Assembly (NCBI GenBank): GCA_938030745.1
Contig: CALHIP010000004.1
Coordinates: 1 to 47,506 of the forward strand
Direction of reading: 5' to 3'
Length of the DNA: 47,506 nt
From: an uncultured Patescibacteria group bacterium
GTDB taxonomy: Bacteria; Patescibacteriota; Patescibacteriia; UBA2591; CALHIP01
The notes below the pieces were generated by a model, which did no database searches, was not told the origin of the DNA, and saw nothing but the letters and a program-made list of their open reading frames with translations. The position numbers and the translations under genes were made by a program. How positions within the stretch are numbered: the first letter of the stretch is position 1; every line of letters starts with the position of its first letter. This document shows positions 1-47,506 of this stretch, piece by piece.

Positions 1-1
1 C

Positions 2-262
2 AACACTGGTTATCTAACAATTCAACCTGGTCAAATATGGACAGGATTTTCTGACATCGAAGAAGAATTAAAAGAAAAATATCGAAAAGAAGGTAAAAAA
101 TCATCTCTTTATATCTACAATCTCTTTACCAAAGAAAAAATTCTTATTGCTGAAACTGATGAACCATTGTGGTGGTTTGAAGCAGAATGGATTTCTGATT
201 CTGAACTTCAATACAAATTGCCGAATAATGAAATAAAGATTTATAAATTAAAATATGACTAA
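2..262 (+). CDS. 3' end of an unidentified protein-coding gene (5' part lies outside the window)
   Basis: Frame 2 is open from the window edge to TAA at 260-262 (86 codons, ...EPLWWFEAEWISDSELQYKLPNNEIKIYKLKYD). Amino-acid usage resembles neighbouring genes. No family motif recognised. Confidence 0.45.
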   Translation, partial: NTGYLTIQPGQIWTGFSDIEEELKEKYRKEGKKSSLYIYNLFTKEKILIAETDEPLWWFEAEWISDSELQYKLPNNEIKIYKLKYD

Positions 263-312
263 TTTCTGTTTATAGATTTCAAACTTAAGCCACGTGGTTA
301 AACAAAAATAAA

Positions 313-1188
313 ATGAAGAAAAAAAATAAAATTTTAATTTTAGGAGCAAAAGGAATGTTGGGATCTGATCTCTGTTTTATTTTTAGAAAAGATAAACCAA
401 TTTGTTGGGATATAAAAGAATTGGATATTACCAATAAAAAAGAAGTTGAAAAGAAAATTAAAAAACTTAAACCAGAAATTGTAATTAATGCTGCTGCTTA
501 TACTGATGTAGAAAAAGCAGAAAAAGAGTTTTTCTTAGCAAAAAAAATAAATGCTGAAGCAATAAAAACATTAGCTAAAATTTGTGCTAAAATTGATGCT
601 ATTTTTGTTCATTATTCTACTGATTATGTTTTTGATGGGAAAAAGAAAAACGGCTATCAAGAAAAAGATATACCAAAGAATCCAGTTAATAAATATGGAT
701 TATCAAAATTGCTTGGAGAGAAAGTAATTGAAAATTGTAAATTGAAAATTAAAAATTTTAAACATTATCTAATTCGGACTAGCTGGTTATTTGGTTCAAA
801 AATTGAACCAACAAAACATAAAAATTTTGTTCAAACAATTTTAAAATTAGCAAAAGAAAAAAAAGAGATAAAAGTTGTCAATGATCAATTTGGTAAACCA
901 ACCTATACTTTTGATCTAGCTAAGGCAACTAAAAAATTATTATTTGAAAAAAAACCTTTTGGAATTTATCATCTAACAAATGAAGGAGTAACAAGCTGGT
1001 ATAAGTTTGCTAAAGAAATTGTTAAAGTTACTAAATTAAAAATTAAAATCTCTCCTTGTCAAAGTTGGGAGTACAAAAGCTTGGCAAAAAGGCCAAAATA
1101 TTCTATACTAGTTAATACAAAATTACCAAGATTAAGAAACTGGCGAAAAGCATTAAAAGATTATTTAAAAGCAATTAAAACAGTATGA
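313..1188 (+). CDS. rmlD: dTDP-4-dehydrorhamnose reductase
   Basis: 291 aa. N-terminal Rossmann loop GAKGMLG, plus STDYVFDG and YGLSK (YxxxK) motifs typical of RmlD. Its stop overlaps the next start (ATGA at 1185-1188). Confidence 0.85.
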   Translation: MKKKNKILILGAKGMLGSDLCFIFRKDKPICWDIKELDITNKKEVEKKIKKLKPEIVINAAAYTDVEKAEKEFFLAKKINAEAIKTLAKICAKIDAIFVHYSTDYVFDGKKKNGYQEKDIPKNPVNKYGLSKLLGEKVIENCKLKIKNFKHYLIRTSWLFGSKIEPTKHKNFVQTILKLAKEKKEIKVVNDQFGKPTYTFDLAKATKKLLFEKKPFGIYHLTNEGVTSWYKFAKEIVKVTKLKIKISPCQSWEYKSLAKRPKYSILVNTKLPRLRNWRKALKDYLKAIKTV

Positions 1189-1937
1189 AAGGAATCATTT
1201 TAGCTGGCGGGTTAGGAACAAGATTATCACCTTTAACCCGCGTGACAAATAAACATTTACTTCCTGTTTATAAAAAACCAATGATTTATTATCCCTTAGA
1301 AACATTGGTTAAGGCTGGAATAAAGGAAATTATGATTGTTACAGGCGGCGAGTCGCCAGGAGATTTTTTAAAACTTTTAGGTTCAGGTAAAGAATTTGGT
1401 TTAAAAGAGATTCATTTTACCTATCAGGAAAAAGCAGGTGGGATTGCTCAGGCATTAAGTTTAGCTGAAGATTTTGCCGACCGTGAAAAAGTTGTTGTAA
1501 TTTTGGGTGATAATATTTTTGAAGATGATATTACCCCTTATTTAAAAAAATTTGAAAATCAAGAAAGAGGAGCAAAATTATTTTTAAAAAAAGTACCTGA
1601 TCCAGAACGTTTTGGTGTAGCGGTTTTTAAAAATAAAAAACTTATTGCTATTGAAGAAAAACCAAAAAGACCAAAATCTCCTTATGCAGTTACAGGTCTT
1701 TATATGTATGACAATCAGGTTTGGGATGTCATTAAAACTTTGAAACCATCAGCTCGTGGAGAGTTAGAAATTACTGATGTTAATAATTTTTATATTAGAC
1801 AGAAAACAGCCACCTATGAGATTCTTAAAGGATTTTGGACTGATGCTGGAACTTTCGATTCATTATTAAGAGCAACGATTTTGGTAGCAAAAAAAGAAAA
1901 AGCTCGTAATTTAAAACAGCTTTTAAAATTAAATTAA
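1185..1937 (+). CDS. rmlA: Glucose-1-phosphate thymidylyltransferase-like sugar nucleotidyltransferase (short form)
   Basis: 250 aa. Has the GGLGTRLSPLT nucleotide-binding loop and an LGDNIF motif. Translationally coupled to rmlD. Confidence 0.75.
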   Translation: MKGIILAGGLGTRLSPLTRVTNKHLLPVYKKPMIYYPLETLVKAGIKEIMIVTGGESPGDFLKLLGSGKEFGLKEIHFTYQEKAGGIAQALSLAEDFADREKVVVILGDNIFEDDITPYLKKFENQERGAKLFLKKVPDPERFGVAVFKNKKLIAIEEKPKRPKSPYAVTGLYMYDNQVWDVIKTLKPSARGELEITDVNNFYIRQKTATYEILKGFWTDAGTFDSLLRATILVAKKEKARNLKQLLKLN

Positions 1938-1947
1938 GAAAAATTTT

Positions 1948-3216
1948 ATGGCGAAATTTATTATTGAAGGCGAACAGCCATTAAGTGGAGAAATTGAAGT
2001 TTCTGGTGCAAAAAATGCAGCTTTAAAAATATTTCCTGTCGCTCTTTTAACTCGAGGTGTGATTCGGATTTCTAATTTGCCGGAGATTGAAGATGTTTAT
2101 CGAGCTCAAGAAATATTGCTTGCCTTAGGTGGACAAGTAAAGAAAATAAGAAAGGGAAAGATCGAAATTAGTCTTAAAAACTTATCTTCATTTAGTTTGC
2201 CTCCTGATTTAGTTAGTAAATTTAGAGCATCAATAATGTTTGTTGGACCTCTGTTAGCACTTACTGGTGAGGTCAAATTTCCTCATCCTGGCGGTTGTGT
2301 AATTGGAGCTGGCCGTCGACCAATAGATATGTTTTTAGAAGGTTTTAAGAAAATGGGAGCAAAAGTAGAAATCTTTGGAGATTATTACCGTTTGACTGCT
2401 AAAAAATTAAAGGGAGCTAATATTTTTTTTCCTAAAATTACTGTCAGTGGAACTGAGAGTTTAATGATAACTGCCTGTTTAGCCGAAGGAATAACTATTT
2501 TAAAAAATTGTGCCCTTGAACCAGAAATTGTTGCTTTAGCTGATTATCTAAATAGTGTTGGTGCTAAAATTGAAGGAGCTGGAACATCAACAATTAAGAT
2601 TAAAGGTGTTAAGAGATTAAGAGGTGGAGAATACAAAATTATTCCTGATCGAATCGAAGCTGGTACTTTTGCTATTTTAGCAGCTGCTTCAAACACTGGA
2701 GAAATTTTAATTAAAAATTGTTATCCCGAACATTTAGAAGCTCTTTTGTGTTTATTTGATAGGATTGGTGTAAATTATTTATTAGACAAAAAGAGTATTA
2801 AAATTTTACCGACAAAAAAACTTTTTGCTTGCGATATGACAACCCATGAATATCCAGGTTTTCCAACTGATTTACAACCAGCTTATACTGTGTTGATGAC
2901 CCAAGCCCATGGTTCTTCTTTAATTCATGAAACAATTTATGATCGAAGATTGCTTTTTACCGATCTTTTAACTCAAATGGGTGCTAATATTGTTATGGCT
3001 GATCCTCATCGAATAGTAATTAATGGTCCAACTAAACTCTATGGTCGTCAATTAATCAGTCCTGATTTACGAGCAGGAATGGCTCTTTTGATAGCGGGTT
3101 TAATTGCTAAAGGAAAAACAGAAATTGATAATATTTATCAGATTGATCGCGGTTATGAAAAAATAGATGAACGATTAAATAAAATTGGTGCAAAAATAAA
3201 AAGAGTAGAAAGTTAA
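1948..3216 (+). CDS. murA: UDP-N-acetylglucosamine 1-carboxyvinyltransferase
   Basis: 422 aa. Has SGAKNAALKI near the N-terminus and the active-site loop HPGGCVIGAGRRPID. Full-length EPSP-synthase-fold pattern. Confidence 0.95.
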   Translation: MAKFIIEGEQPLSGEIEVSGAKNAALKIFPVALLTRGVIRISNLPEIEDVYRAQEILLALGGQVKKIRKGKIEISLKNLSSFSLPPDLVSKFRASIMFVGPLLALTGEVKFPHPGGCVIGAGRRPIDMFLEGFKKMGAKVEIFGDYYRLTAKKLKGANIFFPKITVSGTESLMITACLAEGITILKNCALEPEIVALADYLNSVGAKIEGAGTSTIKIKGVKRLRGGEYKIIPDRIEAGTFAILAAASNTGEILIKNCYPEHLEALLCLFDRIGVNYLLDKKSIKILPTKKLFACDMTTHEYPGFPTDLQPAYTVLMTQAHGSSLIHETIYDRRLLFTDLLTQMGANIVMADPHRIVINGPTKLYGRQLISPDLRAGMALLIAGLIAKGKTEIDNIYQIDRGYEKIDERLNKIGAKIKRVES

Positions 3217-3219
3217 AAT

Positions 3220-4428
3220 ATGGAAGAGATTAAAGAAAAAAAGAATAAACAAAAAATTGTTATCTTTATCATTATTGCTTTTTTAATTGGTTTTATTTTT
3301 GGAAGGATTTATTCTCCAATTGAAGAAAAGGAAACATCTTTCGTTAACCTAATTAAAAAAATTGAAAGGAAAGAAGAAACTATTGATTACAATTTATTTT
3401 TAGATGTTTTAGAAACTATTAGAACAAAATATATTGAACAACAAATCTCAGAGAGGAATCTTTTCTATGGAGCCTTAAAAGGTTTGGTTGCTGGATTAAA
3501 AGATCCTTACTCTATTTTTTTAGAACCTGAATTAGCTGAGAAATTTAAAACAGAGCTTTCAGGATTTTTTGAAGGAATTGGCGCAGAGATTAGTTCAAAA
3601 AAAGAAAGAATTATTATTGTTGCGCCATTAGAAGGAACACCAGCTGAGAAAGCAGGTTTAAAACCAGGTGATGAGATCTATGAAATTAATGGAGAAGATA
3701 CATTAGGAATGGGAATTGATGAAGCAGTTTCAAAAATTAGAGGCAAGAAAGGAACTCAGGTTAAACTTTTAATTTTTAGAAAAGGTTGGGATAGTCCAAA
3801 AGAATTTGTGATTACAAGAGATGTAATTAGGATAAAAACCGTCAGGTATGAAATGAAAAATAACAAAATTGCTTATCTTAAGATTTCTTATTTTAATGAA
3901 AGAACTGTAAGTGAATTTGATAAAGCAATCAGGGAAATTTTAAGTAAAAAACCATCCGGTTTAATCTTAGATTTAAGAAATAATCCAGGTGGTTATCTTT
4001 ATGCAGCTGTTGAAATTGCTGGTGCTTGGACTGGAGAAAAAGTGATTGTTTTTGAAAAATTAAGATCAGGAGAAGAAAAAGAGTATTGGGCAAAAAGAGA
4101 AGCGAAACTTAAAGATTTAAAAACTATTGTTTTAGTCAATAAAGGTTCTGCTTCCGGCTCTGAAATTTTAGCTGGTGCTTTACAAGACTATGAGATAGCA
4201 AAAATTTTAGGAGAAAAAACATTTGGTAAAGGAAGTGTTCAAGAGTTGACTGAGTTAAGAGATGGTTCAATTGTAAAATTAACTGTTGCCCGTTGGTTGA
4301 CACCAAAAAAAAGAGAAATTGAAGGAATAGGTATTGAGCCAGATATTAAAATAGAGATGACAGAAAAAGATTATGATGAAGAAAAAGATCCACAACTTGA
4401 GAAAGCAATCGAGTTATTAACAAAATAA
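3220..4428 (+). CDS. ctpA: Carboxy-terminal processing protease (peptidase S41) with N-terminal membrane anchor and PDZ domain
   Basis: 402 aa. N-terminal TM helix, PDZ segment (GTPAEKAGLKPGDEI), S41 catalytic region GSASGSEILAGAL ... TFGKGSVQ. Confidence 0.88.
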   Translation: MEEIKEKKNKQKIVIFIIIAFLIGFIFGRIYSPIEEKETSFVNLIKKIERKEETIDYNLFLDVLETIRTKYIEQQISERNLFYGALKGLVAGLKDPYSIFLEPELAEKFKTELSGFFEGIGAEISSKKERIIIVAPLEGTPAEKAGLKPGDEIYEINGEDTLGMGIDEAVSKIRGKKGTQVKLLIFRKGWDSPKEFVITRDVIRIKTVRYEMKNNKIAYLKISYFNERTVSEFDKAIREILSKKPSGLILDLRNNPGGYLYAAVEIAGAWTGEKVIVFEKLRSGEEKEYWAKREAKLKDLKTIVLVNKGSASGSEILAGALQDYEIAKILGEKTFGKGSVQELTELRDGSIVKLTVARWLTPKKREIEGIGIEPDIKIEMTEKDYDEEKDPQLEKAIELLTK

Positions 4429-4442
4429 AAAATGAAACACCT

Positions 4443-4892
4443 ATGTGGGTAATATTATTACAAGATATAGATAAATTAGGAAAAAAAGGTGAAATCAAAG
4501 AGGTAAAAGATGGTTTTGCCAGGAATTTTTTAATTCCTAAAAAATTAGCTGTTTTAGCTACGCCAACAGAAATAAGAAAAATTCAAAGAAAAAAGATTCT
4601 TGAGGAAGAGAGAAGAAAAAAAGAAATTGAGGCCTTAAAAATTTTAGGCCAAAAAATAAAAGATTTAGAAATTATTATTAAAGAAAAAGCTACAGCTGAA
4701 GGAAAACTTTATGGTTCAGTTAATCAAGAGAGAATTGTTAAAATTTTAAAAGAAAAAGGATTTAATATTCCTATTGAAAAAATAAATTTAAAAGAACCAA
4801 TTAAAGAAATAGGAGATTACGAATTGGAAATAAATTTATTACCTGAATTAAAAATTAAAATAAAATTAAAAATAGTGCCAGAAAACTCTTAA
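4443..4892 (+). CDS. rplI: 50S ribosomal protein L9
   Basis: 149 aa. The N-terminus VILLQDIDKLGKKGEIKEVKDGFARNFLIP matches the conserved L9 N-domain. Confidence 0.9.
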   Translation: MWVILLQDIDKLGKKGEIKEVKDGFARNFLIPKKLAVLATPTEIRKIQRKKILEEERRKKEIEALKILGQKIKDLEIIIKEKATAEGKLYGSVNQERIVKILKEKGFNIPIEKINLKEPIKEIGDYELEINLLPELKIKIKLKIVPENS

Positions 4893-6239
4893 TTAATAGA
4901 AAAGTTCACCTTCCATTCCCCAAGGAGTAACTTTTTTTATTTTTACTTTAACAAATTTGCCGATTAGATCAGAATCTTGAGATTGAAAATTAGAAACTTT
5001 TACTTGTTTAAATGTCTTTGTTCGACCGAAAAGAGAATTGTCTTTTTTGCTTTCAATTAATACTTCAACAATTTTATTAAGATATTTCTTATTTTTTTCT
5101 AATGCTGTTTTTTCTAAAATTTTAGCTAAAATTTTCCATCGCCTTTCCTTTTCTTCTTGCGATACATCATCTTTTAATTTAGCTGCTGAAGTAGCGGGGC
5201 GCGGTGAATATTTAGCAATATAAGCCATATCGAACTTTACTTCTTTCATCAATTTAGTTGTATTGAGAAATTGTTTTTTTGTTTCGCCAGGAAAACCAAC
5301 AATAATATCAGTTGAAATGTTGATATTTTTTTCAATCCCTTTACGGATGGCAAAGAATTTCAAACGAATTTTTTTAATTAAATTTTTATAATGAGTTATA
5401 GTATAGTTGCGATTCATCCGACGTAAAATTTCATCATCACCAGCTTGAACTGGTAAATGTAAATATGACATCACTTTTTCACACCTGGCCATAGTTTCAA
5501 TTAATTTATCAGATAAATCTTTAGGATGATTACTAATAAAAGTCAGCCAGAAATTTCCATCTAAATCATTAATCATTTTTACCAATTTTGGAAATCTTAT
5601 AATTTTTTCCTTTTGAGTTTTAAGTTTTCCTTGATAACTATTAACATTTTGTCCTAATAGAATAATCATTTTATAACCTCTTTTTATCAATTCCTTTACT
5701 TCACAAATAATTTCTTCTGCTGGTCTTGATATTTCTCTTCCTCTTGTATAAGGAACGACACAATAAGAGCAAAAATTATTACAGCCTGTCATAATTGGGA
5801 CATAGGCAATGGGAAAGGTTGAGAATTTAGGAAAAATATTTAAATAATTTTTAAATTTAAAATTTTTGAACTGTTTGTTTTTCAATTTTGTTTCAATTTT
5901 TGATAAAATTTGCGGCCAACTCATAAGTTGATCAATATCAAGAATGAGATCAGTCTTGTTTTTTAAATTCTCTTTATCTTTAGGTAAAATACAACCTGTT
6001 AAGACTATTTTTTGATTTTTTATTTTTTTTAAATTTTTATTTTTTATATTTGAGATTTGACCATAAACGCGATCTACTGCTGATTGTCGAACTGAACAAA
6101 CATTGATGACAATTAAGTCAGCCTTATCTTTATCAAGAGTGGGGGAGTAACCAATTTTTTCTAAAACAGCAGCAATTCGTTCCGAATCAGAACGATTCAT
6201 TTGACATCCATATGTAATAATATGGTATTTCATAGACAT
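4893..6239 (-). CDS. miaB: tRNA (i6A37) methylthiotransferase, radical SAM
   Basis: 448 aa. Has the UPF0004 N-domain cysteines (YGCQMN, NVCSVR, TGC), the radical-SAM CNNFCSYC motif and a C-terminal TRAM domain. The start may instead be the second ATG at 6233 (MKYH...). The annotated start codon overlaps repeat copy A. Confidence 0.88.
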   Translation of the reverse strand: MSMKYHIITYGCQMNRSDSERIAAVLEKIGYSPTLDKDKADLIVINVCSVRQSAVDRVYGQISNIKNKNLKKIKNQKIVLTGCILPKDKENLKNKTDLILDIDQLMSWPQILSKIETKLKNKQFKNFKFKNYLNIFPKFSTFPIAYVPIMTGCNNFCSYCVVPYTRGREISRPAEEIICEVKELIKRGYKMIILLGQNVNSYQGKLKTQKEKIIRFPKLVKMINDLDGNFWLTFISNHPKDLSDKLIETMARCEKVMSYLHLPVQAGDDEILRRMNRNYTITHYKNLIKKIRLKFFAIRKGIEKNINISTDIIVGFPGETKKQFLNTTKLMKEVKFDMAYIAKYSPRPATSAAKLKDDVSQEEKERRWKILAKILEKTALEKNKKYLNKIVEVLIESKKDNSLFGRTKTFKQVKVSNFQSQDSDLIGKFVKVKIKKVTPWGMEGELFY

Positions 6240-6272
6240 AGTCTATTTTCTGCGGCCGTCCGAAAAGAGAGG
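6238..6272 (+). repeat. R element copy A (ATAGTCTATTTTCTGCGGCCGTCCGAAAAGAG + AGG)
   Basis: The 32-nt core at 6238-6269 is identical to 6865-6896 and differs by 1 nt from 24878-24909. Internal inverted repeat CTATTTTC / GAAAAGAG surrounds TGCGGCCGTCC. It lies between the regulator stop (6277) and the miaB start. Confidence 0.9.
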
Positions 6273-6276
6273 TATA

Positions 6277-6822
6277 TTAAAATTTGCCTAATTCTTTTAC
6301 TTTTAAAAATTTAATATATTTGGAAAGATTTAAATTTTTAACTACTTCTTTTAATTCTTTATAAACATCATAGGGAGAAACCCAAACACTTTGTTGAACT
6401 TTTTGAAATCCTAATTCATAAAGAAACTCACGAAAGACATTTCTATCTTTTCTTCTTTTTTCCGGAATATCAAAAATAACCATCAACCAAGATTTATCAG
6501 GATTATATTTCTTTTTAAAATTTTTGATTTTATTTTTCAATACTCTTTTTTCACCTTTTGAAGTCAAAAAATACCCTTTCCCTTCTTTAGTGATTTTTAT
6601 CTTTAAGTATCCGTTTCTTTTCAATCGATAAATAGCGGAATAAAGATTTTTCTTTCCCCGCTTTTGAAAATATTCTTCTAACCAAGTTCTGAATGGCCTA
6701 TAGCGAGGGTCACCTCGAAGCCAATATCTAAAGGTAGATAAAGTACACGGCTGACGAAAGACATCTATAAAATCAGCTATTAACAAAAGTATTTTCTCTG
6801 TAAAAGATTGTTTTTTCTTCAT
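6277..6822 (-). CDS. Short PaaX-like transcriptional regulator (winged helix + PaaX-middle/Cas2-like ferredoxin-fold domain)
   Basis: 181 aa. The central segment LYSAIYRLKRNGYLKI...GKGYFLTSKGE looks like a winged-helix wing. WLMVIFDIPEKRRKDRNVFREFLYELGFQKVQQSVWVSP matches the PaaX (W-x-l-v-x-f-x-iPe..R...r..L...Gf....vWvsP) and Cas2-like beta-alpha-beta pattern. Assignment is by motif only. Confidence 0.6.
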   Translation of the reverse strand: MKKKQSFTEKILLLIADFIDVFRQPCTLSTFRYWLRGDPRYRPFRTWLEEYFQKRGKKNLYSAIYRLKRNGYLKIKITKEGKGYFLTSKGEKRVLKNKIKNFKKKYNPDKSWLMVIFDIPEKRRKDRNVFREFLYELGFQKVQQSVWVSPYDVYKELKEVVKNLNLSKYIKFLKVKELGKF

Positions 6823-6829
6823 TTAATGA

Positions 6830-6857
6830 ATTATATCACTTTTTAAAAATAAGTAAA
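6830..6857 (-). promoter_or_regulatory. Predicted sigma70-type promoter of the PaaX-like gene (leaderless-type geometry)
   Basis: On the minus strand: TTTACT (6857-6852), 16-nt spacer, TGaTATAAT (-10 at 6835-6830). Only 7 nt separate the -10 from the ATG at 6822. Confidence 0.45.
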
Positions 6858-6864
6858 TTTTTAT

Positions 6865-6900
6865 ATAGTCTATTTTCTGCGGCCGTCCGAAAAGAGGAGG
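6865..6900 (+). repeat. R element copy B (ATAGTCTATTTTCTGCGGCCGTCCGAAAAGAG + GAGG)
   Basis: The 32-nt core at 6865-6896 is identical to copy A. It sits between the thrS terminator hairpin and the -35 box of the regulator promoter. Confidence 0.9.
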
Positions 6901-6930
6901 ACAAGGATTTTATTTGATGAAGGTTTGCAA

Positions 6931-6960
6931 CAAAAAAGAAGTCTTTTTAGATGACTTCTT
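6931..6960 (-). terminator. Rho-independent terminator downstream of thrS
   Basis: On the minus strand the stem AAGAAGTC (6960-6953) pairs with GACTTCTT (6943-6936) around a 9-nt loop, followed by TTTTTTG. It begins 27 nt after the thrS stop. Confidence 0.6.
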
Positions 6961-6986
6961 GATTTAAATTCTATCAGCTAAATTTT

Positions 6987-8786
6987 TTACTTTTTATTTT
7001 TTATCTCTTTTAGAACTTTCTCAATAAATTGTTTTTTACTCATTCTCTTGAGTTTCTTTTTTCCGTGCTGGCGAACATTTAAAGTTTTACTTTTCATTTC
7101 TTTATCACCAATAACTAAAATATAAGGAATTTTCTGATTCTCTGCTTTGCGGATTTTATAAGGGATTGTCTCTCGGGCTAAATCAACCCAAACTCTTAGG
7201 CCAAAATTTTCTAATTCCTTACCTAATTTTTGAGTATATTGCCAATGGGCTTTACCAACTGGTGCTAAATAAATCTGAACAGGCGAGAGCCAAACCGGAA
7301 AGATACCTTTACAATGTTCAATTAAACAACCAAGAAATCTCTCCATTGAACCCAAAACTGTTCGATGAATCATAACCGGTCTAGCCTTTTTCCCATTTTT
7401 ATCAATATAATTAATATCAAACCTTTCTGGAAAGTTAAAATCAACTTGAATAGTAGGTCCTTGCCATGCTCGCCCTAAAACATCAATAACTTTAATATCA
7501 ATTTTTGGACCATAAAAAGCACCTTGGCCAGGGTCTATCTCGTATTTAACTTTTGTTTTCTCTAAAGCATTTTTCAAAGCCTGAGTTGCTTTTTCCCATA
7601 TTTGGTCAGAGCCAATTGATTTTTTCGGCTTGGTTGAAAGAACAACTTGGTAATTCTTAAAACCAAAGGTTTTCATCATAAAAATTGAGAGTTTTAAAAC
7701 ATCAATAATTTCTTTTTCTAATTGTTCATAAGTACAGAAAATATGGGCATCATCTTGAGTAAAACCGCGGGCTCTGACAAGACCATGTAAAACTCCAGAT
7801 CTTTCATAGCGATAAACAGTTCCTAATTCAGCATAGCGAAGCGGTAAATCACGATAACTTCTGATCTGGCTTTGATAAATTAAAATATGAAAAGGACAAT
7901 TCATTGGTTTAATTAAATATTCGTCTTCATCAATCTTGATCGGTGAATACAGATTTTCACGATAGAATTCCCAATGGCCAGATTTTTTCCATAGATTAAG
8001 TTTGCCAATATGGGGCGAATAAACTAATTGATAACCTCTTTTTTCATGCTCTTTTTTCCAAAAATCTTCAATTATTTTTCGAATAATCGCTCCTTTTGGA
8101 TGCCACAAAACTAGACCAGCGCCTAACTCTTCTGAGATACTGAAAAAATCTAAATTTTTACCAATTTCTCGATGATCTCTTTTTTCTATTTCTTTGAGAT
8201 TTATTAAATATTGATCTAACTCTTTTTGAGTAAAAAATGCTGTACCATAAATTCTTTGAAGCATTGGATTTTTTTCATTACCGCGCCAATAAGCGCCAGC
8301 AATCTTTAAAAGTTTAAATGCCTTGATCTCTTTAGTTGATTTTAAATGTGGTCCACGACAAAGATCGATAAATTTACCCAACTGGTAAATTGTTACTGTT
8401 TTCGGGATCTGTTTAGATTGGGAAATTAAAGACCACGAATTTATTTCTGTTGTTCCATATTTTTTTAAATCTTCTAAAAGTTCAACTTTGTATGGCTGAT
8501 TAAGTTTTTTAAATAGCCCTATTGCTTCTTCCAATGATATTTCTTTTTTTTCAAATTTTAACCCTTTTTCTATTAATTCCTTCATTTTCTCTTCAATTTT
8601 TGGCAAATCATTTTCTGTTAGTTTGCTACTACTTCCAGTTAAATCAAAATCATAATAAAAACCATTTTCAATAACCGGACCAATTCCAAACTTAACATTT
8701 CCAAACAATTCTAAAACAGCTAAAGCCATTAGATGACTTGTTGAATGGCGAAGAATTTCAATTCGTTTTTGAGATTTATTTTCCAT
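6987..8786 (-). CDS. thrS: Threonine--tRNA ligase (no N-terminal TGS domain)
   Basis: 599 aa. Starts directly in the N2/editing domain (RHSTSHLMALAV...GPVIENGFYYDFDL). Class II core motifs (FRYE..., HRTVLGSMERFLG) and a C-terminal anticodon-binding domain are present. Confidence 0.95.
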   Translation of the reverse strand: MENKSQKRIEILRHSTSHLMALAVLELFGNVKFGIGPVIENGFYYDFDLTGSSSKLTENDLPKIEEKMKELIEKGLKFEKKEISLEEAIGLFKKLNQPYKVELLEDLKKYGTTEINSWSLISQSKQIPKTVTIYQLGKFIDLCRGPHLKSTKEIKAFKLLKIAGAYWRGNEKNPMLQRIYGTAFFTQKELDQYLINLKEIEKRDHREIGKNLDFFSISEELGAGLVLWHPKGAIIRKIIEDFWKKEHEKRGYQLVYSPHIGKLNLWKKSGHWEFYRENLYSPIKIDEDEYLIKPMNCPFHILIYQSQIRSYRDLPLRYAELGTVYRYERSGVLHGLVRARGFTQDDAHIFCTYEQLEKEIIDVLKLSIFMMKTFGFKNYQVVLSTKPKKSIGSDQIWEKATQALKNALEKTKVKYEIDPGQGAFYGPKIDIKVIDVLGRAWQGPTIQVDFNFPERFDINYIDKNGKKARPVMIHRTVLGSMERFLGCLIEHCKGIFPVWLSPVQIYLAPVGKAHWQYTQKLGKELENFGLRVWVDLARETIPYKIRKAENQKIPYILVIGDKEMKSKTLNVRQHGKKKLKRMSKKQFIEKVLKEIKNKK

Positions 8787-9894
8787 AAATTTTTATTTTA
8801 ATAAATTCATCTTTTTTTGGTATTTTTCTTTTCCAGAAAGGATGAAATTTAATTTTTACTTCCTCTATTTCTTTATATTGTTCAAGAAAATTTTTAAGCT
8901 CCTTTTCATTTAATGTTTTTATTTTTTCTAAATTAAAAATTGAAGAATTTTCTTTTATTATTGTATAGATTTTTATTTTTATTTCAAATTCACCTGTTTT
9001 TTCCTCAAGATTTAAATTTTTTAAATTATAGGTTAAACTTTTTTCATCAATATTTTTCAATTCTTCATCTGAAGGAAGACTATTCTTTGCCAATTTTTCT
9101 ATTAAATTCATTAACTCTCTTTCTTTAAAAAGAAATAAAATTACATCTATACTTCCATTAACTAAAAATTCTCCTTTTTCTTCACCAGCTTTTGCCTCAG
9201 AAACCACTTCTATTTTTCTTTCAATTGGATAAATTTTCCATTCAGCGAGATTAATTGTTTTTTCTCTAATTTTTTCTTGGATTTCTTTTTCAGCTTTGTC
9301 ATTTAATAATCGTTCAATATCTTCTTTTGCTTCTTTAATATCTTCTTCAGTAACTATTCCAATCTTTTTTATTCCTCCCTTCATTTTTTCATAACTTTCA
9401 GCATAAATTAATTTCTGTAAAGTAGCTGATAGACCAGGAATAATAAATTTTGTTGGCCCAACCTCACTTTCTTTTCCTGGCTTGTCAGCATAAACTTTTG
9501 CTTTAACTCTCGATTTTGCTGGAACAAAAACTTGATGATCTAATCGAAAGAGAACACCTTCTTGAGAAAGAAGTCGCGTTGTTCTAATCAAAGTTTGGTT
9601 TTGATTTGAATTATTGATAATTTCTACTTCACCTTTAGCAATTCCTTCCACTTCTAAACTAGCTTTTGGCGAAAAAAACTTCTCCTCTTTTAAATTAATA
9701 GTTATTAATTCTCCTTTTAAATCATTTGGAATTCTTATAATCTTTTCGAAAAAGACTTCTTTTAATCTTGGTTTAACAATTATTATCATTTTTCCCTCCT
9801 TGGTTAAGAAAAAAATAAAAGTCAAATTTAAAAGAATGAAAAGAGAGACAATGAAGAAGATAGCGATTTTTTTATGAGGATTATAATAAAGCAT
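8776..9894 (-). CDS. Membrane-anchored hypothetical protein, possibly baseplate-J-like
   Basis: 372 aa. N-terminal TM helix. The segment GIAKGEVEIINNSNQNQTLIRTTRLLSQEGVLFRL...VKAKVYADKPGKESEVGP resembles the Baseplate_J pattern seen in many CPR proteins (tentative). The C-terminal half is E/K-rich. Overlaps the thrS start by 11 nt. Confidence 0.55.
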   Translation of the reverse strand: MLYYNPHKKIAIFFIVSLFILLNLTFIFFLTKEGKMIIIVKPRLKEVFFEKIIRIPNDLKGELITINLKEEKFFSPKASLEVEGIAKGEVEIINNSNQNQTLIRTTRLLSQEGVLFRLDHQVFVPAKSRVKAKVYADKPGKESEVGPTKFIIPGLSATLQKLIYAESYEKMKGGIKKIGIVTEEDIKEAKEDIERLLNDKAEKEIQEKIREKTINLAEWKIYPIERKIEVVSEAKAGEEKGEFLVNGSIDVILFLFKERELMNLIEKLAKNSLPSDEELKNIDEKSLTYNLKNLNLEEKTGEFEIKIKIYTIIKENSSIFNLEKIKTLNEKELKNFLEQYKEIEEVKIKFHPFWKRKIPKKDEFIKIKIYGK

Positions 9895-9903
9895 TGCTAT
9901 TTA

Positions 9904-12900
9904 TTATCTTAATTCTTCTGCTTTTAAAACAATAATTTTCGGCTCTCCCTCCTTTTCTGAAATTTTACCTTCAATTAGAACAATTTTATTTTCTTGCCAA
10001 AGAAAGGGAAATTCTTTCAAAACCCTTGGAAAAACTAATGCTTCTACACTGCCAAAATAATCTTCAATCTTAACAAAAAGCATTGGTTCTTGAGTATTAG
10101 TAATTATTTTTTTAATCTTTGTAATAATTCCAGCAACTCTTACTAATTGACCTTCTTTCATTTCACTTAATTTTTGACAAGAGATAACCTTTTTCTCTTC
10201 TAAAATTTTATTTAAATTTTGAAGTGGATGACCGGATAGAAAAAGACCTAAAAATTCTTTTTCTAAATAAAATATTTCCTCAAGAGAAAAACTTTTAGCA
10301 TTCTTTAAGTTAAGATTGTGAGATTGTTTAAAATTAGAAAAAAGAGTTTTTTGGGGAGATTCTTTTTCTTTTTGAACTCTTCTAGCAAATTCTAAAAGCT
10401 CATTTAAATTTTCTAGAAGAGTACTTCTCTGATTAAATCTATCTAATGCACCAGCCTTAATTAAACTTTCTAACGATTTCTTATTAATATATTGAATAGG
10501 AACCCGACTTAAAAAATCTTCTAAACTTTGATAAGCACCATTTTCATTTCTTTCTAAAATAATTGCTTTAGCGACATTTTCACCAACATTTTTTATAGCT
10601 AATAAACCGAATCTAATAAACTTTTTTCCATCCTTTTTAACAATTGCAAAATTTTCTTCACTTTCATTGATATCTGGTGGAAGAACTTCTATACCTAGTC
10701 GTTTTGCCTCTTCAATTTCAATAGCAACTCGATCTAGATCATTGGCATCAGAAATTAAAAGAGCAGTCAAAAATTCTACTGGAAAATGTGTTTTTAAATA
10801 AGCAGTTTGATAAGCAATTGTTGCATAACAAGTAGCATGAGCTCGATTGAAAGCATAGCCAGCAAATGGTTCAATAAAATTATAAATTTGTTCAGCAATT
10901 TTTTTATCAATTTTATTTTTTATACACCCTTCAATAAATTTCTCTTTTTGTTCTTTTAAAAGTCCAGGAATTTTTTTACCTATCGCTTTCCTTAAAACAT
11001 CTGCTTCTGCCAAAGAAAAGCCAGCTAATTCTTTAGCAATCTCTAAAATTTGTTCTTGGTAGACAGCAATACCATAAGTTTTTTCTAAAATTGGTTTAAG
11101 TTTTGGATGAAGATAAGAAATTTTTTTAGTATATTTTCCAGCAATATATTTAGGAATAAACTCCATTGGTCCTGGTCGATAAAGAGAAATTATCGCAATA
11201 ATATCCTCGAAAGTAGATGGTTTAAGTTCTTTTAAATATTTCTGCATTCCTTTACTTTCTAATTGAAAGACACCAACTGTCTCTCCATTTTTAAAGAGTT
11301 CAAAAGTTTTCTTATCATCAAGAGGAATTTTATCCAATTCTATTTTTTTACCCTCTCTCTCTAAAAATTTTAGAGTTAATTCTAAAATAGTTAAATTTTT
11401 TAATCCTAAAAGATCAATTTTTAAAAGTCCTAAATCTTCAATCGAATACATTGAATATTGAGAAATAAGAACCCTTTTCTTTTGTTGGACATCAAACTGG
11501 GTTGGTAAAAAATTATTAAGTGGTTCAGGAGTAATAACAACTCCACAAGCATGAGTTGAAGCATGTCTGGCGACTCCTTCTAATTTTTTAGCAATTTCAA
11601 TTATTTTTCTTGCCTCTGGATTTTCTAAATATGTATCTCTTAATTCTTTCACATTTGTTAATGCTTCCTCTAAAGAAAGAGACTGTGGAACCATTTTTGC
11701 TAATCGATCACAAAAATTATAAGGAAGTCCTAAGACTCGACCAACATCTCTGATAGCTACCCGAGCAGCCATAGTTCCAAAAGTAATAATCTGAGCAACA
11801 TTTTCTTGACCATATTTTGCTTTTAAATAATCAATAACTTCATCACGACGGATATCAGTGAAATCTAAATCAATATCTGGAGCAGAAATTCTTTCCGGAT
11901 TAATAAATCTTTCAAAAATTAACTCATATTTTAATGGATCAACAGAAGTAATTCCTAACAGATAAGAAACGATTGAAGCTGCTGCCGAACCTCGGCCAGG
12001 ACCAATCATAATTTTATTTTCTCTAGCCCAATTAACAAAATCGGCAACAATTAAAAAATAAGTGGCAAAGCCAGTTTTTTTGATAACTTCTAATTCATAA
12101 TTTAATCTTTCTATAACTTCTTTTGATGCTTTAGGATATTTCTCTTTTATTTTTTCAAAACATAGTTTCTTTAAATATTCATTAGGATCCTCACCAGCAG
12201 GAAGAGGGAAAGGAGGAAATTTTATTTTGCCAAGTTCTATTTCTAAATTACATTTCTCAGCGATCTCTTCGGTAGTGAAAACAACCTCATCATTATCTTT
12301 AAAAAAATTTAACATTTCTTGCTCTGAACGGAAATAAAAATCATTAGAAGGCATCTTAAGTCTATCTTTATCAGTAATTTTCTTTTTTGTCTGAAGGCAC
12401 AAAAGAATATCTTGAATTTCTGCATCTTCTCTATTAAGATAATGGATATCAGATGTCGCTACTACCTTAAGATTATATTTTTTTCCGATTTCAATTAACT
12501 TTTTATTAACTTTAATTTGTTCAGGGAAATTATGAGCCTGAACTTCTAAATAAAAATCATCTTTAAAAATTTCTTGATATGTAGAAATAATTTTCTCTAA
12601 ATCTTTTGTTCTTTCTTCTAAAATTGCCCTTGGAATTTCTCCTTGTAAACAGCCAGACAAAGCAATTAATCCATCATGGTAAATTCTTAAAAGTTCAAGA
12701 TCAATTCTTGGTTTATAATAAAAGCCCTCAAGATGGGCTAAACTTGTTAACCGAATTAAATTTTTATAACCAATTTCATTTTTTGCTAAAAGAGTCAGAT
12801 GAAATGGTTTATCATCAATTTTTATTCTTTTTAAAAATCTTGACTCAGGAGTAAGATAAGCCTCAAAACCAATAATTGGTTTTATTCCAGCCTCTTTTGC

Positions 12901-13056
12901 TTTTTTGTAAAACTCAATTGCTCCATACATTACTCCATGATCAGTTAAAGCAAGTGCTTTCATTTTTTCATTTTTTGCTTTTTCAATTAGATCATCAATT
13001 TTTGGTAAACCATCAAGTAAAGAATAATGAGAATGAACATGAAGATGAACAAACAT
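9904..13056 (-). CDS. dnaE: DNA polymerase III alpha subunit
   Basis: 1050 aa. PHP domain FVHLHVHSHYSLLDG, a polymerase core (GPGRGSAAAS, DIDLDF) and a C-terminal OB fold. Confidence 0.95.
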   Translation of the reverse strand: MFVHLHVHSHYSLLDGLPKIDDLIEKAKNEKMKALALTDHGVMYGAIEFYKKAKEAGIKPIIGFEAYLTPESRFLKRIKIDDKPFHLTLLAKNEIGYKNLIRLTSLAHLEGFYYKPRIDLELLRIYHDGLIALSGCLQGEIPRAILEERTKDLEKIISTYQEIFKDDFYLEVQAHNFPEQIKVNKKLIEIGKKYNLKVVATSDIHYLNREDAEIQDILLCLQTKKKITDKDRLKMPSNDFYFRSEQEMLNFFKDNDEVVFTTEEIAEKCNLEIELGKIKFPPFPLPAGEDPNEYLKKLCFEKIKEKYPKASKEVIERLNYELEVIKKTGFATYFLIVADFVNWARENKIMIGPGRGSAAASIVSYLLGITSVDPLKYELIFERFINPERISAPDIDLDFTDIRRDEVIDYLKAKYGQENVAQIITFGTMAARVAIRDVGRVLGLPYNFCDRLAKMVPQSLSLEEALTNVKELRDTYLENPEARKIIEIAKKLEGVARHASTHACGVVITPEPLNNFLPTQFDVQQKKRVLISQYSMYSIEDLGLLKIDLLGLKNLTILELTLKFLEREGKKIELDKIPLDDKKTFELFKNGETVGVFQLESKGMQKYLKELKPSTFEDIIAIISLYRPGPMEFIPKYIAGKYTKKISYLHPKLKPILEKTYGIAVYQEQILEIAKELAGFSLAEADVLRKAIGKKIPGLLKEQKEKFIEGCIKNKIDKKIAEQIYNFIEPFAGYAFNRAHATCYATIAYQTAYLKTHFPVEFLTALLISDANDLDRVAIEIEEAKRLGIEVLPPDINESEENFAIVKKDGKKFIRFGLLAIKNVGENVAKAIILERNENGAYQSLEDFLSRVPIQYINKKSLESLIKAGALDRFNQRSTLLENLNELLEFARRVQKEKESPQKTLFSNFKQSHNLNLKNAKSFSLEEIFYLEKEFLGLFLSGHPLQNLNKILEEKKVISCQKLSEMKEGQLVRVAGIITKIKKIITNTQEPMLFVKIEDYFGSVEALVFPRVLKEFPFLWQENKIVLIEGKISEKEGEPKIIVLKAEELR

Positions 13057-13088
13057 ATTAAAAAACTTAAAATGAAAATTTAAAGCTT

Positions 13089-13379
13089 CTATTTTTTCTC
13101 TTCTTTTTCTTTATTTTTTTTCCTCTCTTTTAAAAAATCAATTACTGTTCTAATTCCTTCAGCGATAAGAGGGAGGAGGGTTATTTCTTTGATTTTCCTT
13201 TCAGTAGTTTTAACAATCTCATTAAGTCTTCCACTAACTTCTTCAATAAATCTTCCGGCATTATACAATTTCTTTATTAACCTTATTAAATAATAGAGGA
13301 AAAAACAGGTAAAAAAAGAAATCGTTAAAATTGATAAACCCAGAATAAGAAATAAAATGTCCTTACTTGTTTGAATCAT
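13089..13379 (-). CDS. Small membrane-anchored protein (DUF948-like, tentative)
   Basis: 96 aa. One N-terminal TM helix, then a helical segment and a K/E-rich tail. First gene of the minus-strand dnaE-thrS string. Confidence 0.5.
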   Translation of the reverse strand: MIQTSKDILFLILGLSILTISFFTCFFLYYLIRLIKKLYNAGRFIEEVSGRLNEIVKTTERKIKEITLLPLIAEGIRTVIDFLKERKKNKEKEEKK

Positions 13380-13445
13380 AGATTTGTCTTTTAATAAATT
13401 TAAGGTATAATTATTATAATTGATTTTGATAAATTAATCAAATTT

Positions 13446-14309
13446 ATGGATAAAAATAATGTTGATTTTACTGAAAAAGAATTAAAGATTGTCTATTTTT
13501 TTGTGACAAAAAAGAAATTTTTGAAGAAAATTCTTATCGGCTTTTTAATCCTGATAAATATTTTTATCTATACTTATTTGATTTATCATTCTATCCAATA
13601 TTTGACTCAAAGTAAAGAATATCAAATGATGGAAAAAGAACTTACTTCTCAAAATGTTAATTTTAGCATAATTCGTCAAGCTATTTCACCAATTCCTGTT
13701 AGCGTTGTTTTCTCAAAAGCAATTCCTTTGAGTGGTTTTAAATATCATTTAGTTTGTTTAGTTGAAAATCTAAATAAAGATTGGTTTATTAAATCTTTAG
13801 ATTATAAATTTATTTTATCTGGTTTTGAAACAAAATCTTTTAAAAGTTTCCTTTTGCCAGAGGAAAAGAAAATCCTTACTGATTTCAATGAGACAATCAC
13901 TCAAAGGCCAGATAGTATTTTTTGCCAAATTTCAAATATAAAATGGCAAAGAGTTAAACCTGATAAAAGACATCTCTTAGAGATTCCAAAAAATTTTATC
14001 ATCAAAGATTTAAAATATCAACAAGCAACTAAAATTGATGAGAGTAATATTCTTACTTTTAAATTTATAAATTCAACGATTTATAATTTCTGGGAAATTG
14101 ATCTTTTAATTAACTTTTATTCAAAAAAAGAGATTGTTTGGGTTGAAAAGATAAAAATTAAAGAAATAATGAGTAAAGAAGAGAGAGGAATAAAAATTAT
14201 TTTACCTAATTTTTTGCCTTTTATTTCAGAAATTGAGGTCCAGCCAGAGATTAATGTTTTTGATCAATCTTCTTTTATTCCTTTAAGAATAAAGCCAAAA
14301 GAAAGATAA
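13446..14309 (+). CDS. Hypothetical membrane-anchored protein
   Basis: 287 aa. Single TM near residues 28-48, followed by a non-repetitive extracytoplasmic domain. No motif recognised. Immediately precedes the SEDS gene. Confidence 0.55.
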   Translation: MDKNNVDFTEKELKIVYFFVTKKKFLKKILIGFLILINIFIYTYLIYHSIQYLTQSKEYQMMEKELTSQNVNFSIIRQAISPIPVSVVFSKAIPLSGFKYHLVCLVENLNKDWFIKSLDYKFILSGFETKSFKSFLLPEEKKILTDFNETITQRPDSIFCQISNIKWQRVKPDKRHLLEIPKNFIIKDLKYQQATKIDESNILTFKFINSTIYNFWEIDLLINFYSKKEIVWVEKIKIKEIMSKEERGIKIILPNFLPFISEIEVQPEINVFDQSSFIPLRIKPKER

Positions 14310-14311
14310 TT

Positions 14312-15424
14312 ATGTTATTTTCTGCGATAATAAGGAAAATTAAATTTTTTGATTGGACATTTTTTATTTTGATTCTTCTTTTACTAATTTTAGGGTTAAC
14401 TATTCAATATAGTCTTTCTTTAGGATTAGAGTCAGACAATTTTTTTATTTTTAAAAAACATTTAGCTTTTATTATTTTAGGATTGATTGTTTTTTTTCTT
14501 TTAAGTTTTTTTGATTTCCGGATTTTAAAACAATTAGCTCCTCTTCTTTATTTATTTATTGTTTTACTTCTTATTTTTGTACTTATTCTTGGTAAACCAA
14601 TTCGAGGAGTAAAAGGTTGGTATTTTCTCGGTTTGGCTTATTTTCAACCGGTCGAATTAGCAAAAATTGTTTTTATTATTATTATGGCTAAGATAATAAC
14701 AGAAAAAATTAGAGAAAATAATGAATTAAAAAAAATTATTTTGAGCGGAATTCTTCTTTCTCCTTTATTTTTTTTAACTCTGCTTCAGCCTGACTTTGGT
14801 TCAGCTATAATTTTTATTTTGATTTGGCTTTTTCTTATTTCATTAAATATTCAAAAAATAAAAAATTTTTTCTTTATTATCATTTTTTTAATTTTAATCT
14901 TCCTTTTCTTTTGGCAATTTATTTTAAAAGATTATCAAAAAGCAAGGATTATCACTTTTTTCTCTCCTTACAAAGATCCTCTTGGCAGAGGTTATCAAAT
15001 TCTTCAGGCAAAAATTGCTATCGGTTCTGGCAAACTTTTTGGTCGAGGTATTGGTTATGGTTCACAAGGACAGATGAAGTTTTTACCAGCTAGTCGGACT
15101 GATTTTATTTTTGCTGCTTTAGCTGAAGAATTAGGATTCTTTGGCTCACTTCTTCTTATTTTTTTATTTACCCTCCTTTTTTTAAAAATAATTAGAATCT
15201 CAAAAGTTGTTTATGACAATTTTAGCCTTTTTGTTGTTTTAGGAATTGGTTTTAATTTATTTCTCCATGTTATAATTAATCTCAGCATGAATTTAGGCCT
15301 TCTTCCAATTGTCGGCATTCCTTTACCTTTAATCAGTTACGGAGGAAGTTGTCTTATTGCTACCTTAATTTCTTTAGGAATAATTGAGAGTATAATTATC
15401 CATCAAGAGATTCCTTCTTATTGA
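14312..15424 (+). CDS. SEDS-family peptidoglycan polymerase (FtsW/RodA)
   Basis: 370 aa polytopic membrane protein with SEDS hallmarks (QPVELAKI, LQPDFGSA, TDFIFAALAEELGF, PLPLISYGGS). Confidence 0.9.
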   Translation: MLFSAIIRKIKFFDWTFFILILLLLILGLTIQYSLSLGLESDNFFIFKKHLAFIILGLIVFFLLSFFDFRILKQLAPLLYLFIVLLLIFVLILGKPIRGVKGWYFLGLAYFQPVELAKIVFIIIMAKIITEKIRENNELKKIILSGILLSPLFFLTLLQPDFGSAIIFILIWLFLISLNIQKIKNFFFIIIFLILIFLFFWQFILKDYQKARIITFFSPYKDPLGRGYQILQAKIAIGSGKLFGRGIGYGSQGQMKFLPASRTDFIFAALAEELGFFGSLLLIFLFTLLFLKIIRISKVVYDNFSLFVVLGIGFNLFLHVIINLSMNLGLLPIVGIPLPLISYGGSCLIATLISLGIIESIIIHQEIPSY

Positions 15425-15449
15425 AAAAATAATTATTTTAAGATATAAT
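15421..15449 (+). promoter_or_regulatory. Predicted sigma70-type promoter for CDS 15462
   Basis: TTGAAA (15421-15426, overlapping the upstream stop), 17-nt spacer, TATAAT (15444-15449). The ATG lies 12 nt after the -10, so the 5' UTR would be only about 6 nt. Confidence 0.5.
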
Positions 15450-15461
15450 ATTTTAAATTTT

Positions 15462-16475
15462 ATGTCTGAAAATTTAACAAAAACTAATTTTCATTTAATT
15501 ATTAAAACTATTATCATTATTCTCTTTTTGATTTTTCTTTACTTCATCCGCGATATTCTTTTACTCTTAGTTGTTGCTTTTATTATCGCTTCTATCTTTT
15601 CTCCTATTGTTGATTGGTTTGAAAGGAAAAAAGTTTCTCGCTTTGTTGCCACCTTATTAGTTTATTCACTTCTTCTTTTAATTTTTATTATCATTTTAAT
15701 TCTTGTGATTCCAAACCTGGCAAAAGAAATAGAATTTATTGGTGAAAGGATTTCTAATTATTATTCTTTTCTAAAATCAATTTTTGGCGAGAGTCAAAAA
15801 TTTTTACCAAAAGATTTTTCTGAATTTATTAGAGATTGGCAGAAAGAAATTCCAGCTATTAGCCGAGGGATTTTTTCTCTTTTAGGTGGTGTGGCAAGTA
15901 CATTTTTCTCCTGCTTTCTTATTGCTATTATTTCTTTCTATATTATTGTCGAAAAAAATTCTTTGGAAAAATTCTTTACTTATTTTGTTCCAGAAAAATA
16001 CCATCAATTTGTTTCTCGATTAATTTCTCTCTCTCAAAAAGATTTAAGTAATTGGGGGTGGGGAATGTTGATTTTAATGTTCTTAATTGCTGGTCTAACC
16101 TATATTGGACTTTTAATTCTTCATGTTAAATATCCTTTATTTTTAGCAGTTATTGCTGGTTTTACTGAAGTCATTCCAAGAATTGGTCCTTTTATTGGTG
16201 CTATTCCAGCGGTAATTTTAGCATTCTTCCAGTCGCCAGTTAAAGCCCTTTTAGTAGCCGTTCTCTATTTGATTATTCAACAAATTGAAAATTCAATAGT
16301 TGTGCCCCAGTTAATGAAAAAAGTAGTTGGTCTTAATCCAATTGTAACTATTATTGTTCTTTTAATAGGAGCAAAAATCGGTGGAATTTTCGGTGCAATT
16401 ATTGCTGTTCCTGTGACCGCGGTGATTAATATTGTTATAAGAGAATACCTTGCTTTAAAAAAACAAATCCAATAA
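15462..16475 (+). CDS. AI-2E family transporter (PerM-like permease)
   Basis: 337 aa with about 8 TM segments. The C-terminal region GFTEVIPRIGPFIGAIPAV...IQQIENSIVVPQLM is typical of the AI-2E/UPF0118 family. Confidence 0.82.
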   Translation: MSENLTKTNFHLIIKTIIIILFLIFLYFIRDILLLLVVAFIIASIFSPIVDWFERKKVSRFVATLLVYSLLLLIFIIILILVIPNLAKEIEFIGERISNYYSFLKSIFGESQKFLPKDFSEFIRDWQKEIPAISRGIFSLLGGVASTFFSCFLIAIISFYIIVEKNSLEKFFTYFVPEKYHQFVSRLISLSQKDLSNWGWGMLILMFLIAGLTYIGLLILHVKYPLFLAVIAGFTEVIPRIGPFIGAIPAVILAFFQSPVKALLVAVLYLIIQQIENSIVVPQLMKKVVGLNPIVTIIVLLIGAKIGGIFGAIIAVPVTAVINIVIREYLALKKQIQ

Positions 16476-16479
16476 AACA

Positions 16480-16884
16480 ATGAGGAAAGAAAAAAAACCA
16501 TTTTTTAAGGTTTTATTTTACTCTTATTTTTTTTCATTAATTTTAATTTTAATTTTGATTTTATTTTTATTTGGACTTTTAAAAAATTTCTTCCAAAAAA
16601 GACAACCTTTAATTAGAGAAATTTCTATTTTAGAAGAAGAAATTAGAAAACTTGAAGGAGAAAAATTAAATCTTTTAGAGACATTAGAATATTTAAAGAG
16701 TGATTTTTATAAAGAAAAAGAAGCAAGAGAAAAATTTGGTTTACAAAAACCTGGTGAGAAAGCAGTCGTTATTCTTCCTCCTGAAAAAAAAGAAGAAGTA
16801 AAGGAGACAACACAAAAAGAAATTTCAAATTTCAAAAAATGGTGGTACTATATTTTAAATAAAACTTATGAAAGGAAAAAATAA
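16480..16884 (+). CDS. Septum formation initiator (FtsB/DivIC-like)
   Basis: 134 aa. N-terminal TM, a coiled coil, and the conserved tail YKEKEAREKFGLQKPGEKAVVI. Confidence 0.65.
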   Translation: MRKEKKPFFKVLFYSYFFSLILILILILFLFGLLKNFFQKRQPLIREISILEEEIRKLEGEKLNLLETLEYLKSDFYKEKEAREKFGLQKPGEKAVVILPPEKKEEVKETTQKEISNFKKWWYYILNKTYERKK

Positions 16885-19800
16885 GAAAATTTTCAATTTG
16901 TTTCTATTAGGCATGTTGTTTTTTTCAGGATTCTTTTTTGTTTTGGCGAGACCGGTAAAAGCACAGTGGGTGAATCACGTGGTGATTAGTGAAGTGCAGA
17001 TTAGCGGAAATACGGCCGATGACGAATTTATTGAACTTTATAACCCAACCGATAATCCAATAGATTTAACCGGTTATTTTTTAAAAAAGAAATTTAAAAA
17101 TACAAAAGGAGAAATAATTGAAGAAACTTTTGTCATCAACACTTACTTTGTCAATAAAATTATTCAACCTAGAAAGTTTTTACTTTTAGCCCGCAAAGAT
17201 TATTACCAAGGTTTGGTAGTGCCTGATATCACTTGGCCTAAAAGTTATTATCTTTCAAACAACAATACAATCATCCTTTATGACGCGTCGGCTAATATTA
17301 TAGATAAACTTGGATGGGGGCCTGAGGCGCCCGATAGCGAAACCCAACCCTTTCCCCAGAATCCTGGTAAGAACCAAAGCATTGAACGTAAAGCCTCACA
17401 ATATTCAACGGCTATTACTTTAGGATCGGGCGGTCAAGAAGAAAAAAGCGGTAATGGTTGGGATACCAATAATAATGCCATGGATTTTGTTTTACAAACC
17501 ACTCCTAATCCTCAAAATAGCTTTTCGCCAACAGAAAATGAGTTGCCACTATCTAAACCGGTTCAACAAGAACAACAGCTGGAACAGCAAGATCAACAAC
17601 AAGAAGAGTACAAAACGCAAAATTTTCCATCAGATGTAGTCATTAATGAATTTGTTTCCGATCCGGTTGATGGTGAAGAAGAATGGATTGAGCTTTATAA
17701 TAATACTGATCAAGAAATTGATTTGACCAATTGGAAAATTGAAGAAGGTTCTGGAGCTCAGACAAATCTTTCTGGGAAAATTGGGCCGAAAGATTTTTTT
17801 GTTGTTGAAAAGATTAAAGGTTATTTAAATAATACCGGTGATATTATTAAGTTAATTGATTCAAATGGTCGAATTATTGATCAGGTTAGCTATGGTAATT
17901 GGGATGATTTTAATAAAGATGATAATGCGCCAACAACATCTGATCCAAATTCAATAGCCAGAATTATTGATGGTTATGATACCGACCAAGATAATTTAGA
18001 TTTTAAAATCTCAACCATCCCAAGTAAAGGCAAACCAAATAAATTTTTAAAAGAATATCCATTAGGAATAATTATTAATGAAATTTTGCCCAATCCAAAA
18101 GGTGATGATTCTGAAAATGAGTTTATTGAATTAAAAAATATCACTGATTATGAAATTGATTTAGATGGCTGGAAATTAGAGGATAAAGGTGGAACAAAAT
18201 TTGTTATTTCATCAAAAAATTTTCCTACAACTAAAATTCTAGCTAAAGGATTTTTTGTAATCAAACGAAAAGATTCTAAAATTGCTTTAAATAATTCTGG
18301 CCTAGAAACAATAAAACTTTATCAGCCAAATGATAATTTAGTTGATGAAGTTTCTTATTCTGGTGATATTGCTGAGGATCTCTCTTATGCTAGAGATGAA
18401 AAAAATGATTGGTTTTGGACAATTCAACCAACACCAGGTCAAGAAAATATTATCAAAAAAGCTAACCAAAAACCAAAAGCAGTTATTTCTAGTTTGAATA
18501 AGGCCTTGGTTAACGAAGAAATAATTTTTGATGCTTCTGATTCATACGATCCGGATGGTGATAGTTTGACCTACTTCTGGGATCTCGGTGATGGAACAAA
18601 AAGTGAAAATATTTTAGTCAAACATATTTATAAAAAAGCTGGTAAATACAATGTCAAACTTGAAGTTAAAGATAGTTTTGGCGAGACTGACTCAACTAGT
18701 TTAAAAATCGAAATTTTAAAAGATGAAAAAGGTGAAAAAATAATTTATTTTAATCCAACTGAATTAAAAATTTTAATTACTGAATTTTTACCAAATCCGG
18801 AAGGAAGTGATGAATCAGAGTGGATTGAAATCTTTAATGCTAATGATAAAGAAATAGATTTATCAGGTTGGTTCTTAGATGATGCAGAAGGCGGAAGTAA
18901 GCCTTATAAGATCAAAGAAGGAACAAAAATTCTACCTGGTGAATATTTGGTTTTTGAAAGAAAAGAAACAAAAATTGCTTTAAATAATAATTTTGATTCG
19001 GTTCGTCTTCTTGATCCGGAAGGAAATTTATTTTATGAAATTTCTTATGAAAAATCAAAAGAAGGATTTTCTTATGCTTTAGATGAAAATGGTGAGTGGC
19101 ATTGGACTTCGATTTTAACTCCTGGCAATAAAAATATATTTAGTGAAGAAACAAAATCAAAAACAAAAATTGCAACAGAAAAAGGAAAAATTTTAGAAAT
19201 TCCATTATCGGAAGTCAGAAATCAAGACATTGGTGATTTAATAAAAGTAAAAGGTGTTGTCTCAGTTGAGCCTGGCGTTTTAGGTTCTCAGATTTTTTAT
19301 TTGTCAGGTTCAGGCATTCAGATTTATTCATCAAAGAAAGAATTTCCAAATTTAAAAATTGGTGATAAAGTTGAAATCGTTGGTGAATTAGCTGAATATA
19401 AAGGTGAAACAAGAATAAAAGTTTCTTTAAAAGATGATATAAAAATTTTAGAAAATGGAATTCCACCAGAGCCAAAAAAAGTAAAAACTGGTGAAATTGA
19501 TGAAGACTTAGAAGGAAGTTTAGTTGTTGTTATTGGCCAGATGATTGAGTCAAAAACAAATTATTTTTATTTAGATGATAGCAGTGGTGAGATTAAAGTA
19601 TATCTTAAATCTACAACTGGCATTAAAAAACCAAAAATGAAAGAAGGTGATTGGTTAAAAGTTATTGGTATTGTTAGTCAATATTCTCAGGAATATCGAA
19701 TTTTACCACGTTATCAAAGTGATATAGAATTGATAAGGAAAATAACTGATTCAATTAAGTTTCAAACAGCTAGTAACTTATCTCAAACAAAATCCCTTTT

Positions 19801-19927
19801 TGAAAAGATCGATCCCTTTTCAAAAATAGAAGAAGAAAAAATGAAATATCTTTTTTTAAGTGCTTTAACTTTATTGATTATTTTAATTTCTTTATTGATT
19901 AAAAAGAAAAAAGAAAAATTAATTTAA
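16868..19927 (+). CDS. Large cell-surface protein: signal peptide, 4 lamin-tail-domain (LTD) repeats, PKD domain, tandem OB-fold-like region, C-terminal TM anchor
   Basis: 1019 aa. Signal peptide ...ARPVKA-QW. Four LTD signatures: VVISEV...DEFIELYNPTDNPIDLTGYFL; VVINEF...EEWIELYNNTDQEIDLTNWKI; IIINEI...NEFIELKNITDYEIDLDGWKL; ILITEF...SEWIEIFNANDKEIDLSGWFL. PKD motif DASDSYDPDGDSLTYFWDLGDGT. C-terminal LFLSALTLLIILISLLIKKKKEK. Overlaps the ftsB-like gene by 17 nt. Confidence 0.8.
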   Translation: MKGKNKKIFNLFLLGMLFFSGFFFVLARPVKAQWVNHVVISEVQISGNTADDEFIELYNPTDNPIDLTGYFLKKKFKNTKGEIIEETFVINTYFVNKIIQPRKFLLLARKDYYQGLVVPDITWPKSYYLSNNNTIILYDASANIIDKLGWGPEAPDSETQPFPQNPGKNQSIERKASQYSTAITLGSGGQEEKSGNGWDTNNNAMDFVLQTTPNPQNSFSPTENELPLSKPVQQEQQLEQQDQQQEEYKTQNFPSDVVINEFVSDPVDGEEEWIELYNNTDQEIDLTNWKIEEGSGAQTNLSGKIGPKDFFVVEKIKGYLNNTGDIIKLIDSNGRIIDQVSYGNWDDFNKDDNAPTTSDPNSIARIIDGYDTDQDNLDFKISTIPSKGKPNKFLKEYPLGIIINEILPNPKGDDSENEFIELKNITDYEIDLDGWKLEDKGGTKFVISSKNFPTTKILAKGFFVIKRKDSKIALNNSGLETIKLYQPNDNLVDEVSYSGDIAEDLSYARDEKNDWFWTIQPTPGQENIIKKANQKPKAVISSLNKALVNEEIIFDASDSYDPDGDSLTYFWDLGDGTKSENILVKHIYKKAGKYNVKLEVKDSFGETDSTSLKIEILKDEKGEKIIYFNPTELKILITEFLPNPEGSDESEWIEIFNANDKEIDLSGWFLDDAEGGSKPYKIKEGTKILPGEYLVFERKETKIALNNNFDSVRLLDPEGNLFYEISYEKSKEGFSYALDENGEWHWTSILTPGNKNIFSEETKSKTKIATEKGKILEIPLSEVRNQDIGDLIKVKGVVSVEPGVLGSQIFYLSGSGIQIYSSKKEFPNLKIGDKVEIVGELAEYKGETRIKVSLKDDIKILENGIPPEPKKVKTGEIDEDLEGSLVVVIGQMIESKTNYFYLDDSSGEIKVYLKSTTGIKKPKMKEGDWLKVIGIVSQYSQEYRILPRYQSDIELIRKITDSIKFQTASNLSQTKSLFEKIDPFSKIEEEKMKYLFLSALTLLIILISLLIKKKKEKLI

Positions 19928-19951
19928 AGTTATCCACAGTTTAGAATTTAC

Positions 19952-19979
19952 TTGATTCTCTTTTTATTTTTTTTATAAT
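19952..19979 (+). promoter_or_regulatory. Predicted sigma70-type promoter of the speB operon (leaderless geometry)
   Basis: TTGATT (19952-19957), 16-nt spacer, TATAAT (19974-19979). The ATG at 19986 begins 7 nt after the -10, where a transcription start would be expected. Confidence 0.45.
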
Positions 19980-19985
19980 TAAAAA

Positions 19986-20846
19986 ATGAAAAAAAATTTT
20001 CTAAATTTAGAAAAAAAATTTTCTGATTTTGAAAAATCAAAAATAATAATTGTCAGTTTTCCTTTCGAAAAAACTACAAGTTATCTTAAAGGAACAAAGT
20101 TTGGTCCAGAAAAAATTATTAATGCTTCTTCTCAAGTCGAACTTTTTGATGAAGAAGAATGGTTTGTGCCATCAAAGATAGGAATTTCAACTTTAATAAT
20201 AAAACCTTTTAAGGGTCATGAAAAAGCATTAAAACAACTTGAAAAAATCGTTAAGAAAATATTAGATCTTAAGAAATTTCCAATAATTTTAGGTGGTGAA
20301 CATTCAATTACTATTGGTTCTTTAAAAGCAGTACAGAAATTTTTTAAAAAATTTACTCTTTTACAATTTGATGCTCATGCTGACTTAAGAGATTCTTGGC
20401 TCGGTCTTAAGCTATCTCACGCAGCTGTAATGCGTCGTTGTTTAGAAATTGATAATAATATTAATTTAGTTCAGGTTGGTGTTAGAAATATTTCAGAAGA
20501 AGAATTGCCATTTTTTGAAAAAAACAAAAAAAGAATTAAAACTTTCTGGGCTAAAAAATGGCAAAAAGATAAAATTTTAAAATTTTGTCAAAAAAATATT
20601 TTTTTAACCTTTGATTTTGATGTTCTTGATCCTTCAATTATGCCATCAGTCGGTACTCCTGAACCAGCCGGATTAGATTGGGATAGAACTTTAGATTTAT
20701 TAAAAATGATTTGCCAAAAAAGAAAAATTATTTGTGCTGATTTTGTTGAATTCCGTCCAATTAAAGATTTTGTCGCTCCTGATTTTTTAGCAGCAAAATT
20801 AATTTATAAATTTATATCTTATTTAGTTAAATTTCAACGTCTATGA
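19986..20846 (+). CDS. speB: Agmatinase (arginase/ureohydrolase family)
   Basis: 286 aa. Mn-binding motifs GGEHSIT, FDAHADLRD and DFDVLDP. Its stop overlaps the next start. Confidence 0.8.
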   Translation: MKKNFLNLEKKFSDFEKSKIIIVSFPFEKTTSYLKGTKFGPEKIINASSQVELFDEEEWFVPSKIGISTLIIKPFKGHEKALKQLEKIVKKILDLKKFPIILGGEHSITIGSLKAVQKFFKKFTLLQFDAHADLRDSWLGLKLSHAAVMRRCLEIDNNINLVQVGVRNISEEELPFFEKNKKRIKTFWAKKWQKDKILKFCQKNIFLTFDFDVLDPSIMPSVGTPEPAGLDWDRTLDLLKMICQKRKIICADFVEFRPIKDFVAPDFLAAKLIYKFISYLVKFQRL

Positions 20847-21898
20847 TAAAAGAATTAAAAAAATTTTTAAAGAAAAAAGTTAAAGCTATTGAAGTAAAAA
20901 CTCCAAAAAAAATTTCTAAACTTTTATCAGAAATGAAAGAAACTGGTTTTCAAGGAAGAAAATTAGCTGAAGTAGTAGAAATTTGGGAAAAGATGATAAA
21001 AGATAAAGATGTAACCATTTTTTTCGGTTATGCTGGTTCTTTGTCTACTACCGGTCAATGGAAAATAATTAATTGGTTAATTGAGAATCGTTTTATTGAT
21101 GTTTTAGTCTCTACTGGTGCTAATATTTCAGAGGATATTGTTGAAGCAATGGGAAAAAGTTATTGGCAAGGCCATCATTTAGTTCCTGATGATTTATTAT
21201 TTAAAATTGGTCTGAATCGTTACTATGATGTTTATGGTCGAGAAGATGATTATTTTAAAATGACAGAAATAATAGCTGATTTTATTATGACTCTTAAAGA
21301 AAATTATAATTACTCTTCAAGAGAATTTTTATCTCTTTTTGGCAAATGGCTTTTGAATAAAGGAATAAAAAGTATTGTTGCAACAGCGGCAAAATATAAA
21401 GTGCCAATTTTTTCTCCGGCAATTGTTGATTCTCCCTATGGTGATGCTGGCTTGATTGCTAAAAGTAAGGGTTTTAATTTAGTTATTGATAATATGAAAG
21501 ATTATTTTGAATTTATGAAAATGGCTGAAAAAGTTAAAGATACAGGTGTAATTTATATTGGTGGCGGTGTGCCAAAAGATTTTATTCAACTTTTTGCTGT
21601 TACTTCTGATTTGCTTTATGAAAATAAAAAAATTCCAGGAAAAAAAGGAAAAAAAAGAATTTTAACTGATGAATCATATTATCCACATAAATATGCGATT
21701 CAAATTACAACTGATTCTCCACAATGGGGAGGATTATCAGGTGCTACATTAGATGAAGGTATTTCCTGGGGGAAAGAATTGCCAAAAAGAGAAAATTTTG
21801 TTCAATGTTTTTGTGATGCAACTATTGCTTTGCCAATTGTTGTTCATGCTTTAGCTGAAAAAAAACTTAAAAGAAAAGGAAAAATTTTTGATTTTTAA
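20843..21898 (+). CDS. Deoxyhypusine synthase-like protein
   Basis: 351 aa. DHS-family features: NAD-binding STGANISEDIV, IGGGVPKDF, and the catalytic-lysine context EGISWGKE. Confidence 0.82.
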   Translation: MIKELKKFLKKKVKAIEVKTPKKISKLLSEMKETGFQGRKLAEVVEIWEKMIKDKDVTIFFGYAGSLSTTGQWKIINWLIENRFIDVLVSTGANISEDIVEAMGKSYWQGHHLVPDDLLFKIGLNRYYDVYGREDDYFKMTEIIADFIMTLKENYNYSSREFLSLFGKWLLNKGIKSIVATAAKYKVPIFSPAIVDSPYGDAGLIAKSKGFNLVIDNMKDYFEFMKMAEKVKDTGVIYIGGGVPKDFIQLFAVTSDLLYENKKIPGKKGKKRILTDESYYPHKYAIQITTDSPQWGGLSGATLDEGISWGKELPKRENFVQCFCDATIALPIVVHALAEKKLKRKGKIFDF

Positions 21899-21904
21899 TT
21901 TTTT

Positions 21905-22717
21905 ATGATTTTTGTTATTAAAGCAAATGGTCAAAAAGAAGAATTTTTGCCGGAAAAAATTAAAAGAAGTTGTTTAAAGGCTGGCGCTTCAGAATCTTTA
22001 GCTAATGAAATTACAAAAAGAATTTCTCGCCAAGTCAGAAATGGAATGACGACAAGGGAAATCTGGAAACTGATTTTCCGATATTTAGGAAAAGAGGCAC
22101 CGATTATTGCCTCTCGTTTTTCTTTAAGAGAAGCACTTCTTCGACTTGGACCGAATGGGTTTTATTTTGAAAAAATAGTCAGTCAAATTTTTAAAGCCGA
22201 AGGATATCAAGTTGAAACTAATAAAATTTTTTCTGGTGCTTGTGTTGAACATGAAGTCGATATTGTAGCAAAAAAAGAAAATGAAAATTTAATGATTGAA
22301 TGTAAATTTCATAATCAATATGGGATTTATACTGAAATAAAAGATATTTTATATGTTTGGGCAAGATTTTTAGATTTAAAAGATGCTGGTCATAATTTTA
22401 CTCAGCCAGTTTTGGTATCTAATACTAAATTTTCCGAATCAGCAAAAAAATATGCTAGTTGTAAAAATTTTTCTTTAATTGGCTGGGCTTATCCAGAAGA
22501 AAAAAATTTACAATATTTTATTGAAAAAAATAAACTTTATCCAATTACTGTTTTACGTCGGCTTGAAAAATATTATCAGGAAAAACTTTTAAAGTATAAT
22601 ATTGTTTCTTGTCAAGACCTAATAAAAGTTGAACCAAAAAAATTACAAAAAGAAATCGGTCTTGATCCAAGAAAAATTGCTATTTTACAAAGCGAAACAA
22701 ATTTACTTTTAAAATAA
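21905..22717 (+). CDS. ATP-cone domain fused to a PD-(D/E)xK (Mrr-like) nuclease domain, with a C-terminal helix-hairpin-helix-like tail
   Basis: 270 aa. N-terminal ATP-cone pattern (VIKANGQKEEFLPEKIKRS...TTREIWKLIF). Nuclease core FEKIVSQIFKAEGYQV...HEVDIVAKK...LMIECKF. 6 nt downstream of the DHS-like gene. Confidence 0.68.
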   Translation: MIFVIKANGQKEEFLPEKIKRSCLKAGASESLANEITKRISRQVRNGMTTREIWKLIFRYLGKEAPIIASRFSLREALLRLGPNGFYFEKIVSQIFKAEGYQVETNKIFSGACVEHEVDIVAKKENENLMIECKFHNQYGIYTEIKDILYVWARFLDLKDAGHNFTQPVLVSNTKFSESAKKYASCKNFSLIGWAYPEEKNLQYFIEKNKLYPITVLRRLEKYYQEKLLKYNIVSCQDLIKVEPKKLQKEIGLDPRKIAILQSETNLLLK

Positions 22718-22718
22718 T

Positions 22719-22747
22719 TTGACATTTTCTAAAAAAATTATTAAAAT
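22719..22747 (+). promoter_or_regulatory. Predicted sigma70-type promoter for CDS 22809
   Basis: Consensus TTGACA (22719-22724), 17-nt spacer, TAAAAT (22742-22747). Confidence 0.55.
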
Positions 22748-22748
22748 T

Positions 22749-22762
22749 AATTAAAAGGTCGA
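22749..22762 (+). promoter_or_regulatory. Conserved promoter-proximal box AATTAAAAGGTCGA (copy 1)
   Basis: A 14-nt block identical to 26197-26210, starting 1-2 nt after the -10 box in both cases. Followed by the palindrome GAATTTATTAAATTC. Confidence 0.55.
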
Positions 22763-22808
22763 ATTTATTAAATTCTTTTTATCAATCCGGTCCTAAGTAA
22801 TTAAAATT

Positions 22809-24674
22809 ATGAATGAAAGTTTTGAAAAAATACAATTTGGAGAAAAAAGAGAGGAGCTTGAGAAAAAAGGGAAGTTAAAAGAATTATTTTTTGTGAAATT
22901 TGCTAAGAAATTTGAAAGGTTTCTATATCCACTTATTCTTAGTCTCTTTTTCGTCGGAGGAGGGCTAAAAGCAAAAGATTCGGAAAGAATATATTCGGAT
23001 TATTCAAAAAAAGTCGTAAAAACAGTCGAACTCTTCCTTCAGCATAAAAAAGAAATGGAACCCAAGGTAATAAATATTAATAAGGGGGTCCCACCTGAAC
23101 TTAGAGAAACTCAAAAGAAGATTCTTTCAGAATGGATAAAAGAGAAAGGAGAAATAAAGATTATTGATTTAAAGACACTCGAAACCGAATATCCCAAGAG
23201 TGTTTTTATTAATTTAGTAAAAGAGTATCTTAAAGAGACTGAAAATCTAAGAGGGATAGAAAGAAGTGAAGCCTTTAAAGAAATAATAGATTATTTTAAC
23301 GAACTTTTTTCCTATTTTCGTTTTCGCGGAGATGAATTTTCTGAGGAAGATCGTCGAGAATTACTTTTCGCGCGTTGGGCTATTATTACTGAATTTTTAA
23401 AACAAAATGCCTATCATCCTGGTACTTCATTAGAACGCATTGTTAAAGATGCGCAGAAAAATTTTGAGATTTATGATCGGCAAATGAAGGACCTAATTTC
23501 ACGTATGGAAATGGAAAAAGAAGGTCAACCGCTGATTCTCTCGCCAAACCTAGTTAAAAATGAAGATGGAACATACACATTAGATTTGAAGGATTATGAA
23601 ATTAGTATGTTGATAGGTGGAGCTAAAATTGAAGGTTTAGATCCTTTAGATTTATTTGGAGTGAGAATTGAAAACGTTGTTTCACTTCGATATTTTACTC
23701 CAGAAAAATGGAAAAAAAATCTTATTTCAGAAGGAAAAAATTTTATTAAGAAGATAGAAGATGAATTAGGATTAAAGTATAAAAATGATCCTTCTGGTGA
23801 AGCCCAGAAATTAAAAGATCAATACATCATTATTAATGCTATTTGTGAAAGTGCAGAGAATTTTGGCCGACCAGTACGTATTAAATTAAGCAATGGAAAA
23901 ACAATTGAGGTTACTTTTAATTTTGATATTTTAGCTGGTGTTGCAAGTAAAGGAGTTTTATGTGGCAATTATACTGAAGTGAAACGTAGCGATGGCGGAT
24001 TTGAAGTTATAGATGAGAAAGAAAAACTAACCAAAAGGGTTTCTTGCGGTAGCGGTTGGGAGATATTACTTTTTGGGATACCCCCTTTCTTTCTACTAAA
24101 GAAAAGAAAAAAGAAAGAAAAAGAAGAAAAGAAGGAAGGAGAATCAATTTTAACTCCTCCACCAGAGACCTTTTTAACTAAAGAACCTGGAAAAGAGGTG
24201 GAATCTAAGATTCCAGGAACTGAAAAGTTTAAGATAGATGATGATAAAACCGCGCAACTTTTAGGTTTAAAAAAAGGCGAAGAATTGACACTAGAAAAGC
24301 TGGAAGAAATTATTAGTGGTGCTAAAAAAGAAAATGAAGTCTGGTATTTAGTTCTTGAAGAAAGAAAAGAATTGTTAGACAAAAAACGTGCATTAGAGGA
24401 AGAAATCCAGCGTTTAAAAGAGCAGATAGAAGAAAGAAAGAAAGAATTAGTTGGTAAATTAATTAAAGAACGAGAAAGAAAGCAGGAAATTAAAAAGGAA
24501 GTTATAATTCAGACAAAGGAAGATATGGAAAAGATTAAAGAATTAGAGAATATAAAAAAAGAATTATTAGAAAATCAGAAAAAACTTAAGGAAATAGAAG
24601 AAAAACTAAATGAATATAAAAAAGAAAATTTAAATCAGGAAGAGTTGCTAAGGAGGATCGAAGAGAGGAAATAG
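22809..24674 (+). CDS. Hypothetical two-TM membrane protein with a long E/K-rich coiled-coil C-terminus
   Basis: 621 aa. Hydrophobic segments at about residues 40-53 (YPLILSLFFVGGG) and 415-430 (GWEILLFGIPPFFLL) flank a non-repetitive domain of about 360 aa. The final ~130 aa show heptad-like E/K/L repeats. No family recognised. Confidence 0.65.
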   Translation: MNESFEKIQFGEKREELEKKGKLKELFFVKFAKKFERFLYPLILSLFFVGGGLKAKDSERIYSDYSKKVVKTVELFLQHKKEMEPKVININKGVPPELRETQKKILSEWIKEKGEIKIIDLKTLETEYPKSVFINLVKEYLKETENLRGIERSEAFKEIIDYFNELFSYFRFRGDEFSEEDRRELLFARWAIITEFLKQNAYHPGTSLERIVKDAQKNFEIYDRQMKDLISRMEMEKEGQPLILSPNLVKNEDGTYTLDLKDYEISMLIGGAKIEGLDPLDLFGVRIENVVSLRYFTPEKWKKNLISEGKNFIKKIEDELGLKYKNDPSGEAQKLKDQYIIINAICESAENFGRPVRIKLSNGKTIEVTFNFDILAGVASKGVLCGNYTEVKRSDGGFEVIDEKEKLTKRVSCGSGWEILLFGIPPFFLLKKRKKKEKEEKKEGESILTPPPETFLTKEPGKEVESKIPGTEKFKIDDDKTAQLLGLKKGEELTLEKLEEIISGAKKENEVWYLVLEERKELLDKKRALEEEIQRLKEQIEERKKELVGKLIKERERKQEIKKEVIIQTKEDMEKIKELENIKKELLENQKKLKEIEEKLNEYKKENLNQEELLRRIEERK

Positions 24675-24764
24675 CTTTCCTTTTAACTCTGATAAGAATA
24701 AATTCTAAGTGATTGTTACTCAATAAGAGAATAAAATTGTTTTCGCTTTAGAAAAGATCCTATA

Positions 24765-24806
24765 TTACTATATAATTTTTAGCGGCCGTGAAAAATTATT
24801 TAGTAA
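24765..24806. repeat. P element copy 1: 42-bp AT-armed palindrome centred on CGGCCG
   Basis: TTACTATATAATTTTT-AGCGGCCGTG-AAAAATTATTTAGTAA. The 16-nt arms are complementary with one mismatch and share 15 nt with P element copy 2. Confidence 0.85.
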
Positions 24807-24877
24807 TGTTTAAGTGAGGCATAGATAGAAATTTTCTATACTATTTCTTGCTGAAGCAAAATCAATTTTTAAATAAT

Positions 24878-24912
24878 ATAGTCTATTTTCTGCGGCCATC
24901 CGAAAAGAGGAG
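24878..24912 (+). repeat. R element copy C (ATAGTCTATTTTCTGCGGCCATCCGAAAAGAG + GAG)
   Basis: 31 of 32 core positions match copies A and B (CGGCCG becomes CGGCCA). Its 3' purine block AGAGGAG ends 6 nt before the ATG at 24919. Confidence 0.9.
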
Positions 24913-24918
24913 ATAATT

Positions 24919-25290
24919 ATGATTGCTAAAATTTTCCTTTACATTTTTGGTCTTCTCTGGTTGATTTATTCTATAATAATGATTTTTGCTCCAGCTTATT
25001 CCAAGAAAGTTGGTCGTTCTTGTTTAAAGATTCCAATTTGGTTTGGCGGAATTGTTTCCGTTGGTTTTGCTATCTTGCTTTGGTATTCAGCCTCTGCCTC
25101 TCTTTCTCCAACTCTGGTGAAAGCAATATCTCTACTTTCTATCTGGAAAGGCCTATTCCTTCTTCTTGCTCCAATTGACGATTTAAAGAAAACAACTGAT
25201 TGGTGGTTTGCTCTTTCTGATTTAGCTTATCGAATTTTAGGTATTTTATTTTTACCAGTAGCAATTTATTTCATTTTGCGGATCGTTTAA
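24919..25290 (+). CDS. Small polytopic membrane protein, unknown function
   Basis: 123 aa with about 4 predicted TM helices. It is the only CDS in the window preceded by a strong GAGGAG Shine-Dalgarno-like block, which is supplied by R copy C. Confidence 0.6.
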   Translation: MIAKIFLYIFGLLWLIYSIIMIFAPAYSKKVGRSCLKIPIWFGGIVSVGFAILLWYSASASLSPTLVKAISLLSIWKGLFLLLAPIDDLKKTTDWWFALSDLAYRILGILFLPVAIYFILRIV

Positions 25291-25355
25291 TTTTTTTGAA
25301 ATGAGAAGTTATTAGATTGATAATTTTTTATTCTTTCAAATCCATAATAATTTGT

Positions 25356-26102
25356 ATGAAAAAAAACATTGGTATCTTAGGTTACGGTGAAGTTGGTAAA
25401 ACACGTGCTTTATTTTATCATAGAAAAAAATATAATCTTCTTATTAAAGATATCAAAAAAGATGATTTTAAAAATGAAAAATTGGATATTTTAAATGTTT
25501 GTTTACCATATATCAAAAATTTTGAAAAAATTGTTATTGAAGTAATAAAGAAAAATAAACCAAATTTAACAATTATTCACTCTACAGTTTTACCTGGAAC
25601 AACGAAAAAAATTATTAAAATAACTAAAGGGAAAATTGTTCATTCGCCGATTCGTGGGGATCACCCCCACCTTTATCAAGCTATAAAAACTTTTATTAAA
25701 TATATAGGTTGTGAAGATTTAAAAGCTGGAAAGTTAGCAGAAAGACATTTCAAAGAAATTGGGATTAAAAAAATAAAAATTATAAAACCAGCTATAGTGA
25801 CAGAATTAAACAAATTGATTGATACAACTTATTATGCTCATTGCATTGTTTTTACTGATTATGTGGCTGAAATTTTTAAAAAATATAAAGTACCATTTAA
25901 GACATTTTGGGATTTCAATCTTTCTTATAATGATGGTTATGAAAAAATGGGTAAGAAAAATGTTATTCGACCAACCCTTTTACCAACAAGTATGTTTGGT
26001 CAAGCAGGAAAAATTACTGGCCATTGTCTTATTCCTAATGCCGAACTTTTAGAGAAAATTTTTCCTCATCCAATCACTAAATATATTTTAAAATACAGAT
26101 AA
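25356..26102 (+). CDS. Short NAD(P)-binding oxidoreductase, UDP-glucose/GDP-mannose dehydrogenase-like (lacks the C-terminal domain)
   Basis: The track ORF starts at TTG 25317. The ATG at 25356 gives MKKNIGILGYGEVGK (Rossmann GxGxxG). HSTVLPGTT and TELNKLIDTTYYAHCIVFTDYVAEI resemble the UDPGDH N-terminal and central-helix regions. Family call is tentative. Confidence 0.5.
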   Translation: MKKNIGILGYGEVGKTRALFYHRKKYNLLIKDIKKDDFKNEKLDILNVCLPYIKNFEKIVIEVIKKNKPNLTIIHSTVLPGTTKKIIKITKGKIVHSPIRGDHPHLYQAIKTFIKYIGCEDLKAGKLAERHFKEIGIKKIKIIKPAIVTELNKLIDTTYYAHCIVFTDYVAEIFKKYKVPFKTFWDFNLSYNDGYEKMGKKNVIRPTLLPTSMFGQAGKITGHCLIPNAELLEKIFPHPITKYILKYR

Positions 26103-26105
26103 AAA

Positions 26106-26151
26106 ATCTACTATATAATTTTTTACGGCCGTTAAAAATTATATAGTAGAT
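26106..26151. repeat. P element copy 2: 46-bp AT-armed palindrome centred on CGGCCG
   Basis: ATCTACTATATAATTTTT-TACGGCCGTT-AAAAATTATATAGTAGAT, with perfect 18-nt arms. Begins 4 nt after the stop at 26100-26102. Confidence 0.9.
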
Positions 26152-26165
26152 CAAGAAATTCTCAT

Positions 26166-26194
26166 TTGGTTTTAATTTTAAAATTTGTTATAAT
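26166..26194 (+). promoter_or_regulatory. Predicted extended -10 promoter for CDS 26240
   Basis: TTGGTT (26166-26171), 17-nt spacer ending in TGT, TATAAT (26189-26194), i.e. TGTTATAAT. Confidence 0.5.
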
Positions 26195-26196
26195 TA

Positions 26197-26210
26197 AATT
26201 AAAAGGTCGA
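26197..26210 (+). promoter_or_regulatory. Conserved promoter-proximal box AATTAAAAGGTCGA (copy 2)
   Basis: Identical 14-mer to 22749-22762, at the same offset from the -10 box. Confidence 0.55.
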
Positions 26211-26239
26211 GTTTAAATTATTAAATTTAACTTAAATTT

Positions 26240-27679
26240 ATGAGAAAATTAGAAAAAATTATTGTTTTACTTTTAATTTTCAGTCTAATCTTTGCCTTCC
26301 CTGCTTTTACTCAAGAAGAAACAGAAATTCAGCCAGAGGAATTAGAGATAAAAACACCTCAGATTTTACCAACTAGTGGCGCTTACTCGATTAAAGATTT
26401 TTTTCGAAAATTAAGATTACTTTTTGCCTTCTCAGCAATAAAAAAAGCAGAGCTTCGCCTTAAATTTGCTAATGAGAAATTATTAGAGGTAAAAGAAATT
26501 GCCAAGAGCGCTCCGCCAGAATTAATTGAAAAAAGTTTAACCAGTTATCAAGAAGAATTAGAAAAAGCAAAATTAGAATCAGAGAAATTAAAAAAAGAAG
26601 ACCAGCAAAAGTTTTTAAAAAAGTATACTACCCATGCCTTAAAGCAGCAAATGGTTTTAGAAAATATTGCCTCTCAAGTTAAAGGTGATGTTTATGAAAA
26701 GATCTTAGCCAATCGAGAAAGGCATTTGGAAAGATTTAAAGAAGTGATGGAAAAAGTAGAGAATAAAAAAGAACTGAAAGAAAAAATTAAAGAAACAGTT
26801 GATGAAGTTATAAAAGTTTCGCCATCAAGAGTGATTAAAATTTATGAGACAATCAAAGAAATTGAAGAGAAAGTCCCAGAAGAAATTAAGCCAGAAATTG
26901 AAAAAATTAGAAAAGAAATGATTGTAAAAGTAATTGAAAAAGTTAAGACTCTTCCTGTTGAAGACCAAGAAAAAGAAATAAAAACTCAGATAAGAATTTT
27001 TGCTAATCCTTTCATTGCTCAAGAAGTGATTGAGGAAATAAAAAATAAAGAACCAGAGATTGTTTTACCACCTATTAGTGATTTATCAACAGAGATTCTC
27101 CAAGAAAAAATTGGTCCTCTTAATGAAGAAAAGAAAACAGAAATTTTGGAAAAAATGACTAAAGAAAGAATTAAACATTTGGAAAGGCTGGAAGAAGTTA
27201 AAGAAAAGTTAGAAAAATTACCCGAACCAGCTGTTAGTCCGCAAGTGATTGAAAGAGTGATCAAAAATCAAATTGAAAAAATTGAGGCAAAAATTGAAAA
27301 ATTAAGGAATTTACCAATTGGAGGATCGCGTCTTGAAGAAATTAAAGAGGAACTAAAAGAAGCGCCAAAAATTAAACAAGAAATTATTAAACAAGCACCA
27401 AACTTATTAGAGATTAAAGAATTAGAACTCAAACCTGCTCCAGAAGAAAAATCAACTCAGTTAAGAGAAAAAGAGATTGGTTTCTGTGGCTGGTCAACAA
27501 AGTTTCCTTGTCAAACTGATGAAGATTGTTTAAAGAGTGGTTGCTCAGGTCAAGTTTGTCAAGGAAAAAATGAGCCAGCAATTATAACAACTTGTGAATG
27601 GCGAGATTGTTATGATGCTGATATTTATAAGGTAAAGTGTGGCTGTTTTAAAGGAAAATGTCAATGGTATCAACAATAA
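26240..27679 (+). CDS. Secreted protein: signal peptide, DUF5667-like N-domain, long E/K coiled coil, C-terminal cysteine-rich knot domain
   Basis: 479 aa. Signal peptide IFSLIFAFPAFTQEE. FFRKLRLLFAFSAIKKAELRLKFANEKLLE resembles DUF5667. The C-terminal 65 aa carry 10 Cys (FCGWSTKFPCQTDEDCLKSGCSGQVCQG...TTCEWRDCYDADIYKVKCGCFKGKCQW), resembling the eight-cysteine-cluster type of domain. Confidence 0.7.
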   Translation: MRKLEKIIVLLLIFSLIFAFPAFTQEETEIQPEELEIKTPQILPTSGAYSIKDFFRKLRLLFAFSAIKKAELRLKFANEKLLEVKEIAKSAPPELIEKSLTSYQEELEKAKLESEKLKKEDQQKFLKKYTTHALKQQMVLENIASQVKGDVYEKILANRERHLERFKEVMEKVENKKELKEKIKETVDEVIKVSPSRVIKIYETIKEIEEKVPEEIKPEIEKIRKEMIVKVIEKVKTLPVEDQEKEIKTQIRIFANPFIAQEVIEEIKNKEPEIVLPPISDLSTEILQEKIGPLNEEKKTEILEKMTKERIKHLERLEEVKEKLEKLPEPAVSPQVIERVIKNQIEKIEAKIEKLRNLPIGGSRLEEIKEELKEAPKIKQEIIKQAPNLLEIKELELKPAPEEKSTQLREKEIGFCGWSTKFPCQTDEDCLKSGCSGQVCQGKNEPAIITTCEWRDCYDADIYKVKCGCFKGKCQWYQQ

Positions 27680-27697
27680 TTTAATAATAAGCTAAAA

Positions 27698-28171
27698 ATG
27701 AAAAACAAAATTATTTCTCCTAATGAAAAAATTTTGATTGAGTTTGGGGTAGCGAAAACCTATTCTGGATTTTGGATTTTCTTAGGTCTTTTGATTTTGT
27801 TTGGAGGGTTAATTTTAACATTATTTTTTATCAGCGATTTTTGGTTAATTATTATTTTAGGCCTTGCTTTAATTGCCTATGGTTTTTATCTCCGTCTTGC
27901 TTATTTTTATTTTTTAACTAACAAAAGAATAATTTTCTATTATAGATTTTTCCATACTCATTTAGTTTCAATTGATTATCAAAAAATTACTGATATCAAT
28001 GTCAAAGAAAATTTTCTAGAAAGAATATTTCTTGGTTCAGGAAATTTAGCTATTAATACTGCTGGTACACCAAAAGAAGAAATCGTTTTCTATCATATTG
28101 CTAATCCGCATTTGATAAAAAGAAAATTAGATGAAATTAAAATAGGAGTTTTACAAAATAGTAAATTATAA
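27698..28171 (+). CDS. Membrane protein with bacterial PH domain (bPH_2 / YdbS-YdbT-like)
   Basis: 157 aa. Two TM helices, then YFYFLTNKRIIFYYRFF...ISIDYQKITDINVKENFLERIFLGSGNLAINTAG, typical of bPH_2. Confidence 0.7.
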   Translation: MKNKIISPNEKILIEFGVAKTYSGFWIFLGLLILFGGLILTLFFISDFWLIIILGLALIAYGFYLRLAYFYFLTNKRIIFYYRFFHTHLVSIDYQKITDINVKENFLERIFLGSGNLAINTAGTPKEEIVFYHIANPHLIKRKLDEIKIGVLQNSKL

Positions 28172-28254
28172 AGAATTAATTATTTTTTCTTTTCACGCTT
28201 ATTTTATAATAAGGGTGATTGTTTATTTTTAAAAAAATGTTAAAATTTAAAAAT

Positions 28255-29652
28255 ATGGAAAAAATTGGTGTTTTAGGCGGAACATTTAATCCACCACATT
28301 TTGCTCATTTGGCAATAGCAAAAAAAGCAATTAAAAATTTGGGTCTGAAAAAATTGCTTTTAATGGTAGCTGGAAAACCAGCTTTAAAAACTAAAGATTT
28401 AGCGCCAATAAGAGATAGGTTAGAAATGACAAAAATTCTGGCAAAATATCATCCACGACTTGAAGTTTCAACAATTGAAATTGCCAGAGCAAAAAAAGGG
28501 AAAAAATCTTTTACGATTGAAACAATTAAAGAATTAAAGAAAAAATATCCAAAATTTAAGATTTATTGGATTATTGGCGAGGATTCTTTAAAAGAAATTC
28601 TTCAAGGAAAATGGAAAGGTGGATTATCAATTTTTGATCAAGCAAAATTTGTTGTTTTTACTCGAGAAAATTTTAAAGTAAAAATTCCAAAAAATCTCAT
28701 AAAAAAGATAAAAAAAATAAAATTAAAAATTCCTATCTCTTCAACTGAGATTAGAAAGAAAATAAAAAACAGTGAAGATATTTCTAATATGGTACCAAAA
28801 AAAATTTTAGAATATATTAAAGAGAAAAAATTATATATGAATATTCCAAAACATTTGCAAGTTAATAAAGAAAAGGCAAGAAAAATTATTCAGGCTAAAA
28901 TTAGAGAAATAAAAAATTATTTTAAAAAATCTGGTTTTAAAAAAGCAATTATTGGAATTTCTGGTGGATTAGATTCAGCTGTTTCTTGTGCTTTGGTTGT
29001 TCGAGCTTTAGGACCAAAAAATGTTCTTGTTCTTTCGATGCCTTATTATGGAATTAGTGATAAAAAATCAATAGAAGATGCTTTAAAATTAGCAAAAAAT
29101 TTAAAAATTCCAAAAAAGAATTTTATACTTTTACCAATCAATAAAGCAGTTGATGCCTCTTGGCAAATTTTAAAAAAATTTAAAAACAATGAAAAAATTA
29201 GAAAAGGAAATTTAATGGCTAGAGAAAGAATGAAAATTTTATTTGATTTATCTTCTGTCTTTAAAGCAATTGTTGTTGGAACTGAAACGAAAAGCGAAGA
29301 AGAAATTGGTTATTATACTTTATGGGGAGACCAAGCTTCAGGGATTGAACCAATAAAAAATTTATGGAAAACTCAAGTTTATCAACTAGCCCAATTTTTA
29401 AAAGAGATTCCTAATCAAATTTTAAATAAGCAGCCATCACCTGGTCTTTGGAAAAATCAAACTGCTGAAAATGAATTAGGCTTTTCCTATCTTGAAGCGG
29501 ATACAGTTCTTTCTGCTTTGAAAGATAAAAAAATGGAAAAAAATGAAATTGTTAAAAAATTTAAAATTCCAAAAAGAAAAATTAACTTAATCATTTCTCG
29601 ATTGAAAATTGGTGAAATTAAAAAATCAATTCCTTATGTTTTAAAAAGTTAA
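28255..29652 (+). CDS. nadD/nadE: Fusion protein: nicotinate-nucleotide adenylyltransferase (NadD) + NH3-dependent NAD+ synthetase (NadE)
   Basis: The track ORF starts at TTG 28219. The ATG at 28255 gives MEKIGVLGGTFNPPHFAHL (the NadD (H/T)xxH motif). ISSTEIRKKI marks the NadD C-terminal motif. From about 28837 there is a NadE module with the PP-loop GISGGLDSAV. No stop codon separates the two modules. Confidence 0.8.
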   Translation: MEKIGVLGGTFNPPHFAHLAIAKKAIKNLGLKKLLLMVAGKPALKTKDLAPIRDRLEMTKILAKYHPRLEVSTIEIARAKKGKKSFTIETIKELKKKYPKFKIYWIIGEDSLKEILQGKWKGGLSIFDQAKFVVFTRENFKVKIPKNLIKKIKKIKLKIPISSTEIRKKIKNSEDISNMVPKKILEYIKEKKLYMNIPKHLQVNKEKARKIIQAKIREIKNYFKKSGFKKAIIGISGGLDSAVSCALVVRALGPKNVLVLSMPYYGISDKKSIEDALKLAKNLKIPKKNFILLPINKAVDASWQILKKFKNNEKIRKGNLMARERMKILFDLSSVFKAIVVGTETKSEEEIGYYTLWGDQASGIEPIKNLWKTQVYQLAQFLKEIPNQILNKQPSPGLWKNQTAENELGFSYLEADTVLSALKDKKMEKNEIVKKFKIPKRKINLIISRLKIGEIKKSIPYVLKS

Positions 29653-29654
29653 TT

Positions 29655-32206
<2,552 letters not shown>

Positions 32207-32208
32207 AT

Positions 32209-32478
32209 ATGATAGAGCATATTGCTCAATTAGCTAAATTAAAACTTTCGGAAAAAGAGAAAGAAAAATTTTCAAAAGAATTACTTCAGATTTTAGATTT
32301 TGTAAAAAAATTAAATGAGGTTGATACTTCTAATATTGAGCCGTTTTTTTCTGATTTAAAAAATATTTTAAGAAAAGATGAGATAAAAATTAAAGATCAT
32401 AAATCAAAAGTCAAGATTTTAATAAAACAAGCACCAGAAAAAGAAGGAAATTATTTTAAAACAATTAGTATCTTATGA
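32209..32478 (+). CDS. gatC: Asp/Glu-tRNA amidotransferase subunit C
   Basis: 89 aa. IEHIAQLAKLKLSEKEKEKFSKEL...IL.FV..L matches the GatC pattern. Overlaps gatA. Confidence 0.8.
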   Translation: MIEHIAQLAKLKLSEKEKEKFSKELLQILDFVKKLNEVDTSNIEPFFSDLKNILRKDEIKIKDHKSKVKILIKQAPEKEGNYFKTISIL

Positions 32479-33893
32479 AATTAAGTCAATTAACAATCGA
32501 AGAAGCTAAAAATGGGTTAAAGAAAAAAATTTTTTCTTGTCAAGAATTGGTTAAAGATTGTCTAAATGAGATAAAAAAAAGAAATAAAGAGATTAATGCT
32601 TTTATTACCATTAATGAAAAAGCAATTGATGAAGCAAGAGAAGTTGATAAAAAAATTTCTCAAGGTGAAAATTTAAATGAATTAACTGGTATTCCTTTAG
32701 CTATAAAAGATAATATTTTAGTTGAAGGCTTAAGGTGTACCGCTGGTTCAAAAATTTTAGAAAATTATATTGCTCCTTATGATGCAACAGTAATTAAAAA
32801 ATTAAAAAAGGCTGGAGCAATTTTTATTGGTAAAACAAATATGGATGAATTTGCGATGGGTTCCTCAGGCGAAAATTCAGCTTTCGGTTTAACAAGAAAT
32901 CCTTATGATTTAAACCGTGTTCCTGGTGGTTCTTCTTCTGGTTCAGCGGCAGCTGTAGCAGCGAATTTTTGTTTAGGATCTTTGGGTTCTGATACTGGTG
33001 GTTCAATCCGTCAGCCATCTGCTTTTTGTGGTTTGGTCGGTCTAAAACCTTCCTATGGTGCTGTTTCTCGTTATGGATTAATTGCTTTAGCTTCGTCTTT
33101 AGATCAGATTGGGCCGATAACAAAAACAGTGAAAGATTGTCAAATAATTTTTGAGGTAATCAAGGGAAAAGATGAAATGGATTCGACTTCAATAAATATA
33201 GAAAATAAAGAATTAAAAATTGAAATTAAAAACTTAAAGATAGGAATCCCAAAACAATATTTTATTAAAGGATTGGATGAAGAAATCAAAAACAAAATTA
33301 AGGAAATATTAAAAAAATTAGAAGATCAAGGAGCAATTATTCAAGAAATTTCTTTAGCCATGACTGATTATGCTTTAGCTTGTTATTATATTATTATGTC
33401 ATCTGAAGCCTCTGCCAATTTAGCTAGATACGATGGCATCCGTTATAGCAAGATAAAAAATGAAAAAGTAAAAAACGTAGAAGAATTATATTTTGAAAAT
33501 CGAACAAAAGGATTTGGGATAGAGGTAAAAAGAAGAATTATATTAGGTACTTATTCTCTTTCAGCTGGTTATTATGAAGCTTATTATTTAAAAGCAATGA
33601 AAGTTAGAAATTTAATTAAAAAAGACTTTTCAGAAGCATTCAAAAAAGTTGATTTAATTATTACTCCAACTACTCCAACACCTGCTTTCAAAATCGGCGA
33701 AAAATTAGATCCAATTTCAATGTATCTTTCTGATATATTTACTGCTCCAGTAAATTTAGCTGGTCTACCAGCTATTTCTTTACCGATTGGTTTCACCAAA
33801 TCTAAACTACCTATCGGCTGTCAAATTATTGGAAAATATAAAGAAGAAGACAAAATTTTTGAATTAAGTAAAATAATAGAAGAATTAAAATAA
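32475..33893 (+). CDS. gatA: Asp/Glu-tRNA amidotransferase subunit A
   Basis: 472 aa. Amidase signature GGSSSGSAAAVAA...GSDTGGSIRQP. Confidence 0.95.
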   Translation: MKLSQLTIEEAKNGLKKKIFSCQELVKDCLNEIKKRNKEINAFITINEKAIDEAREVDKKISQGENLNELTGIPLAIKDNILVEGLRCTAGSKILENYIAPYDATVIKKLKKAGAIFIGKTNMDEFAMGSSGENSAFGLTRNPYDLNRVPGGSSSGSAAAVAANFCLGSLGSDTGGSIRQPSAFCGLVGLKPSYGAVSRYGLIALASSLDQIGPITKTVKDCQIIFEVIKGKDEMDSTSINIENKELKIEIKNLKIGIPKQYFIKGLDEEIKNKIKEILKKLEDQGAIIQEISLAMTDYALACYYIIMSSEASANLARYDGIRYSKIKNEKVKNVEELYFENRTKGFGIEVKRRIILGTYSLSAGYYEAYYLKAMKVRNLIKKDFSEAFKKVDLIITPTTPTPAFKIGEKLDPISMYLSDIFTAPVNLAGLPAISLPIGFTKSKLPIGCQIIGKYKEEDKIFELSKIIEELK

Positions 33894-33895
33894 CT

Positions 33896-34930
33896 ATGGC
33901 ACGTCTATTTGATTTTTTCTCAAGAAGTTTAGGAATTGACCTTGGTACTGTAAATACAAGAATTTATTTGAAAGGAAGAGGAATTGTGATTAATCAACCC
34001 ACACTTGTTGCAGTTAATACCAGAACAAGTCAGGTAATTGCCCAAGGCTTTCCAGCTAAAAAAATGCTTGGCAAAGCACCAAGCTATGTTTCCGTTTTTA
34101 AACCATTGGAGAATGGAATAATTGTTGATTTTGAAGTTGCAGAAAAAATGCTCCGTTCATCTATTGAAAAAATTCAGTCGAGCCTTTTCTCTCTTTTCCG
34201 GCCAGAAGTAATTATTTCTGTTCCTCTAGATATCACCGAGGTAGAGAAAAAATCTTTTGAAGATATTGCTCTTAGAGCTGGAGCAAGAAAGGTTTATTTA
34301 GTTGAAAGACCGATAGCAGCAGCAATTGGAATGAGACTGCCAGTCAGTGAATCAGTTGGCAACTTAATAGCTGAAATAGGTGGTGGACTTACTGAAATTG
34401 CTGTTATTGCTTTAAATGGTATCGTTGCCTGGAAATCATTAAAAATAGGAGGAGAAATTTGGAATAAAAATATTATCCAATATGTTCGTGAAAAATCAAA
34501 TCTTTTACTTGGCGAACAGACAGTTGAGGAAATAAAAATAAAAATTGGTTCTGTTTATCCTGAAAAACAAAATCAAGAAATGAAGGTGAAAGGTAGAGAT
34601 ATAATTACTGGTCTACCAAAAGAGATCTCTCTTTCTGAATCAGATGTAAGAGAGGCAATTCTGCCAAGTGTTAATTTAATTGTTGATGCTATTTCCGAAA
34701 CAATTGAAAAGACACCTCCAGAGTTGGTTGCTGATGTTTTAGAACGAGGAATAATTCTTTCTGGTGGAGCATCTCAGCTTAAAGGATTGGCAAATTTAAT
34801 TAATAAAAAAATCAAAATTCCTGTTCATTTAGCTGATGATCCTTCTACTTCTTGTGTCAGAGGTTTAGGATTAATTTTAGAGGATTTTGAAAATTTAAAA
34901 GAAGTTCTTTTACCTTTAACTAGAGAATAA
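33896..34930 (+). CDS. mreB: Rod-shape-determining actin homologue MreB
   Basis: 344 aa. GIDLGTVNT phosphate-1 motif and the EIGGGLTEIAV and LSGGASQLKGL motifs. Confidence 0.95.
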   Translation: MARLFDFFSRSLGIDLGTVNTRIYLKGRGIVINQPTLVAVNTRTSQVIAQGFPAKKMLGKAPSYVSVFKPLENGIIVDFEVAEKMLRSSIEKIQSSLFSLFRPEVIISVPLDITEVEKKSFEDIALRAGARKVYLVERPIAAAIGMRLPVSESVGNLIAEIGGGLTEIAVIALNGIVAWKSLKIGGEIWNKNIIQYVREKSNLLLGEQTVEEIKIKIGSVYPEKQNQEMKVKGRDIITGLPKEISLSESDVREAILPSVNLIVDAISETIEKTPPELVADVLERGIILSGGASQLKGLANLINKKIKIPVHLADDPSTSCVRGLGLILEDFENLKEVLLPLTRE

Positions 34931-34955
34931 AAATTGAGATTTCTGATTTTAAATT

Positions 34956-35762
34956 ATGAAAATAAATAGATATATAATTATTATCATTGGGGTTTTCTTT
35001 ATTTTTTTCTTTACCTTGAGACATTCTTTTTTTATTAAGAAAATTTTCCTTCCTTTTGAGTATCTTTTTTCTTATCTTGATAAATTAGTTTCAGATTCAT
35101 TAAATCCAATCTTTATTAGAAAAAATCTTCTTGAAGAGAACAAAAGATTATCAGACGAATTGACAAAACTTGTTATTGAAAATATTAGATTAAAGATTAT
35201 CGAAGAAGAAAATGAGAAATTGAAAAAAGAATTAGAATTGTCAAAAAAAGAAAATTATAAACTAATTTTTGCCAAAATTATCGGTAAAAAGGAAGAAGGA
35301 GGATTAAGTTGGTTCATTATTGATCAGGGAAATAAATCTGGAATTAAAAAAGATTTTGTTGTTATTAGTGAAGGAGTTGTTGTTGGTAAAATTATAAAAA
35401 CAACAGAAAACTTCTCTTATCTTTTACCTCTTTTAGATAGAAGAATCAAAATAGGAGCATTAATTATTTCACCAAGAGAAAAAATAAATGATAAAAACAA
35501 AATCGAAGGAATATTTAAAAGCCATGATGGTTTAATTGGTGAAGTCGATCTTGTTCCTGTTGATAAAGAAATTAAAAATGGTGATTTAGTTATCACCAGC
35601 GGAAGAGAATATATGATTCCAAAAGGTCTTCTTATAGGAAGAATTATAGAAGTTAGAACTAAACCAACAGATATATTTCATAAAGTAATCGTTGAATTAC
35701 CAAAAAAAATAGAAGATGTTGAGATTGTAAGTGTTATTGTTCCTAAAATAGAATTTGAATAA
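34956..35762 (+). CDS. mreC: Rod-shape-determining protein MreC
   Basis: 268 aa. N-terminal TM, a coiled coil, then a beta-rich domain (VVVGKI..., LVITSG...IPKGLLIGRI). Positioned between mreB and mreD. Confidence 0.8.
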   Translation: MKINRYIIIIIGVFFIFFFTLRHSFFIKKIFLPFEYLFSYLDKLVSDSLNPIFIRKNLLEENKRLSDELTKLVIENIRLKIIEEENEKLKKELELSKKENYKLIFAKIIGKKEEGGLSWFIIDQGNKSGIKKDFVVISEGVVVGKIIKTTENFSYLLPLLDRRIKIGALIISPREKINDKNKIEGIFKSHDGLIGEVDLVPVDKEIKNGDLVITSGREYMIPKGLLIGRIIEVRTKPTDIFHKVIVELPKKIEDVEIVSVIVPKIEFE

Positions 35763-35765
35763 ATT

Positions 35766-36245
35766 ATGTTGAAAATAATTATTAATCTTTTTTTAATTCT
35801 TTTTCTTACTAATTTGGAATTAAGTAAAATTACTAGTCGAATTTTTTTGAATCCATATCTTTGCTTCGTTGTCCTTTCTGCTTTTTCTAAAAATAATTTA
35901 TCCTTTCTTTGGCCTCTTTTAGGTGGAATAATTTTGGATTCACTCTCAATTATTAATTTCCCTATTTTTACTATCTCTTTTCTTTTCACCTTCTTAATTG
36001 TTAAATTTTTTAATGAAAAAATTGTTACTTTTAGAAATTTTATTTCTTTAATAATTTTTTCGGTTGGCAGTATTATACTCTACAACTTTATTTTTTTAAT
36101 CTTTAATCTTTTGATTTATTTTCTAAAAATTGAAGATTTTTTTATTGTCTTTAATAGAAAATATTTTATTTATCTTTTTGCTAATATAATCTTTACATTT
36201 CTTCTTCTTTTTATTTTTAGAAGGAAATATGAACCATCAATTTGA
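35766..36245 (+). CDS. mreD: Rod-shape-determining protein MreD (by position and topology)
   Basis: 159 aa, highly hydrophobic polytopic protein directly after mreC. Overlaps the PBP2 gene by 17 nt. Confidence 0.55.
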   Translation: MLKIIINLFLILFLTNLELSKITSRIFLNPYLCFVVLSAFSKNNLSFLWPLLGGIILDSLSIINFPIFTISFLFTFLIVKFFNEKIVTFRNFISLIIFSVGSIILYNFIFLIFNLLIYFLKIEDFFIVFNRKYFIYLFANIIFTFLLLFIFRRKYEPSI

Positions 36246-38097
36246 TTATTTTTCAGAAAAGAAAAAAATATTCATAAATAGCTCTTCAGAAGATGAAGAT
36301 GTTCAACCATTTTCTTTAATTAAAGGTGAAGAAATAAAAATAACAATTAATGAAAAATTATTTAAATTTTTCCTTTTTTTATCTTTCTTATTCATCTTTC
36401 TTATCTTTATTAGATTATTTTCCCTCCAAATTATTAAAGGTGATTATTGGTTAAAGGTTGCTGAAGAAAAGAAATTAAGAGTTGAAGAAATAATCCCAAA
36501 TCGTGGGATTATTTATGATCGAAATATGTATCCATTAGTTAGAAATGTAATAAGTTTTTCTCTTTATTTAGATTATAAAAAAATTCCTAAAGAGCCAGAA
36601 AAAAGAAAAATTTTCTTTGAAAAGTTAGAAAAAATTATTGGTCAAGATAAACTTTCTTTTATTGATTTCGATAAAAAAGAATCACCAATTTTAATAAAAG
36701 AAAATCTTTCTTTTGATGAAGTTGTTCTTCTTGAAATAGAAAAAGATTCTCTTGATGGAATTATTTTGGAAACAAAAAAGAAAAGAAAATATCTTGGTGG
36801 TCAAGAATTCTCTCATCTTTTAGGTTATCTTGGAAAAGTTTCTAAAGAAGAACAAGAAATGGGTTATTCATTATCAGATGAAATTGGAAAAACAGGTCTG
36901 GAAAAATATTATCAAAATGAATTAGCAGGAAAAAAGGGAAAAAGAATGATTGAGCCTAAAGGAAAAGAGGAATATATTACTGCTATTGAACCAGCTGTTG
37001 ATGGGAAAAGTTTAGTTTTAACTATTGATTTTGAACTCCAAAAAAAATTTGCTTTCTCCTTAGAAAAATGGATTAAATTTTCTGGAGCAAAAAAAGGAGC
37101 TGGAGTTATTCTTTCACCAAAAAACGGAGAGATTCTTGCCATGGTTAGTTTTCCATTTTTTGATAATAATCTTTTTAGTTTTGGAATTTCAGCAAAAGAT
37201 TTTGAAAAAATTGCTTCTGATCCATTAAAACCACTTTTCAATAGAGCAATTTCTGGCGAATATCCTCCTGGTTCAACAATTAAACCAGTTATTGCTTTAG
37301 CTGCTTTAGAAGAAGGAATAATTGATGAAAAAACAACTATCATGAGTACTGGCGGGATTAAGGTTGGAAAATGGTTTTTTTCTGATTGGAAGAAACAAGG
37401 TCACGGTCAAACTAATTTAAAAAAAGCTTTAGCTGAATCAGTTAATACTTTTTTCTATTTGGTTGCCGGCGGAAGCGAAAATTTTTCTGGTTTAGGAATA
37501 GAAAAAATTTTATTTTATCTTAAAATGTTTGGTTTAGGAGAAAAGACAGGAATTGATCTTCCTTATGAGAAAAAAGGTTTTCTTCCTTCTGAAGAATGGA
37601 AAAAGAAAACTAAAAATGAAGATTGGTTTATTGGTGATACTTATAACCTATCGATAGGTCATGGAGAAATAAAAGTTACACCACTTCAAATGGCGATTCT
37701 AACTGCTGGTATTGCTTCCGATGGAAAGATTTTTAAACCTAAGATTGTTAAAAAAATTTTAAAAGAAAATGAAACTGATAATTTAAAAGAAAGTTTTTCA
37801 ATTCTTCCGATTAAAAAAGAAAATTTTAAATTAGTCAAAGAAGGTTTAAGAGAAGCAGTTATTTCGGGAACAGCTCGACGTTTAAAAGATCTTTCTATTT
37901 CAGTAGCAGGGAAAACCGGAACAGTTGAAGTAAAAGGAGCAAAACCTCATTCTTGGTTTACTTGTTTTGCTCCTTATGATCAACCAGAAATTGTGATCGT
38001 AGTTATTATTGAAAATGGAGGAGAAGGAAGTGGTCCAGCCCTTTCAGTAGCTAAAGAGGTACTTGAATGGTGGACTGAAAATAGATATAATAAATAA
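36229..38097 (+). CDS. mrdA: Penicillin-binding protein 2 (class B transpeptidase)
   Basis: 622 aa. N-terminal TM, PBP dimerisation domain, and transpeptidase motifs STIKP (SxxK), SVN (SxN) and KTGT. Confidence 0.9.
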   Translation: MNHQFDYFSEKKKIFINSSSEDEDVQPFSLIKGEEIKITINEKLFKFFLFLSFLFIFLIFIRLFSLQIIKGDYWLKVAEEKKLRVEEIIPNRGIIYDRNMYPLVRNVISFSLYLDYKKIPKEPEKRKIFFEKLEKIIGQDKLSFIDFDKKESPILIKENLSFDEVVLLEIEKDSLDGIILETKKKRKYLGGQEFSHLLGYLGKVSKEEQEMGYSLSDEIGKTGLEKYYQNELAGKKGKRMIEPKGKEEYITAIEPAVDGKSLVLTIDFELQKKFAFSLEKWIKFSGAKKGAGVILSPKNGEILAMVSFPFFDNNLFSFGISAKDFEKIASDPLKPLFNRAISGEYPPGSTIKPVIALAALEEGIIDEKTTIMSTGGIKVGKWFFSDWKKQGHGQTNLKKALAESVNTFFYLVAGGSENFSGLGIEKILFYLKMFGLGEKTGIDLPYEKKGFLPSEEWKKKTKNEDWFIGDTYNLSIGHGEIKVTPLQMAILTAGIASDGKIFKPKIVKKILKENETDNLKESFSILPIKKENFKLVKEGLREAVISGTARRLKDLSISVAGKTGTVEVKGAKPHSWFTCFAPYDQPEIVIVVIIENGGEGSGPALSVAKEVLEWWTENRYNK

Positions 38098-38099
38098 TT

Positions 38100-39305
38100 A
38101 TGAGTAAATTTTTTAAAGAACAATTAAATTATCGTGTCTACTATTATATTTTTCGCTGGCTTATTTTAATTTTTCTCATTTTTTCTCTTTTCTGGATTTA
38201 TTTTTTTCAATTATCTTTTTCTTATCTCTTCTTTTTAATTACTCTTTTTCTCAGTTTATATTTTATTATCACCTCTTTTATTTTACGGACAAAATATATA
38301 ACTTCAGAAAAGCTTTTTTTTGATCTTATTATTTTCTCCCTTTTTCTTCTTATTTTTATTCATTTCAGTGGTGGAATTAAGAGCTATTTTCTTCCTTTTT
38401 TATTTATTCCTCTAATGTTTGCTCTTTCATTTGCTGAATTTTTAGCTTTTTTTATTGTTTTAGCAATTTATCTTTCTTATTACTTTTTAATGAGACTAAC
38501 CACTCCATTGGAAACTTCTTTTTCTAATTTATTTTTTGTTATCTTTGTTAGCTATCTTATCAATTTTATTGTTTTAGTTATGGTTCGTCGCCGGATTAGA
38601 GCTGTTAAAGAAGTAGAAAGAGTAAAGTCAGAATTCATTTCAATGGTTGGTCATCAGCTTCGAACACCTATTTCAAGCACAAGATGGATAATTGAATCAC
38701 TTTTAGAAGGAGATTTGGGTGAGCTCTCTCAAAATCAAAAAGAATATTTAAATGAACTTTACAAATCTAATGAAAAATTAAGAAAATTTCTTAATGAACT
38801 TTTAAATGTTATTAGACTTGAAGAATTTTCTCCAAAAATTGATCTGATAAAAATTAATCTTAAAGATTTAATTAAAAATATAATCTCAAGATATAACTCT
38901 TTAATTAACACTAATAAACTATTTATTGATCTTAAAGGAGAAGATGTTGAAATAATAAGTGATCTAAATCTACTCGATTTAATTTTAGACAACTTAATTT
39001 CTAATGCTTTAAGATATTCTTTTGAAAACGGAAAAGTTTTGATCTCAATTGAAAAGAAAAAAAATAATGCCCAGATTATGATAAATGATTCAGGCATTGG
39101 TATTCCAAAAAATCAACAAAAGAAAATATTTCAAAAATTTTTCAGAGCAAAAAATGCTTTAAAAAAAGATCCGGAAGGTACTGGTTTAGGACTTTATTTA
39201 AGTAAAAGAGCGGTTGAGATATTAGATGGAAATATTTGGTTTGTTTCTCAAGAAAATAGAGGAACAACTTTTTATCTTTCCTTACCTTTAGAGAAAAAGA
39301 GTTAA
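38100..39305 (+). CDS. Sensor histidine kinase with a polytopic membrane N-terminal domain
   Basis: 401 aa. About 6 TM helices, H-box FISMVGHQLRTPIS, N-box LISNALRYS, G-boxes DSGIGIP and GTGLGLYLS. Confidence 0.85.
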   Translation: MSKFFKEQLNYRVYYYIFRWLILIFLIFSLFWIYFFQLSFSYLFFLITLFLSLYFIITSFILRTKYITSEKLFFDLIIFSLFLLIFIHFSGGIKSYFLPFLFIPLMFALSFAEFLAFFIVLAIYLSYYFLMRLTTPLETSFSNLFFVIFVSYLINFIVLVMVRRRIRAVKEVERVKSEFISMVGHQLRTPISSTRWIIESLLEGDLGELSQNQKEYLNELYKSNEKLRKFLNELLNVIRLEEFSPKIDLIKINLKDLIKNIISRYNSLINTNKLFIDLKGEDVEIISDLNLLDLILDNLISNALRYSFENGKVLISIEKKKNNAQIMINDSGIGIPKNQQKKIFQKFFRAKNALKKDPEGTGLGLYLSKRAVEILDGNIWFVSQENRGTTFYLSLPLEKKS

Positions 39306-39310
39306 TTTTT

Positions 39311-39691
39311 ATGAATAAAGAAAAGAAAAAAATTCTTATTGCTGAAGATGATAAATTTTTAACAAAACTCCTTTCTTTAAGATTAGAAAAAAGTGATTTT
39401 GAAATAATTTCAAGTTTTGACGGTGAGGAGGCGATAGAGAAAATAAAGAAAGAAAATCCTGATTTAATTATTTTAGATCTTATCCTTCCAAAAAAAGATG
39501 GTTTTGAGGTTTTAGAAGAAATGAAAAAAATAGGTAAAGAAAAAATTCCTGTTATTGTTCTTTCCAATCTTGGTCAAGATTTAGATGTTGAAAAAGCCTT
39601 AAGTCTAGGAGCAAAAGATTATATTGTTAAAACAGAAATCCCTCTTTCTCAAGCTATAGAAAAAATAAAGAATTTTTTTAATTTTCAATAA
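39311..39691 (+). CDS. Single-domain response regulator (receiver only)
   Basis: 126 aa. Contains ILIAEDD, the phospho-acceptor context LIILDLILPKKDG, and a conserved K in GAKDYIVK. No output domain. Confidence 0.85.
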   Translation: MNKEKKKILIAEDDKFLTKLLSLRLEKSDFEIISSFDGEEAIEKIKKENPDLIILDLILPKKDGFEVLEEMKKIGKEKIPVIVLSNLGQDLDVEKALSLGAKDYIVKTEIPLSQAIEKIKNFFNFQ

Positions 39692-39696
39692 TCATT

Positions 39697-41388
39697 ATGA
39701 AACTAAGCGAAGAGCAATTAAAAAAAATTACAGTTGATCAAGGTTTTATTAAAGAAAAAGATTTTTCAGAAGCAGTAAAAGAAGCAAAAGCAAAAAATAA
39801 AGATTTGGAGGAAGTCCTTATTGAAAGAAATCTAATTGAAGAAGAACAATTAGGTGAATTAATTGCTCAAGAATTAGGCTTTCCATTTGTTAATCTTAGA
39901 AAGGAAATAATTGATGAGGAACTTTTAAAAATTATTCCTGAAATAGTTAGCCGAAAACAAATGGCTGTTGTTTTTGCCAGAGATAAAGAAGGAATAAAAT
40001 TGGCAACTCTTCATCCAGAAAATTTAGATTTTATTGTCAACCTTGAGAAAAAATTAGGAGAAAAAATTTTTCCTTATTATGCGACTAAAGGAGCAATAAA
40101 TGATATTTTAGCAAAATATAAGAAACCGATTAAAGAAGAATTTGAAGAAATTGTTAAAAAAGGACTTGAAGAAATTGAGGTTTCAGTTAAAAAAGAATTA
40201 CCAACAATAAAAATTATTGATTCAATTATTGAATATGGTTATCAAAACAAAGCTTCTGATATCCATATTGAACCACAAGAGACAAAAACAATTATTCGTT
40301 ATCGGATTGATGGTGTTTTACACGATATTTTAGAATTACCAAAAGCTATCCATGATTTTCTTATTGCCAGAATAAAAATTTTAGCTCATTTACGAATCGA
40401 TGAACATCGAGCAGCTCAAGATGGAAGATTCTCAAAGAAATTTGATGATGAGAAAGTTGATATTAGAGTTTCTATTGTTCCTATTACTAAAGGTGAGAAA
40501 GCAGTCTTAAGACTTCTTTCAGAAAAAATTAGACGTTTTAATCTAGAAGATTTAGGATTATCTGAAAATGATCTTCTGAAGGTAAGAAGAAATATTGAAA
40601 AACCATGGGGAATGATTTTAGCTACTGGACCAACTGGTTCAGGAAAAACAACTACTCTTTATGCAATCTTAAAAATATTAAATCGAAGAGAAGTTAATAT
40701 TGCAACTATTGAAGATCCTGTTGAATATGATATTGAAGGTATTAATCAGATTCAGGTTGATCCAACAACAAACCTTACTTTTGCTGAAGGACTAAAAGCA
40801 ATTGTTCGACAAGATCCTGATATTATAATGGTTGGCGAAATTCGAGATCATGAGACAGCTAATATTGCTACCAATGCTGCTTTAACTGGCCATCTTGTTC
40901 TTTCTACTTTTCATGCTAATGATGCACCATCTACCTTACCTCGATTGATCAATTTAGGAGTTGAACCATTTCTTCTTGCTTCAACAGTTAATTTAATTAT
41001 TGCTCAAAGATTGGTTAGAAGAATCTGTCCAAAATGTATTACCTCTCGAGTTTTAAAAAAAGAAGAAATTTTAAAAACTATTATTGGTTTACCAGATGTT
41101 TTAGAGAAATTACTTTCTCTTTTTAAAACAAAAGAAAGTATAAGAGTCTATTTTGGTAAAGGTTGTCGACTCTGTCATGATTCAGGTTATTTAGGTCGAG
41201 TTGGTATTTTTGAAATTTTAGAAATGAGTGAACCAATTCGAGAATTAGTGATGAAAAGGGCTGATGCTTCTACTATAAGAAGAGAAGCAATTAATGAAAA
41301 AATGACAACAATGATTGATGATGGTTTAAATAAAGTTTTAGCTGGAATTACTACTTTAGATGAAATTTTAAAAGCAACAAGAGAGTAA
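39697..41388 (+). CDS. pilB: Type IV pilus / type II secretion assembly ATPase (PilB/GspE family)
   Basis: 563 aa. T2SSE N-domain, Walker A GPTGSGKTTT, Asp and His boxes, Walker B IIMVGEIRD, and a tetracysteine motif CPKC...CRLC. Confidence 0.9.
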   Translation: MKLSEEQLKKITVDQGFIKEKDFSEAVKEAKAKNKDLEEVLIERNLIEEEQLGELIAQELGFPFVNLRKEIIDEELLKIIPEIVSRKQMAVVFARDKEGIKLATLHPENLDFIVNLEKKLGEKIFPYYATKGAINDILAKYKKPIKEEFEEIVKKGLEEIEVSVKKELPTIKIIDSIIEYGYQNKASDIHIEPQETKTIIRYRIDGVLHDILELPKAIHDFLIARIKILAHLRIDEHRAAQDGRFSKKFDDEKVDIRVSIVPITKGEKAVLRLLSEKIRRFNLEDLGLSENDLLKVRRNIEKPWGMILATGPTGSGKTTTLYAILKILNRREVNIATIEDPVEYDIEGINQIQVDPTTNLTFAEGLKAIVRQDPDIIMVGEIRDHETANIATNAALTGHLVLSTFHANDAPSTLPRLINLGVEPFLLASTVNLIIAQRLVRRICPKCITSRVLKKEEILKTIIGLPDVLEKLLSLFKTKESIRVYFGKGCRLCHDSGYLGRVGIFEILEMSEPIRELVMKRADASTIRREAINEKMTTMIDDGLNKVLAGITTLDEILKATRE

Positions 41389-41397
41389 TAATCTTTT

Positions 41398-42507
41398 ATG
41401 CTTATTGGAATTGATGCCTCACGAGCTAATTATCAAATTAAAACCGGCGTTGAGTGGTATGCCTATTATTTGATTCAAGAATTAAAGAAAATAACAGTTA
41501 ATGATGGCAACCGCTATTTTTTATATACTGACAAAAAACTAATCGGTGATTTAGCAACTCTTCCTGAAAACTGGCAGGAGAAAGTTTTAGCTTGGCCATT
41601 TAAATATTTTTGGACATTAAAAAGATTATCTTTAGAAATTTTTAAAAATCCACCTGATGTCTTATTTGTTCCAAGTCATGTTTTTCCTTTAATTTTAGCT
41701 AAAAAAAATATTATTACTCTCCATGATTTATGTTTTGAAAGATTTCCTCAAGTTTATTCTTTCTTATCAAGAATTTATTTAAGATTAATGTATAAACGAG
41801 CAGCAAAATTAGCTGATAAAATTATCGTTCCTTCAGAATTTACAAAAAAAGAATTGATTGATCTTTATCAAGTAAAATCAGAAAAAATTGTTGTTATTTA
41901 TATGGGTTATAATAAAATATTCAGACCAATAAAAGATAAAGAAAAAATTGGGAAAATTCTAAAAAAATACGGATTAAAAAAGCCATATCTTTTATTCTTC
42001 GGCAGATTGGAAAAAAAGAAAGGAGTTGATATACTTTTAAAAGCATTTCAAATTTTAGCTAATGAATTTTCCGATATCCATCTTGTTTTAGTTGGTCCTC
42101 AAGGTTATGGCTACAAAAACTTTAAATTTCAAATTTTACATTTTAAAAATATTAAAGAACTTGGCTATATAAAAAATGAAGAAGAAAGAGCTCTATTATA
42201 TAACGGAGCGGAAGCATTTGTCTTTCCATCACTTTACGAAGGATTTGGAATGCCAATTCTTGAGGCAATGGCTTGTGCTTGTCCGGTTATTGCTTCTGAT
42301 ATTGAGCCAATTAGAGAAATTACAAAAATCAATTCAGCAATTTTAGTTCCACCAAACAATCCTGAAATTTTAGCTGAAAAAATTAAAGAGGTTTTAAAAA
42401 ATCAGGAATTAAGAAATAATTTAATTGAAAATGGTTTAGAACAGGTTAAAAATTTTTCTTGGGAAAAATGTGCTAAAGAGACATTAAAAATTTTATTATC
42501 AATCTAA
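41398..42507 (+). CDS. Glycosyltransferase family 4 (GT-B)
   Basis: 369 aa. C-terminal EGFGMPILEAMACACPVIASD (E-x7-E region). Confidence 0.85.
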   Translation: MLIGIDASRANYQIKTGVEWYAYYLIQELKKITVNDGNRYFLYTDKKLIGDLATLPENWQEKVLAWPFKYFWTLKRLSLEIFKNPPDVLFVPSHVFPLILAKKNIITLHDLCFERFPQVYSFLSRIYLRLMYKRAAKLADKIIVPSEFTKKELIDLYQVKSEKIVVIYMGYNKIFRPIKDKEKIGKILKKYGLKKPYLLFFGRLEKKKGVDILLKAFQILANEFSDIHLVLVGPQGYGYKNFKFQILHFKNIKELGYIKNEEERALLYNGAEAFVFPSLYEGFGMPILEAMACACPVIASDIEPIREITKINSAILVPPNNPEILAEKIKEVLKNQELRNNLIENGLEQVKNFSWEKCAKETLKILLSI

Positions 42508-42515
42508 ATATTTTT

Positions 42516-43496
42516 ATGAAGTTTAATTGGCCAATTATCGGTCACAAAAATATTGTTAATTTTTTACAAAGAAGTATTACCAACAAAAAGATTGTTCATG
42601 CTTATCTTTTTTATGGTCCGGAAAATTTAGGTAAAAAGACAGTAGCAAAATATTTTGCCCTCTCTCTGATTTGTGAAAGAAAAGAAATTGACAATGTTCC
42701 ATGTGGTAAATGTCAAAATTGTCAGAAATTTTTTAAGAATATTCATCCAGATATAATCTGGTTAAGGAAAGAAAATGATAAAAAGAATATCTCAATTGAT
42801 CAAATTAGAGATTTAAAAGAAAAAATTTCTTTAACTAGCTTTACAAATTCATATAAAATTGTTATTATAGTCAATACCGAAGAAATGACAGGTGAGGCAG
42901 CAAATTCATTTTTAAAGATTTTAGAAGAACCTCCACCAAAAAACGTAATTATTCTTTTAGCAAATTCTTTAAAAAATATCCCTAAGACAATTATCTCTCG
43001 ATGCCAATTGATAAAATTTTCTTTAGTTAGCAAAAAAGAAATTTTTGATTTTTTAATAAAAAAATATAAATTAAATAAAAAAGAAGCAGAAGAAATTTCA
43101 GCCCTTTCTTTCGGTCGACCAGGTAGAGCAATTAAATTTTTAGAAAATAAAGAAAGATTAAAAAATTATTTAGAAAGCCAAAAAAAATTAATAAAAATTA
43201 TTAAAAGTAATCTTAACCAAAGACTAAAGATTGTTGAGGAAATTATAAAAGAAGAAAAAATTAAAGAAACGATTTTAAATTGGAAAGTTTTTTTTAGAGA
43301 TCTGGTTCTTCTTAAGACAGAAAATAATGAATTTATAATAAACCTTTCATTTAAAAACAAATTAGATGATTTGACTAAAAAATTTTCTTTTGAAAAAATT
43401 ATTCAGATAGAAAAAGAATTAGATAATTTTAACTTTTATATTGATCAAAATATAAATCTAAAACTTGCCTTAGATAATTTTGTTATTAATTTATAA
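42516..43496 (+). CDS. holB: DNA polymerase III delta-prime subunit
   Basis: 326 aa. HAYLFYGPENLGKKT (P-loop-like), Zn module CGKCQNCQ, and SRC motif IISRCQ. Confidence 0.8.
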   Translation: MKFNWPIIGHKNIVNFLQRSITNKKIVHAYLFYGPENLGKKTVAKYFALSLICERKEIDNVPCGKCQNCQKFFKNIHPDIIWLRKENDKKNISIDQIRDLKEKISLTSFTNSYKIVIIVNTEEMTGEAANSFLKILEEPPPKNVIILLANSLKNIPKTIISRCQLIKFSLVSKKEIFDFLIKKYKLNKKEAEEISALSFGRPGRAIKFLENKERLKNYLESQKKLIKIIKSNLNQRLKIVEEIIKEEKIKETILNWKVFFRDLVLLKTENNEFIINLSFKNKLDDLTKKFSFEKIIQIEKELDNFNFYIDQNINLKLALDNFVINL

Positions 43497-43500
43497 ATCT

Positions 43501-44559
43501 ATGAAAAAGATCTTTTTAATCATTACTCTTATTCTCTCACTTGTTCTTCTGACTGGTCAAAGGTGTGGTAGAGTTGAAAAAAAAGGAGTAGTCTCAACTG
43601 ATGGCGGAATTTGGGTTTCTTTCGATAAAGGAGAAACATGGATCCAGAAGTCTTTAATGCCAACATTATCTGGAGTAAAGAATTTAAATGATTTAAATCT
43701 GAACCTTTTAGTTTTTGATCCTTCTGATCCTTCTACAATATATTGGGGAGCGCAAGAGGCCGGTCTTTTTGTTTCCTATGATGGAGCAAATTCATGGCAG
43801 GAGGTGACAAAACTTCCAAAAGCTCAAGTTAATGCTTTAGCTATTGATCCAAAAGCGCCAAACATTATTTATGCTGCTATTGGTAATCGAATCTTTAAAA
43901 GCGTTAATTGCTGTCGAACCTGGCAAGAAATTTATCTTGACATTCCAGGGGTGGCAATTAATACTTTAGCTATTGATCCTTTGAACTCAAAAAGAATTTT
44001 AGTTGGTCTAGCTGATGGTCGAGTTATAAAAAGTGAAGATGGGGGGATAAACTGGGCTCTTTTTCATGATTTTAAAACAAATATTAAAAGTATTTTCTTT
44101 AATCTGAGGGAACCAAAGATTGTTTATTTAGCAACTCAAACAGCTGGTCTTTATCGAAGTACTGACTCTGGAATAACTTGGAAAAAAATTGAAGAATTAG
44201 ATAAATTTCCTGGTGCTAATGTTTTCTATTATGGATTTTTTGATGAGACAAAAAAAGATGCTTTATTTCTTTTAACTGATGCTGGCTTTTTACATTCTGA
44301 TGAGGAAGCAAAAAATTGGCAAGATTATAAACTTTTAACACCACCAGGTCGAGTTAAAGTTCTTGCTTTTGCTGCTAATTTCAAAAATCCAAATGAGATT
44401 TATTATGTCACGGAAAATGCTTTTTATAAGTCAAATAACGGCGGTTTAACTTGGATAACAAAGAAATTACCAACAAGCAGAAAAGTTGTTTATTTAACAG
44501 TTCATCCTCAAAATCCAAATATCCTTTATTTAGGCACATTAAAGCCACCATCAAAATAA
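43501..44559 (+). CDS. Secreted/lipid-anchored BNR (Asp-box) repeat beta-propeller protein (Ycf48/sortilin-like)
   Basis: The track ORF begins at 43480, inside holB. The ATG at 43501 gives MKKIFLIITLILSLVLLTG (signal peptide). About 7 Asp-box-like repeats: STDGGIWVS, SYDGANSWQ, SEDGGINWA, STDSGITWK, SNNGGLTWI. Confidence 0.7.
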   Translation: MKKIFLIITLILSLVLLTGQRCGRVEKKGVVSTDGGIWVSFDKGETWIQKSLMPTLSGVKNLNDLNLNLLVFDPSDPSTIYWGAQEAGLFVSYDGANSWQEVTKLPKAQVNALAIDPKAPNIIYAAIGNRIFKSVNCCRTWQEIYLDIPGVAINTLAIDPLNSKRILVGLADGRVIKSEDGGINWALFHDFKTNIKSIFFNLREPKIVYLATQTAGLYRSTDSGITWKKIEELDKFPGANVFYYGFFDETKKDALFLLTDAGFLHSDEEAKNWQDYKLLTPPGRVKVLAFAANFKNPNEIYYVTENAFYKSNNGGLTWITKKLPTSRKVVYLTVHPQNPNILYLGTLKPPSK

Positions 44560-44562
44560 ACT

Positions 44563-45117
44563 ATGCCTTCCCTTATTGATTCTTACCAGGATGATTTTCA
44601 AAAAATCATTGAATCATTTAAAAGAGAAATTGCTTCCTTAAGAACTTCTCGGGCGAGTTCGGCATTGGTTGAAAATATTTTAGTTGAAGCTTATGGAACA
44701 AAGATGCTTCTTAAACAATTAGCTAATATTTCTGTTTTGGATGGAAAGACGATTATTATCGAACCGTGGGATAAAAACAATCTAAAACATATTGAAAAAG
44801 CATTTCAAGTTTCTGACTTAGGACTTACTCCTATTGTTGAGAATGATATAATTCGCATTTCTTTTCCTCCTTTGAATGAAGAAAGAAGAAAAGAACTGAT
44901 TAAAATTCTTCATCAAAAAGCGGAATCAGCTCGAATTGAATTAAGAAGAATAAGAGATAAAATTAGAGAGGAAATCTTTAAAAAAGAAAAAGCAAAAGAA
45001 ATTTCCGAGGATGAGAAATACCGTCTTTTTAAAGAACTTGATGAAAAAACAAGAAAAGTTGATCAACAGATTAAAGAACTGGCTGATAAAAAAGAACAAG
45101 AAATTTCCCAAATTTAA
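44563..45117 (+). CDS. frr: Ribosome recycling factor
   Basis: 184 aa. SLRTSRASSALVENILVEAYG...LGLTP...IRISFPPLNEERRKEL is the canonical RRF pattern. Confidence 0.95.
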   Translation: MPSLIDSYQDDFQKIIESFKREIASLRTSRASSALVENILVEAYGTKMLLKQLANISVLDGKTIIIEPWDKNNLKHIEKAFQVSDLGLTPIVENDIIRISFPPLNEERRKELIKILHQKAESARIELRRIRDKIREEIFKKEKAKEISEDEKYRLFKELDEKTRKVDQQIKELADKKEQEISQI

Positions 45118-45132
45118 AATTTTCATAAAACT

Positions 45133-46320
45133 ATGCTGACTATTTTAGCTGTTTTTCTTTCTTTAAGTACAATTATTTTTTTTCATGAATTTGGTCATTT
45201 TATATTTTCTCGATTAATCAAGATAAAAGTTGAAGAATTTGGTTTTGGTTATCCTCCAAGATTAGTTGGCTTGGTAAAATTAAAAAGGACAAAAAAATGG
45301 AAAATTTTTTTTGGCAAAGAAATACCAAAAGAAGAGACTGCTTCAACAATTTACTCCTTAAATCTTATACCTTTTGGCGGTTTCAATAAAATAAAAGGTG
45401 AGGAAGTATTTCAGGAAGAAAAAATAGAGCCTGATAGTTTTTATGCTAAAAGTTGGTGGCAGAGACTTCTTTCTTTAAGTGGTGGAATAGTTTTTAATAT
45501 TATTTTGGCGATGATTCTTACTTCAATTGGTTTTAAAATTGGCATTCCAACAACAGAAAAAAATCTTTTAGAAAAAAATTTAAAAATAAAAGAAGTTGGG
45601 ATTCAAATTATTTCTATTAAAAGAAACTCACCAGCTAATAGAGCGGGTTTAATTTTAGGTGATATTATTTTAAAAATTGATAATTATGAATTTAAAGAAG
45701 AGAAAGAAATGGTAGATTATATTGATAAAAAAGCCAATCAGGAAATTACTTTAAAGGTAAAAAGGGGAAGAAAAGAACTTGATTTTAAAGTGATTCCTAA
45801 ACCAGCTCAAGAAGTTTTTTCTCCAGAAGAATTAGAAGGAAGAGAATTAAAAGGAGGAGTAATCGGTGTTTCATTAGCTAAAGTGAGAATTGTTTCTTAT
45901 CCGCTTCATTTAGCTATTTTAAAAGGTATTAAAACAACTTTTATTACTTTTGCCAGAATAATTCAGGGAGTAGTTCTGGTTTTAAAAGAATTAGTTATCA
46001 AACAAAAGATGATTGGCGAAGCAGTTGGTGTAGTTGGTATTGCTACTTTTTTAGGTGAAGCCTATCAAGTAGGTTTTATTTATCTTTTACAGTTTGTTGC
46101 TTTAATTTCTTTAGCTATTGCTATAACTCAACTTATTCCTTTCCCTGCTCTTGATGGAGGAAGAATTATTTTTGTTTTAATTGAGGCGATTAGAAAAAAA
46201 CCAATTGATAGAAAAATTGAAGCAATAGTTCATCAAATTGGCTTTACCATTCTCCTTCTTTTGTTAGTCTTTATTACTTATCGAGACTTAATGAGATTAG
46301 GAGAAAAAATATTTAAATAA
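45133..46320 (+). CDS. rseP: Site-2 (M50) zinc metalloprotease with PDZ domain
   Basis: 395 aa. HEFGHF (HExxH) in TM1, a PDZ domain (SPANRAGLILGDII), and the LDGG motif (FPALDGGRI). Confidence 0.85.
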   Translation: MLTILAVFLSLSTIIFFHEFGHFIFSRLIKIKVEEFGFGYPPRLVGLVKLKRTKKWKIFFGKEIPKEETASTIYSLNLIPFGGFNKIKGEEVFQEEKIEPDSFYAKSWWQRLLSLSGGIVFNIILAMILTSIGFKIGIPTTEKNLLEKNLKIKEVGIQIISIKRNSPANRAGLILGDIILKIDNYEFKEEKEMVDYIDKKANQEITLKVKRGRKELDFKVIPKPAQEVFSPEELEGRELKGGVIGVSLAKVRIVSYPLHLAILKGIKTTFITFARIIQGVVLVLKELVIKQKMIGEAVGVVGIATFLGEAYQVGFIYLLQFVALISLAIAITQLIPFPALDGGRIIFVLIEAIRKKPIDRKIEAIVHQIGFTILLLLLVFITYRDLMRLGEKIFK

Positions 46321-46326
46321 AACTTT

Positions 46327-47506
46327 ATGCGACAATCTAAAATTTTTCTTAAAACTTTACGTCAATTACCAAAAGAAGCTGAGACAATTAGTCATCAACT
46401 TTTAGTAAGAGGATTTTTTATTAACCAACTAACAACTGGAGTCTGGAATTTTCTACCTTTAGGTTGGCGAGTCCATCGAAAAATAGAAAATATTATTCGA
46501 GAGGAGATGAACAAAATTGGTGGTCAAGAAGTTTATTTACCAGTTTTACAACCAAAAGAAATTTGGCAAAAAACAGATCGCTGGGAAAAAATGGATCCAC
46601 CACTTTTTAAATTGAAAGATCGACATAATAAAGATTTAGCTTTAGGTTCGACTCATGAAGAAGTAATTACTCTTTTAGCAAAAAAATTTATCCAATCTTA
46701 TAAAGATTTACCTCTTGCTCTTTATCAAATTCAGGTTAAATTTAGAAATGAAATGAGATCAACTGGCGGATTACTCCGAACACGTGAATTTATTATGAAA
46801 GATTTGTACAGTTTTCATGCAACTAAAAAAGATTTAGATAAATATTATCAAAAAGTTTCAAAAGCTTATCAAAAAATTTATTCAAGATGCGAATTAAAGT
46901 CTATTCCCTTGGAAGCGTTTTCTGGAACAATTGGTGGCGAAGAGTCTCATGAGTTTTTAATTTTAGCTGATTCTGGTGAAGATAAAATTTTGATTTGTTC
47001 TAATTGCTCTTGGAAAAGTAAAGAAGAAAAAGTAGGAAAAATAGAAAAATGTCCAAAATGTGGCAAAAAATTGATTGAAAAAAGAGGAATTGAAGCTGGT
47101 CATATCTTTAAACTAGGAACAAAATATTCTTCTGCTTTTGATCTTTTTTATTTAGATAAAGATGGAAAAGAAAAATTAGTTGAAATGGGCTGTTATGGTA
47201 TTGGTTTAGGTAGATTAATGGCAACAATTGTTGAGGTTCATCATGATAAAAATGGAATAATTTGGCCAGAAAGCGTTGCTCCATTTAAATATCATTTATT
47301 GGTTTTTGACCAAGATAACAAAAAAGTTAAAGATTTTGCTGATAAGGTTTATCAAAAATTAGTTAAAATAAACGAAGAGGTTCTTTATGATGATCGAGAG
47401 GTCTCTCCTGGTGTCAAACTTAAAGATGCAGATTTAATTGGCATCCCTTATCGATTAATTATTAGTAAAAAAACTGGTCAAAAAATTGAAGTTAAAAAGA
47501 GGGGTG
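46327..47506 (+). CDS. proS: Proline--tRNA ligase, bacterial type without the INS editing domain (3' end outside window)
   Basis: Not in the ORF track because it has no stop inside the window. ATG at 46327. Translation is MRQSKIFLKTLRQLPKEAETISHQLLVRG..., with class II motif 2 (FRNEMRSTGGLLRTREFIMKDLYSFH) and motif 3 (GCYGIGLGRLMA). A short CSNC...CPKC segment replaces the INS domain. Confidence 0.9.
   Translation, partial: MRQSKIFLKTLRQLPKEAETISHQLLVRGFFINQLTTGVWNFLPLGWRVHRKIENIIREEMNKIGGQEVYLPVLQPKEIWQKTDRWEKMDPPLFKLKDRHNKDLALGSTHEEVITLLAKKFIQSYKDLPLALYQIQVKFRNEMRSTGGLLRTREFIMKDLYSFHATKKDLDKYYQKVSKAYQKIYSRCELKSIPLEAFSGTIGGEESHEFLILADSGEDKILICSNCSWKSKEEKVGKIEKCPKCGKKLIEKRGIEAGHIFKLGTKYSSAFDLFYLDKDGKEKLVEMGCYGIGLGRLMATIVEVHHDKNGIIWPESVAPFKYHLLVFDQDNKKVKDFADKVYQKLVKINEEVLYDDREVSPGVKLKDADLIGIPYRLIISKKTGQKIEVKKRG

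Follow-up and report, generated by a model that had tools for sequence, protein, structure and literature searches.

Patescibacteria have tiny genomes with very few recognisable transcription factors, and to our knowledge almost nothing is known of how their genes are regulated. For several repressors, namely lambda CI (OL/OR), LacI (O1/O3) and GalR (OE/OI), auxiliary operators enclose or flank the repressor gene and loop the DNA. REPINs/RAYTs combine a single-copy gene flanked by cognate palindromes with paralog-specific classes, extra extragenic copies and compensated changes, and in IS200/IS605 elements, units of approximately 0.65–0.75 kb, one gene of approximately 180 aa is enclosed by two similar ends that can form hairpins. 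Within Cas1–Cas2 complexes, Cas2 dimers touch the DNA duplex at its middle. PaaX of E. coli and Pseudomonas joins a winged helix to a Cas2-like dimerisation domain, and the E. coli protein binds a 39-bp dyad (TGATTC-N27-GAATCA) and by steric hindrance represses its own promoter (PMC9493321). Each of these systems resembles in part the locus described here, which lies in a 47,506-nt stretch (the window; contig CALHIP010000004.1, assembly GCA_938030745.1) of an uncultured Patescibacteria group bacterium. The repeats at this locus are one case of a pattern found across ultra-small Patescibacteria, for which cognate operators are the best supported of the candidate readings and the ends of a mobile module are the main rival.

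The 32-mer ATAGTCTATTTTCTGCGGCCGTCCGAAAAGAG occurs on the + strand at 6238–6269 (copy A) and 6865–6896 (copy B) with no mismatch between the two, and at 24878–24909 (copy C) with a single mismatch (CGGCCG to CGGCCA), which confirms the repeat as it was reported by a sequence-only reading of the window. The expectation from 100 dinucleotide-preserving shuffles is 0 matches, and the hexamer CGGCCG occurs five times in the window against 0.3 expected. Copies A and B enclose the gene of a 181-aa protein (6277–6822, − strand), with copy A 7 nt past its stop codon and copy B 7 nt upstream of the −35 box of its promoter-like site TTTACT-16-(TG)TATAAT (6830–6857, − strand), so that both positions given earlier stand. 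With 7 nt between the end of the −10 box and the ATG, the mRNA of this gene is probably leaderless; relative to such a start the centre of copy B lies at approximately −60, which is more usual for activators or looping than for simple occlusion.

The neighbouring genes place the copies more precisely. Copy A had been said to overlap the annotated start of miaB, and it does cover the first in-frame ATG (6239–6237), but homology puts the real start at 6233–6231, 4 nt beyond copy A (relatives begin MKY[YFH]I). On the other side, thrS has its own canonical intrinsic terminator at 6930–6960 (− strand; a AAGAAGTC/GACTTCTT stem followed by a T-run), so copy B is not needed for that purpose. In the nearest relatives the equivalent thrS terminator stands directly before miaB. 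Copy C precedes the ATG of a 123-aa membrane protein (24919–25290, + strand; no Pfam family) by 9 nt, the earlier figure of 6 nt being right only if the extra GAG common to copy B is counted, and its right end runs into and overlaps the Shine-Dalgarno sequence GAGGAG of that gene. The exact 32-mer core has no match in GTDB genomes or JGI metagenomes, and the exact protein encoded between copies A and B was found on no other contig searched.

The statement that intergenic DNA in the window has no other long conservation proved wrong. P1, a 40-nt near-palindrome of the 32-mer family with a TTTTTAGCGGCCGTGAAAAA core (24766–24805), carries TATAAT in its left arm (24771–24776), and P2, a 46-nt near-perfect palindrome of 22 pairs with the centre CGGCCG (26106–26151), starts 4 nt after the stop codon of a 261-aa protein with weak nucleotide-sugar-dehydrogenase similarity (25317–26102, + strand). 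Both share the CGGCCG centre with the 32-mers and together they bracket the membrane-protein gene and the 261-aa gene that follows it. A protein 73% identical to the regulator (L003), its closest relative on a long contig, has the P2 type of palindrome on its flanks, and a family-type dyad is also found upstream of the orthologous membrane-protein gene in another locus (L374). P1 and P2 are probably binding sites for the regulator as well, and the membrane-protein gene is a candidate remote target. A search of 2.5 Mb of loci gave no homologs of the two enclosed genes in the vicinity of other PaaX_M genes.

The protein between copies A and B matches the PaaX_M central domain (PF20803) with E = 4.1e-22 and 78.5 bits against a cut-off of 24. 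Its AF2 model (pLDDT 86) has PaaX 8a39 as best fold match in Foldseek (E = 9.6e-4), followed by Cas2 dimers, and contains an N-terminal winged helix made of helices 39–55 and 60–69 and a beta hairpin at 73–86. The profile matches the winged helix-turn-helix (wHTH) proteins F93, MarR and AspA, as well as PaaX residues 55–169. In the C-terminal domain Cas2 models pass their cut-offs (TIGR01573, 31.9 bits against 24.5; PF09827, 25.4 against 23.8), and this domain superposes on Cas2 at 2.4–3.2 Å with 27–31% identity. However, the PaaX_C effector domain (PF08223) has no match in the 181-aa protein, and the PaaX equivalog model TIGR02277 gives 37.1 bits, far under its cut-off of 264.55. The label "PaaX-like" is thus right at the level of the PaaX_M domain, but the protein is not a PaaX orthologue.

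Further differences separate the patescibacterial protein from classical PaaX. It has no link to phenylacetate genes and keeps the Cas2 FDIPE and Q-x-S-V-W motifs that PaaX has lost, including the beta-1 Asp of Cas2 within an invariant F117-D118-I119. Whereas the long PaaX operator of approximately 39 bp lies at the own promoter, the sites of the patescibacterial family are near-perfect palindromes through the centre and stand on both gene flanks, and the family has expanded, with several paralogs in one tiny genome. Dyads of 36–46 bp adjoin the promoters of family members, and the 32-mer of the window is an incomplete dyad. Unlike Cas2, the regulator is fused to a winged helix and its repeats enclose the gene itself rather than spacers; no CRISPR array is present in the window, and no cas genes, including cas1, are found among the called neighbours in loci L003–L009.

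Enclosure of the gene by two sites is a property of the family. Among homologous PaaX_M genes in Patescibacteria, 46 of 85 have an exact repeat of at least 14 nt common to the upstream and downstream flanks, compared with 5 of 490 control ORFs (the other ORFs from the same loci), and 40 of 84 family genes have a palindrome on both sides. The flanking repeats are long dyads with lineage-specific arms, in some examples entirely different ones, and a 6-bp centre. This centre is the most conserved part, and in 80% of the elements the dyad symmetry runs through it (that is, it is self-complementary), the pattern expected if a dimer with two-fold symmetry binds the duplex. The downstream palindrome lies at a median of approximately 6 nt from the stop codon. 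Differences between the flanking copies comprise 49 compensated changes against approximately 3 expected, so that each copy stays a perfect palindrome; in addition to protein readout, this compensation points to hairpin or cruciform formation or to template-switch mutation. We found at least 538 PaaX_M-family loci in GTDB representatives, with up to six or more paralogs in a genome; several divergent paralogs (30–45% identical) each have their own palindrome. Conserved synteny with the same downstream gene is seen for three loci (L001, L002 and L004). In the literature searched, neither a wHTH–Cas2-like family nor the flanking-palindrome architecture is described.

A link between protein and site is found at a single residue. 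Residue 144 is Q or H in 23 of 23 proteins with a GC-middle site (CGGCCG, AAGCTT or CAGCTG) and K or R in 14 of 14 proteins with an AT or mixed middle (CGATCG, CAATTG or CGRYCG), and the rule holds in protein pairs that are 72–81% identical but belong to different centre classes. The regulator of the window has Q144, matching its GC-middle CGGCCG centre. When centre class was compared between nearest neighbours on the protein tree, the outcome was only weakly positive (13 of 42 against 7.7 expected), and the single-column analysis was far more informative. The covariation of residue 144 and centre is independent of phylogeny, and since it holds at approximately 80% identity, the site that flanks the gene is most likely read by the protein itself.

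Family elements also occur away from PaaX_M genes. In the protein-fetched loci 58 elements are gene-adjacent compared with approximately 9 orphans, and unbiased DNA contains 16 long palindromes per 1.15 Mb (approximately 14 per Mb). One orphan site upstream of ruvX is at a syntenic position in two species, with two compensated changes between them, and three orphan sites are located between convergent genes, a setting in which a promoter is not expected. The genes that adjoin orphan sites have no common theme. In orientation, 12 orphans are tandem, 3 are convergent and 2 are divergent, which mirrors the background (786, 131 and 86) and does not discriminate. In a generic pattern scan with TTTTNCACGGCCGTGNNAAA, the matches listed mix real sites with chance ones from unrelated phyla and serve as examples, not counts.

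On balance, we think it probable that the repeats are cognate operators of the enclosed wHTH protein, giving autoregulation and control of a few remote targets. Among the explanations offered by the sequence-only reading this one has the best support, which comes from the family-wide flanking sites, the residue–site covariation and the PaaX precedent, together with the extra cognate-type sites elsewhere in the same genomes and the low-copy concentration of the elements at PaaX_M-family genes. The three 32-mers would then be duplex-DNA sites for a 181-aa homodimer-type binder that amounts to the two-domain PaaX core without its effector domain. The Cas2-like dimer would sit on the dyad axis, with residue 144 (Q where the middle is GC) reading the central base pairs, and the two winged helices would contact the T-tract and TATA-like arms on either side, covering a site of approximately 36–46 bp. 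Binding at copy B, next to the own promoter, and at copy A, at the gene end before miaB, would give autoregulation and could control the transcription that leaves the regulator gene, whereas binding at copy C would fall on the ribosome-binding region and make the membrane-protein gene a remote target. The unit of two sites and the gene between them is self-contained and has moved as a block into the thrS–miaB junction. The repeats, the family-wide architecture, the residue–site covariation and the insertion are shown here, while binding itself, repression rather than activation, and any cooperation between the flanking sites or looping of the DNA between them are inferred. In the looping repressors, too, a pair of cognate sites is separated by several hundred bp and the regulator gene lies between the sites or beside them, which makes cooperative occupancy plausible, but the two-site bracket is here conserved across a whole protein family and tied to the stop codon.

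Several observations fit a plain operator less easily. The tight tie of the second site to the stop codon and the compensated differences that keep each copy a palindrome are not predicted by it, and the 32 of 32 nt identity of copies A and B exceeds the needs of typical operators. Orphan sites between convergent genes, and neighbours of orphans that share no theme, likewise count against it. Finally, the FDIPE Asp is kept although classical PaaX has lost it, and the protein may have an enzymatic role.

Genes that carry the annotation "Cas2" or "PaaX-like" form a family that is widespread in Patescibacteria, and its members come with their own long palindromic site on both sides of the gene, the centre of which is predicted by one amino acid. 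This offers a directly testable protein–DNA recognition code by which regulons in uncultured organisms could be predicted from sequence alone, and the family may supply compact orthogonal DNA-binding modules. It also corrects a systematic mis-annotation, as the genes are no part of CRISPR systems. The two-sided bracket and the compensated palindromes lie outside the standard operator model and may indicate cruciform-linked or mobile biology.

In the main rival reading, site, gene and site form an autonomous mobile or selfish module of low copy number whose ends are the palindromes. The protein would then recognise the ends and, with its Cas2-type Asp or by way of a host recombinase, cut or recombine them as duplex, hairpin or cruciform; orphan palindromes would mark empty sites or remnants, and regulation would be secondary. 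The thrS–miaB junction is conserved in 95 of 147 loci from other Patescibacteria and a PaaX_M gene is found there in 0 of 160; the best MiaB match is only 60% identical and the argument for insertion rests on deeper synteny. Judged by this synteny, the repeat–gene–repeat block is a lineage-specific insertion into a conserved junction. The 73% identical regulator of L003 stands in a different context, after ComEC. Divergent paralogs with a palindrome of their own in each genome, the position of IS200 and RAYT genes between two cognate palindromes, the intrastrand pairing implied by compensated arm changes, the downstream palindrome abutting the stop codon and the invariant FDIPE Asp that classical PaaX lacks all speak for a module of this kind.

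Nevertheless, we consider such a module unlikely. Identical multi-copy modules within a genome are not found, the paralogs being 30–45% identical, and synteny is kept for L001, L002 and L004 and for the ruvX orphan site. Pfam, NCBIfam and PADLOC give PaaX_M and Cas2 matches alone in the regulator, with no transposase or recombinase domain, and the only characterised member of the family is a repressor. Hence, the proposal that the repeats are boundaries of an inserted cassette holds in so far as the block is an insertion, but the repeats are low-copy cognate sites and not target duplications, and no recombinase is encoded. Compared with REPINs/RAYTs, the flanking arrangement is present and dispersal is low-copy (the approximately 14 long palindromes per Mb), but the regulator is not an HUH/Y1 transposase, and its palindromes keep their symmetry through the centre instead of forming stem-loops with a free loop. 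Compared with IS200/IS605, TnpA and TnpB are absent, as are multiple identical copies and a conserved cleavage tetranucleotide, and the ends in the window cannot form a stable hairpin. The more specific claim, that the unit is an unrecognised selfish or mobile module whose winged-helix–Cas2 fusion, its Cas2 active-site Asp intact, recognises and perhaps processes the flanking palindromes, we regard as doubtful. If true, the fusion would represent a free-living Cas2 relative acting on palindromic repeats outside CRISPR, with a bearing on the origin of the association between Cas2 and such repeats. It would also add a class of site-specific DNA-handling proteins that is new and whose specificity follows a simple, readable code, residue 144 against dyad centre.

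Other kinds of repeat were considered and rejected. A length of 32 nt exceeds that of a target-site duplication, and the repeat is part of a site seen across the family. The attC sites of integrons are imperfect and carry extrahelical bases, and there is no integrase close by; DNA uptake sequences would require a far higher copy number; and a mini-CRISPR is rejected given that arrays are absent.

It is much less probable, indeed very improbable, that the elements are nucleic-acid structures independent of the encoded protein, either DNA cruciforms with a general structural role or RNA hairpins acting as terminators, insulators, mRNA stabilisers or a 5′ leader that controls translation of the membrane protein. 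P1 and P2 do fold very stably (z = −3.7 and −8.6), many elements sit just past stop codons, copy C reaches into the Shine-Dalgarno sequence at its right end and arm changes are compensated. However, the three 32-mers, each of which had been said to fold as a hairpin, fold no better than shuffles on either strand (z = −0.69 on the + strand, −0.68 on the − strand and −0.43 for copy C), and with this the reading as a cis-acting RNA hairpin or small RNA fails; the 32-mer is conserved as sequence, not as structure. A terminator scan called none of the five elements in the window, and a T-run (U-tract in RNA) is absent after each, while canonical terminators already adjoin elements (thrS, and in L002 and L007). 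At the gathering threshold Rfam gives 0 matches in the window. Arm mismatches comprise 20 G·T, 13 A·C and 53 other, with no significant G·U excess, and a free loop would need neither the self-complementarity of the centre in 80% of elements nor its strong conservation. Structures of this kind would also leave the residue-144 covariation and the concentration around one gene family unexplained.

That chance similarity or an assembly artefact explains the repeats is a negligible prospect, for which nothing speaks except that the window is a metagenomic contig, whereas no matches are expected by chance and the artefact that the sequence-only reading had allowed for is very unlikely because the gene-between-two-sites layout recurs in dozens of independent assemblies from different projects.

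The 32-mer ATAGTCTATTTTCTGCGGCCGTCCGAAAAGAG pointed out in the sequence-only reading was confirmed: it occurs with 0 mismatches at 6238-6269 (copy A) and 6865-6896 (copy B) and with one mismatch at 24878-24909 (copy C), all on the + strand, with 0 copies expected from 100 dinucleotide-preserving shuffles. That inventory overlooked two related elements, the near-perfect palindromes P1 (24766-24805) and P2 (26106-26151), each with a T-tract/CGGCCG/A-tract core and with inward-facing TATAAT hexamers in its arms. A relaxed search of the window returned exactly these five elements and no further ones. The 32-mer has a complete left arm and centre, and its right arm breaks off into GAGGAGG. CGGCCG is found 5 times in the A+T-rich window against 0.3 expected; the fifth occurrence (17013) is unrelated to the elements and lies within diverged internal repeats of ~57-67 nt, spaced ~440-700 nt apart in a large coding region (17011-18988), which look like a repeated protein domain.

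Copies A and B flank the 181-aa regulator ORF (6277-6822, minus strand). Copy A ends 7 nt past the regulator stop codon; its proposed overlap with the miaB start holds for the first in-frame ATG, but the real start is at 6233-6231, 4 nt past the repeat, because relatives begin MKY[YFH]I. The -35 box of a good promoter match, TTTACT-16-TGnTATAAT (6857..6830), stands 7 nt downstream of copy B, and the -10 box of this match ends 7 nt ahead of the ATG, so that the regulator mRNA is probably leaderless. A + strand ORF of 16-17 codons at 6914-6967 (MKVCNKKEVFLDDFLI), which begins 18 nt after the GAGGAGG of copy B, coincides with the thrS terminator hairpin and is unlikely to be a gene. Between the end of copy C and the ATG at 24919 of the membrane-protein gene (24919-25290, + strand) there are 9 nt, and the gap of 6 nt noted earlier is obtained only when an extra shared GAG is counted. 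P1 and P2 enclose a two-gene unit encoding this 123-aa membrane protein and a 261-aa dehydrogenase-like protein (25317..26102, + strand), a bracket that parallels that of A and B around the regulator.

The regulator matches the Pfam family PaaX_M ('PaaX protein central Cas2-like domain') with an E-value of 4e-22 and clears the Cas2 cut-offs of both Pfam and NCBIfam; the PaaX_C domain is absent and the score is far under the PaaX equivalog cut-off. An AlphaFold2 model built from 20 homologs (pLDDT 86, confident) combines a winged helix, with helices up to residue 69 and the wing at 73-86, with a ferredoxin-like domain after it, and its top structural match is E. coli PaaX (8a39), followed by many Cas2 structures (27-31% identity, 2.4-3.2 Å). 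F117-D118-I119, R127, Q143 and S145 are invariant across the family, and the FDIPE motif is lost in classical PaaX and Rv0674. Together, the profile scores, model matches and motifs identify the regulator as a winged-helix-Cas2 fusion, related to PaaX but with a second domain closer to Cas2. Its relatives are publicly annotated as 'CRISPR-associated endonuclease Cas2', but the window contains no CRISPR array and the relatives' neighbourhoods examined contain no cas genes.

The bracket is a property of the family. Two GTDB relatives (60-62% identity) are each flanked by two palindrome copies with a CGGCCG centre and completely different arms, and homologs from an exact protein look-up are likewise bracketed. 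A Staskawiczbacteria homolog has a palindrome centred on AAGCTT, with a second paralog 4 kb off that carries yet another palindrome; in this locus (L007) the two PaaX_M paralogs (5627-6302 and 9913-10565) have their own unrelated palindromes, with TCGAACGA-like and AAGCTT centres, and an anaerobic ribonucleotide reductase operon (NrdD and its activase) lies between them. The closest long-contig relative (L003, 73% identical) has CTATATAATTTTTCACGGCCGT... of the window P type in its flanks, so the 32-mer and P1/P2 belong to one putative site family. By profile search the protein family has at least 538 loci, nearly all in Patescibacteria and with several paralogs per genome. Exact upstream/downstream flank repeats of at least 14 nt accompany 46/85 family genes versus 5/490 other ORFs of the same loci, and in 40/84 family genes both flanks carry a palindrome. 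Across the family the consensus reads TATA...CTTTTC...(6-bp palindromic centre)...GAAAAG...TATA, with a total length of 36-46 bp. The median distance from the stop codon to the downstream element is ~6 nt, and that from the upstream element to the ATG is ~45 nt; some loci have an upstream gap of only 7-10 nt, and in these the right arm of the element supplies the -10 box.

Several neighbourhoods have further features. In L004 the module is followed (11354-15631) by a Schlafen/AlbA_2 protein and a type II restriction-modification set (DNA methylase, R.HinP1I-like endonuclease and Vsr), a small defence island. Two distant lineages have ComEC, the DNA-uptake channel, as the immediate neighbour of the module, on the upstream side in one case and the downstream side in the other (L003 5539-7029; L007 10638-12074; L008/L009). 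Some MAGs with typical Patescibacteria loci (L035, L062, L210, L216 and others) are titled 'Gammaproteobacteria', 'Bdellovibrionales', 'Pacearchaeota' or 'Saccharibacteria' and are probably mislabelled bins.

Screening alignment columns across 42 protein/site pairs for discrimination of centre classes gave one low-entropy column, residue 144 (window numbering) of the Cas2-like domain, between invariant Q143 and S145. GC-middle centres (CGGCCG, AAGCTT, CAGCTG) go with Q, once H (23 cases including the window), and AT/mixed-middle centres (CGATCG, CAATTG, CGGTCG, CGACCG) with K or R (14 cases), with zero exceptions in the tree-order listing. The classes interleave in the tree, with cross-class pairs up to 81% identical (L020 (R)/L012 (Q); L022 (K)/L014 (Q), 80%; L005 (Q)/L015 (R), 72%); hence the residue has switched repeatedly, and the correlation is not accounted for by common descent. 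One apparent exception, L043, has flanks without a family-type palindrome; it carries K144 and two CGATCG palindromes 0.5-0.7 kb downstream (3728-3763 and 3897-3940). In L074 a CGGCCG-type orphan palindrome (2705-2740) lies 252 nt upstream of a regulator with CGATCG-type flanking sites, an arrangement that may reflect cross-regulation between paralogs. Residue 144 has the signature of a specificity-determining residue, which would place the Cas2-like dimer on the dyad axis. Consistent with this placement, the two central pairs are self-complementary in 60/75 even-length elements (80%), versus ~6% expected for a free hairpin loop.

As the most likely mechanism we favour, with some reserve, one in which the enclosed winged-helix-Cas2-like protein binds the repeats, as a dimer, as its cognate sites in duplex DNA. 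Its Cas2-like core would read the dyad centre and its winged helices would reach the arms. Copy B would mediate autoregulation, in a direction that we infer, copy A would control transcription leaving the regulator gene into miaB, and copy C, probably with P1 and P2, would control the remote membrane-protein gene; sites may also interact by looping. A precedent in the family is E. coli PaaX, which recognises the 39-bp dyad TGATTC-N27-GAATCA and acts as a repressor of its own promoter through steric hindrance (PMC9493321); this operator has the same span as the Patescibacteria elements. With the bracket and the residue-144 rule, this precedent makes operators the best of the readings first proposed, although they leave compensated changes and stop-codon coupling unexplained. 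PaaX-type autoregulators that act through a long dyad operator are a known kind of system; the family-wide two-sided bracket, the Patescibacteria expansion and the residue-to-base rule are new, with no description in the literature searched.

Remote sites also occur elsewhere. The AMAZON01 MAG has four sites with a common inner 26-nt core, only one of which adjoins a PaaX_M gene, and four other genomes have similar site sets. Genes beside orphan sites are diverse (RuvX, L21, M1 peptidase, glycosyltransferase, DHODH, SDR). Only three relatives are known of the membrane protein encoded behind copy C. Two lineages have its gene immediately after an ATP-cone/AF1548-like gene, without an intervening element; the third (L374) has a family-type dyad, TTTCACGATCGTGAAA, ~50 nt upstream of it, which hints independently at a regulatory link.

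The alternative that palindromes and gene form a mobile or enzymatic module is rather unlikely, although its cassette component is partly borne out. No close relative of the source organism was found in the collections searched. In Patescibacteria, thrS-miaB is a widely conserved same-strand gene pair: miaB directly follows thrS in 95/147 loci, a PaaX_M gene separates them in 0/160, and the nearest relatives have only a 50-nt spacer with a canonical terminator. By this comparison the 659-bp block 6238-6896, between the thrS terminator and the miaB start, is a lineage-specific insertion, and the moved unit is site-gene-site. The junction seems a recurrent insertion spot, with >400 nt of other DNA in 55/94 cases (loci L209-L368; window pair 4893-8786). 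Tight coupling of the downstream site to the stop codon, three orphan sites between convergent genes and retention of the Cas2 Asp also go beyond a textbook operator and lend the mobile or enzymatic alternative some weight. Active transposition, however, is disfavoured by paralogs only 30-45% identical within one genome, by the lack of any transposase or recombinase domain, by the same downstream gene in L001, L002 and L004, and by an orphan site kept at the syntenic position upstream of ruvX in two species (RuvX 95% identical). Unlike REP elements, the palindromes are low-copy: a 1.15-Mb sample of Patescibacteria DNA, retrieved independently of the elements, contained 16 long zero-loop palindromes (0 in shuffles) and two PaaX_M genes, and the protein-fetched loci held 58 palindromes adjacent to family genes and ~9 orphans.

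A protein-independent structure, including the RNA hairpin drawn initially, is highly improbable: strong folding is inherent in any palindrome and is seen for P1 and P2 (z = -3.7 and -8.6), but the 32-mers with short flanks form folds no more stable than those of shuffles (z = -0.69 and -0.68 for the + and - strands, -0.43 for copy C) and are thus conserved as sequence, as a protein site needs and a hairpin would not, while the window has no Rfam match, the terminator scan picks out none of the five elements, no T-run follows any of them, canonical terminators already stand at 6930-6960 (thrS) and, in L002 and L007, a short way upstream of the palindromes, and arm mismatches show no G.U excess.

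Between upstream and downstream copies of one gene we counted 49 compensated changes versus ~3 expected under independent change, with 61 other differences and 520 identical positions, and two compensated substitutions distinguish the syntenic ruvX sites of the two species. Such changes are not predicted by a homodimer reading fixed half-sites; they point either to functional DNA hairpins or cruciforms, or to a template-switch process that keeps long palindromes perfect.

What the first reader, a model, noticed from the sequence alone, without database searches (positions are those of the whole stretch)
24765..26151. Two copies of a 42-46 bp AT-armed, CGGCCG-centred palindrome bracket a two-gene cassette
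P1 (24765-24806, TTACTATATAATTTTT-AGCGGCCGTG-AAAAATTATTTAGTAA) and P2 (26106-26151, ATCTACTATATAATTTTT-TACGGCCGTT-AAAAATTATATAGTAGAT) share 15 nt of arm sequence and the same centre. Between them lie R copy C, a 123-aa polytopic membrane protein and a truncated UDP-glucose-dehydrogenase-like oxidoreductase. P2 has perfect 18-bp arms and starts 4 nt after a stop codon, but it has no U-tract, so it is not a textbook intrinsic terminator. The stems are nearly all A/T and the loop is GC, the reverse of a usual terminator. Together with the repeat-bracketed regulator gene at 6.2-6.9 kb, this gives two repeat-gene(s)-repeat units in one window. That pattern suggests REP/MITE-like palindromic elements, recombinase target sites flanking mobile modules, or dimeric protein-binding sites.
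Basis: seen in the sequence. Interest (0 to 1): 0.7.

Follow-up and report, generated by a model that had tools for sequence, protein, structure and literature searches.

The report
Regulator binding sites, not cassette ends
The two long AT-armed, CGGCCG-centred palindromes are real and most likely are DNA docking sites for a small regulator encoded 18 kb away, a protein family that is very common in the tiny "candidate phyla radiation" bacteria, is usually mislabelled as the CRISPR protein Cas2, and whose own gene is typically bracketed by such palindromes.

Summary
P1 (24765-24806) and P2 (26106-26151) are exactly as described and are far beyond chance. They are not cassette ends and not ordinary terminators.

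- **Not a mobile cassette.** In relatives the 254-aa gene sits at the same chromosomal position without palindromes. It is a full-length member of a ~245-aa family, not truncated. The window holds no recombinase or transposase.
- **A recurrent site class.** P1 and P2 belong to ~40-bp palindromes with a CG-RY-CG centre, an AT-rich inner spacer and strongly symmetric outer half-sites.
- **Tied to one gene family.** In 80 metagenome loci these palindromes lie almost only next to genes for a ~180-aa winged-helix + Cas2-like (PaaX_M) protein, often on both sides (39 loci). 70/111 adjacent intergenic regions carry one, against 7/88 others.
- **The window encodes such a protein.** It lies at 6277-6822 (-), flanked by the R repeats. 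Its 73%-identical orthologues are flanked by sites with P-type arms (CTATATAATTTTT..CGGCCG; ATAGTAGA at the same spacing) or R-type arms.
- **DNA site, not RNA hairpin.** Arm symmetry, mismatch types and the absence of T-tracts all point this way.

Best reading: P1 and P2 are operators through which this regulator controls the 123/254-aa operon and the 479-aa gene. Binding, and whether it represses or activates, are untested.

The parts
24765..24806 (.). P1: 42-bp palindrome centred on CGGCCG, with arms TACTATATAATTTTT / AAAAATTATTTAGTA. Proposed operator in the 244-nt intergenic region upstream of the 123-aa gene. Its left arm contains TATAAT.
26106..26151 (.). P2: 46-bp near-perfect palindrome with the same arms and centre as P1. 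Its centre lies 26 nt after the stop of the 254-aa gene and about 74 nt upstream of the predicted transcription start of the 479-aa gene.
24878..24912 (.). R copy C (ATAGTCTATTTTCTGCGGCCATCCGAAAAGAGGAG): a degenerate, asymmetric family-type site. Its centre is 24 nt before the 123-aa start codon and its 3' end supplies the AGGAG ribosome-binding site.
6865..6899 (.). R copy B: the site upstream of the PaaX-like gene. Its centre is about 60 nt upstream of the predicted leaderless transcription start.
6238..6272 (.). R copy A: the site that fills the 37-nt gap between the stop of the PaaX-like gene and the start of the MiaB-like gene.
6277..6822 (-). [quoted passage not shown] Proposed binder of P and R.
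6830..6838 (-). Extended -10 element (TGATATAAT) of the PaaX-like gene, 7 nt before its ATG, which implies a leaderless mRNA. The same element is conserved in orthologues L114 and L118.
   Evidence: read directly from the sequence
24919..25290 (+). Gene for a 123-aa four-helix membrane protein of unknown function, a candidate target gene. Its homologue in L113 also has a family-type site (ACGATCGT centre) about 48 nt upstream.
25338..26102 (+). Gene for a 254-aa short NDP-sugar-dehydrogenase-like protein, full length for its family. It is a resident gene at this syntenic position and probably co-transcribed with the 123-aa gene.
26240..27679 (+). Gene for a 479-aa secreted DUF5667 / eight-cysteine-domain protein, a candidate second target downstream of P2.
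26167..26195 (+). Near-consensus promoter-like element TTGGTT-N17-(TGt)TATAAT between P2 and the 479-aa gene.
   Evidence: read directly from the sequence
22809..24674 (+). Lineage-specific 621-aa gene. Together with P1 and R-C it separates the ATP-cone/Mrr gene from the 123-aa gene. It is absent from all relatives examined.
4893..6239 (-). MiaB/RimO-type radical-SAM methylthiotransferase gene immediately downstream of R copy A, a possible co-regulated gene.

Best explanation
P1 and P2 are double-stranded DNA operator sites for a PaaX-like regulator (winged helix-turn-helix plus Cas2-like domain). The most likely binder is the 181-aa protein encoded at 6277-6822 on the minus strand.

**Proposed mechanism (inferred).** A protein dimer binds each ~40-46-bp palindrome. 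The two winged helices read the outer half-sites (CTACTATATAA / TTATATAGTAG, 11-21 bp from the centre). The conserved Cas2-like dimer core sits over the conserved CGGCCG centre. The T5/A5 tracts form a bendable spacer.

**Proposed targets.**
- P1 overlaps a TATAAT box in the long intergenic region ahead of the 123-aa/254-aa operon.
- P2 lies between that operon's stop codon and the promoter of the 479-aa gene.
- The regulator therefore gates, and probably represses or insulates, these two adjacent transcription units.
- It would also control its own gene and the MiaB-like gene through the degenerate R sites.

**What is shown.** The site class exists, it is linked to this gene family, and P-type and R-type arms flank orthologues of the window's regulator.

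**What is inferred.** Actual binding, which protein domain reads which part of the site, and the sign of regulation.
For: 1. **Unbiased DNA scan.** AATTTTTNNCGGCCGNNAAAAATT scanned against 185,579 reference genomes gave 19 loci, most of them extended palindromes. In 4 of the 8 Patescibacteria loci the adjacent ORF is a homologue of the window's 181-aa protein (phmmer E 3e-16 to 7e-21).
2. **Metagenome loci chosen by the protein.** Among 80 such loci there are 114 palindromes with a CG[GA][TC]CG or CTATAG centre, and 106 of them lie within 250 nt of the gene. 45/76 loci have one upstream, 51/76 downstream and 39 both. 70/111 adjacent intergenic regions carry one against 7/88 other intergenic regions (Fisher p = 2e-16).
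3. **Orthologues of the window's protein.**
   - L114 (73% identical) has cCTATATAATTTTTCA-CGGCCG-TAAAATTTTACATAGTA 48 nt before its start, and ACTATATAATTTTT directly after its stop. That 13-mer occurs nowhere else in the 118 fetched loci, and in the window only in P1 and P2.
   - L118 (73% identical) is flanked by CGGCCG-N11-ATAGTAGA / ATAGTGGT. This is the same half-site at the same spacing as the right arm of P2. It also carries the R-type signature CGGCCGCNNAAAAYAG, which is otherwise found only in the R copies.
4. **Site anatomy fits a protein site rather than a stem.** Symmetry is 100% at positions 2-4 from the centre (fixed by how the sites were selected), falls to 52-79% at positions 6-11, and rises to 85-96% at positions 12-17. 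Mismatches show no G:U bias (GT/TG 123, AC/CA 97, other 364).
5. **Co-variation.** Arms are genome-specific but shared between copies within a genome. Centre type follows protein similarity (nearest neighbour has the same class in 39/62 cases; permutation p about 0.0005).
6. **Promoter proximity.** Upstream palindromes are followed by -10-like hexamers about 2.4 times more often than downstream ones, with the start codon 12-75 nt from the centre.
7. **The protein.** Pfam PaaX_M E = 4e-22. The PDB profile hit and the best Foldseek hit are both E. coli PaaX (8a39), followed by Cas2 structures. AlphaFold2 mean pLDDT is 81.
8. **Precedent.** E. coli PaaX binds TGATTC-N27-GAATCA, which is likewise a ~39-bp site with widely spaced inverted half-sites (PMC9493321).
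Against: - No binding experiment exists, so everything rests on comparative genomics.
- In the window the regulator's own flanks carry R, not P. P could therefore belong to a paralogue encoded outside the window. Protein similarity to the other loci (36% or less in the winged-helix region) is too low to assign specificity.
- In 27 of the 45 family loci with a downstream palindrome and a neighbour gene, that neighbour is convergent. The downstream copy is therefore not a simple operator for the next gene, and its role is unknown.
- P2 lies about 15 nt upstream of the -35 box of the predicted promoter of the 479-aa gene rather than over it.
- The promoter assignments are consensus matches in 72% A+T DNA, where such matches are common (52 found against 43 expected).
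- The palindrome sets were selected for symmetry (at least 14/20), which inflates absolute symmetry values, though not the positional profile.
- The FDIPE and QxSV conservation is partly imposed by the peptide patterns used to fetch the loci.
Confidence: 0.62

Rival explanations
1. P1 and P2 are operators of the same family but are bound by a different PaaX-like paralogue encoded elsewhere in the genome. The window's own protein would bind only R.
For: - As a rule, the two palindromes that flank a regulator gene share arms with each other. In the window those flanks are R, whose outer half-site differs from that of P.
- Other loci carry two different family palindromes side by side: L096 at 7690/7748, L021 at 1076/1133, L065 at 3587/3643. 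This suggests several regulators per genome.
- L115 has different arms upstream and downstream of a single regulator gene.
Against: - Orthologues 73% identical to the window's protein carry P-type arms (L114) or R-type arms with the P2 half-site ATAGTAGA (L118). Both site types therefore occur within this single orthologue group.
- Only one family member is encoded in the 47.5-kb window, and the rest of the genome is not available.
Confidence: 0.2
2. P1 and P2 act at the RNA level as hairpins: factor-dependent or U-tract-independent terminators, attenuators or processing sites that delimit the 123/254-aa transcript. The Cas2-like domain might bind them.
For: - Both fold into long hairpins: P2 at -19.5 kcal/mol (z = -6.4) and P1 at -14.3 kcal/mol (z = -3.8).
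- P2 starts 4 nt after a stop codon. Family 'downstream' palindromes sit 8-55 nt after the regulator's stop and are frequent between convergent genes (27/45).
- Cas2 and VapD relatives include ribonucleases (known from the literature on that family; not tested here).
Against: - No U-tract follows either palindrome on the coding strand, and T-rich tails are not enriched family-wide (11/56 on + against 8/56 on -).
- The inner stem positions 6-11 are only 52-79% complementary, and there is no G:U-over-A:C bias.
- Upstream and downstream copies have the same symmetry profile.
- The genome uses a conventional stem plus T-run terminator after the ThrRS gene (6931-6960, minus strand).
- Rfam gives no match.
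Confidence: 0.1
3. P1 and P2 are the ends of a mobile or excisable 1.3-kb cassette: recombination sites, or the terminal palindromes of a non-autonomous element.
For: - Two near-identical palindromes bracket two genes.
- The interval between the ATP-cone/Mrr gene and the bPH gene is a variable hot spot. Its content differs in every relative examined.
- Orthologues of the palindrome-flanked regulator gene sit in four different gene neighbourhoods.
- Contig L114 breaks inside a palindrome.
Against: - The 254-aa gene is in the same slot in L001, L003, L004 and L006 without palindromes. The 123-aa gene is resident in L107-L112 without palindromes. The two genes therefore did not arrive as one P-bounded unit.
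- No recombinase or transposase is encoded in the window.
- Neither the protein family nor the P core occurs in 2.9 million viral contigs.
- The strict core is present at only 1-3 copies per reference genome.
Confidence: 0.06
4. The palindromes are cleavage or nicking targets of an enzymatically active Cas2-like nuclease, making a selfish or defence-type module, rather than passive operators.
For: - The family keeps the Cas2 beta1 Asp motif (FDIPE) that E. coli PaaX has lost (LLLSEG in the aligned region).
- The C-terminal domain superposes on Cas2 structures with 27-31% identity.
- The short conserved palindromic centre (CGGCCG, CGATCG, CTATAG) resembles a restriction-type site.
Against: - The sites are stably maintained next to the gene in thousands of lineages, which is not expected for self-cleavage targets.
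- Upstream copies have promoter-proximal geometry.
- No partner genes such as Cas1, a methylase or a toxin are conserved next to the module. The neighbours are diverse.
- Part of the motif conservation is a selection artefact of the search patterns.
Confidence: 0.05

Closest known systems
PaaX repressor and its operators (E. coli, Pseudomonas; phenylacetyl-CoA-responsive, GntR-like winged-helix regulator)
   Same: - The same two N-terminal domains are present: a winged helix-turn-helix plus the Cas2-like PaaX_M domain. Evidence: Pfam E = 4e-22, a PDB profile hit to 8a39, and the best Foldseek hit.
- The gene appears autoregulated.
- The operator is long (~39 bp) with widely spaced inverted half-sites: TGATTC-N27-GAATCA for E. 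coli, against a 6-bp half-site, about 22 bp and another 6-bp half-site for the family here.
   Different: - The protein is only ~180 aa and lacks the C-terminal effector domain. It scores 37 bits on TIGR02277 against a cut-off of 265.
- It keeps the Cas2 FDIPE motif.
- There are no paa genes nearby.
- The operator has a conserved CG-RY-CG centre.
- A second copy usually lies just after the gene's stop codon.
Cas2 (CRISPR adaptation protein). NCBI names the orthologues 'CRISPR-associated endonuclease Cas2'.
   Same: - The C-terminal ~75 residues have the Cas2 ferredoxin-like fold and motifs. TIGR01573 scores 31.9 bits, above its 24.5 cut-off. Foldseek target-normalised TM-scores are 0.5-0.65 at 27-31% identity.
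- In Cas1-Cas2 complexes the Cas2 dimer lies along duplex DNA (from the solved complexes listed).
   Different: - There is no CRISPR array, Cas1 or other cas gene in the window.
- An N-terminal winged helix is fused to the domain.
- The gene is solitary and flanked by palindromes.
- The family amounts to thousands of 50%-identity clusters of ~170-195 aa.
Intrinsic (Rho-independent) terminators
   Same: P2 is a stable hairpin placed directly after a stop codon.
   Different: - The stem is almost entirely A/T, with the only G/C at the apex.
- No U-tract follows on the coding strand.
- The middle of the stem is poorly conserved across the family.
- The same element also occurs upstream of genes.
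REP / MITE-type palindromic repeats and integron attC-like cassette boundaries
   Same: They are repeated imperfect palindromes in intergenic DNA that sometimes bracket genes.
   Different: - Copy number is low: 2 P and 3 R in 47.5 kb, and 1-3 strict-core copies per reference genome.
- They are tightly linked to one regulator gene family.
- No RAYT, transposase or integrase is present.
- The bracketed genes are syntenic residents.

Membership tests
PaaX-family regulator/operator system | [quoted passage not shown] | tested here: met
   Pfam PF20803 PaaX_M E = 4.1e-22, residues 108-178. A PDB profile hit to E. coli PaaX 8a39 covers residues 46-156. The AlphaFold2 model has helices plus a wing at residues 42-100 and a beta-alpha-beta-beta-alpha-beta domain at 112-175, and its top Foldseek hit is 8a39.
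PaaX-family regulator/operator system | C-terminal effector (phenylacetyl-CoA-responsive) domain; full length about 300 aa | tested here: not met
   The protein is 181 aa and there is no PaaX_C hit. TIGR02277 scores 37 bits against a cut-off of 264.6 and matches only model positions 36-149 of 279.
PaaX-family regulator/operator system | Long operator with widely spaced inverted half-sites (E. coli: TGATTC-N27-GAATCA) | tested here: met
   Family symmetry peaks 12-17 bp from the centre on both sides and is weaker in the spacer. P2 is symmetric over 46 bp. The reference operator is taken from PMC9493321. The half-site spacing differs (about 22 bp against 27 bp) and there is an extra conserved centre.
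PaaX-family regulator/operator system | Controls phenylacetate catabolic (paa) genes | tested here: not met
   No paa genes were found in the Pfam sweep of the window. Neighbours of family members are diverse.
PaaX-family regulator/operator system | The protein physically binds the palindromes | not testable with these tools
   This needs gel-shift, footprinting or DAP-seq experiments. Only genomic association is shown here.
CRISPR-Cas adaptation module (Cas2) | Cas2 fold and sequence motifs | tested here: met
   TIGR01573 scores 31.9 bits (cut-off 24.5), PF09827 E = 1.6e-5, and Foldseek hits Cas2 structures.
CRISPR-Cas adaptation module (Cas2) | Association with Cas1 and a CRISPR array | tested here: not met
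   The window has no array and no Cas1 or other cas domains. The gene is solitary in all 80 loci, each of which has exactly one family member.
Intrinsic terminator | G+C-rich stem followed by a U-tract on the transcribed strand | tested here: not met
   The terminator scan does not call P1 or P2. The stems are A/T apart from the apex, and no U-run follows on the + strand. There is no T-tract enrichment across the family.
REP/MITE-like dispersed palindromic element | Many dispersed copies per genome, independent of any particular neighbouring gene | tested here: inconclusive
   The source genome beyond the window is unavailable. In reference genomes the strict core is present 1-3 times per genome, and in half of the Patescibacteria cases next to the regulator gene. 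In metagenome loci 106/114 sites adjoin the regulator gene.
Mobile gene cassette bounded by recombination sites | Presence/absence of the bounded segment as a unit in relatives, plus a cognate recombinase | tested here: not met
   The 254-aa and 123-aa genes are each resident, separately, in relatives that lack palindromes. No recombinase is present. Relatives closer than about 78% protein identity were not available.

The most novel reading that the evidence does not exclude
The unit 'palindrome, winged-helix/Cas2-like gene, palindrome' is a self-contained genetic module of candidate-phyla-radiation bacteria, not just an autoregulated repressor. It could be a Cas2-derived DNA-targeting system that relocates in the genome. 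Its protein, which keeps the Cas2 catalytic-type Asp, would loop, insulate or even cut DNA at a conserved CG-RY-CG centre. Solo pairs such as P1/P2 would mark places where it has captured control of other genes.
Probability: 0.12. Interest if true: 0.85.

Novelty: new variant of a known kind. Interest (0 to 1): 0.58.

Why it matters
- **Regulation in these bacteria is almost unknown.** Candidate-phyla-radiation bacteria (Patescibacteria) are mostly uncultured. This analysis ties a very large, misannotated protein family to a recognisable ~40-bp DNA site class with a conserved centre and lineage-specific arms. The family comprises about 5,200 clusters at 50% identity with E ≤ 1e-10, routinely named 'Cas2'.
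- **It gives a testable regulator-operator pair.** It also gives a way to predict small regulons directly from metagenomes.
- **It corrects annotation.** These 'Cas2' genes are not evidence of CRISPR systems.
- **It suggests how the protein reads DNA.** The tripartite site fits a winged-helix pair plus a Cas2-like dimer, which bears on how Cas2-fold proteins engage duplex DNA.
- **For this window specifically,** the apparent 'mobile cassette' is better read as two adjacent regulated transcription units.

Tried and rejected
- **Known RNA families.** Rfam at gathering thresholds on the whole window, and at E ≤ 10 on the P1/R-C intergenic region, gave only noise. No tRNA or tmRNA was found that could suggest an integration site.
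- **Terminator reading.** The consensus scan does not call P1 or P2, and the family shows no T-tract enrichment.
- **Exact look-up of the window's proteins in public assemblies.** They are not on record, so the source genome could not be scanned for further copies.
- **Cassette mobility.** Synteny in 14 related loci shows that the two genes are residents acquired separately. No family palindromes were found there, apart from one R-like site in L113.
- **Assigning P or R to the window's protein by winged-helix similarity.** This failed: identity to the 84 other family members is 36% or less. It was resolved instead by fetching orthologues with 60-76% identity.
- **Phage or plasmid origin.** No family member and no P core were found in viral contigs.
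- **A common functional theme among extra target genes in other genomes.** None emerged: GT2, glycogen synthase, RuvX, a kinase-like P-loop protein, a metallo-beta-lactamase-fold protein, a radical-SAM protein and unknowns.
- **Literature.** Searches for PaaX with Patescibacteria, with Cas2-like and with Cas2, and for palindromic operators in these phyla, found nothing relevant.
- **The 27-N gap in L113.** It lies upstream of the 479-aa homologue and could hide a palindrome, but it cannot be read.
Full report
**1.

P1 (24765-24806) and P2 (26106-26151) read exactly as reported.
- P2 is the strongest palindrome in the 47.5-kb window: 23-nt arms, 96% complementary, no spacer. P1 ranks fifth.
- Their shared core ATAATTTTTNNCGGCCGNNAAAAATTAT occurs twice even with 3 mismatches allowed, against none in 100 dinucleotide-preserving shuffles.
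- The exact 13-mer arm CTATATAATTTTT occurs only inside P1 and P2.
- As RNA both would fold into long hairpins: -14.3 kcal/mol (z = -3.8) and -19.5 kcal/mol (z = -6.4). Neither is followed by a U-run on the coding strand, and the terminator scan does not call them.

The window is 28% G+C. Its gene content is a housekeeping stretch of a Patescibacteria chromosome: RmlD/RmlA, MurA, CtpA, L9, ThrRS, DnaE, FtsW, agmatinase/deoxyhypusine synthase, LigA, GatCA, MreBC, PBP2 and PilB. It has no recombinase, transposase, integrase, tRNA or CRISPR array.

**2. The 'cassette' is not a unit**

The 254-aa protein is not truncated. It has 555 detected homologues, nearly all 237-270 aa, aligned end to end, mostly in Patescibacteria.

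In four relatives (62-76% identity) the order is LTD protein, agmatinase, deoxyhypusine synthase, ATP-cone/Mrr protein, the 245-aa gene, then bPH protein (L003 lacks the agmatinase and deoxyhypusine synthase genes). The 254-aa gene therefore sits in an ancestral slot.

The 123-aa membrane protein has only three homologue clusters (63-67% identity).
- In six contigs it directly follows the ATP-cone/Mrr gene.
- In L113 it is followed, after 660 nt, by a 63%-identical homologue of the 479-aa gene, with no 254-aa gene between.

None of these relatives has a CGGCCG-type palindrome in the region. The exception is one R-like site (aaatttcACGATCGTgaaaaagg) about 48 nt upstream of the 123-aa gene in L113.

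The interval between the ATP-cone/Mrr and bPH genes is thus a variable hot spot. Specific to the window's lineage are the 621-aa gene, P1, R-C and P2. The P1-to-P2 segment as a whole is not lineage-specific.

**3. What P1 and P2 belong to**

*Scan by DNA pattern.* AATTTTTNNCGGCCGNNAAAAATT was scanned against one genome per species of 185,579 species and returned 19 loci.
- Most are palindromes that extend well beyond the pattern, with genome-specific outer arms.
- In four of the eight Patescibacteria loci (Saccharibacteria, Kerfeldbacteria, Doudnabacteria and one unclassified) the ORF beside the palindrome is a homologue of the window's 181-aa protein at 6277-6822(-) (E 3e-16 to 7e-21). In three of them a second palindrome lies on the other side of the gene.

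*Scan by protein.* A profile of these proteins against JGI metagenomes confirmed 588 relatives, and 80 loci were kept. In those 390 kb:
- 114 palindromes have a CG[GA][TC]CG or CTATAG centre and at least 14/20 arm matches.
- 106 of them lie within 250 nt of the regulator gene.
- 45/76 loci have one upstream, with the centre mostly 12-75 nt before the start.
- 51/76 have one downstream, with the centre mostly 8-55 nt after the stop.
- 39 have both.

Against an intergenic-only control, 70/111 intergenic regions adjacent to the gene carry such a palindrome, against 7/88 other intergenic regions (odds ratio about 20, Fisher p = 2e-16). The minority of 'extra' sites lie 27-165 nt upstream of assorted genes.

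**4. Link to the window's own regulator**

Orthologues of the 181-aa protein (60-76% identical) exist. NCBI names several of them 'CRISPR-associated endonuclease Cas2'.

*L114 (73% identical).*
- It has cCTATATAATTTTTCA-CGGCCG-TAAAATTTTACATAGTA centred 48 nt before its start codon.
- Directly after its stop codon it has ACTATATAATTTTT, where the contig ends.
- This 13-mer is the P1/P2 arm. Among the 118 fetched loci it occurs only at these two flanks.

*L118 (73% identical).*
- It is flanked by ...CAG-CGGCCG-CTCAAAACAGT-ATAGTAGA and ...CAG-CGGCCG-CGTAAAATAGT-ATAGTGGT.
- The right arm of P2 is CGGCCG-TTAAAAATTAT-ATAGTAGA, the same outer half-site at the same 11-nt offset.
- L118's flanks also carry CGGCCGCNNAAAAYAG. 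In the window this is found only in the three R copies, and among all loci only in L118.

P-type and R-type sites are therefore two versions of the flank sites of one orthologue group. R is an asymmetric, degenerate version: one good arm, and RNA folding no better than shuffles.

*L115/L116 (60% identical).* The pattern repeats, with perfect 20+20 palindromes and a third copy 133 nt upstream of a radical-SAM gene.

**5. DNA site or RNA hairpin?**

Across the 114 family sites, complementarity by distance from the centre is:

| Distance from centre | Complementarity |
|---|---|
| Positions 2-4 | 100% (fixed by the centre pattern used to select sites) |
| Positions 6-11 | 52-79% |
| Positions 12-17 | 85-96% |
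| Beyond position 19 | random |

- Upstream and downstream copies have the same profile.
- Mismatches are mostly T:T and A:A. G:T/T:G (123) is not clearly favoured over A:C/C:A (97).
- T-rich tails are not enriched on either strand.
- Arms differ between genomes but are shared by the copies within a locus.
- The centre class tracks protein similarity: the nearest neighbour has the same class in 39/62 cases (permutation p about 0.0005).
- Upstream copies are followed by -10-like hexamers about 2.4 times more often than downstream copies. Often the start codon comes only 10-25 nt later, which implies short or absent leaders.

This is the signature of a tripartite double-stranded binding site, two outer half-sites plus a centre. 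It is not the signature of a selected continuous stem.

**6. The protein**

- Pfam gives PaaX_M (Cas2-like) at E = 4e-22 and Cas2 at E = 1.6e-5.
- NCBIfam gives partial PaaX, and Cas2 above its cut-off.
- A profile search of PDB sequences finds E. coli PaaX (8a39) over residues 46-156, then Cas2 proteins.
- The AlphaFold2 model (mean pLDDT 81) shows a winged helix-turn-helix followed by a beta-alpha-beta-beta-alpha-beta domain. Foldseek ranks 8a39 first, then about 20 Cas2 chains.
- The protein lacks PaaX's C-terminal effector domain. It keeps the FDIPE...R...QxSV motifs of Cas2, although that conservation is partly imposed by how the loci were fetched.
- The family is large: 6,779 clusters at 50% identity with E ≤ 1e-3 and 5,218 with E ≤ 1e-10, typically 170-195 aa.
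- It is absent from viral contigs.
- E. coli PaaX binds TGATTC-N27-GAATCA (PMC9493321), also a ~39-bp site with distant inverted half-sites.

**7. Most likely mechanism in the window (inferred)**

A dimer of the 181-aa protein, or less likely of a paralogue encoded outside the window, binds P1 and P2.
- **P1** overlaps a TTTAGA-N18-TATAAT promoter-like element. It lies in the 244-nt gap before the 123-aa/254-aa operon. R-C sits there as well, 24 nt before the start codon.
- **P2** lies between that operon's stop codon and a near-consensus TTGGTT-N17-TGtTATAAT promoter of the 479-aa DUF5667/eight-cysteine protein gene.
- **R-B** lies about 60 nt upstream of the regulator's own leaderless promoter (TGATATAAT, 7 nt, ATG). 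**R-A** fills the gap before the MiaB-like gene.

The R-C-to-P2 geometry, 24 nt before a start codon and 26 nt after a stop codon, copies the geometry around the regulator genes themselves.

Repression or insulation is the likelier sign. In the family the downstream neighbour is convergent in 27/45 loci. The second copy is therefore not simply the next gene's operator, and its role (looping, roadblock or boundary) is unexplained.

**8. Comparison and novelty**

- **Relation to PaaX.** It works like a PaaX-type repressor-operator pair. It fails two defining features of PaaX proper: the effector domain and paa targets.
- **Relation to Cas2.** It is not a CRISPR Cas2, since there is no array and no Cas1.
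- **Prior description.** I found no description of this short family or its palindromes in the searchable literature.
- **Classification.** A new variant of a known kind.
- **Residual novel reading.** A relocating, possibly catalytically active Cas2-derived module. It is supported only by the retained Asp motif, by the differing neighbourhoods of the orthologues and by the unexplained downstream copy.

Noticed in passing
window 6931-6960 (- strand): A conventional intrinsic terminator follows the ThrRS stop codon: AAGAAGTC-ATCTAAAAA-GACTTCTT-TTTTG. The organism therefore does use stem plus T-run terminators, unlike P1 and P2.
   Followed up: partly
window 6820-6838 (- strand); L114 7068-7089; L118 881-898: The PaaX-like gene and its orthologues have an extended -10 box (TGATATAAT or TGATAAAAT) only 6-10 nt before the ATG and no Shine-Dalgarno sequence. 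This points to leaderless mRNAs.
   Followed up: partly
window 6277-6822 (-); proteins P0134, P0135, P0137, P0140, P0145: Public annotation names the orthologues 'CRISPR-associated endonuclease Cas2', because TIGR01573 scores just above its cut-off. No CRISPR array or Cas1 accompanies them, so this is probably a systematic misannotation in Patescibacteria genomes.
   Followed up: partly
window 21905-28171, compared with L001, L003, L004, L006 and L107-L113: The interval between the ATP-cone/Mrr-type nuclease gene and the bPH-domain gene is a variable hot spot. Its content differs in every relative: the 245-aa gene alone, plus YkuD, plus a 65-aa ORF, the 123-aa gene, or the 123-aa gene followed by the 479-aa gene.
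   Followed up: partly
L113 1054-1080: A run of 27 N lies about 60 nt upstream of the 479-aa homologue, between '...ctaattttt' and 'aaaagatatt...'. It is at roughly the position where P2 lies in the window, so an assembly gap may hide a palindrome.
   Followed up: no
window 22809-24674: The 621-aa ORF has no Pfam or NCBIfam match and no homologue in any related locus examined. It has hydrophobic segments and a long Lys/Glu-rich, probably coiled-coil, C-terminus.
   Followed up: no
L096 7690/7748; L021 1076/1133; L065 3587/3643: Two family-type palindromes with different arms, and sometimes different centres, sit 56-58 bp apart in the same intergenic region. This resembles P1 and R-C, which are 110 bp apart in the window, and suggests that several paralogous regulators converge on one promoter.
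   Followed up: no
L014 778 and L017 5945 (Gemmiger, 67% G+C); L024 4708 (Bacteroidia): Long palindromes with the same AATTTTTnnCGGCCGnnAAAAATT core occur outside Patescibacteria. The two Gemmiger copies share identical arms despite that genome's 67% G+C. No PaaX-like gene is nearby and their nature is unknown.
   Followed up: no
window 26096-26161 (- strand): Read on the minus strand, P2 is followed by UUUUUUAU and would look like a terminator for antisense transcription. No minus-strand gene lies nearby.
   Followed up: no
window 26240-27679: The 479-aa protein combines a signal peptide, DUF5667, a long Glu/Lys-rich region and a C-terminal eight-cysteine-cluster domain (TIGR04289, E = 7.5e-18).
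   Followed up: no
window 28219-29652: A single 477-aa ORF fuses a cytidylyltransferase-like (NadD-type) domain to NAD synthase (NadE).
   Followed up: no
L115 17650; window 6238-6272: In two members of the orthologue group a family site lies directly upstream of a radical-SAM enzyme gene. The enzymes are of different types: HMPTM-type in L115 and MiaB-type in the window.
   Followed up: no
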